Below, piece by piece: positions 1 through 28,682 of a DNA stretch of 28,682 nt (positions are counted from its first letter, which is position 1; each line of letters opens with the position of its first letter). Under the pieces are notes generated by a model that saw nothing but the letters and a program-made list of their open reading frames with translations, made no database searches and was not told the origin of the DNA. Location of the stretch: contig JBAYEZ010000001.1 of assembly GCA_041667485.1 (NCBI GenBank), positions 1-28,682 on the forward strand. Reading direction: 5' to 3'. The translations under genes and the position numbers were made by a program. This stretch comes from Bacilli bacterium. GTDB taxonomy: Bacteria > Bacillota_I > Bacilli_A > RFN20 > CAG-826.

Positions 1-246
1 AAGCAAATCGGGCATCAAAGTCGGTTCCCCGCCCGTGACACAGACCGCATCAAGAACATTTTTTCTCTCACGGAGGTAAGTCATGATGTCTTCCCAAGGG
101 ATAGCCGGCGCGGTTTTGGGATTAAGGACCAAAGAAGAGTTATGGCAAAAAGGGCAGCGGAAATCGCAACCCGCCATAAAAAGAGTCGTCGTGATATTGT
201 CATCAAAATCTAAAAGGGAAAGTTTTTCCCAACCTGAAAAATCCAT
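1..246 (-). CDS. nrdG: Anaerobic ribonucleoside-triphosphate reductase activating protein (radical SAM), 5' part; runs off the window start
   Basis: Manual translation from ATG 246: MDFSGWEKLSLLDFDDNITTTLFMAGCDFRCPFCHNSSLVLNP...DAVCVTGGEPTLMPDLL. Contains CxxxCxxC and TGGEP, and the KLSLLD N-terminus typical of NrdG-type activases. Absent from the ORF track because there is no stop in the window. Confidence 0.88.
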   Translation of the reverse strand, partial: MDFSGWEKLSLLDFDDNITTTLFMAGCDFRCPFCHNSSLVLNPKTAPAIPWEDIMTYLRERKNVLDAVCVTGGEPTLMPDLL

Positions 247-809
247 GGTTTTATTATACGGCAAATAGCTACGAATGGACGAGGATTTGCTCGAAAGAAA
301 ACACGAGACATATTTTTGAGACTCTTTCAGGAATAGTCAAAAGGTTTTTCGAGCTTCAGCAAACGAACTACGATTCTTTTCGTTTTTGCGTTTCGACTTA
401 TCATTCGACCACCTTCGTCTTTTTTAACGCACGAATTTCAACAGTAATCGCTATGCTAATTGTTAAAACATACATTTAATGATTTTCTCTCCATCAACGC
501 CATAATCAAGCCGTGCCTTGCCACCAATGAGATAACATTAACGAGCCAACGCCAAAGCGACTATCACCATTGGCGCCAGCAAAATTGCTTCCCGTGTATT
601 CACCACCTCTTCGCTCGGGCGAAGCCGCTTTCCTATTTCATGACCTCTCGGCCCAATTTCAAGGGGGTTTAGGGAAAAGGAAAGCGTAATCGAGGCCCGA
701 TTTGCTTGGGTTTTCCGTTTTTTTTAGGGGCAAAGCAGACCCGAAGAGATTGTTTTGAAAACAATCCTTTTTTTAAAAAGAGAAAAAGGCCATAATAAGA
801 GGGCATTTT

Positions 810-1397
810 ATGTCATACCGCCACCTCGACAACATTGACGAAAAGATTATCGATGCCACTATCTTGGTCGGTTCGGCCAATGGAGCCAACAAACTTTCAA
901 CCAAAGCAATAGCCAAGGTTTGCGACATTTCCGAGTTCGTCATCTATGACCATTTTAAAAGTAAAGAGCATTTGCTCTCTAGCGCTGATCTCAAGGTGTC
1001 GCAGGCCTTCAACGACGCCGCGAGTGTCGCTTATGAGGCCAATCCTGATTTCATCGCGTTTTGGAATGCGATGGTCGATTATTCCCTCGCCAACGCCAGC
1101 TACACATCATTCTCAATCAATTATGGCTATTTCTTCCCCCGAACCAGCAAACCACAGGATTACGATGAGTTTTCGCAAAACATTATTTATCCTTTCGCCA
1201 AAACGATATTGGAAAAATGGGGCGTCTATTTCAATAAAGAATACCTCTATTCCTATAACTGGATGTGGCTGGTTCGATCGGTTCTCACCTACGCTCAATT
1301 CGTGATCGGCAAAAGCCTCGAGGATACCGCCGAGATTCGCAACTTCTCCTGTTTGCTTGCCCACAAAGGCTACCTCGCCTTCGCTCAGCACGAATAG
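810..1397 (+). CDS. TetR/AcrR family transcriptional regulator
   Basis: N-terminal HTH (KIIDATI...LSTKAIAKVCDISEFVIYDHFKSKEHL), 195 aa, with GAGGG upstream. Confidence 0.88.
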   Translation: MSYRHLDNIDEKIIDATILVGSANGANKLSTKAIAKVCDISEFVIYDHFKSKEHLLSSADLKVSQAFNDAASVAYEANPDFIAFWNAMVDYSLANASYTSFSINYGYFFPRTSKPQDYDEFSQNIIYPFAKTILEKWGVYFNKEYLYSYNWMWLVRSVLTYAQFVIGKSLEDTAEIRNFSCLLAHKGYLAFAQHE

Positions 1398-1434
1398 AAA
1401 AGAAGCACCGCCATTACGCAATGCTTCTTTTTTT
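1398..1434. terminator. Bidirectional intrinsic terminator between tetR and uraA
   Basis: AAAAGAAGCA-N14-TGCTTCTTTT with A/T tails, between convergent genes. Confidence 0.7.
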
Positions 1435-1442
1435 GTTTCGTC

Positions 1443-2963
1443 TTATTTCACGATTTCGCTCGAGATGGACTCACTCACCGATTCTTCCGCTTTGGGAGTC
1501 GCCGGCTTTTTCTTGTCTTTCAGAATCAAATTCATAATGATGCCAAGAATCATCGAAACCGCAATCGAAGTGATTTCGACCATGGGATTGTTCGCATCGC
1601 CAAACTTGAAGGCCAAACCACCAATGCCCGCGACCAAAATGACCGAGGCAACAAAGATGTTCTTTGTTTCGCCAAAATCAATCCGCTCGGAAATTAACAT
1701 CTTGACGCCGCTTGCGGCGATGAAACCATAGAGAATCAAACTGACACCGCCAGTGACACAAGCCGGAATCGTCATGGTGAAGGACATGAGTGGGCTCAAG
1801 AAGCCGAGGGCAATCGCAATCGCGCAAGCTAAAGCAATGACCTTAGTCGAAGCAATCTTCGTGACGCCGACGACCGCGACATTTTCACCATAGGTGGTGT
1901 TAGCAGCGCCGCATAAAGGTCCAGAGATTGCTGTGGCAACGCCATCGCCGATCAATGTTCGGGTCAAGCCAGGATCCGTAAGAAGATCACGATCCAGAAT
2001 GCCCGACATATTCTTATGATCACCAATGTGCTCACAAATGGTAACAAAGCTGACCGGCACGAAGAGAAGAGCGGCTTTGCCGACATCGGCCCAAGACAAA
2101 CTGACCGAAGAATCGCTAAGCAAGAAGAGGAATTTCGGATAATCGAGGAACGACTGGAACCGGAGCGGGACAAAGTCGGTCACGAGAGAAGAGAAGTCGA
2201 TGACTTTGAGGTAATCAGTGTTAGTCCCGTAGCCAATCGCCGTGAAGAGGCAAGCTGCCAGATAGCCAGCAGCCATGCCGATGATAAACGGAATCAAGGC
2301 GACGGTGCCCTTTCCATAATGGGCCGCGAGAGCAGTCGCCGTCATCGCAATCAAACCGCAGATGATGTAAATAAAATTGTAACCACCCGTCGTATAAACG
2401 CCCGTCAAATTGCCAACCGCGCTGCTCGCTAACGAAAGGCCGATGACCATAATGACCGGCCCAACCACAATCGGCGGAAGCAACTTATTGAGCCAGCCCA
2501 CGCCGAAGAGCTTAATGAGGAGCGCAACGAGGCAGTAGATGCAACCCACCATCGCCATGCCAATCGGCAAAATCCAAAGGTTCGGCATCATCATCGCAAC
2601 GCCATTGATCACGACGGGGCTACCGCCATCCATCAAGGGGATTGCGCCGATACCGATCGCGGCTTCCATCGGAGCCATGTAGGCGAAACTCGAAGCCAAG
2701 AACATCGGAGATTTGAATTTCGTCATGAGGAGGTAGAAAAGGGTGCCAATGCCCGCCGCCACAATCGTTGGGCCGACCAAGACGCTGACGAGGCTGACAA
2801 AGGATCCGCCGACCTTCACGGCATACGGCGCATACACGATTAACGGCACGGTGATGCAAGCCACAAACATAGCCAACACGTGCTGCAAGGCCAAAATAAA
2901 GGCCTGCCCCTTGCTCTTGGGGAATTCGTTGACGTCGAGCAACATTCGCTTCTCGCTCTGCAT
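1443..2963 (-). CDS. uraA: Uracil/xanthine permease (NAT/NCS2 family), uracil type
   Basis: QHVLAMF at TM1, CEHIGD, and NTTYGENVAVVGVTK (NAT motif with Glu, as in UraA/PyrP); many TM segments; SD GGAAAGG. Confidence 0.9.
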   Translation of the reverse strand: MQSEKRMLLDVNEFPKSKGQAFILALQHVLAMFVACITVPLIVYAPYAVKVGGSFVSLVSVLVGPTIVAAGIGTLFYLLMTKFKSPMFLASSFAYMAPMEAAIGIGAIPLMDGGSPVVINGVAMMMPNLWILPIGMAMVGCIYCLVALLIKLFGVGWLNKLLPPIVVGPVIMVIGLSLASSAVGNLTGVYTTGGYNFIYIICGLIAMTATALAAHYGKGTVALIPFIIGMAAGYLAACLFTAIGYGTNTDYLKVIDFSSLVTDFVPLRFQSFLDYPKFLFLLSDSSVSLSWADVGKAALLFVPVSFVTICEHIGDHKNMSGILDRDLLTDPGLTRTLIGDGVATAISGPLCGAANTTYGENVAVVGVTKIASTKVIALACAIAIALGFLSPLMSFTMTIPACVTGGVSLILYGFIAASGVKMLISERIDFGETKNIFVASVILVAGIGGLAFKFGDANNPMVEITSIAVSMILGIIMNLILKDKKKPATPKAEESVSESISSEIVK

Positions 2964-2980
2964 AAGAGCTCCTTTCCGCC

Positions 2981-3010
2981 AAGAAAAAAGGACTAGTCGA
3001 TCTAGTCCTT
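2981..3010 (-). terminator. Attenuator-like intrinsic terminator directly upstream of the uraA RBS
   Basis: Minus strand reads AAGGACTAG-ATCGA-CTAGTCCTT-TTTTCTT, ending 17 nt before the uraA ATG. Confidence 0.8.
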
Positions 3011-3103
3011 AATTCGATGACGATTTCCGGCAGTGACGACCGCGGGGATACAGAGGAAACTCCCCTCCATGAGAGTGGGATTTTTTCCTCGGTTATTTCG
3101 CAT
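3002..3103 (-). CDS. Putative 33-aa leader peptide of uraA (MRNNRGKNPTLMEGSFLCIPAVVTAGNRHRIKD)
   Basis: Manual translation; SD-like AAGGCGG 7 nt before the ATG; the TAG stop lies in the 5' arm of the terminator. It could be a chance ORF. Confidence 0.3.
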   Translation of the reverse strand: MRNNRGKNPTLMEGSFLCIPAVVTAGNRHRIKD

Positions 3104-3124
3104 GTCTTGTCCGCCTTCGGAAAG

Positions 3125-3152
3125 AGTCTATCGGAGTGCGAATTTCTTTCAA
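3125..3152 (-). promoter_or_regulatory. Putative sigma-A promoter of the uraA leader
   Basis: TTGAAA-N16-TAGACT on the minus strand, downstream of the guaB terminator. Confidence 0.45.
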
Positions 3153-3270
3153 GCAAAATAAGTTTTTTCGTCTTTGAAAGCGATTAGCATTTCTTTTTTC
3201 TTTCCTGATAAGCTACAATAATAGACTTGCTTCTTGAGAGATAATGAAATATAGATTTTCGAGCGAAGAT

Positions 3271-3314
3271 AAAAAGAAAACAAAAAGCGGAATCCCTCAT
3301 TAAGTATCCGCTTT
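3271..3314 (-). terminator. Intrinsic terminator of guaB
   Basis: AAAGCGGA-N15-TCCGCTTT followed by a T-rich tail on the minus strand. Confidence 0.6.
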
Positions 3315-3328
3315 ATTTCGATGCCGTC

Positions 3329-4801
3329 TTACTTTTCGACTTGGTAATTCGGGCTTTCTTTCGTGATATCGATATCGTGCGGATGGCTCTCTTTGAGCGA
3401 AGCTTGGGTGATCTTGATGAATTTGCCGTATTTGGCGAGATCGGCGGTATTATCGACCCCGAGGTAACCCATGCCTGAACGGAGACCGCCGAGCAACTCA
3501 AAGATCACATCACTGACGTTGCCCCGATAGGGAACCCGACCTTCGACGCCTTCAGGAACCAGCTTCCGATGCGCATCCTGGAAATAACGGTCCGCACTGC
3601 CGTGCGCTTGCTCCATCGCTCCCAAAGAACCCATGCCGCGATAGACCTTGTATTTGCGACCCATGTAGAGCTCCGTTGCCCCTGGCGCCTCTTCGCAACC
3701 GCCGAAGATCGCTCCCATCATAACGCTATTGGCGCCAGCGGCTAAGGCCTTGGTGATGTCGCCGCTATATTTGATGCCGCCATCGGCGATGATCGGACAA
3801 TGATACTCTTTCGCAGCCTTCGAAGTCTCAAAAATCGCGGTGATCTGGGGGACGCCCATGCCTGAAATAATTCGGGTTGTGCAAATCGAGCCAGGCCCCA
3901 TTCCAACTTTGACCGCATCCGCTCCCGCTTCCATTAAATCGCGGGCCCCTTCGTAAGTGGCGACGTTGCCAGCGATGATGTCTGTATGGGGAAAACTCTT
4001 CTTCAAAAGCTTTAATGCGGCAATGACGTTTTTGCTGTCGCCATGAGCACTATCGAGCGCCAAAATGTCGACGCCCGCATCGACCAAAGCTTGGGCCCGC
4101 GCCAAGAGATCTTTGGTGATGCCAACGCCCGCTCCGCAGAGGAGCCGACCATACTTATCTTTGGCTGCCAAAGGATATTGTTTGATTTTCTCAATATCTT
4201 TGACGGTGATTAAGCCGCAGAGTTTGCCTTCTTTATCGACGAGAGGAAGCTTTTCTTTCTTGCTGTCGGCCAAAATCGCCTCCGCTTCAAGAATCGTCGT
4301 TCCCTCTTTGCCCGTCACGAGCGGAGTCGGGGTCATCACTTCGGCGACTGATTTGCTGTAATCAGGCTCGAACTTAAGATCGCGGTTTGTGATGATTCCA
4401 ATCAAGTGGTTTTCCTTATCGACGACGGGAATGCCGGAAATATGGTACTTGGCCATCAGAGACAAGACTTCGGAGAGTTTCTTATCTTTTGTGACCGTAA
4501 TCGGGTTCTTGATGACCCCGTTCTCGCTGCGTTTCACCTTGTCGACTTCCTCGGCTTGTCGCTCGATCGTCATATTTTTGTGAATAATGCCAATTCCGCC
4601 TTCCCGAGCGAGGGCAATGGCCATCTGACTTTCAGTGACGGTGTCCATCGCGGCCGACAAGAACGGAATATTGAGGGTGATGTGTTTACTGAGTTGGGTT
4701 TTGAGCGTCACCATATCGGGAGTGACTTCGCTATAGCGCGGCAAAAGAAGCACGTCGTCGAAAGTAATGCCTTCCCCCACGATTTTCTCGTCTTTTTCCA
4801 T
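3329..4801 (-). CDS. guaB: IMP dehydrogenase with CBS domains
   Basis: [18 protein letters not shown], catalytic loop [23 protein letters not shown]. Confidence 0.98.
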
Positions 4802-4881
4802 AGTCTATGTTCCTTTCCGAAAAATAGAAAATTCGGAAGCTCCTTTAAATAATTATACGGAGTCGGAAGGCGATGAGAGAT

Positions 4882-4920
4882 AAAAAATAAGGAAAACGCT
4901 TCCAAGAACGGGAAGCGTTT
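4882..4920 (-). terminator. Hairpin/terminator after guaA
   Basis: 10-bp inverted repeat AAACGCTTCC-N7-GGAAGCGTTT, then TCCTTATTTTTT on the minus strand. Confidence 0.6.
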
Positions 4921-4949
4921 CTAACCATTTTTTATATAAAAAATGCCGT

Positions 4950-6485
4950 TTATTCAAGTTCGATAGTCGATGGGGGCTTAGAGGTGAAATCATAGAGAAC
5001 CCGGTTCACACCTTTGACTTCGTTGACGATCCGATCGGAAACCGTCGTCAGGATATCATAAGGGAGTTCAACCGGCTTCGCCGTCATGAAATCATCGGTT
5101 TCCACGGCTCGAAGCACAACGGCATAATCGTAAGTTCTTGAATCGCCCATCACGCCGACGCTCCGCATGTTGCTGAGGGCGGCAAAGTATTGCGATGGTC
5201 GCTTCTCGAGCGAAAGTTTGGCCATTTCTTCGCGAAAAATGGCATCGGCATCTTGGACGATCTTAATCTTCTCACGGGTGACTTCGCCGATGATGCGGAT
5301 CGCTAAGCCTGGCCCGGGGAAGGGTTGCCGGTAAACGAGTTCATTCGGCAGACCCAGCAAAAGTCCAACTTCACGAACTTCGTCTTTAAAGAGATTATTC
5401 AAAGGCTCAACAATCCCGTCAAAATCAATATCTTTTGGAAGACCGCCAACGTTATGGTGCGACTTGATTTTGGCCGAGACGCCCAAACCACTTTCAATCC
5501 GGTCCGGATAGATGGTCCCCTGAGCTAAATAACGGGCTTCGGGGATGCTCTTGCGGACTTCGACAAAGGAATCGATAAAGGTTTTGCCAATGATTTTGCG
5601 TTTTTCTTCAGGCTCGCTAATGCCTGCTAAACGGCTTAAGAAAAGTTCGGAGCGATCGATCGAAATGAAGTTGAGCGAGAAGCGTGAGACATCACCAAAA
5701 ACCTTTTTGACCTGTTCAGCCTCGCCTTTGCGGAGGAGACCATGATCGACGAAAACACAAGTCAAATTCGAACCGATGGCTTTCTCGATCAGGGTCGCGG
5801 TGACCGCCGAATCGACGCCACCCGAGAGAGCACACAAGACTTTTTTATCTCCAACTTTTGCTCGAATTTCCTCAATTTTATCTTGAACGAACGAATCGCT
5901 CTTCCAACTAGAATCACAGCCACAAATGCGATAAACAAAATTCTCCAACATCCGTTGACCTTCTTCGCTATGAACCACTTCCGGATGGAACTGGGTCGCA
6001 TAGAGTTTGCAAGACGCGTTTTCAAAAGCCGCGTTGGGGCAACTCGCACTCGAAGCCGTGCGGAGAAAGCCAGTTGGCAAGGCGGTCGTTTGATCATTAT
6101 GCGACATGAAGACGCTATTGATTTTATCGATGTTTTGAAACAAAAGAGACGAGTTCTGCAGGGTTATTTGTGTTTTTCCGTATTCGCTGTGTGGAGCCGG
6201 TGCCACCTTGCCGCCGAGTTCGTACGCCATCAATTGCGCACCATAGCAAATGCCAAGCAAAGGCTTGCCTAAAGCGAAAATTTCTGGATCGACGTGGGGC
6301 GAAGCCGCTTTATAAACCGAATTGGGACCGCCGGTGAAAATAATGCCTTTAATCTCGGGATCGGCGAGTACGCTTAAAGGCGTTGTGAAGGGGAGCACTT
6401 CCGAATAAACGTGGCATTGACGAATCCGCCGCGCAATAAGTTGATTGTATTGGCCCCCGAAATCCAAGACGATGATTTTCTGCAT
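4950..6485 (-). CDS. guaA: GMP synthase (glutamine-hydrolysing)
   Basis: LDFGGQY, LGICYG, QFHPE, LSGGVDS, KSHHNVGG, PFPGPGL, KPPSTIELE. Confidence 0.98.
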   Translation of the reverse strand: MQKIIVLDFGGQYNQLIARRIRQCHVYSEVLPFTTPLSVLADPEIKGIIFTGGPNSVYKAASPHVDPEIFALGKPLLGICYGAQLMAYELGGKVAPAPHSEYGKTQITLQNSSLLFQNIDKINSVFMSHNDQTTALPTGFLRTASSASCPNAAFENASCKLYATQFHPEVVHSEEGQRMLENFVYRICGCDSSWKSDSFVQDKIEEIRAKVGDKKVLCALSGGVDSAVTATLIEKAIGSNLTCVFVDHGLLRKGEAEQVKKVFGDVSRFSLNFISIDRSELFLSRLAGISEPEEKRKIIGKTFIDSFVEVRKSIPEARYLAQGTIYPDRIESGLGVSAKIKSHHNVGGLPKDIDFDGIVEPLNNLFKDEVREVGLLLGLPNELVYRQPFPGPGLAIRIIGEVTREKIKIVQDADAIFREEMAKLSLEKRPSQYFAALSNMRSVGVMGDSRTYDYAVVLRAVETDDFMTAKPVELPYDILTTVSDRIVNEVKGVNRVLYDFTSKPPSTIELE

Positions 6486-6515
6486 TTAGTTTCTCCTTAA
6501 TTTGAGGTTTATCAC

Positions 6516-7037
6516 CTATTTGACCGCAGAAAGAGTAAGCAAAGAGCGGAATGGGATATCCAAGGCCTTCTCGCCTTGAAGCTCCTTCAGATAGATGACA
6601 ACCATCGCGGCAACCGGATCCCCGCCAAGCTTCCGGATAAGATCTTCCATCGCCTTGAGGCTGCCACCGGTAGCAATCAAATCGTCGACAAGAAGAACGC
6701 GATCGCCTTTCTTAAATGAATTGAGCGGAACTTCCAGAGTAGCGGTACCGTATTCGAGTGTGTAACTCACCGCGGCAGTCATACCGGGAAGTTTACCAGC
6801 TTTTCGCGCCATCACGAAACCAATACCCATCTTATAAGCCAAGGCCGCGCCGAAGATAAAACCGCGAGATTCTGGCCCCAAAATGACGGTAGGATGAAAG
6901 GGCTCTGCCAGTTTGGCGAAATCATCGATGCATTGATGGAAAGCTTCAGGATCACGAATCAAAGGCGAAATATCCTTAAAGGATATCCCAGGTTTCGGAA
7001 ACCCATTCACAACAGAAATGTACTTCTCGTAATCCAT
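6516..7037 (-). CDS. apt: Adenine phosphoribosyltransferase
   Basis: FPKPGISFKDI, GPESRGF, RKAGKLPG, YTLEYG, VDDLIATGGS. Confidence 0.97.
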   Translation of the reverse strand: MDYEKYISVVNGFPKPGISFKDISPLIRDPEAFHQCIDDFAKLAEPFHPTVILGPESRGFIFGAALAYKMGIGFVMARKAGKLPGMTAAVSYTLEYGTATLEVPLNSFKKGDRVLLVDDLIATGGSLKAMEDLIRKLGGDPVAAMVVIYLKELQGEKALDIPFRSLLTLSAVK

Positions 7038-7121
7038 AGTTAAACTCCTTTGGGAAGGGGATTAAACCCCGAATTGGAAAACAACGTTCTTTATTCTATT
7101 GTTTCTTCGTTCATCTTGCTA

Positions 7122-7709
7122 CTAGTGCGGCAATTTTTCGTCCACAAAAAGGACTTTGCCGCGATCGAAGCCCGCCACATCGGCTCCACTGCGAACAGGA
7201 ATGCCCATCGCATTGAGTTTGGCGTGACCACCCTGAAAACTTTTTTCAACGGCGACGGCGACTCCTTCAACCTGGGCTCCCGCTTGTTGACAGAGCTCAA
7301 CAAGACCGAGCGAAGCATTACCTTCAGCTAAAAAATCATCAACAATAAGAACTTTTTCGCCTTTCTTAAGAAAACGCTTATCGATTGTAATCGGGGAAAC
7401 GATGCCACGGGTAAACGATTTCACGTTGGCGATATAGACGTTGGTGGCATCGACAATTTTCGATTTGCTCTTTTTGGCAAAGACAACGGGAACGTCGCCC
7501 AAAAGTTGAGCGGCCACCACCGCAAAGGCAATGCCGCTCGTCTCGACGGTCACGACTTTATCAATCGAATGGAAAGGCTCAACCAAATAGGTACAAATGC
7601 GGCGAAGCAAGCCGGTGTCAATCTGATGGTTGATGAAAGAATCCACTTTTAGAATTTCGTTATCAATCACGATGCCGTCGGATTGAATTCGCTCCTCGAG
7701 TTCTTGCAT
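7122..7709 (-). CDS. xpt: Xanthine phosphoribosyltransferase
   Basis: ILKVDSFINHQID, TVETSGIA, FAKK, IVDDFLAEG, AVEKSFQGG. Confidence 0.95.
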   Translation of the reverse strand: MQELEERIQSDGIVIDNEILKVDSFINHQIDTGLLRRICTYLVEPFHSIDKVVTVETSGIAFAVVAAQLLGDVPVVFAKKSKSKIVDATNVYIANVKSFTRGIVSPITIDKRFLKKGEKVLIVDDFLAEGNASLGLVELCQQAGAQVEGVAVAVEKSFQGGHAKLNAMGIPVRSGADVAGFDRGKVLFVDEKLPH

Positions 7710-7901
7710 AAAGAGAAAGGCTCCTTTATAAACAATTCATTCATTTTAGCTGAGAGAAAATAAAAAACGAGACGCGTTTTATCATTATTTATAAAGTATA
7801 TAAATAAGCCATTCTCGGAGAGCGCTTTCATGGTCTTCCGCAACCGCATTTGATACCCAAAAACGAAAAAGGTTGCGATAATGGAAGTGCCAAAAATTGG
7901 C

Positions 7902-7970
7902 ATTCGTATATTCTCCCTAATCGGTGGGACCGTCTCTACGCCAGGACCATATAATCCAGGCACTACGAAT
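7902..7970 (+). promoter_or_regulatory. Purine riboswitch aptamer with guanine signature (C74)
   Basis: P1 ATTCGTA/TACGAAT; J2/3 GTCTCTAC; L2 GG and L3 CC kissing bases; J3/1 AC with the specificity base C at 7963; lies upstream of a purine-type ABC importer. Confidence 0.88.
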
Positions 7971-7971
7971 C

Positions 7972-7998
7972 AAACCAAAAGAACTTTATGGTTTTTTT
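7972..7998 (+). terminator. Expression-platform terminator of the riboswitch
   Basis: AAACCA-AAAG-AA-CTTT-A-TGGTTT followed by a T run, immediately after P1. Confidence 0.55.
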
Positions 7999-8059
7999 GT
8001 CTTTGAGGAGATCGTTTTCCATTTTCATAGGAAGAAAATGCGAGAAAAGGATCAAAGGC

Positions 8060-9421
8060 ATGAAAAACCATTTGAATGTCGTCTTGTTCTCCCTCATCGC
8101 TGCGGCCGGAGCTACTTTGCTCGCTGGCTGCGGGCCCGCCACTGCTTCATCGGCAAACGGATCGGCTTCGGGGGCTCCCACCACTTCGGCGCCCGCTTCG
8201 AAGAAAATTGGCGTCGTCCTCATCGGCGATGCAACCGAAGGTTACAGCGCAGCTCACATTGATGGCATCAACGAGGCCGCGGCAGAATTAGGCATTTCCG
8301 ACCGTCTCCTCTACAAATACAAAGTTCAAGAAGACGATGGCTGCAAGACTGCCATCGATGATTTGGTCAGTGAAGATTGCGGCTTAATCATCTCCAACAG
8401 CTATGGTCACCAAGACTACATGGCCCCGGCCGCCAAAGCCAACAAAGACGTCACCTTCATCTCGATGACTGGCGACTACGCCGCCGTTTCGAAGATCAGT
8501 AATTTTAAGAATGCTTTTGTCTCGATTTATGAAGCTCGCTACGTCTCGGGCATCGTCGCTGGCATGAAATTAAAAGAATTAGCGGATGGCAACAAGCTCG
8601 ACACCACCTTCAACCAAGATGGGAATGGCAACTGGAAAATCGGCTACGTCGGAGCTTATAAGTACTCCGAAGTCGTCTCGGGCTACACCGCCTTCTATCT
8701 CGGCGTCAAATCCGTCATCTCAAATGTCGTCATGAAGGTACAGTTCACCAATTCGTGGTTCGATATCTCTGGCGAAGGCGCCGCTGCCGACGCTTTGGTC
8801 AAGAATGGCTGCGTCGTGATTGGCCAACATGCCGATTCGACTGGCGCTCCGGCCAAAGTCCAGTCCCTCTTAGGCACGGCGCGGGCTGATGATGCCACAA
8901 AAAAGTATGTCTGCTATTCCGTAGGCTTCAATATTGATATGATTCCGACCGCCAAAGATGCCGCTTTAACCTCAGCCATCAATATTTGGAAGGTCTATTA
9001 CAAGTACGCGTTCACCCAATACCTCAACGGCCGAACGATCGACACCGATTGGTGCAAAGGCTATGCCGATGGCGCGGTTGGCACTTCGACGCTCAATACG
9101 TCTTGTGCCGCTGGTACCCAAGCCGCCGTTGATACCGCAGTTGCTGCGATCAAAGCCGGCACTCTCCACGTCTTCAACACCGCGAATTTCACTGTGGGCG
9201 GCAAGACGCTCACCAGCGCGATTATCGATCTTTCGCACTACGATTACAGCACCGGCAGCGCCCAGCTTGTTTACGAAGGCGACAAAGTCGAAGCAATCAA
9301 GAAAGACGGCGACGTCTCCTTCTTCTCTGAGAGCACGCTCCGTTCCGCTCCGTACTTCAACGTCGGCGTTGATTCCTCCTTCGCCCTCATCGATGTCGAT
9401 GGCATTTCGGTTCTGAGCTGA
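8060..9421 (+). CDS. BMP-family ABC transporter substrate-binding lipoprotein (purine nucleoside/base)
   Basis: Start reassigned to ATG 8060 (AAAGG upstream); signal peptide with lipobox LAGC; Ser/Thr/Ala linker; IGYVGA, SWFD, QHADST motifs. Confidence 0.88.
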   Translation: MKNHLNVVLFSLIAAAGATLLAGCGPATASSANGSASGAPTTSAPASKKIGVVLIGDATEGYSAAHIDGINEAAAELGISDRLLYKYKVQEDDGCKTAIDDLVSEDCGLIISNSYGHQDYMAPAAKANKDVTFISMTGDYAAVSKISNFKNAFVSIYEARYVSGIVAGMKLKELADGNKLDTTFNQDGNGNWKIGYVGAYKYSEVVSGYTAFYLGVKSVISNVVMKVQFTNSWFDISGEGAAADALVKNGCVVIGQHADSTGAPAKVQSLLGTARADDATKKYVCYSVGFNIDMIPTAKDAALTSAINIWKVYYKYAFTQYLNGRTIDTDWCKGYADGAVGTSTLNTSCAAGTQAAVDTAVAAIKAGTLHVFNTANFTVGGKTLTSAIIDLSHYDYSTGSAQLVYEGDKVEAIKKDGDVSFFSESTLRSAPYFNVGVDSSFALIDVDGISVLS

Positions 9422-9440
9422 TTCTCCACCAAGCTTTTTG

Positions 9441-9463
9441 GGAAGGGGCTAACCGCCCCTTCC
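9441..9463 (+). other. Intercistronic GC-rich stem-loop after the binding-protein gene
   Basis: GGAAGGGGC-TAACC-GCCCCTTCC, a 9-bp stem followed by TTCTTCGTT. Confidence 0.65.
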
Positions 9464-9485
9464 TTCTTCGTTATTAAGGAATCTC

Positions 9486-11054
9486 ATGACCCAAGAAATC
9501 GAACTCAAAAACATCACAAAATGCTTCGGCGGCAATGTAGTGGCAAACCACAACGTCTCTTTGGCGATAAACCAAGGAGAAATTTTGGCTCTTCTGGGTG
9601 AGAATGGCAGCGGAAAAACGACCTTGATGAACATGCTTTCGGGTCTCTATTATCCTGACGAAGGCACGATTCTCGTCGAGGGCAAGGAAGTCAAAATCAC
9701 CTCGCCGAAGAAAGCCTTTGAATTTGGGATTGGCATGGTCCATCAGCATTTCAAACTAATCGATACCTTCACGGCCGGCGAGAACATCATCCTCGGACTC
9801 AATGGGGGTTTCTGGCTCAAAATGAAGGACGTCAATGCTAAAATAGCCGCCCTCTGTTCCCGTTATTCTTTCGAGATCGACCTCAACAAAAAAATCTACG
9901 ACATGAGCGTTTCCGAGAAGCAGAAAGTCGAGATCGTCAAACTGCTTTATCGCGGAACCAAAACTCTGATTTTGGATGAGCCAACAGCCGTGCTGACCCC
10001 CCAAGAGACCGATAATCTTTTTAATGTCCTCCGTCTCATGAAAAAAGACGGTAAGGCGATTGTCATCATCACCCACAAACTCAATGAAGTTCTCTCTCTT
10101 TCCGACCGAGTCGCGATTCTCCGAAATGGCGAACTCATCAAAACTCTTTTGACCAAAGAAACGAATGAAGGCGAACTGGCTGATTCTATGGTGGGCGAAC
10201 ACGTTAAACTCAACATCGCCCGCGCCAAGCCAGTCCAGCCGCAGAAAGTTCTCGAAATCAACCACCTTTCCACCATCGACGCCTACGGGGTGAAGAGTTT
10301 GAAAGATGTTTCCTTCTACGCCAATAGCGGGGAAATCCTCGGCATCGCCGGCGTGAGTGGAAGCGGCCAAAAAGCCTTGCTCGAGGCCATCGCCGGACTG
10401 CAACGCTGCGAAAAAGGCTCTTCGATCCTCTACCGCTATGACGAAAAGAAAAAGATCCCCGAGCCCGCTAAGCGAGGCAAAAAGACCGCTTTACTTCCCG
10501 ATCAATGCGAACTGGTCGGCAAATCGGTAAAGCAAATCAAAAATCTCGGCATATCCCTCGCCTTTGTCCCCGAAGACCGTTTAGGAATGGGCCTCGTCGG
10601 TGAGATGGACATGGTTGATAACATGATGTTAAGAAGCTACGAAAATGGCAATTCGCCATTCCTTCGTTATCAGGAGCCGAGCGCCTTAGCCGAAGAAATT
10701 AAAACGAAACTCGCCGTCAACACGCCTTCGGTAAAAACGCCGGTCCGCAAACTCTCTGGCGGCAACGTCCAAAAAGTTCTCGTTGGCCGCGAAATTGCCT
10801 CATCGCCGCGAGTTTTGATGACCGCCTACGCCGTCCGCGGGCTTGACATCAACACTTCTTACTCTATTTACAACATCCTCAATGATCAAAAAAAAGCCGG
10901 ATTATGCGTCATTTATGTCGGCGAGGATTTGGATGTTCTTTTGGAACTGGCCGATCGAATCGTCGTTCTCTGCGATGGCAAAGTCACGGGCATCCTCGAT
11001 GCTCGCAAGACCAGCAAAGCTGAAGTCGGTGCTTTGATGAGCAAGCAAAAATAA
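9486..11054 (+). CDS. ABC transporter ATP-binding protein, tandem domains (CUT2/nucleoside type)
   Basis: GENGSGKT, GMVHQHF, LILDEPTAVL, FVPEDR, LSGGNVQK. Confidence 0.93.
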   Translation: MTQEIELKNITKCFGGNVVANHNVSLAINQGEILALLGENGSGKTTLMNMLSGLYYPDEGTILVEGKEVKITSPKKAFEFGIGMVHQHFKLIDTFTAGENIILGLNGGFWLKMKDVNAKIAALCSRYSFEIDLNKKIYDMSVSEKQKVEIVKLLYRGTKTLILDEPTAVLTPQETDNLFNVLRLMKKDGKAIVIITHKLNEVLSLSDRVAILRNGELIKTLLTKETNEGELADSMVGEHVKLNIARAKPVQPQKVLEINHLSTIDAYGVKSLKDVSFYANSGEILGIAGVSGSGQKALLEAIAGLQRCEKGSSILYRYDEKKKIPEPAKRGKKTALLPDQCELVGKSVKQIKNLGISLAFVPEDRLGMGLVGEMDMVDNMMLRSYENGNSPFLRYQEPSALAEEIKTKLAVNTPSVKTPVRKLSGGNVQKVLVGREIASSPRVLMTAYAVRGLDINTSYSIYNILNDQKKAGLCVIYVGEDLDVLLELADRIVVLCDGKVTGILDARKTSKAEVGALMSKQK

Positions 11055-11066
11055 AGGGGATTTGCG

Positions 11067-12311
11067 ATGGATAAAACGGAAAAAAACAAAAAAGAAGCCT
11101 TAATCCGCATTGCCAAACGCGATGATCTTTCTTTTGGCAAACGCGCCTTGATCCGCACCTTTTGCGTCATCTCTGCCATCCTCACCTGCATCCTTCTTTT
11201 ATGGGTCATCGGCCTCAAGGATCCTTTTCCGGCCATCGGCCTCATTTTCGATGGGACGTTCAAAGGCGTTTTCGATGGCAACTTCAAAAAGTTGATCCCC
11301 GCCCTCCAAGCCATGGTGATGCTCTTAGGGATTTCCGTCGCTTTAGCCCCGGCCTATCAGATGAAGTTCTGGAATGTTGGCGCCCAAGGCCAAGTCTTGA
11401 TGGGAGCCCTCGGAGCCTGCGTCTGCATGATTTATGGCCATAGTCTTCCCAATAGTTTATTGATTTTTCTCTCCTTCTTGGCCGCGGTCAGTTTCGGTGC
11501 AATCTGGGCGATGATTCCGGCCCTCTTCAAAGCCAAATGGAATACGAACGAGACCCTTTTCACCTTGATGATGAACTACATCGCGATCCAACTCGTCAGT
11601 TTCTGCACAATGCTGTGGCGCGGCAAAAACAGTTCGATGTCGCTCATCAATTCCGCAAGCGAAAAAGGATGGTTGCCCCATTGGGGTGGCAACGACATGC
11701 TCTTACCGCTCGCGGTGGTTGTGATTATGGTCATCTTAATGTGGGCTTATCTCAGCAAAACCAAGCACGGCTATGAATTGACCGTCATTGGCGACAGCGT
11801 CAATACGGCGCGCTATACGGGCATCAAAGTCAAATGGGTCATCATCCGGACTTTGCTTCTCTCGGGCGCTTTGTGCGGTTTAATGGGCTTTCTCTATGCC
11901 GCCGGAATCGAGCATAAAATCTCGGTCGACACCTCTGGATCTTATGGTTTTACCGCCATCATCGTCTGCTGGCTTTCCTATTTTAATCCGTTCCTAATGG
12001 GTGTCTTCTCGTTGTTAATCGTCTTCCTCGACAAAGGGGCGATGAACCTCAAAAACGCCGCTTACGCACCTGCCCTCAACGAGTACTCGTGCGAGTTGCT
12101 TGTCTTCGTCATCCTCGTTTCAATCATGCTATCAGAATTCTTCATCCGTTACCGCCTGCTCTTCAGCGATTCGTTTAAAGAAAAGACGGGCATACTCTGG
12201 CATAAAATCACTTCTTTCTGTAAAGACCCATTTAAACCCCATCAGCCTCTAGCCTCTCCAGCTCCATCGAATCAAATGGCCCCCGAGAAAAAGGAGGAGA
12301 AAAATGAATAA
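11067..12311 (+). CDS. ABC transporter permease (nucleoside type)
   Basis: FWNVGAQGQ, NETLFTLMMNY, YGFTAIIV; multi-TM. Confidence 0.9.
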   Translation: MDKTEKNKKEALIRIAKRDDLSFGKRALIRTFCVISAILTCILLLWVIGLKDPFPAIGLIFDGTFKGVFDGNFKKLIPALQAMVMLLGISVALAPAYQMKFWNVGAQGQVLMGALGACVCMIYGHSLPNSLLIFLSFLAAVSFGAIWAMIPALFKAKWNTNETLFTLMMNYIAIQLVSFCTMLWRGKNSSMSLINSASEKGWLPHWGGNDMLLPLAVVVIMVILMWAYLSKTKHGYELTVIGDSVNTARYTGIKVKWVIIRTLLLSGALCGLMGFLYAAGIEHKISVDTSGSYGFTAIIVCWLSYFNPFLMGVFSLLIVFLDKGAMNLKNAAYAPALNEYSCELLVFVILVSIMLSEFFIRYRLLFSDSFKEKTGILWHKITSFCKDPFKPHQPLASPAPSNQMAPEKKEEKNE

Positions 12312-13290
12312 CATCATTGCTTGGATTACTTACTCGGTGGTTTATGCCTCGATCATCATGATGGGCGCATTGGGCGAAACGCTGACTGAGAAGAGCGGCC
12401 ATCTCAACTTAGGGGTTCCTGGTGTTATGTACATCAGCGGCTTCTTAGGCTACTACGCAACCTTCTGCTACGAACAATCCACGGCAAATCCCAATCCGTT
12501 CTTGATTGTTGTCATTTCTCTAGGGGTCGCCGCCATCGTCGGCGGGTTCGCCGGTTTCCTCTATTCGCTTCTCTGTGTCAGTTTCAAATGCAACCAAAAC
12601 GTAGTCGGCCTCTTGCTGACTGCCGTCTGCGTCGGCTTCTCAAAATCGATTTCCTTCGCGGTTGGCATCACCACCACTTCAAAAGCGGATTTCTCAGGCA
12701 CAGTTTTTAATGCGCGAATCCCCGGCCTCTCTGCCATCCCCTACATAGGGCCAGTTCTCTTTGGCTATGGTTTTAGCGTCTACCTCGTCATCCTCTTAGC
12801 GATCCTCGCTGGGATCTTCCTCAAAAGGACCCGCTATGGCCTCAATCTCCGTTCTGTGGGCGAATCCCCTGCGGCTGCCGATGCAGTCGGCATCAACGTC
12901 ACCCGTTATAAATATGTTACCACTGTCGTCGGCTGCGCCATCTGCGGCGTCGGTGGCGTCATGTACGTTCTCGGCTATGGCGGTGGTCAATGGTCGACCA
13001 ATAACGACATCGAAGCGATAGGCTGGCTCTCGGTCGCCCTCGTCATCTTCTCAAGTTGGAAACCCATCCACCTTATCTGGGGCTCAATCATCTTCGGCAT
13101 TCTTTTCTGGGCCTACAATTATTTGCCCCACGTCGTCGCGCTCCCGAGTTTCACCGGGGCGGGCGAACTCCTCAAAATGCTGCCTTATATCGTCACCATC
13201 ATCGTCCTCGTCGTCAATTCGGCAAAGAAGAAAAAGGAGAATCAGCCCCCGGCCTCGTTAGGCATCTCCTACTTCCGGGAGGAGCGATGA
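12304..13290 (+). CDS. ABC transporter permease (nucleoside type)
   Basis: LTEKSGHLNLGVPG, LRSVGESP, GWLSVALVIF, LPYIVTI; overlaps the previous gene by 8 nt. Confidence 0.9.
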   Translation: MNNIIAWITYSVVYASIIMMGALGETLTEKSGHLNLGVPGVMYISGFLGYYATFCYEQSTANPNPFLIVVISLGVAAIVGGFAGFLYSLLCVSFKCNQNVVGLLLTAVCVGFSKSISFAVGITTTSKADFSGTVFNARIPGLSAIPYIGPVLFGYGFSVYLVILLAILAGIFLKRTRYGLNLRSVGESPAAADAVGINVTRYKYVTTVVGCAICGVGGVMYVLGYGGGQWSTNNDIEAIGWLSVALVIFSSWKPIHLIWGSIIFGILFWAYNYLPHVVALPSFTGAGELLKMLPYIVTIIVLVVNSAKKKKENQPPASLGISYFREER

Positions 13291-13367
13291 AAGCGTTTCA
13301 CTGAAAAAATACTGAACCTTCCTGTTGCAATACGTTAAAATAAAAAATTAGAAAAGAGGAGATAGTC

Positions 13368-14027
13368 ATGGATTTATCTCAATATCCGAATGCGGTTTTG
13401 CTAAATCATCCTTTACTCCAGCACAAAATCACGCTTTTGCGCGATAAAAACACTCCGACGAGCGTCTTCCGTCCCTTGGTGAAAGAGATTGCAATGCTCG
13501 AGGGTTACGAAGTCCTCAAAAACCTGCCGACCGAGCCCTTAGAAGTCGAAACCCCGATCGAAAAGACCGTCCAACCCACCGTGAGCGGCAAAAAAATCTG
13601 TTTTGTCCCAATTCTCCGAGCGGGCATGGGGATGGTCGATGGCTTCCTCTCCCTCTTGCCAACCGCCCATTGCGGCCATATCGGCCTTTACCGCAACGAG
13701 GTGACACACCAGCCGGTCGAGTACTATTGCAAACTCCCCGCCGGCCTCGCTGACATGAATATCTATCTCCTTGATCCGATGCTTGCCACCGGCGGAAGCG
13801 GCATCGATGCCGTCAAAATTCTCAAGAATCACGGTGCAAAGAAGGTTACCTTCGTCTGCATCATCGCCGCCCCCGAAGGCGTCGAAGCTTTCTGCAAAGA
13901 GAATCCGGACATCCCGCTCTACTTCGGCGCCCTCGACCGCTGCCTCAACAAAAACGCCTATATTTGCCCGGGTCTCGGGGATGCAGGCGATCGAATCTTC
14001 GGCACCGTCGGCGGAACAGTTAAATAG
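13368..14027 (+). CDS. upp: Uracil phosphoribosyltransferase
   Basis: HPLLQHK, PILRAG, GLYRNE, DPMLATGGS, PGLGDAGDR. Confidence 0.97.
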   Translation: MDLSQYPNAVLLNHPLLQHKITLLRDKNTPTSVFRPLVKEIAMLEGYEVLKNLPTEPLEVETPIEKTVQPTVSGKKICFVPILRAGMGMVDGFLSLLPTAHCGHIGLYRNEVTHQPVEYYCKLPAGLADMNIYLLDPMLATGGSGIDAVKILKNHGAKKVTFVCIIAAPEGVEAFCKENPDIPLYFGALDRCLNKNAYICPGLGDAGDRIFGTVGGTVK

Positions 14028-14586
14028 CCTTCGTCTTCAACAAGTCGTCCAGCGCCTTCACTTCCTCCTCCGTCGGCACATAGACGTAAGGGGTGTTGCG
14101 TTCAAGGCCGTTGTAGTCAAGGCCATAGCCTAATAAAAACTTATTCTCCGTTAAAACTCGTCCCGTGAAATCGACTTGAACGTCGACCTTGCGGGCGATT
14201 TTTTTATCAAAAAGCGCGCAAATCAGAATCCGTTTGGGCTTGCCAAGACTTAAAAGGTGTTCCTTGAGAAAGGTCATCGTGAGACCGGTGTCCACCACAT
14301 CCTCCACCACGATGACACTGCGGCCATCGATTGGAGTCGTGATGTCCCGCTTAAGATGGACGATGCCCGTCGATTGGGTGCCGCTATAGCTTTCGAGCTG
14401 AACATAATCCTCAAGCAAAGGAACGGAAACGTACTTTAAAAGATCGACCATAAAAGGCATCGCGCCTTTCATCACGCAGATAAAAAGAGGCAACTTCTCC
14501 TCGTTCTTCAAAAGCGTGGTTAACTTTTGGCCCAAATCAGCGCAAGTGATCTCAATCGCTTGGTGCGACATTACCATTTCTTTCAT
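14020..14586 (-). CDS. hpt: Hypoxanthine(-guanine) phosphoribosyltransferase
   Basis: VMKGA, SYSGTQSTG, VVEDVVDTGLT, GYGLDY. Start reassigned to ATG 14586 (GGAGG SD). Confidence 0.94.
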   Translation of the reverse strand: MKEMVMSHQAIEITCADLGQKLTTLLKNEEKLPLFICVMKGAMPFMVDLLKYVSVPLLEDYVQLESYSGTQSTGIVHLKRDITTPIDGRSVIVVEDVVDTGLTMTFLKEHLLSLGKPKRILICALFDKKIARKVDVQVDFTGRVLTENKFLLGYGLDYNGLERNTPYVYVPTEEEVKALDDLLKTKAI

Positions 14587-14723
14587 CGATAGCCTCCGAG
14601 ATAACTTTTTATTATAAATGCTTGTAGGGGCAAAGGACACCCCCAGCGGAAAAAGCAAAAAAGAAAGCGCTTAGAATGGAAAAAGAACTCCGACGAAATT
14701 ATACTAACGTAATGGGAAAAAAC

Positions 14724-15659
14724 ATGGAACAAGAAAGCCAAGCGCCCCTCCTTTTTACCCTCGGAGCGAACCCTACTGTTTCCCACGAGGTTTCCACCCT
14801 TCTTAATTTGCCTTTAGCGCCGAATAAAGTCACACACTTTGCTGATGGCGAAACCTTCGCCAAACCGCTGTGTCCGGTCACGAACCGCCACTGCATCATT
14901 ATTCATTCGACCTTCAACCCCGTCAGCGCTCGCTTGATGGACTTGCTGGTCTTTGTCGATGCCTTAAAGAATGCCGACGCCGCCTCAATCACGGCCATCA
15001 TTCCTTATTTTGGTTACGCAAGGCAAGACCGCATCATTGAAGAGGGCGATCCAATCAGCGGCTTACTAGTAGGCAAAATCCTCCAAACGGCCGGCGTCGA
15101 CCGCATCGTCGTGATGGATTTTCACTCGATGAAACTGCTCGACCGATTCCCGGAAGAACATATCAATCTTTCGGCCGCGCCGATTTTCGCCCACCGCTTC
15201 CTTGAAGACCTTGATGAAGCCAAAATTATGGCCAACAATGTTTGTGTCGTTTCGCCAGACCACGGCGGATTGACCCGTGCTCAAAATTTCGCTGCAAATT
15301 TCGAAGGGGCGGGTTTTGCCTACGCCATCAAGAATAGACCGCAGCCGAATAGAGCGGTCATCGAAGGCATCGAAGGCGATTTTAAAGGCAAACTTTGCCT
15401 TATCATCGATGACATCATCGATACGGCCGGTACCCTCTCCGAGGTGGCTAAGTTCCTTTTAGCCAACGGCGCCAAAGAAGTTTGGGTTGCCGCCACCCAC
15501 GGCATTTTCTCGGGCCGGGCTGTCGAACTCATCAAGGAAGCTAATATCAAAAAAGTCTATATTGCCAACACGATTGAATCAAACCAAGAGAGAGCTGAGA
15601 TTCTCTCAATCGCTCCGATTATCGCCGATTATATCCGCGCAAACTACGCCAAACACTAA
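14724..15659 (+). CDS. prs: Ribose-phosphate pyrophosphokinase (PRPP synthetase)
   Basis: FADGE, PYFGYARQDR, VVSPDHGG, IIDDIIDTAGT, ATHGIFSG. Start uncertain (14676, 14712 or 14724); 14724 gives a typical N-terminal length. Confidence 0.92.
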   Translation: MEQESQAPLLFTLGANPTVSHEVSTLLNLPLAPNKVTHFADGETFAKPLCPVTNRHCIIIHSTFNPVSARLMDLLVFVDALKNADAASITAIIPYFGYARQDRIIEEGDPISGLLVGKILQTAGVDRIVVMDFHSMKLLDRFPEEHINLSAAPIFAHRFLEDLDEAKIMANNVCVVSPDHGGLTRAQNFAANFEGAGFAYAIKNRPQPNRAVIEGIEGDFKGKLCLIIDDIIDTAGTLSEVAKFLLANGAKEVWVAATHGIFSGRAVELIKEANIKKVYIANTIESNQERAEILSIAPIIADYIRANYAKH

Positions 15660-17224
15660 TTCTTAATGGGATGAACCTCGTGACAGACGGGGCAGACAAA
15701 CTCGCCCTTCGGCGTCAGTTTTGTGATGTTGCGAAAGAAGAGCGACGCTTCGACTTTCCGGTAGTAACGCCACATCTCATTTTTGCTAAACAGGGCGGGA
15801 TTGACAGATATCTTCTTAAAAGAAGCGATGTCGGTGTAAGTATAGGACTCGCCTGTTTTGGGGCACTTCGTTTCCTGAATCAAGGTGTGGCAACTATCAC
15901 ATTCATAGCCCCCATCTTTCTTCCGCTTATGGAGTTTGCCCGCGCAAAAGGGGCACTCGTCTCGCGCCGTATCGCTCCTGACCATCGCCCGCAAAAGAGC
16001 CTGCTGAATCCGTCGAAAGGAATCGATTGCTTCAACGCTAATGAATAAAGCGGAAGGATCGAGCGTTTCTTCTTCAAAAGGCTCGGTGAGCAAGTCTTCA
16101 TCATGGGGGTACTTAGCGGCCAATTTCTCGAGTTCCGGCGTCCATAGTCCATCGAGGGTCGGAAGGAAAAGGAGCCGATAGATTTTCTCTTTGCTGACCT
16201 CGACCATCATGGCTTTCCCTTCAAGGTTGCTCAAATGGACCTTCCAGGTTTTATAAGCCAGGGAGAGATCAAGGTTCGTCAGGTCCATCACCGCTTTCGG
16301 ATCCGCTTCAAAATTGAATTGGGTGATTGCAAAAACAATGAGGGTCTGGACGAAATTGAAGTAGTTTTTGCAGAGATTTTGCTCATTGACGGGTTTCGCT
16401 TCAACCATCGCCGCATCTTTTTTGGCGAAGAAGGCCTTGGCCAATTTATAGATTTGGTGGTAATCCTTCTGCATAATGAAAATATTCGTTTTCTTTAGGG
16501 TCAGTCGCTTATTTCTTATTTTGTTCTTTTGGTAGATCGGCTTAATCAAGCGGGATTGAATCACATTGGCAGCGCTTTGAAGTTCATCATAGAGCTGGTC
16601 GGCTAGAGCAAAATATTTCTCAAAATCCCTGATATATCCCGTATGGAGTTTGCCGATCGTCAAAAAATAATTCAGATGGTTCGAGCGTTCCAAAAGATTG
16701 AACTGAAGAATCTCTTTGGCGTAGACCACGTCCTTCAAGGCGGTGACATTGGTACGAATGTAATGCATGATTGCGTCGATCAAGTTACAGAAGATGACAT
16801 TCTCATAAATGCTGTAGTCATCCTCGTAGACTCGAGTCAATAATTGGCGGGGCTTCACGCCCTTAGCGGTGATATCGGAGGCATTCTCGGTGTGATTGGC
16901 GAGATGTTGCATCGTCTCCTGATTAATGATCCGGACCGTCGCAACGGGCAAAACGTCGCTGCCGTCGGTCAGATTGATAATCGGCTTAGCGAAGATTCGT
17001 TTGATTGCCGGCAAGGCCAGATTGACTTTCTCCAACATGCTTTTGAGTCCATCAAAATCGAAGTTGGGCTCGACAGCAAATAAGGTTAGATCATGGATGG
17101 TATAATAATCAAACTCAATGAAATTAAACGAAGAATGCTGGTCGAAGAAATGACCTAATGGGGCTAAAACCTCGTCGAGGCGCGTCAGATCTTCGACTTG
17201 CTTCTCGTCCGTTTCCTTCCTCAT
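15656..17224 (-). CDS. DUF2357/McrC-like protein with C-terminal Cys-rich (Zn-ribbon) region
   Basis: PRQLLTRVYEDDYSIYENVIF resembles the DUF2357 YDxYEN motif; DYHQIYKL; C-terminal CPFC, CDSC, CP, CPVCH. Starts 2 nt after the stop of a McrB-like GTPase; start reassigned to 17224 (GAGG SD). Confidence 0.7.
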   Translation of the reverse strand: MRKETDEKQVEDLTRLDEVLAPLGHFFDQHSSFNFIEFDYYTIHDLTLFAVEPNFDFDGLKSMLEKVNLALPAIKRIFAKPIINLTDGSDVLPVATVRIINQETMQHLANHTENASDITAKGVKPRQLLTRVYEDDYSIYENVIFCNLIDAIMHYIRTNVTALKDVVYAKEILQFNLLERSNHLNYFLTIGKLHTGYIRDFEKYFALADQLYDELQSAANVIQSRLIKPIYQKNKIRNKRLTLKKTNIFIMQKDYHQIYKLAKAFFAKKDAAMVEAKPVNEQNLCKNYFNFVQTLIVFAITQFNFEADPKAVMDLTNLDLSLAYKTWKVHLSNLEGKAMMVEVSKEKIYRLLFLPTLDGLWTPELEKLAAKYPHDEDLLTEPFEEETLDPSALFISVEAIDSFRRIQQALLRAMVRSDTARDECPFCAGKLHKRKKDGGYECDSCHTLIQETKCPKTGESYTYTDIASFKKISVNPALFSKNEMWRYYRKVEASLFFRNITKLTPKGEFVCPVCHEVHPIKN

Positions 17225-17226
17225 CC

Positions 17227-19908
17227 TTAGTCCTCGTTGAGCTTCGAAACGAATTCGGCGCATTTGTTGAGGTGGAGATTCTGGAAGGATTCGACCAATT
17301 CTTCTTTGTTATCAATTGTCTTCACTTCGAGCTTGCTGACGACTTTGCTAAGAAGGATCGTTTCGATCGCCTCGTCTTCAACTGGGCCGCCGGCAAAGCA
17401 GGCTTCATAAATTACGACGAAGTCCTCAATCTGCTTCATGATACGGTTACCAAAGGAAATATTGTACGGGGATAAGAGCGCTTCGGTCTTTTGGATCAAG
17501 AGGTTGTTCTCGGCATCGAAATGGCCCTGAGACTTCGCCTCTTCAAATAAGGCGTTGAGTTGGGCATAGGTGTAGAAACGCCGCGAAATCGGACTCGAAG
17601 AAGCGTCACGGACCTTTGGCGCGCGATGATTGAAGTTCATCGTGTGAGCCCGATCGTAGACCTTGTCGGAAATCACGAAGGTTGATTCGTCGCGGTTGGC
17701 GGTGCCGATGAACCAGATATTAGAAGGAATCATCATCGTCTTCCCGTCGGCGAGGAGCGAATACGCCTTATCGCCTTCAGGGATCTTTTGGACAAGGGGA
17801 ATGTTTAGGAGCTGAATCTGGCGTTTTCCTTCCTCGTTTTCCATGAGCGAAAGGAAATCGGAAAAGTAATACTCGATGCGGGAAAGATTCATTTCATCAA
17901 GGACAATGAAGGTCGGAATCTCCGGATTGAGAGCGGCTTTGTAGAGAGCCTGCGTGAACTTTTTCGGCGAATAACGCTCTGAGAACTCGTTGTAATAGCC
18001 CAGAAGTTCGTTTTTGTCTTTCCATGAGGACTCAACTTCGACAAGATCGCAATCGCCGTCGATCGCTTCCATGAAAATTTTCGGAAGGGAGGTCTTGCCA
18101 GTCCCCGACATGCCTTGAAGAATGGTCAAGCGAGTCGCGCCTAGACCAGCGACAAAAGCGGCGATATCTTGCGCGCTATAGGAGAGATGAAGCCGGCAAT
18201 CTTTGGCATACTCCACCACAAATTTCACCAAATCGTTGAGCGAGGCGGCCTTAACGGCGAGTTTCTTCCGCTCATCGATATCTTTTTGAAAAATTTCTTT
18301 TTCGGCGTCCAATGCGCTAAAAGCAGGGCACGGATCAAAAACGACGGAGGAATTTGCGGGGATTTTTTCATTTTTCTTTTCAGGCAGAACAGCGGTTGCC
18401 GCTTCATCCCCTCCGATAATGAGTGGCTCCTCCTTGAAAATTTTGCGAGCAATCATCACGATGAGGAGAACCACATCGATGTAGAGCATATAAACCACGT
18501 CGGTCCGCATCGAATACTCGATGCTTTCGTTATAGGTATAGCCGTAAAGAATCAAAAGCTTCTTGGTGTTTTCGATGTTGATCTGGGTTGCAATCGAGAA
18601 ATAATAACCTGAGATGCCGAAAACAAACATGAAGGCGACGTTGACCAAGATAGCCGCTTTGGCGACCGCGACGTAACGGCGGTCTCGCGCAATGAAACTG
18701 GTCAAAGAAACAAGGAGGGCGATTCCTGTCGAAATCAGCATGACGACAAGGGCGAAGGCGGTGACCTGGTAGCCCGAGCCCAACTGTCCGTATTTCTGCA
18801 AAAGTTCAATCCCCGTCAACTTAACTTCGGATTTGTAACTGCCTGAAACAAAACCGACATCGATGACGTTGAGGAACAAGGAACCAATGGAAATCGCAGT
18901 AACAACGAAAACGTAAATCAAGAGTTCAATTCGTTGAGAAGAATGCATCTCTTTTTTCTTTCGGATTCGCTCCTCTTCGGGCCCAGAATAATAATCAAAG
19001 CGGCCTTTGAGAACGGCAAAGACAATCTCGGCAACTGCCATGAGCAAGAGCGGAACAAAAGCGGTCGAACGGACTTCGTAGTTCTTGAGGGCATAGACAT
19101 AATCGATAATGAAACCCAATAAAAAGAACTCAAGAGCGACGCCGAATTCAAGGAAAAACAAGATTTTCGAATTGGCCATGAAACGTTTCTTGTCGCTGAA
19201 GAAATAGGAGAGCGAAGACAAAAAATAGAGCAAGCACAAAATAAACAGCATCACTTGGACCAAAAGAAAAATCGAGTCTTCCGCTTGGATGCTTTTACCC
19301 ACCAAGACGTTGAATAAAATGCAGATATTATTGTTGACCGAGCCATGGAACTCGTAAAGCGGAACCGTCAGCATCGCAATCAATAGGATCAAGGTTGCGA
19401 TGAGATCCATCAGCAGGCCGCCGGTGGCTAAGGGCTTGGCCTTCGCGGCATTCTCTTCCGAAATCGACGCTGCCCCATCGGCAGGTTTCTTCCCAAGAAC
19501 AAGGAAGGTGAAAGCCCCAAGAATCAAAAGCAAGGCAAAAACGACGAGAGCGATGGCCCAGCCACTCAGTTCTTTAAAAACCGCATTGAAGGCAAAGAAG
19601 GCCAAACAGAGGCAAATCCCATAGGCAATCGTGAAGAAAAATGGCGTCTTCTTTTTCTTAACCAAACCCGCAATGCTAAAGCCGAGGGGCAAAAGATAAA
19701 GAAAAAAGGCGATATCCAAAACGAGAGCGAAAGTCTTTTCGTTATCAAGACCACTCTCGGTGGCAAAAGGAATACTCCAAAGAGAGTAGGCGCTCCGGCC
19801 TCCTGATAAAGGAAGCATCAAAATACCAAGATTAAAGAAGAAGACTAAACATAATAAACCCAAGGCTATCGCTTTGAATAACCACGGTTTTCTATCCAAT
19901 ATTTTCAT
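17227..19908 (-). CDS. Polytopic membrane protein (about 12 TM) fused to a C-terminal McrB-like AAA+ GTPase
   Basis: Walker A GMSGTGKT (18091-18114), Walker B FIVLDEMNLSRIEYYFSDFLS, GTANRDES (NxD, 17686-17706), DKVYDRA; 12 hydrophobic segments N-terminally. Start uncertain; 19908 chosen because TGCTATGAT (extended -10-like) lies upstream of it inside the longer ORF. Confidence 0.82.
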   Translation of the reverse strand: MKILDRKPWLFKAIALGLLCLVFFFNLGILMLPLSGGRSAYSLWSIPFATESGLDNEKTFALVLDIAFFLYLLPLGFSIAGLVKKKKTPFFFTIAYGICLCLAFFAFNAVFKELSGWAIALVVFALLLILGAFTFLVLGKKPADGAASISEENAAKAKPLATGGLLMDLIATLILLIAMLTVPLYEFHGSVNNNICILFNVLVGKSIQAEDSIFLLVQVMLFILCLLYFLSSLSYFFSDKKRFMANSKILFFLEFGVALEFFLLGFIIDYVYALKNYEVRSTAFVPLLLMAVAEIVFAVLKGRFDYYSGPEEERIRKKKEMHSSQRIELLIYVFVVTAISIGSLFLNVIDVGFVSGSYKSEVKLTGIELLQKYGQLGSGYQVTAFALVVMLISTGIALLVSLTSFIARDRRYVAVAKAAILVNVAFMFVFGISGYYFSIATQINIENTKKLLILYGYTYNESIEYSMRTDVVYMLYIDVVLLIVMIARKIFKEEPLIIGGDEAATAVLPEKKNEKIPANSSVVFDPCPAFSALDAEKEIFQKDIDERKKLAVKAASLNDLVKFVVEYAKDCRLHLSYSAQDIAAFVAGLGATRLTILQGMSGTGKTSLPKIFMEAIDGDCDLVEVESSWKDKNELLGYYNEFSERYSPKKFTQALYKAALNPEIPTFIVLDEMNLSRIEYYFSDFLSLMENEEGKRQIQLLNIPLVQKIPEGDKAYSLLADGKTMMIPSNIWFIGTANRDESTFVISDKVYDRAHTMNFNHRAPKVRDASSSPISRRFYTYAQLNALFEEAKSQGHFDAENNLLIQKTEALLSPYNISFGNRIMKQIEDFVVIYEACFAGGPVEDEAIETILLSKVVSKLEVKTIDNKEELVESFQNLHLNKCAEFVSKLNED

Positions 19909-20224
19909 GGGGAGGTCGCTCGCTTTCGCTGCATGGGTATCATAGCACTTACGCATACTCGCACGGAAACGAGAATTCGTAATTCGGGTTCTCCGTGCGT
20001 CGGCGGAAGAGCAAGAGACAAAAAACAAAAAGGGCACGAATAGATTGTTCCAATGCGTTATAAAAACGCAATCTCTTCAAAAACTCGTTGTTTTCTTCGA
20101 AATACCAAGATCCAGCCGACCCGTTTAACAAATCAATTTCACTTTTCTGAAAATGCACCATTCAAAAATGAGATATTATCAATAAGAAGAAGCGCGAGCC
20201 TCAAAGGTTCTCTTCCGCTGAATA

Positions 20225-20520
20225 ATGAACAAAGGAAACACACATCGCTGGAGTTGGAAATTTTGGCCGTTGCGGAATAAGGTCTTCCTTTTGATGCTTC
20301 TTATCTCTCTTCTCCCGGTCGGCTTCGTCACTGGTTATTCAATCTATTCGATTTCCGACACGATGAAGCAGCGTTCGATTAACGATTTAAAAACAGCGTT
20401 CTTTGGCTTCAAAACAAGCTGAGCGACACGACAGCAAGCTATACTCGAATTTTCTTGGAATTTGAAACGGACACCGATTTTTGCAATAGTGTTTCGACAG
20501 CTTCATCAGCGACCTTTTGA
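20225..20520 (+). pseudogene. Remnant of a membrane sensor (histidine kinase or chemoreceptor) 5' end
   Basis: LRNKVFLLMLLISLLPVGFVTGYSIYSISDTMKQRSINDL is a typical TM1 plus start of an extracellular domain. Restoring one A in the A5 run near 20390 continues KNSVLWLQNKLSDTT...; a stop follows at 20520. Confidence 0.5.
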
Positions 20521-20713
20521 TACAAATGCTTTCCTAGGCCGCACGATGAGAAGAGAAGGCTGCTTTACCGGAATCGATTCGAATATATCTTTGCCTTTCG
20601 AAGGAAGGAAGTTAAATATTTCTCCGCTTTTGGAACGATGAGAGCAATGATTGGTTCCCCGTCAGCAAACAGGTGCTCGAATTTGAAATTGAGACTGGGG
20701 TTCAAACTCTTCG

Positions 20714-20893
20714 CTAAGAAATTAGCAAAATGATCTGATTACACTTATCTCCATAATGCTCATTCAGATATTTGGCAAATATATTCTTCAGCAAATATGA
20801 TTTGCCACATCTTCTCACACCGGTTATAACTTTCGGAAATCCATTGTTTATCGATTTTATAAGGATTGATAGATATTTGTCCCTTTTAATCAC
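20714..20893 (-). pseudogene. 5' fragment of an AAA_14/DUF4143-type ATPase gene
   Basis: GTG start with AAGGAG SD: VIKRDKYLSILIKSINNGFPKVITGVRRCGKSYLL (Walker A variant GxRRxGKS); the frame breaks after about 59 codons. Confidence 0.72.
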
Positions 20894-21042
20894 TGCTTCT
20901 CCTTTTTGGTAGAATTCTACCTTTTTAGAGATTCTTAATAGCAATAAATTCTACCTGTGGATAGTTTTGTTATTAGAAGTAAAAACTTCTTCTCTTTTTT
21001 TACAAACGAGGGTGGCGGGTAGAGTGGAGATCTCCACTCACG

Positions 21043-21070
21043 AAAAAAGAGAGCCTGGGAGACTCTCTTT
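21043..21070 (-). terminator. Intrinsic terminator downstream of tRNA-Ala
   Basis: AAAGAGAG-N9-CTCTCTTT plus a T run on the minus strand. Confidence 0.65.
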
Positions 21071-21179
21071 CTATAATTGGCTTACTTGATGCTAGGCTTC
21101 ATCGGCTTAGTAATAGCAAACCTTAACGCAATCGCCCTTTCGATACGAGTATCAAATGAGTGTGCGTCTGGCGACCATT

Positions 21180-21255
21180 TGGTGGAGCCAACGGGGATCG
21201 GACCCGCGACCTCCTCGTTGCGAACGAGGCGCTCTCCCAGCTGAGCTATGGCCCC
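21180..21255 (-). tRNA. tRNA-Ala (anticodon CGC), encoded CCA
   Basis: GGGGCCA TA GCTC AGCTGGGA GAGC G CCTCG TTCGCAA CGAGG AGGTC GCGGG TCCGATC CCCGT TGGCTCC ACCA; 76 nt, G3:U70 and A73 alanine identity elements. Confidence 0.96.
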
Positions 21256-21268
21256 AAAACGCGTAGTT

Positions 21269-21297
21269 ATTATAGTGAATCACCCTTTGCGTTACAA
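21269..21297 (-). promoter_or_regulatory. Sigma-A promoter of tRNA-Ala
   Basis: TTGTAA-N17-TATAAT, 13 nt upstream of the mature 5' end. Confidence 0.75.
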
Positions 21298-21309
21298 CAA
21301 AATCAAAAA

Positions 21310-21957
21310 TCAAATTTCGATTTTAAAGATTCGGGATGCTTCTTTGGGCAAATCGCTGAAATGAGTTATCGCGTGGGGACAATCGGGGATCACACCAAAA
21401 CCATAGGCGGCGTGAATAAAGGGAATCCCCGCCTTCTCCGTCTCATCCTTATCTTTAAGGGTGTCGCCGATATAAAGGACCCTTGTGAGGTTTTCACGTT
21501 TCATCATATAGAGGATATTGCCCCATTTTGGTAATCCCGTATCCCCTGCGCAGACGTGGCCAGCGAAAAAGGAGGCGACGTGGCAGGCCTCGAGATAGTT
21601 CTCGACATAACCCTTATCACTATTGGAAACGATGTAGAGCGAATAGGTTTTTGTGAGAAGAGATAAAGTCTCTTTCTCTTGGGGATAAAGACGGCCGGGA
21701 TGTTTTGAAAGATAAGTAATCTCAGAAGCAATGCAAGCTTTAAATAGCATGGCTTGATCGGCAAAAGAGTAGCCGGGGAAAGCCAAAGGATAAGTTTCTT
21801 CCGGAGTGAGGCCCATAAAGGATTTGATTCTGGCTTCGCTAAAAACAATCGGAAGATTTCTCGCCTTCATCTCCTCATTCCACGCGAGGGTAATGGGGCT
21901 GAGCGCATCCCAAAGCGTCCCATCGAGATCGAAGAGAATTGCATACTCTTTTTTCAT
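21310..21957 (-). CDS. HAD-family hydrolase (phosphoglycolate phosphatase/nucleotidase-like)
   Basis: LFDLDGTLWD (motif I), IVSN (II), K (III), YIGDTLKD (IV). Confidence 0.9.
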   Translation of the reverse strand: MKKEYAILFDLDGTLWDALSPITLAWNEEMKARNLPIVFSEARIKSFMGLTPEETYPLAFPGYSFADQAMLFKACIASEITYLSKHPGRLYPQEKETLSLLTKTYSLYIVSNSDKGYVENYLEACHVASFFAGHVCAGDTGLPKWGNILYMMKRENLTRVLYIGDTLKDKDETEKAGIPFIHAAYGFGVIPDCPHAITHFSDLPKEASRIFKIEI

Positions 21958-21977
21958 AAAATATTTGCAAAATCCCC

Positions 21978-23348
21978 TTATTTTCCTGAATCGTCACCAT
22001 CATCGCCTTCGGCAGGAGCGTTGAGAGAAGCCGGGGCATCCGGCAAACCATCGCTATCTTCGTCGATACCGGAAAGGTCGGCCGAATTGATCTTGCCAAA
22101 ACGACCGGTAATCTTGCGAACCGTCGTCCCCATTTGCGTCGTCTTTGAAGCCGCCGCGGTGATGCTCCGTTGGAGCGAATCCCAGCGTTCGGCAAAACGG
22201 TTGAACTCTTGACCAAGGCCTTTGAGGGCCTCTTCCATCTTTTCCATATTCTTGCTCCGCTCCGCTTCCATTGCTGCGTTATGGAAGACAACGACGATCG
22301 CCTGCAAGGTCGAAGGGCAGGCCAAGATGACGCCGAGTGAGCGTGCTTCGGCGACCAAATCAGGAAATTCGTTTTCGACAAAAGCAAAGACACCATCGTT
22401 TGGAATGAACATGATAGCGTAGTTTGGCGTCAGATTGGGAATGATGTATTTATCCGCAATATCCTTATACTTCTTTTTAACCTCGGCGCTAAAGCTGCTT
22501 CTCAAGGCACTCTTTTCCGTCTCTTCCATCGTCGTCCCGGAGAAGAGCTTGGCATAATCGGAAAAGGGGAACTTGCTATCAATGCAAAGTTTGCTGGTCT
22601 TGCCATTCACGGTGAAAACCAAATCGGCATCAGGCCGAACCTTCTCATCGCCTTTGGTGAAGCCGAGATCATCCTGAAGGTTGTAGTATTTGCCTTTACC
22701 GTTGGGGAACGTGTTCTCTAAGAGCATCGAAAGCTGGAGTTCGCCATAGGCCCCACGGGTCTGATTTCCCTGCAAAACCTGGTTCAAACTAGTCACATCG
22801 TCCTGCAAACTCTGCAGGTGTTTTTGGGCATCGTCGATTGCCCCGAGTTGCTTTTTGAGCTCACCCATCGTATCGGAGTTGCCTTTGAAACCATCCTGAA
22901 GCGATTTATTGACCCGGTCGTTGATATCTTTGAAATTGTCCTCGACCTTCTTATTCATCGCCGCCGTATTGTCGCTCAAACTCTTATTGATAACCGCCAT
23001 CTGGTCGTTGACCGCTTTGGTGAGATTAAGTTGAAAGCCCTGCATCCGCTGATTGTCCTTTTCGGCTTGCTCATTGAAGGAACGCTGAAGCGAGGCCATC
23101 TGCTCCGCTGTCTTTTGTGAAATAACGAGGGGAATGCTTTCTTTGAGGACGCTGAGATTCCCGGCGAGAGTTTGGACGTCATTGTGGAGAGACTGTAAAT
23201 TGACCTGAAGTACTTTGATTTGTTCGAGCTCAATCGACGAAGAATTTTCCACTTTGCTCCGCTTAATTAAGAAAACCAAAATGACAATTGCCAAAGCTAA
23301 AATCGCGACGCCAACGACAATTAGAGCAATTAATAATGAAGTATCCAT
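21978..23348 (-). CDS. rmuC: DNA recombination protein RmuC
   Basis: N-terminal TM, coiled-coil, RGAYGELQL, PDA...IDSKFP, AIMFIPND, CPSTL. Confidence 0.92.
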   Translation of the reverse strand: MDTSLLIALIVVGVAILALAIVILVFLIKRSKVENSSSIELEQIKVLQVNLQSLHNDVQTLAGNLSVLKESIPLVISQKTAEQMASLQRSFNEQAEKDNQRMQGFQLNLTKAVNDQMAVINKSLSDNTAAMNKKVEDNFKDINDRVNKSLQDGFKGNSDTMGELKKQLGAIDDAQKHLQSLQDDVTSLNQVLQGNQTRGAYGELQLSMLLENTFPNGKGKYYNLQDDLGFTKGDEKVRPDADLVFTVNGKTSKLCIDSKFPFSDYAKLFSGTTMEETEKSALRSSFSAEVKKKYKDIADKYIIPNLTPNYAIMFIPNDGVFAFVENEFPDLVAEARSLGVILACPSTLQAIVVVFHNAAMEAERSKNMEKMEEALKGLGQEFNRFAERWDSLQRSITAAASKTTQMGTTVRKITGRFGKINSADLSGIDEDSDGLPDAPASLNAPAEGDDGDDSGK

Positions 23349-23473
23349 CAGGTTATTTTTTCCTTACTTGTAAAGTTTAGCACAGAAAGCTACGCTCGCG
23401 TGGGATCAATAAAAATCAAGTCTTTAATTCATTCGTTTTTTCTCTTTAGAATGGAGTCCCGAAAAGGGAAGCT

Positions 23474-24710
23474 ATGGAACGAGTTATCGCGGTCATTGAC
23501 CTCAAGAGTTTTTATGCCTCGTGCGAGTGTGCCTGCCGCCACCTCGATATTTTCACAACCCCACTCGTCTGTTGCGATCCTTATCGCTCCGCCTCAAGCA
23601 TCGTGATGTCAGCCACTCCCTATCTTAAAAAGAAATATGGGATTCCCAATGTCTGCCGCCGCCGCGATCTTCCCATCGTTCCTGACATGATCTATGCCGT
23701 TCCTCGGATGTCCTATTATCTTCAGGTGTCGGCAAAAGTGGTTTCGATCCTTCTCGACTATGTTGCGGCGGAAGATCTTCATATCTACTCAGTCGATGAA
23801 TCCTTTCTCAATCTCGGTCCTTATCTCGATCTTTATCACTGCAGTCCCGAAGAATTAGTGGCTCGAATTCAAAAAGACATCAAGAAGAAACTAGGGCTTG
23901 TGGCCACCGCAGGAATCGGTCCCAACGTGTTTTTGGCAAAAATTGCTCTCGATAACGAAGGCAAAAAGAAGCCGCCTTATCGCTCACTGGGATTATGAGG
24001 ATGTCCCAAATAAGCTCTGGACGATCAGTCCCATCACCAAAATCTGGAGCATCGCCACCGGCACCAGCGGCCACCTAGCTCGAATTGGAATTCGAAGCAT
24101 CTATGAACTTGCCCACGCTTCCGATGCGCTGCTCCAAAAAGAATTCGGCATCATGGGCGAGCAACTCAAGAACTTGGCCAATGGGCGCGACGAAAGCGAT
24201 ATCACCATCAAGTACGCCCCAGAGAACGTCTCACTCTCTCTTGGCCAAACTTTACGGCGCGCTTATTACCCTTCTGAAGCCTTGCTTCTGCTTCGTGAAA
24301 TGGTCGACGATTTATCAAACCGATTGAGATCTACAGGGTTTTTATGTGAAAAAGTCTCGGTCTGGGCTTCTTATGGCGGGCGGGAAACGTTTGGCAAGCA
24401 AATGGCTTTGCCCATCGCCACCGATGATACCAATTCGCTCTATGATGCCGCCAAAGCGGTTTTCTCTTACCGAGCTGAGCTCCCGATTCGGGGGTTGGGT
24501 TTGGCCTTTGGCAAACTCATCCACGCAAGCCGTGAACAAGGCTCCTTATTTCTCGCGGCCGAAGAGCGGCAAGAGAGACAGCGGCTTGACGCTTCGCTCA
24601 ATGCAATCCGCTCCCGCTATGGCAAAAACAGTGTGCTCCGTTGCTCCTCACTTTTGCCGGGTTCAACGATTAAGACTCGACATGAACAGATTGGAGGACA
24701 TAAGCAATGA
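23474..24710 (+). pseudogene. Y-family DNA polymerase (UvrX/YqjW/UmuC-like), split by one frameshift near 23960-23985
   Basis: IDLKSFYAS, YSVDESF and GIGPNVFLAKIALD in the first frame; IAHWDYEDVPNKLW...IGGHKQ in the next frame. A single +1/-2 shift joins them into about 412 aa. Confidence 0.85.
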
Positions 24711-25021
24711 AAAACCGTGGAATGATGAGGTGGCTGGCTTATAAATCTCTCAACCAACAAGCGGATTATTTGTCTGAAATGGCTTATGAACGAGGCAAGC
24801 AAACCCGGCCACTCCACTCAAATGAGGAAGCCGAAGAAATTAATGACCTCCTCATGAACTATCAGGGAGGTAGCGTTCTTTTGCGATATTACGATGATGG
24901 TTACACCCAAGAAATCACAGGGAGGATCACTAAAATTGATTCAATTTGCAAATCACTGACCATCGCCAATACCAAAGTAGCCTTTCGCGATATCGTTGAA
25001 CTTCGCAATCTCAATTTTTAG
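24707..25021 (+). CDS. YolD-like protein (partner of the Y-family polymerase)
   Basis: NRGMMRWLAYKSL N-terminus and GRITKID; ATGA overlap with the polymerase stop. Confidence 0.8.
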   Translation: MKNRGMMRWLAYKSLNQQADYLSEMAYERGKQTRPLHSNEEAEEINDLLMNYQGGSVLLRYYDDGYTQEITGRITKIDSICKSLTIANTKVAFRDIVELRNLNF

Positions 25022-25080
25022 TTCTTTCCCCATAAACCAACAGCCTCGCACGTTAATCGGGGGGCAAGGAACATTCGCTT

Positions 25081-25398
25081 ATGAATGAGGAAAAGCTTGA
25101 AAAAGCTATGGCCGCTCTCCAAAGGGGAGATGGCGATGCCTTGGCGCTACCCGATAATTTCGCAACCATCCAAGCGGGAATCAAAAACCAGGGTTATTAT
25201 CTTGTCGGCAATGAAATTCGTGGCACCGATTCGCAAGGCGTCTGGAGTAAGTCCAAAAAGATTCGTGATTATTTGATCGTCCACGCCAACGCTTTGGCCG
25301 AGACGCAAATCGCCTTATTAAAGAAGAAGGAAGCTCTCGTCAACGCGAACGCGATGCCTGATGGTTACGACCAAAAAGCCGGACGATGGCCATCGTGA
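25081..25398 (+). CDS. Hypothetical 105-aa ORF, probably chimeric debris
   Basis: AAGGA SD. The first 21 aa (MNEEKLEKAMAALQRGDGDAL) resemble ECF sigma factor N-termini; the remainder looks unrelated. Confidence 0.3.
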   Translation: MNEEKLEKAMAALQRGDGDALALPDNFATIQAGIKNQGYYLVGNEIRGTDSQGVWSKSKKIRDYLIVHANALAETQIALLKKKEALVNANAMPDGYDQKAGRWPS

Positions 25399-25534
25399 AC
25401 ATGGTGATCCGGGCGGCGGGGATTGGCATGGGAGATTGGTAACGATGATTTCCATCCCAACGGCGATCACCGCGTTAACCTTTAAAAAATAGTGGTGGAA
25501 ATGCTTAGAAAATCCCTAGTCTTTTTTAATATTC

Positions 25535-25636
25535 TCAGCAATTCGCACCCCTTTGATAGGTTTGTTAAAGGCAGTCCGTCTCGCTGACATCGCTCTTGTC
25601 ATTGATGCCTGCGGCAAGAAGGACGCCTTTCTCGTA
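25535..25636 (-). pseudogene. 3' remnant of a flavoprotein (NADPH-dependent FMN reductase-like) gene
   Basis: Manual translation YEKGVLLAAGINDKSDVSETDCL*QTYQRG resembles the C-terminal strand-helix of such proteins; contains an internal stop. Confidence 0.35.
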
Positions 25637-25783
25637 AGCGCCTCAAGCGAGACACCAGCATCGCGCATGCACTTGATGAATTCGAGAAGGTGATATCGCC
25701 ATCATCGTAATAATGGATCCCGCTTGATCGCGGGGGGCGTCTTCGCTCATTGCGAATTTCTTTGCCACCTCAGCGATGCTCAG
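25636..25783 (-). pseudogene. MerR-family regulator (AdhR/NmlR-like) pseudogene
   Basis: Manual translation across two 1-nt frameshifts: (CTG)SIAEVAKKFAMSEDA-[LRYYE helix missing]-PRDQ/GIHYYDDGDITF/EFIKCMRDAGVSLEAL, closely like B. subtilis AdhR (..EFIKCMRNAGLSIEAL). Confidence 0.8.
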
Positions 25784-26301
25784 AGCGTTTTGAGCCATGT
25801 TTGAATTTCCTTCTCGCTTTCTTCAACCAAATGTCCGCGGAGAGCTAAGCCATTCTTAATGCTTGCGCCTGGACAGACATTTTGCAGGTCTTTAACGCCA
25901 TGGCCAAAACCAGAACCTTCCGAGGTGTTAAAGGGGATGACGATTTTGCCCTGAAAGTTGTTGGCTTCGAGAAAGGTGAAAATCGGCATCGGCAACGTCC
26001 CACACCACGTCGGATAGCCAATAAAAATGATGTCATAGGCATCGACTTTTTTCAGTTCGACAAGTTCAGGCCGAACTTTGCTTTGAAGTTCCAATTTTGC
26101 AGCATCGCAGCAGGCGTAGTAACCATCCGGATAATCTTTCTTCGCCACGATTGGATAAAGATCGCCCCCGGTCGTTTTTTGAATAAGAACGGCCATCTTC
26201 TCGGTGTTGCCCACCTTAAGCGATTGGAGATCCTTAATCCACCAGTTTTCCCCCCGCTTGGAGAAATAGGCAATCAAAACCTTTTTCCCTGCAAAATCCA
26301 T
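25780..26301 (-). CDS. Flavodoxin (Flavodoxin_4-like)
   Basis: LIAYFSKRGEN...GNTEKMA, IFIGYPTWCGTLPMP, PFNTSEGSG; GGAGG SD. Confidence 0.9.
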   Translation of the reverse strand: MDFAGKKVLIAYFSKRGENWWIKDLQSLKVGNTEKMAVLIQKTTGGDLYPIVAKKDYPDGYYACCDAAKLELQSKVRPELVELKKVDAYDIIFIGYPTWCGTLPMPIFTFLEANNFQGKIVIPFNTSEGSGFGHGVKDLQNVCPGASIKNGLALRGHLVEESEKEIQTWLKTL

Positions 26302-26321
26302 CTCTTTTCCCTCCAGTTACC

Positions 26322-26351
26322 GTTGTAGGTCCTAAAGTTAACTCCAGTCAA
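26322..26351 (-). promoter_or_regulatory. MerR (AdhR/NmlR)-type promoter/operator of the flavodoxin gene
   Basis: TTGACT-N18-TACAAC with the imperfect dyad CTGGAG-TTAA-CTTTAG (26332-26347) overlapping the -35, resembling the CTTAAAG-N4-CTTTAAG box. Confidence 0.65.
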
Positions 26352-26355
26352 GCGC

Positions 26356-26378
26356 AAAAAGAAAAGGCATTGCTGCCC
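26356..26378 (-). terminator. Intrinsic terminator of the aminopeptidase gene
   Basis: GGGCA-GCAA-TGCCT followed by TTTCTTTTT. Confidence 0.55.
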
Positions 26379-26390
26379 TCTCTATTTTCT

Positions 26391-27617
26391 TTAGAACGCC
26401 CAAGTTCCGTTATGGAAAAGGACGGTTTCTTTCCCATCAAAGGATGTACCGACGATTTCGAGGTCGGCGGTGCCAATCATGAAGTCGACGTGGGAGAGTG
26501 ATTTATTGATGCCAAACGCATGGAGTTGTTCTTCCGTATACTTCTCGAAATTCGGATAGAGATCGGTAAAGCCTCGGCCCAATGCCAAGTGGCAGCAGGC
26601 ATTTTCATCATAGAGGGTGTTATAGAAGAGGAGGCCGGTCTGATTGATGGGCGAATCGAACGGAACGAGGGCGCATTCGCCCAAGTAAGCGGAGCCTTCA
26701 TCGAGGGCCAAGATACTTTCTAAGGCAGCGAGTCCCTTCTCCGCCTTGACTTCAACGGCCTTGCCTTCATGGAAACGGATCGAGAAATTATCGATCAATT
26801 GCCCTTGATAAGCTAACGGCTTCGACGCATAAACGATGCCTTCGGCCTGACCCCGCATCGGCGAAGTGAAGCACTCCTCCGAAGGAATGTTTGGTTGGAA
26901 GAACGTGCCTTGAATCGTCTTTTCTCCCCCGCCAAGGAAAATGACGTCGGGAATAAGACCGACCGTTAAATCCGTACCGTTATTCGCTTTATAGTGGAGC
27001 GAATTCAGATGGAGCGAATTCAGATGGGCACAACGCGCCTTCAAATCCTTTTCGTGTTCATCCCACCGCTTCTCGCCTTCGCCATCTTCGGAGCGAGCCG
27101 TCTTGAGAATGGCTGCCCACAATTTCTCAATCGCCGTTTTCTCAGGGAGATTCGGGAAAACTTTCTTAGCCCATTTCGCGCTTGGGGCGCCAGCGATGCA
27201 CCACTGATATTTATTCTCGCGAGCTTCAATGTATTGGGCGCTAGTCTGATAACGAGCCGCTCTCACCGCGGCGACTTTCTTGGCATCGACTCCCTTTAAT
27301 CCATCCGGGTCATCGCCATCGATCCAAATCAAAATCGGCAGCAAATCCGTCGCGAATTGTTGAAATCCGATTTCCGGAGCAATCATTTTACCTAAAGCCC
27401 CCGTCGTCGCATAATGGTAGCCGATTTGATCCGTCACCGCCGATTGCCATTCATAGACAACCCGACTGGCACCCGCCTTGTAACATTCCTCCGCCACCTG
27501 AGCGGCAAAATCTTCCAAAGCCACATTGACCCGAATGACGACATACTGACCTTTTTGGATGTTGGCCCCGACTCGAGCAATGAGTTTGGCGTATTTTTGG
27601 AGCAGTTCTTTCTTCAT
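26391..27617 (-). CDS. ampS: Aminopeptidase, M29 family (AmpS/PepS/aminopeptidase II)
   Basis: PNIPSEECFTSP, YLGECALV, LYDENACCHLALG, SHVDFMIG. Confidence 0.93.
   Translation of the reverse strand: MKKELLQKYAKLIARVGANIQKGQYVVIRVNVALEDFAAQVAEECYKAGASRVVYEWQSAVTDQIGYHYATTGALGKMIAPEIGFQQFATDLLPILIWIDGDDPDGLKGVDAKKVAAVRAARYQTSAQYIEARENKYQWCIAGAPSAKWAKKVFPNLPEKTAIEKLWAAILKTARSEDGEGEKRWDEHEKDLKARCAHLNSLHLNSLHYKANNGTDLTVGLIPDVIFLGGGEKTIQGTFFQPNIPSEECFTSPMRGQAEGIVYASKPLAYQGQLIDNFSIRFHEGKAVEVKAEKGLAALESILALDEGSAYLGECALVPFDSPINQTGLLFYNTLYDENACCHLALGRGFTDLYPNFEKYTEEQLHAFGINKSLSHVDFMIGTADLEIVGTSFDGKETVLFHNGTWAF
26995..27027. repeat. 15-bp tandem repeat inside the aminopeptidase gene
   Basis: (TGGAGCGAATTCAGA)x2 + TGG; encodes HLNSL-HLNSL-H in frame. 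Confidence 0.9.
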
Positions 27618-27749
27618 AGTGAATTTTTCCCTTGCCTCTTATCTCGCGATTATTGTAAGCAATTCTCCTCTTTTTTACACCAAACGTTTTTTGTCTAGAT
27701 GCTATTCGAAATGAAATTGATTAGAATAAGTCGACAAGAGGTAATCCTT

Positions 27750-28586
27750 ATGGAAGAAGAAAAGAAAGAGCAACCCGAGCAAGGGCAATCCGTCAAGAAA
27801 ACAAAAAAGCCAATCGACCTTAGCAAAGGCGGTCTTTTGTGGACCATTTGGCATTTCGTTGAAGGCGTTCTTCTCATTACGGGTGGCATTTTAGCCATCG
27901 CGTATTCGGACAATGATGAAATTCAAAAAATCATCTATCCGGTCGTTGGCGGTTTCTTGATTTTGGGCGGTTTCTTGAAAATCCTCTCCAATTTCTTGCC
28001 AGTTCTCGCCACGAACGACTATGAAGTTGAGGTCAAATTGAAGGCGAAAAAGGCCATGGCTTACGATATGGTGATCGGCGGCAGCTTCGAACTCGCTCTC
28101 GGTGTCACCCTCTGCGTCATCTACGCTTCGCAGCAAAGCGCCATCGCGACTATTACCTTATTCTTAAGCACTTTCATTGCCATCATCTTGATGGTCGCGG
28201 GTGCCTCACTCCTTCTCTTCGCCATCGGCTTCATCGTTGCAAAACTTTATAAACTCTATATGCCGATTCTGGAGATCGTCTTGGGCTTGGCGCTCATTGC
28301 TTTGGGCGTCGTTGTCGTCATCTACATGAAGAATGAAGAAGTCTTTAACCGGGTTGTTCTCATCATCGTTGGCGTCATTCTCGTCCTCGGTGGTTTGGGC
28401 ATGCTTGTTGACACCATCGCCACCGTCCGGGCAGCCAACGCCTTAAAAAAGGCCGCTAAAGAAGGCGCCGCTCCTGCCACAGGAGAAACTTCCACGACCA
28501 CCATCAGCGTGACCGAGGTCGATTTCTCGACCGAAAACGGTAAGAAAGCCGCCCCGAAAAACAAGCCAACTGACGATAAGAAATAA
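27750..28586 (+). CDS. Membrane protein, about 6 TM (HdeD/DUF308-like)
   Basis: Six Gly-rich hydrophobic segments with charged termini; start reassigned to ATG 27750 (GAGGT SD). Confidence 0.7.
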   Translation: MEEEKKEQPEQGQSVKKTKKPIDLSKGGLLWTIWHFVEGVLLITGGILAIAYSDNDEIQKIIYPVVGGFLILGGFLKILSNFLPVLATNDYEVEVKLKAKKAMAYDMVIGGSFELALGVTLCVIYASQQSAIATITLFLSTFIAIILMVAGASLLLFAIGFIVAKLYKLYMPILEIVLGLALIALGVVVVIYMKNEEVFNRVVLIIVGVILVLGGLGMLVDTIATVRAANALKKAAKEGAAPATGETSTTTISVTEVDFSTENGKKAAPKNKPTDDKK

Positions 28587-28605
28587 GAATCCGTTGAAGC
28601 AAAAC

Positions 28606-28636
28606 AAAAGGGCTTGGAGAAATCCAAGCCCTTTTT
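28606..28636 (+). terminator. Intrinsic terminator
   Basis: AAAAGGGCTTGGA-GAAA-TCCAAGCCCTTTT-T, a 13-bp stem. Confidence 0.85.
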
Positions 28637-28682
28637 AAAAAGGATTTTAATTATACTTGTCGGCGCCCGTAAGCGCAAGGAA

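Follow-up and report, generated by a model that had tools for sequence, protein, structure and literature searches.

McrBC is a textbook GTP-driven restriction enzyme. The branch of McrB proteins with a shortened NxD signature was charted only in 2024 and, to our knowledge, has never been tested at the bench. This branch and its signature, NxD followed by E or D, were defined in the description of the CoCoNuT systems (Bell, Sahakyan, Makarova, Wolf and Koonin, eLife 2024, PMC11090510), in which CoCoNuTs with a dead McrC nuclease always have a separate nuclease nearby. The same paper named, and did not analyse, a membrane-anchored group called CoCoPALM. We analysed a window of 28,682 nucleotides from a Bacilli bacterium (GCA_041667485.1, JBAYEZ010000001.1:1-28682), in which an original prediction had pointed to a two-gene system related to these. 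In this McrBC family, the DNA reader and the nuclease are both replaced by a large conserved membrane domain.

The gene pair and its McrBC-type proteins

Gene 1 (17227..19908, minus strand) encodes an 893-residue fusion of a 12-helix membrane domain with a McrB-like NxD GTPase, and gene 2 (15656..17224, minus strand) encodes a McrC-like partner of 522 residues. The open frames extend over 17227..20037(-) and 15656..17263(-), respectively. Because the aligned homologues of gene 1 begin with MKxLxKK, its start is most likely the ATG at 19908. The junction of the two genes reads GAGGAC-TAA-GG-ATG, with the TAA of gene 1 at 17229-17227 and the ATG of gene 2 at 17224-17222, 2 nt past the stop and preceded by a Shine-Dalgarno-like GAGGA run. 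The translational coupling proposed originally was thus confirmed, and so was the 4-nt overlap with prs, as the TAG of gene 2 (15658-15656) overlaps the stop of the convergent prs gene (15657-15659). A contig from a metatranscriptome library spans the junction, which gives a hint of co-transcription of the two genes.

More than 3000 full-length homologues of gene 1 were found at 44-89% identity, and a homologue of gene 2 directly follows that of gene 1 in 35 of 36 loci. The membrane-GTPase fusion is therefore a real single ORF, and the possibility that a separate membrane gene had been joined to it by an assembly error is excluded by its recurrence across independent assemblies, which number in the thousands. 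In 33 of the 36 loci, from several families, both ORFs are intact, whereas a gene is split or missing in the other three; a strain diverged by about 6% retains both without indels. It is very improbable, and strongly disfavoured, that the pair is a decaying or functionless McrBC-type relic that has lost its reader and nuclease. The three damaged loci, the absence of an effector or reader domain and a decayed spacer upstream in the window would fit such a relic, but they are opposed by the intact ORFs, the indel-free strain, the thousands of full-length homologues, and the invariance of the catalytic motifs and of seven cysteines, as described below.

The C-terminal part of gene 1 (residues 528-893; 17230..18327, minus strand) was identified as a McrB-type AAA+ GTPase domain by hhalign, a profile search against the PDB, Foldseek and PADLOC. 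All the AAA+ motifs quoted in the original prediction were located in the sequence. The Walker A motif GMSGTGKT (18091..18114, minus strand) and the Walker B motif DEMN (17887..17898, minus strand), which matches the DEIN of McrB, are invariant, as judged for GMSGTGKT and VLDEMN across 35 homologues. The likewise invariant NRDE (17686..17697, minus strand) lies at the asparagine-aspartate signature, in the sensor-1 position, and has the NxD form of the McrB NxxD; in the profile alignment N738 is paired with the Asn of the E. coli motif N-T-A-D, and the Asp comes one position earlier. Alignment with E. coli McrB by hhalign gave a probability of 97.1% (E 7.5e-11). The GTPase-only profile matched McrB chains only in the PDB (E 1.7e-6 to 4.8e-6), all from E. 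coli McrB, with the next match at E 0.095 and no MoxR or RavA; a grouping with these proteins, considered at the outset as an objection, thus did not appear. In the Foldseek search the best match by E-value was T. gammatolerans McrB, while RavA was also matched with a probability of 1.0, so that McrB and MoxR cannot be told apart by fold alone. Pfam AAA_5 scored 17.5 bits, below its curated cut-off of 22, because the family has diverged too far for this general model. The PADLOC model PDC-M26A matches the GTPase core with E 1e-52, at model positions 298-440 of 724. From these profile and motif matches, the AAA+ module is assigned to the McrB-type GTPases of the NxD branch, as had been proposed.

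The partner protein can be divided into three parts: a DUF2357-like region at about residues 60-310 (16295..17047, minus strand), a beta/alpha middle domain at residues 311-418 (15971..16294, minus strand) in the position of the McrC nuclease, delineated by the strands and helices of the AlphaFold2 (AF2) model and by column conservation, and a Cys-rich, predicted zinc-binding tail (15659..15970, minus strand). The original assignment of this protein to DUF2357 does not hold for the window protein by itself, which has no Pfam match at E<0.1, DUF2357 included, but it holds at the level of the family. DUF2357 is matched by 20 of 46 homologues (best 7e-7), and two remote relatives (P0221 and P0253), which reach 31 and 39 bits against a curated cut-off of 23.3, match gene 2 at about residues 60-310. 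DUF2357 is also the annotation of the nearest ESM Atlas clusters, with a score of 0.96, and on a Deinococcus plasmid the protein encoded directly after a relative of the GTPase is annotated as DUF2357. A direct hhalign comparison of gene 2 with E. coli McrC alone found nothing. In the tail, C424, C427, C442, C445, C454, C511 and C514 are invariant and H518 is nearly so, and weak Pfam zinc-ribbon matches were obtained across the family. The middle domain has a conserved helix with SFRRxQQ, the only strong motif there; residues 300-420 contain no invariant acidic or lysine residue, hence no conserved D...(D/E)xK triad, and no nuclease Pfam model matched gene 2 or its homologues. By its sequence features, gene 2 is classed as a DUF2357/McrC-type zinc-ribbon partner with a degenerate middle domain and without a recognisable nuclease. 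We therefore hold with high confidence that the pair consists of a membrane McrB-type GTPase and a nuclease-less McrC-type partner.

The membrane domain of gene 1

The polytopic domain of about 490 residues and 12 helices in the original prediction was borne out, since both hydropathy and the AF2 model placed 12 membrane segments within residues 7-492. It can be divided into three modules of four helices each. Module 1 (residues 1-146; 19471..19908, minus strand) contains helices 1-4, modelled at residues 8-31, 52-84, 88-111 and 116-138. Module 2 (residues 147-322; 18943..19470, minus strand) contains helices 5-8 with an outer beta-hairpin at 185-196 and an invariant PLY motif (P183), and module 3 (residues 323-493; 18430..18942, minus strand) contains helices 9-12 with an outer beta-hairpin at 347-365. 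Conservation within the membrane domain is highest in module 3 and its outer loops, with G366, L370, Y380, Y436, I443 and Y473 invariant in the homologue alignment. A disordered cytoplasmic linker follows (residues 494-527; 18328..18429, minus strand), with pLDDT below 50 at residues 494-521, and ends in an invariant FDPCP, in which D525, P526 and P528 are invariant. Lys and Arg account for 35% of residues in the predicted inner loops against 8% in the outer ones, so that the positive-inside rule places the GTPase in the cytoplasm. As expected from the original prediction, gene 1 has neither a reader nor a long coiled coil: no Pfam or NCBIfam match to a reader domain was obtained, residues 1-493 being membrane helices, nor was a DNA-binding domain detected, and in the AF2 model the linker and the AAA+ core are separated by short helices only (528-591). 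The median identity among homologues was 68% for the GTPase core and 32% for the membrane domain.

In a Foldseek search with the AF2 model, the membrane domain matched LetA (9n8w_A) with a probability of 0.96 and E 0.054 over 375 columns, as well as claudin-3/4, TARP gamma and GARLH4; claudin-3, TARP and GARLH4 had TM-scores by target of 0.49-0.52 over about 190 columns. All E-values of these membrane-fold matches were 0.05 or worse, the internal repeat signal was weak (E 0.001-0.017), and hhalign gave no sequence similarity to LetA (probability 0.7%). The predicted domain thus shows a weak, fold-level resemblance to three tandem four-helix modules of the claudin/TARP/LetA type, which is a new observation.

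LetA is a lipid transporter composed of tetraspan-like modules with zinc ribbons (PMC13017536), and the GTPase ring may, in a reading that we consider possible but rather unlikely, power a tetraspan/LetA-like domain in a non-defence membrane machine, for lipid transport or scrambling, membrane remodelling or the biogenesis of surface structures in wall-less Bacilli. Such a machine would have an analogy in CoCoPALM, whose pairs sit in operons with signal peptidases and secreted fibres, which shows that NxD McrBC pairs without a nuclease can have membrane functions outside defence. The structural matches favour this reading, and so does the strong conservation of module 3 and its outer loops, which is unlike the surface expected from an arms race; the poor E-values and the missing sequence similarity to LetA count against it.

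Distribution, neighbourhood and possible role

Of the 301 genomes of the host order, 30 (about 10%) carry the 12-helix form, as do 5 of 32 in the host genus. Its carriers cluster in a few families of the class with small genomes, mostly small wall-less-type Bacilli, and it is frequent in some of these families (5 of 7 and 8 of 30 genomes). Digesters, landfills, wastewater and guts are the sources of the uncultured wall-less Bacilli in which it is common. Since about 90% of the order's genomes, most complete ones from the same genus among them, are without the pair, it cannot be essential. In the gene tree the 12-helix form is one clade (support 100/99) inside the NxD ('CoCoNuT-like') McrB branch, with coiled-coil-fused forms as the nearest outgroups. 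The tree conflicts with taxonomy, as the window copy groups with another family and not with the copies of its own genus. On the other hand, in part of the host genus the pair lies in a similar neighbourhood and its rate of divergence is close to that of the adjacent genes, a pattern that long vertical inheritance would explain as well. The 12-helix form was on no record of the phage and plasmid collections searched, while relatives of the GTPase domain were on 287 plasmid records.

Upstream of gene 1 in the window is a 1.27-kb spacer (19909..21179) of low G+C (~38-43%) with only short broken ORFs, among them a P-loop fragment weakly resembling AAA_14 ATPases (E ~0.01); it is bordered by tRNA-Ala(CGC) (21180..21255, minus strand). 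The expectation of no methylase or separate nuclease nearby was essentially right, as the only such gene is an RmuC-family gene about 2 kb upstream (21978-23348) with no counterpart in the other 35 loci. Across the 36 loci there was no conserved third gene, and no nuclease or methylase accompanies the pair; no nuclease families occur among the common neighbour families. Neighbours differ within one genus, and most are housekeeping genes. The 71 immediate neighbours include BrxL, Drt3a/b, AbiEi, a DUF1848 reverse-transcriptase partner and an ISL3 transposase, and HipA, AAA_14/DUF4143 and Schlafen-AlbA2 genes adjoin some copies. Mobile behaviour is supported by the conflict between tree and taxonomy, the differing neighbours, the three broken loci, the plasmid-borne GTPase relatives and the spacer with its tRNA border. 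About evenly balanced, in our judgement, is the proposal that the pair is a self-contained, horizontally mobile accessory module from the NxD (CoCoNuT-like) McrBC branch.

These data also bear on the membrane machine considered above. The predominance of housekeeping neighbours, the frequency of the pair in some families, the lack of a nuclease or effector gene, and the presence of short membrane-anchored NxD pairs in 21 of 24 sampled host-genus genomes would suit it; against it are the dispensability of the pair, the tree conflict, the broken copies, and the lack of any lipid, MCE, secretion or peptidase gene as a conserved neighbour.

A membrane-anchored nucleic-acid translocase comparable with FtsK/SpoIIIE or type IV coupling proteins, in which the zinc-ribbon partner would clamp DNA while the McrB ring pumped it in or out for uptake, conjugation or segregation, is quite improbable. 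The introduction of PMC11090510 presents McrBC as a DNA translocase driven by GTP, and the predicted architecture of a membrane-anchored hexameric motor and the zinc-ribbon tail would agree with pumping. Nevertheless, no competence, conjugation, relaxase or partition genes recur beside the pair, the 12-helix form is absent from the plasmid collection, gene 1 has no detected DNA-binding domain, and a role in chromosome segregation would be at odds with the patchy distribution.

The original prediction put forward either a GTPase ring that would sense an envelope event or a McrBC motor repurposed for another job. An accessory conflict role at the membrane is the most likely explanation, as it is favoured by the patchy distribution, horizontal transfer, variable context and some defence neighbours; this evidence does not tell a sensor from an effector and is also compatible with a non-defence membrane role. 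We give a conflict or defence role as such about an even chance. Counted against it are the lack of a known effector domain and, unlike the CoCoNuTs with dead McrC, of a conserved nuclease; the mostly housekeeping neighbours and the absence of the 12-helix form from phage and plasmid records; its frequency in some families and the neighbour-like divergence in part of the genus; the very strong conservation of the GTPase core; and the match of PDC-M26A to that core only, with no PADLOC model for the partner.

Any specific mechanism is less probable still. By analogy with solved McrBC structures, six copies of the gene 1 protein would assemble into a GTPase ring beneath the membrane, plugged by the DUF2357 portion of gene 2, which would turn on GTP hydrolysis. 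Less well supported is a possible binding of a ligand, either foreign nucleic acid or protein, by the zinc-ribbon and dead-nuclease portion of gene 2, after which the GTP-driven motion may be relayed to the membrane domain. The output would be at the membrane and not DNA cutting: incoming DNA might be blocked or held at its entry site, or the membrane might become leaky, as in abortive infection. The PF00905 transpeptidase is absent from the carrier genome of the window and from four of five other carriers; because most host genomes tested are without penicillin-binding proteins, the cytoplasmic membrane is probably the surface met by phages and conjugative elements. Only tentatively would a zinc-ribbon McrC-like sensor switch a GTP-driven ring that drives three tandem tetraspan/LetA-like modules, to detect or block the entry of phages or plasmids at the bare membrane of wall-less bacteria or to collapse the membrane abortively.

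If the pair is an immune module, it would represent a restriction-type motor acting at the membrane without DNA cutting, and would open a way into the phage defence of Mollicutes-like bacteria, a subject on which almost nothing is known; if not, it would be a defence motor recruited for membrane biology. If a ring of this kind does drive tetraspan-like modules with the membrane as its output, the McrBC superfamily would gain a new effector logic and the tetraspan-like fold a second use in prokaryotes. With 4.3 kb and two genes, the pair is small and open to direct testing.

Comparison with known systems

The classical McrBC of E. coli and T. gammatolerans (type IV restriction; PDB 6hz4, 6ut6, 6ut3-6ut5) likewise has Walker A and B motifs with an Asn-Asp signature, and is a two-gene operon with the DUF2357 activator downstream. 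The present pair has NxD instead of NxxD, no DNA-reading N-terminus and no PD-(D/E)xK triad, and is membrane-embedded; it was therefore ruled out as a classical type IV McrBC, for want of the N-terminal reader and the nuclease triad. The PADLOC candidate PDC-M26, itself only a candidate, was not recovered as a whole, because its A model was matched only in part and neither gene 2 nor its homologue in genome G022 matched the B model or any other PADLOC model. Kiwa is a membrane-embedded defence supercomplex (KwaA/KwaB; bioRxiv 10.1101/2023.02.26.530102) that has no NTPase ring and no expected homology to the pair. The LetA/tetraspan superfamily, including claudins and TARPs, has a weak likeness, at fold level only, to the predicted tandem four-helix modules and outer beta-hairpins, and zinc ribbons are part of its LetA system as well; here, three modules instead of two are present, the zinc ribbons are on the partner protein, and there is no MCE partner.

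CoCoPALM likewise combines a membrane-anchored NxD McrB GTPase with a nuclease-less McrC-like partner, and the GTPase domains of such short forms in related genomes are about 36-45% identical to that of gene 1; relatives also carry true short forms accompanied by a gene for an S24-type peptidase. A single FtsB-like helix, a coiled coil and a link to signal peptidases mark CoCoPALM, whereas the 12-helix forms have neither of the latter two and are a separate clade. CoCoPALM was ruled out by the 12 helices, the lack of a coiled coil, and the lack of a peptidase among conserved or common neighbours.

The pair further resembles the CoCoNuT and CoCoNuT-like NxD McrBC (CnuB/CnuC; PMC11090510), which share NxD followed by E and a DUF2357-type McrC partner with a zinc ribbon; type II CnuC also has a domain in the nuclease position without catalytic residues. 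CoCoNuTs have a coiled coil on the GTPase, where the 12-helix membrane domain is found here, and they include HEPN or other nuclease, helicase and TerY-P genes, in contrast to the two-gene module alone. CoCoNuT proper was ruled out, as there was no long coiled coil and no tandem nuclease conserved across the 36 loci. The original prediction of an undescribed system thus stands in part: our literature search found no paper with the 12-helix membrane McrBC architecture, while the parent NxD branch and the single-helix CoCoPALM were already named in 2024 and PDC-M26A matches the GTPase core. The membrane version itself is apparently undescribed, and the pair is a 12-helix variant within the already named NxD/CoCoNuT-like branch.

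A two-gene module with a membrane-embedded GTPase

Two ORFs on the minus strand occupy positions 15656-20037 of the window. Since the N-termini of the homologues start with MKxLxKK, gene 1 most likely runs from 19908 to 17227 (minus strand, 893 aa), and it is followed by gene 2 at 17224-15656 (minus strand, 522 aa). The junction reads GAGGAC-TAA-GG-ATG, which agrees with the coupled pair and TAA-GG-ATG junction of the original prediction. Hydropathy analysis gave 12 membrane segments in gene 1, from residue 7 to 492. The AlphaFold2 model, calculated with 35 homologues as input (mean pLDDT 77.7; 80-93 for most of the membrane part), contained the same 12 helices, followed by a disordered linker (494-521) and the AAA+ domain, so that the about 12 transmembrane helices predicted ahead of an AAA+ module were obtained by both methods. 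Outer beta-hairpins were modelled at residues 185-196 and 347-365. Lys and Arg account for 35% of the predicted inner loops versus 8% of the outer loops, and therefore, both ends of gene 1 and the GTPase are placed in the cytoplasm.

The only Pfam match of gene 1 was AAA_5, below the threshold. When a profile of the C-terminal domain was searched against PDB sequences, E. coli McrB was the sole significant match (E 1.7e-6), and no MoxR/RavA protein was matched at E up to 10. This search was usable only with the GTPase-only profile, as the full-length profile returned only hydrophobic noise (Kv channels, FliQ). The hhalign comparison with E. coli McrB gave a probability of 97.1%. Walker A (GMSGTGKT), Walker B (DEMN) and N-R-D-E motifs are invariant. 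The N of N-R-D-E is aligned to that of N-T-A-D in McrB, with the D one residue earlier, and judged from the sequence this is the NxD variant, the defining feature of the CoCoNuT-holding branch according to Bell et al. (PMC11090510). Thermococcus McrB ranked first by E-value in the Foldseek search of gene 1, but RavA was also matched, and therefore the fold alone is not discriminating. Membership in MoxR/RavA was rejected on the basis of the GTPase-only profile search, and the proposed McrB-like identity stands. The PADLOC candidate model PDC-M26A matched only the GTPase core.

The possibility that gene 1 is an assembly chimera was rejected by three observations. The databases contain more than 3000 proteins that can be aligned to gene 1 over its full length, at 44-89% identity. 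In 35 of the 36 loci compared (35 from other genomes and the window), the next gene after the gene 1 homologue is a homologue of gene 2. The entire region is retained in a strain about 6% diverged, with no indels in gene 1 or gene 2. The fusion is thus genuine, as the original prediction presupposed. No conserved third gene was found in the 36 loci. A role for RmuC as a hidden nuclease partner was rejected, since none of the other 35 loci has a counterpart of it. The gene junction was bridged by identical 268-nt contigs from two metatranscriptome runs of equal size, which may be a single data set filed twice; these contigs give a hint that the two genes are co-transcribed.

The broken cases among the 36 loci are one without gene 2, one with a split gene 1 and one with a split gene 2. 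They are decayed copies: in L037 (genome G111), a gap of 1.4 kb, in which no gene 2 ORF is present, comes after gene 1; in L042 (G549), gene 1 is divided into 664 and 220 aa; and in L048 (G645), gene 2 is divided into 320 and 195 aa.

Folds of the membrane domain and the partner

In the Foldseek search with the full gene 1 model, E. coli LetA was matched with a probability of 0.96 (E 0.054, 375 columns), and claudin-3/4, TARP gamma and GARLH4 were matched with target-normalised TM-scores near 0.5. In LetA, a zinc ribbon precedes each of two tetraspan-like modules, which have four helices and outer beta-sheets (PMC13017536), whereas the gene 1 model would contain three such modules in tandem. 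We regard this model-based reading as a weak lead. The internal three-repeat signal was marginal, although the alignments were in register. No sequence similarity between the family and E. coli LetA was detected by hhalign, and the membrane domain alone retrieved only unnamed small-protein clusters from the ESM Atlas, under the trust level. The sole stretch aligned by hhalign, residues 370-395 of gene 1 against 179-204 of E. coli LetA, was not significant (E 0.085); the alignment there of the family's conserved outer-loop motif L-x-D-Y-A-x-L-x-x-G-Y to V-Q-D-Y-A-H-I-Q-A-G of LetA is a curiosity. The median identity was 32% for the membrane domain versus 68% for the GTPase domain, and the third module and the outer loops were the best conserved portion of the former. 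The hint of a LetA-like fold and the conserved outer loops both favour a membrane role of the pair outside defence, a serious, though less likely, rival to the conflict role discussed below.

The original prediction called gene 2 DUF2357-like, and this holds for the family but not for the window protein by itself, which had no match in Pfam. DUF2357 was matched in 20 of 46 gene 2 homologues (best 7e-7), and two remote relatives retrieved with the gene 2 query scored past the curated DUF2357 cut-off. The nearest ESM Atlas clusters bear DUF2357 (score 0.96), and a DUF2357-annotated gene follows a GTPase relative on a Deinococcus plasmid. The AF2 model of gene 2 was confident (pLDDT 87.9, pTM 0.81). 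It had no significant neighbour in the PDB by Foldseek; among the weak matches, a YdjA-YdiS model was the best (E 0.005) and E. coli McrC was 7th (E 0.31). No match was obtained when the partner family was compared with E. coli McrC by hhalign. At the nuclease position of McrC, residues 311-418 form a beta/alpha domain, in which the homologue alignment has no invariant acidic or lysine column. Seven cysteines are invariant in the tail and one histidine is nearly so, which would be enough for two zinc sites. Gene 2 looks like a nuclease-dead, zinc-ribbon McrC. We consider it settled that the pair consists of a membrane-embedded NxD McrB GTPase and a nuclease-less DUF2357 zinc-ribbon partner.

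Distribution and genomic setting

When the membrane domain was used as a query, 30 of 301 genomes from the order carried the 12-helix form, as did 5 of 32 from the genus. In the rest of the class it was confined to a few small-genome families (8/30, 5/7, 7/22 and 3/11), and was absent from the large families sampled. The carriers are publicly named Acholeplasmataceae, Izemoplasmatales, 'Tenericutes' and Bacilli bins. The PBP transpeptidase domain is missing from the genome bin holding the window and from four of five other carriers tested, and is present in one 3.6-Mb carrier. Neither the phage collection nor the plasmid collection contained the 12-helix form, and relatives of the GTPase domain were found on 287 plasmids.

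In the maximum-likelihood tree of the GTPase domain, 35 twelve-helix forms made one clade (support 100/99), and the nearest outgroups were coiled-coil-fused forms. The closest is an 831-aa protein (ORF 4789-7281 of L058, MT835511.1) in which a coiled coil about 400 residues long lies ahead of the NxD GTPase; its 46-kb contig, from human faeces, is unannotated and unverified and is labelled 'Bacteriophage sp.'. The tree conflicts with taxonomy, as the window copy groups with copies of another family, and four copies from its own genus group with yet another genus. The context of the pair varies even inside one genus. In part of the host genus, the pair lies near the same salvage genes, with a divergence about equal to theirs.

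Other membrane versions of the NxD GTPase were observed. A form of about 606-617 aa with four N-terminal helices (L010:718-2526 in G033; L063 in G022:C36, minus strand, ORF of 617 aa) makes its own well-supported clade, and no sequence similarity could be detected between its N-termini and the 12-helix domain. In L008 and L009 (G032 and G038), short NxD McrB forms with one helix and a coiled coil have an McrC-like partner and are immediately preceded by a gene for a small membrane protein, which in L009 matches an S24-type signal peptidase. This layout is the CoCoPALM arrangement. Of 24 genomes sampled from the host genus, 21 carry short NxD McrB forms, some of them with several copies; the assembled sequence of the window's own bin contained none.

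The window is a complete 28.7-kb contig from a 1.2-Mb bin (73% complete). Its housekeeping proteins have their nearest relatives in uncultured 'Bacilli' and 'Mollicutes' bins, and near-identical DNA is present in landfill, aquifer, bioreactor, wastewater and manure metagenomes. On one side the pair is flanked by upp, a phosphoribosyltransferase and prs, the stop of which shares 4 nt with that of the convergent gene 2; on the other side are a low-G+C spacer, tRNA-Ala, a HAD hydrolase and rmuC. The nucleobase-salvage run adjoining the pair (1443-15659) comprises GMP synthase, a sugar-type ABC transporter, upp, phosphoribosyltransferases and prs, and in several same-genus carriers, homologous genes for an ABC transporter and phosphoribosyltransferases are found no more than a few kb from the pair. 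The spacer (19909-21179) separates gene 1 from tRNA-Ala(CGC) over 1.27 kb, with a G+C content as low as 38%, and contains only short broken ORFs. One of these has a P-loop resembling the beginning of AAA_14/DUF4143 ATPases (E about 0.01). A decayed ATPase of this type was set aside as a finding, that match being its sole basis. Several other genomes (L051, L052, L053) have an intact AAA_14/DUF4143 gene immediately upstream of the pair. A DinB/ImpB-type polymerase at 23474-24710 (plus strand) is split into overlapping IMS (23474-23998) and IMS_C (23898-24710) ORFs, either as a frameshifted pseudogene or by assembly error.

The neighbours of the pair are mostly housekeeping genes, which also favours the non-defence role. 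Among 71 immediate neighbours at 21 loci, BrxL, Drt3a/b, AbiEi, PDC-S07, a DUF1848 reverse-transcriptase partner and an ISL3 transposase occurred as single cases, and some copies adjoin HipA, AAA_14/DUF4143 or Schlafen-AlbA2 genes. The neighbourhood has a mild defence and mobile-element flavour and is not a defence island.

Possible role and relation to known systems

From the solved McrBC complexes, a hexameric GTPase ring would be expected beneath the membrane, with the gene 2 protein inserted in it and controlling GTP hydrolysis. No nuclease is present in or near the module, and therefore the output probably works via the membrane domain or through retention of a ligand at the membrane. As far as the function can be inferred, an accessory role in conflict is our best guess, an evenly balanced one, because of the patchy distribution, horizontal transfer, occasional decay and pedigree of the family. 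The example of CoCoPALM also favours the non-defence membrane role.

No polytopic McrB fusion was found in the searchable literature, and to that extent the architecture is undescribed, as had been proposed; no follow-up paper on CoCoPALM was found there either. Four NCBI accessions from this family, PKL00418, MCD4827107, TNF06952 and MCI1245436, do not appear in the accessible part of the Supplementary file 3 text of PMC11090510. The searchable literature covers the NxD branch and its CoCoNuTs, and devotes a single paragraph to CoCoPALM, which has one FtsB-like helix (PMC11090510). Among these systems, type II CnuC (PMC11090510) resembles gene 2 as a nuclease-dead zinc-ribbon McrC.

Follow-up and report, generated by a model that had tools for sequence, protein, structure and literature searches.

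A CnuC-like McrC partner with an apparently inactivated nuclease fold and a predicted two-zinc tail, encoded beside a McrB-like GTPase with a putative membrane domain

Introduction

GTP-driven DNA cleavage that depends on modification is classically exemplified by McrBC-type systems. In a 28,682-nucleotide stretch of DNA from a Bacilli bacterium (the window), a gene for an McrC-like protein raises the question of what such a system does if its McrC subunit cannot cut. An earlier note on this sequence found no nuclease motif in the protein, described a Cys-rich tail at its end, and proposed that the output of the system may not be DNA cleavage. A census of CoCoNuT systems has shown that McrC nucleases can decay, and that wherever the McrC nuclease is dead or missing, HEPN or other nucleases are always adjacent as a replacement (PMC11090510). 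We therefore asked whether the nuclease fold, its active site and the zinc-binding tail are conserved in homologues, and what is encoded beside the gene.

Results

The McrC-like gene and its partner GTPase

The mechanical open reading frame of the McrC-like gene opens at 17263, upstream of a conserved Met at 17224 (Table 1). Homologues are 517-528 aa long with an N-terminus equivalent to this Met, which is preceded by GAGGA and by the stop codon of the partner gene 2 nt upstream. The lengths and starts of the homologues, together with the GAGGA and the 2-nt spacing, indicate that the start at 17224 is correct, and the span of 15656-17224 given in the earlier note is the right one. Counting from this Met, the segments YEDDYSIYEN, DYHQIYKL and NYFNFV quoted there lie at residues 133, 254 and 287, and minus-strand translation placed the quoted Cys clusters at 15944-15955 (CPFC), 15890-15901 (CDSC), 15860-15865 (CP) and 15680-15694 (CPVCH). 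Several hundred homologues were found (485 in one search, and 188 at E < 1e-10 in the other), mostly in metagenomes of small-genome Bacilli. Conservation counts given below, unless stated otherwise, refer to 98 diverse homologues, some down to 24% identity in the aligned region.

The partner carries a Walker A motif, GMSGTGKT (18091-18114), a Walker B motif, LDEMN, and an NxD signature, N-R-D (17689-17697), the last embedded in a GTANRDE sequence that is shared by the protein of the window and four orthologues. Counted from the Met at 19908, the Lys of Walker A is K605 and the Asn of the signature is N738. About 12 predicted transmembrane (TM) helices and then a short linker make up its N-terminal 530 aa, and the protein has no DNA-binding domain. 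An Atlas feature search with the TM domain gave no usable named match, and literature searches for a transmembrane McrB and for PDC-M26 gave nothing beyond the CoCoNuT paper (PMC11090510). The window and four independent contexts, whose neighbours are otherwise unrelated, all encode an NxD GTPase with 11-13 TM helices directly upstream of the McrC-like gene, and the two genes are kept adjacent and co-oriented in four loci (L001, L003, L004 and L031). Judged from these sequence features, the gene product is an McrC-type partner to a McrB-like GTPase that is predicted to be anchored in the membrane.

Table 1. Positions of the genes, domains and motifs of the module in the window.
Feature	Position	Strand	Description
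McrC/CnuC-like gene	15656..17224	minus	522 aa from the conserved start Met
Partner gene	17227..19908	minus	893 aa from the conserved Met; mechanical ORF to 20037; translationally coupled to the McrC-like gene
Polytopic membrane domain of partner	18448..19869	minus	about 12 predicted TM helices; no known family
McrB-like AAA+ GTPase domain of partner	17230..18246	minus	Walker A, Walker B and NxD motifs
Diverged DUF2357 core	16415..17047	minus	residues about 60-270; KRIFxKPII, HLANH, YEDDYxIYEN and LKKTNIFxMQKDY motifs
Putative finger	16814..16978	minus	residues 83-137; pLDDT < 50 in the monomer model
Long helices, coiled-coil-like insert in DUF2357 as in CnuC	16556..16849	minus	residues 126-223; from the structure model
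PD-(D/E)xK-fold domain (predicted) without catalytic triad	15971..16384	minus	residues about 281-418
SFRRxQQ helix start	16001..16021	minus	residues 402-408; top conserved non-Cys motif beyond the fold
Zn site 1 (predicted), classical C4 zinc ribbon, CPFC ... CxxC	15890..15955	minus	C424, C427, C442, C445
First ligand of predicted Zn site 2	15863..15865	minus	C454; CxxC in long relatives
FRNIT motif	15722..15736	minus	residues 497-501; R 96/98, N 97/98, I 96/98, T 92/98
CPxC...H closing predicted Zn site 2 as C3H	15671..15694	minus	C511, C514, H518

A diverged DUF2357 domain in the N-terminal region

The N-terminal two thirds of the McrC-like protein is a diverged DUF2357 (McrC N-terminal) domain. 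The query alone scored below the Pfam thresholds for both DUF2357 and PDDEXK_7, and a Pfam scan gave weak DUF2357 matches in three of 44 family members. Four relatives found by phmmer (P0220, P0252, P0238 and P0210) exceed the Pfam DUF2357 cut-off, and the family profile matched Pfam-validated DUF2357 proteins at E values of 1e-10 to 1e-18 over profile positions 62-300. The DUF2357-like region described in the earlier note is thus genuine, if diverged.

In the structure model the N-terminus is helical, and the long helices of the insert gave spectrin/STAT-like structural matches (Z 7-8.6). By analogy with McrBC structures cited in PMC11090510, the poorly ordered segment within this region may be a finger that reaches into the McrB ring, becoming ordered only in the complex. 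The conserved KRIFxKP segment and this low-confidence finger region suggest that the protein could stimulate GTP hydrolysis by the ring.

A PD-(D/E)xK-like fold without the canonical catalytic residues

The C-terminal part of the protein was modelled with a pLDDT of 94.9. Searches with VIA matched this model to VC1899 (Z 7.1), BpuSI (6.8), SgrAI (6.7), EcoRI (6.5) and Hjc (5.3), as well as to the nuclease domain of E. coli McrC (6hz4_M; Z 5.8, 109 aa, 3.6 Å). Atlas matches were a cluster of proteins with DUF2357 and PDDEXK_7 (147 aa, 3.2 Å) and a PDDEXK_7 cluster (139 aa, 3.3 Å). Z values of 7.1 and below are middling by the scale of the tool, and P-loop/Rossmann-like folds were also among the matches. 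In the comparison with PD-(D/E)xK structures that the earlier note proposed, VIA and Atlas recovered such folds; Foldseek against the PDB found no meaningful match for either the whole or the C-terminal model (TM about 0.14). Alignment of the family with the single E. coli McrC sequence by hhalign also gave no match. With Z values in this range, retention of the PD-(D/E)xK fold in the C-terminal domain is supported by the model rather than proven. A homodimer prediction for the C-terminal half scored 0.30 against a mark of 0.42. A PF04411 scan of 151 genomes was without matches, its controls being equally silent. DUF2357 proteins turned up in 31 of 201 class-level genomes, and these proteins likewise have no nuclease domain.

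Catalytic positions were assigned from the order of secondary structure elements and from topology rules, together with a register to E. coli McrC (TD-ITIRSS-EK-ILIVDAKYY ... LLIYP) that was set by eye and in which D257 and K259 fall on hydrophobic residues. Residues 286-425 contain no PD in translation, and the only [DE]xK strings there, DPK at 308 and EGK at 335, lie in loops and are unconserved. The start of strand 338-344 is variable, with no conserved acid among the 98 homologues. The strand that precedes the crossover helix (348-355) reads xY[KR]hhhhP, with I-Y-R in the query, and E-[YF]-K occurs at this place in only 6 of the 98 sequences. The absence of a PD...(D/E)xK motif, reported earlier from the single sequence, thus extends to the family. 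These results support, as far as the modelled register goes, a loss of the canonical D...(D/E)xK residues from a retained nuclease fold, and agree with the suggestion in the earlier note of an inactive or highly diverged nuclease: the fold matches restriction nucleases, and the canonical catalytic positions are unconserved.

Conserved acidic residues are absent from the canonical positions, and a separate set of charged residues is conserved in the domain, namely K345 (82/98), D/E346 (an acid in 79%), K347, D375, E376 (87/98), E384, D386 and D/E401 (an acid in 94%). Migration of catalytic residues is known among PD-(D/E)xK enzymes, the Cfr10I/NgoMIV/SgrAI group being an example, and members of this group are among the structural matches, so we considered whether the domain could still be a nuclease through a relocated site made up of the K345/D346/K347 hairpin, D375-E376 where the next parallel strand begins, and either E384/D386 or D401. 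Topology puts the KDK turn, and the start of the parallel strand that follows it, on the far edge of the sheet, across from the canonical active site. Furthermore, none of the charged residues is invariant in the 98 sequences, unlike the Cys, SF and RN residues, and E376 is lost in the long CnuC relatives, which were called inactivated by Bell et al. (PMC11090510). We consider a relocated site improbable. Conservation is higher at the SFRRxQQ helix, where S402 and F403 are invariant and R404 and R405 are present in 93 and 97 of the 98 homologues, respectively.

The Cys-rich tail

The Cys motifs that the earlier note had picked out are conserved in homologues: all seven Cys (C424, C427, C442, C445, C454, C511 and C514) are invariant in 98/98 sequences, and H518 is present in 89. 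The full Cys pattern was matched by 190 of the 212 collected proteins of at least 450 aa, and is far beyond chance. Members of the short family have a lone third Cys and a trailing His (150/162), whereas a Cys pair stands at this place in the long relatives, most of which lack the His. This exchange of Cys for His as a ligand between subfamilies argues for real metal binding, and the sequences support two Zn sites in the tail, a C4 ribbon and a C3H site, in line with the up to two sites proposed earlier.

Pfam matches to zinc ribbons were found in most family members (Zn_ribbon_IS1595 in 43/44, TFIIB-type in 27/44), a profile search of PDB sequences matched only zinc ribbons of the eL43/TFIIB type, and both zinc-ribbon knuckles are flanked by strands in the structure model. 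An Atlas feature search with the zinc tail returned no usable named match. The tail could alternatively be a catalytic beta-beta-alpha-metal (HNH-like) nuclease by which the system still cuts nucleic acid. The model does have a beta-hairpin followed by a helix, N499 (97/98) lies upstream of the terminal CxxC and His, E492 (87/98) is on the helix, and an N...CxxCH end is typical of Zn-bound HNH domains, to which the tail is loosely similar. The spacing from this Asn to the CxxC is, however, unlike that of HNH, and there is no conserved general-base His, since the sole conserved His, H518, co-varies as a Zn ligand. HNH was also not among the 25 most frequent Pfam matches of the 44 members, where zinc ribbons dominate. 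A catalytic tail thus seems very unlikely.

Genomic context and distribution

No nuclease domain, HEPN or other, is encoded in the flanks of the pair in the window or in four other contexts with readable flanks, nor is any extra gene conserved with the pair across these contexts. A CnuE-like query found no match in the genome, whose completeness of 73% leaves room for a nuclease in trans. The lack of a nuclease gene beside the pair in all five contexts is consistent with the view, put forward in the earlier note, that the output may not be DNA cleavage.

Orthologues are present in only two of 24 species of the same genus, at 36-37% identity. The flanks here and in other genomes hold housekeeping genes (nucleobase salvage, HAD, RmuC) and no defence genes, and they differ between contexts of the pair. 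A tRNA-Ala gene, a gene remnant and a low-GC spacer adjoin the module; an att-like direct repeat linking this tRNA gene to the end of the module was not found.

The housekeeping flanks, a TM domain of no known family and the lack of a nuclease would suit a membrane-associated accessory machine outside immunity, acting in nucleic-acid uptake or handling, or in the remodelling of membrane proteins. However, the module is patchily distributed even among species of one genus, its orthologues have diverged strongly, its flanks vary, it lies beside a tRNA gene, a gene remnant and a low-GC spacer, and its nearest relatives are CoCoNuT/McrBC systems. These features are typical of mobile defence modules, and a role outside immunity appears to us rather unlikely.

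Discussion

Taken together, the evidence is best explained by a CnuC-like subunit of an NxD-branch McrBC-like module, with a dead nuclease, a two-zinc tail and an output that differs from that of McrBC, and we hold this explanation as a whole to be probable. The DUF2357 part of the McrC-like protein would, by homology, dock into a hexameric ring of the McrB-like GTPase and control GTP hydrolysis. The PD-(D/E)xK-fold domain would make no DNA cut by canonical chemistry; the dead fold, with its retained SFRRxQQ helix, may serve as a scaffold or as a surface for binding nucleic acid. The two-zinc module would frame the conserved FRNIT loop and most likely read a ligand such as nucleic acid, or a protein.

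The partner has about 12 predicted TM helices but no DNA-binding domain, and the module brings no nuclease gene with it, so the output is most likely something other than McrBC-style cleavage. For the output mechanism the foremost candidate is the membrane domain, and a GTP-driven action at or on the membrane could either perturb it, leading to abortive infection, or intercept incoming nucleic acid. A more specific proposal, which is possible but which we put forward only tentatively, is that of a nuclease-free, membrane-embedded McrBC-type machine, in which the McrC-like subunit, through its dead fold and two-zinc module, reads the nucleic acid of an invader or some other cue of infection and the NxD ring turns this into a change of shape in its own 12-TM domain, resulting in permeabilisation of the membrane or a block to entry.

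The pair is of interest since several hundred homologues retain the dead fold together with a zinc module under strict conservation; the pair lacks a replacement nuclease, and its GTPase is predicted to be built into the membrane. If functional as it stands, the pair would represent a restriction-family AAA+ GTPase rewired to a non-nucleolytic, membrane-linked output, and would offer a simple two-gene model for learning what CnuC proteins do with their conserved dead nuclease and zinc ribbon. An action on the membrane, if true, would add a new mode of effector action to the Type IV restriction/McrBC superfamily.

Comparison with known systems

No PADLOC model matched the McrC-like protein or 43 relatives. 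At E 1e-52, the partner's GTPase domain was matched by PDC-M26A, the PADLOC model for subunit A of the candidate system PDC-M26; the match is limited to the AAA+ core, and any NxD GTPase gives it.

Like E. coli McrC (EcoKMcrBC, PDB 6hz4), the McrC-like protein is encoded straight after a McrB GTPase, and the C-terminal folds are alike (Z 5.8 over 109 aa), with a similar order of strands and helices. However, the catalytic D244, D257 and K259 of the E. coli protein have no counterparts, and E. coli McrC has no zinc module and an N-terminal domain of the PF10117 rather than the DUF2357 type. Proteins with DUF2357 and PDDEXK_7 (PF09823 and PF04411) share a homologous N-terminal domain, and the C-terminal fold superposes on their Atlas clusters, but the protein described here has lost the catalytic motif and gained a zinc module.

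The closest likeness is to CnuC of CoCoNuT systems, for which an architecture of DUF2357, inactivated PD-(D/E)xK and zinc ribbon has already been described (Bell et al., eLife 2024, PMC11090510). This lowers the novelty of the McrC-like protein taken alone. The CnuC protein of a CoCoNuT locus that is Type II-like aligned with the family profile over 460 columns (hhalign probability 100%, E 1e-55). Shared with Type II CnuC are a DUF2357 core with a helical/coiled-coil insert, the inactivated fold and a CPxC zinc ribbon, and the partner is an NxD-motif McrB GTPase in both. This related, Type II-like locus (L034) combines genes for a Upf1-like helicase and an RxxxxH HEPN-like protein with one for an NxD GTPase that lacks TM helices. 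Unlike CnuC, the protein has no N-terminal Ig-like beta-sandwich, the alignment starting at column 124 of the long relatives, and lacks an insertion of roughly 100 aa in the nuclease fold; the third Cys pair is cut to one Cys, and a His is recruited as a ligand. The module also differs from CoCoNuT in having no genes for CnuH helicase, CnuE HEPN or TerY-P, and its GTPase has about 12 predicted TM helices where that of CoCoNuT has a coiled coil. The rule that a dead McrC nuclease is accompanied by an adjacent nuclease, in tandem or associated, such as HEPN, PLD or Vsr (PMC11090510), fails here.

Membrane-attached NxD GTPases are shared with CoCoPALM (PMC11090510). In CoCoPALM, attachment is by a single FtsB-like TM helix with a coiled coil, and the genes are linked to signal-peptidase and pilus genes (PMC11090510), whereas the GTPase described here apparently lacks the coiled coil, has no such neighbours, and carries a predicted 12-TM domain of its own.

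Gene structure, family and genomic context

The start Met of the McrC/CnuC-like protein (the query) is encoded at 17222-17224, the start shared with its homologues (517-528 aa), and lies 2 nt past the upstream gene's stop codon, with GAGGA ahead of it. Because of these homologue lengths and starts, the 2-nt spacing and GAGGA, the real gene was taken to be shorter than the mechanical ORF, and residues are numbered from this Met. The earlier note had delimited the gene identically, and on translation of the minus strand the motifs it quoted and all four of its Cys clusters were found at their reported positions. A word-indexed search gave 485 homologues; an exhaustive one, run on 50% representatives, returned 599 matches, 188 of them below 1e-10. 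The family is large and well conserved, and has no assignment in Pfam, NCBIfam or PADLOC; its members are named in their sources only as hypothetical or 'L37ae/zinc-ribbon' proteins, and the named sources are Bacilli, Acholeplasmataceae and Izemoplasmatales MAGs.

Features of the window and same-genus orthologues
Feature	Position	Strand	Remarks
Downstream neighbours	7988-15659		Bmp-type ABC transporter (substrate-binding protein, ATPase, two permeases), uracil phosphoribosyltransferase, second phosphoribosyltransferase, PRPP synthetase
McrC/CnuC-like gene	15656-17224	minus	522 aa
Mechanical ORF of this gene	17263 to 15656	minus	535 codons
Residues 345-376	16097-16192	minus	K345, D/E346, K347, D375, E376
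Partner GTPase gene	17227-19908	minus	From conserved Met; ~12 TM helices, then McrB-like AAA+ domain
Extension of partner ORF	19909-20037	minus	43 codons, GTG start
Low-GC stretch	19909-21309		1.4 kb upstream of operon; 20001-21000 at 38% GC, about 48% elsewhere
ORF with P-loop-like GVRRCGKS string	20714-20944	minus	76 codons
tRNA-Ala(cgc)	21180-21255	minus
Orthologue L007	G022:C16:19563-21038		In-frame TAA
Orthologue L008	G014:C146:68-1138		In-frame TAA

The pair is flanked on one side by nucleobase-salvage genes, a nucleobase/nucleoside salvage block with no relation to the present finding, and on the other by a low-GC spacer with a gene remnant, tRNA-Ala, HAD and RmuC. The 76-codon ORF in this spacer seems to be what is left of the N-terminal part of an AAA_14/DUF4143-type ATPase. 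The low-GC stretch may be the scar of an insertion beside the tRNA; a search for an att-like direct repeat joining tRNA-Ala to the end of the module gave none. The window's genome assembly is of 1.2 Mb and 73% complete. Orthologues occur in just 2 of 24 species of the genus, at 36-37% identity, and may be decaying copies, since each carries an in-frame stop; the distribution of the gene is patchy and mobile-looking.

A predicted nuclease fold without its canonical site

The C-terminal 251 residues, folded alone with an alignment of 98 diverse homologues, gave a model of pLDDT 94.9 and pTM 0.92. Foldseek found nothing with this model. An exhaustive VIA search matched its residues 1-155 to VC1899 (Z 7.1), BpuSI (6.8), SgrAI (6.7) and EcoRI (6.5), further to BsoBI, Can2, Bse634I, Bax1, BsaWI, NgoMIV, Cfr10I, Hjc and NucC, and to the E. 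coli McrC nuclease domain (6hz4_M; Z 5.8, 109 residues, 3.6 A), with Z values that the tool itself rates as middling and P-loop-like folds likewise among the matches. Independent ESM-Atlas matches were a DUF2357+PDDEXK_7 cluster (147 residues, 3.2 A) and a PDDEXK_7 cluster (139 residues, 3.3 A); two more clusters, from Bacillota and Myxococcota, share the entire architecture (TM 0.72). From the VIA matches and these clusters we conclude that the C-terminal domain, as modelled, has a PD-(D/E)xK fold homologous to the McrC nuclease.

The restriction-endonuclease fold carries (D/E)xK on the strand ahead of the crossover helix, and an Asp at the start of the preceding strand. Elements of the C-terminal model run in the order helix 281-302, antiparallel strands 319-324, 327-334, 338-344 and 348-355, crossover helix 363-371, parallel strand 376-381 and helix 402-417. 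The consensus of strand 348-355 among the 98 sequences is x-Y-[K/R]-h-h-h-h-P, and just six have E-[Y/F]-K at 348-350 (I-Y-R in the query); strand 338-344 varies at its start. In a by-eye register, E. coli McrC (..TD-ITIRSS-EK-ILIVDAKYY..LLIYP) against the query (..GK-AMMVEVS-KEK-IYRLLFLPT..LLTEP), D257 and K259 fall on hydrophobic residues. Conservation of at least 90% in this domain is confined to an aromatic/hydrophobic core and to S-F-R-R-x-Q-Q, with which the last helix begins. Since the expected positions, placed by element order, fold topology and the by-eye register, are variable or hydrophobic and conservation is so limited, the canonical site is predicted to be gone, in agreement with the earlier note, which had seen no PD-(D/E)xK motif.

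An active site could have been relocated onto the moderately conserved charged residues K345, D/E346, K347, D375, E376 (87/98), E384, D386 and D/E401; by topology, however, these sit at the sheet edge opposite the canonical site, which makes such a relocation improbable. K345, D/E346, K347, D375 and E376 might form an interface, a network of salt bridges or such a relocated site.

Predicted zinc tail and DUF2357 region

Seven cysteines (C424, C427, C442, C445, C454, C511 and C514) are invariant in all 98 sequences, and H518 is kept in 89. The first four are predicted to form a classical zinc ribbon; zinc-ribbon Pfam models match 43 of 44 family members, and strands flank both zinc knuckles in the C-terminal model. 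Of 162 sequences in the 520-aa family, 150 have just one Cys at the third motif and a His after the last CPxC; in the CnuC-like long relatives (600-900 aa) this motif is mostly a Cys pair (20/27), 16 of those 20 being without the trailing His. Because of this reciprocal pattern, the second Cys/His cluster looks like a real metal site in which C4 has been swapped for C3H. The earlier note had proposed up to two Zn sites, with conservation of the Cys motifs in homologues as a test; two predicted sites are supported here. Between the site 2 ligands lies F-R-N-I-T, the tail's most conserved non-Cys motif (R 96/98, N 97/98), preceded by a helix with E492 (87/98). The divergent homologues P0158 and P0169 keep the first ribbon and FRNI(T/I) and have neither C454 nor the terminal CPxC; therefore site 2 can be lost. 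Another divergent member, P0176 (553 aa), has a Cys pair at the third motif and no His.

The query does not reach the DUF2357 Pfam threshold, and just 3 of 44 family members give a weak match. Longer relatives from phmmer (E 1e-18 to 1e-27) do pass the cut-off, and the family profile matches Pfam-validated DUF2357 proteins of other Bacilli genomes at positions 62-300 (E 1e-10 to 1e-18), so that homology of the N-terminal two thirds to DUF2357 is secure. A full-length AlphaFold model (pLDDT 75) has very long helices at residues 126-223, matching coiled-coil/spectrin-like structures, and a low-confidence segment at 83-137, which may be a finger that becomes ordered only within the ring of the GTPase.

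The partner GTPase and a proposed mechanism

No known family was found for the TM part of the partner. Its AAA+ domain carries GMSGTGKT, LDEMN and the signature G-T-A-N-R-D-E. This is the shortened NxD variant of the signature, by which a branch of McrB GTPases is defined (Bell et al., PMC11090510). Orthologues, which all begin at the conserved Met, do not conserve the 43-codon extension ahead of it, and translation of this extension is unlikely; the Met itself has no clear Shine-Dalgarno sequence before it.

The same pair, an NxD GTPase of ~900 aa with 11-13 TM helices followed by a 520-aa protein, occurs in four other independent contexts, where the neighbours are mutually unrelated and include no nuclease. 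Upstream of P0176, on a short contig, lies a cut ORF (L033:1-900); in its last 299 residues, seven TM helices are predicted and a GTPase motif is lacking. At this locus the TM module may have a gene to itself; if so, the TM domain and GTPase would be linked functionally. Further NxD-type pairs occur in related small-genome Bacilli. At one locus a 419-aa GTANKDD GTPase adjoins a DUF2357 protein (L009, G036:C40). DUF2357 proteins of 360-620 aa at loci L011-L030 have neither a nuclease fold nor a zinc module and finish in long tails that are charged, coiled-coil or of low complexity; McrC homologues without a nuclease seem common in this class.

The best-supported reading is that the query is probably a catalytically dead CnuC-like adaptor. 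Its DUF2357 part would engage the GTPase ring, while the dead fold, SFRR helix and two-zinc module would bind a ligand, probably nucleic acid. A membrane-linked output is the one we favour, tentatively and with considerable doubt, because the 12-TM domain is the only remaining candidate effector domain.

Comparison with CoCoNuT systems

Profile-profile alignment of the family with the long relatives covered 460 columns (probability 100%, E 1e-55). One of these, P0221, is preceded by genes for a Upf1-like helicase, a protein of 530 aa with an R-x4-H HEPN-like motif at its end, and an NxD GTPase of 820 aa that lacks TM helices; because these three occur together, the locus is classed, on gene content, as Type II-like CoCoNuT. 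In CnuC of Type II CoCoNuT systems, the PD-(D/E)xK domain is inactivated and is accompanied by a zinc ribbon, in which three CPxC motifs have often become two (Bell et al., PMC11090510). Given this and the alignment, the DUF2357/dead nuclease/zinc ribbon architecture of the query is of a known kind. Four features are new relative to that study. The GTPase has a polytopic membrane domain, whereas PMC11090510 mentions only FtsB-like CoCoPALM fusions with a single TM helix, and the word 'transmembrane' does not occur in its supplements; a partner nuclease, always present according to PMC11090510, is absent beside the window's pair and in the four other contexts; the Ig-like N-terminal domain of CnuC has been lost; and at predicted zinc site 2, C3H replaces C4.
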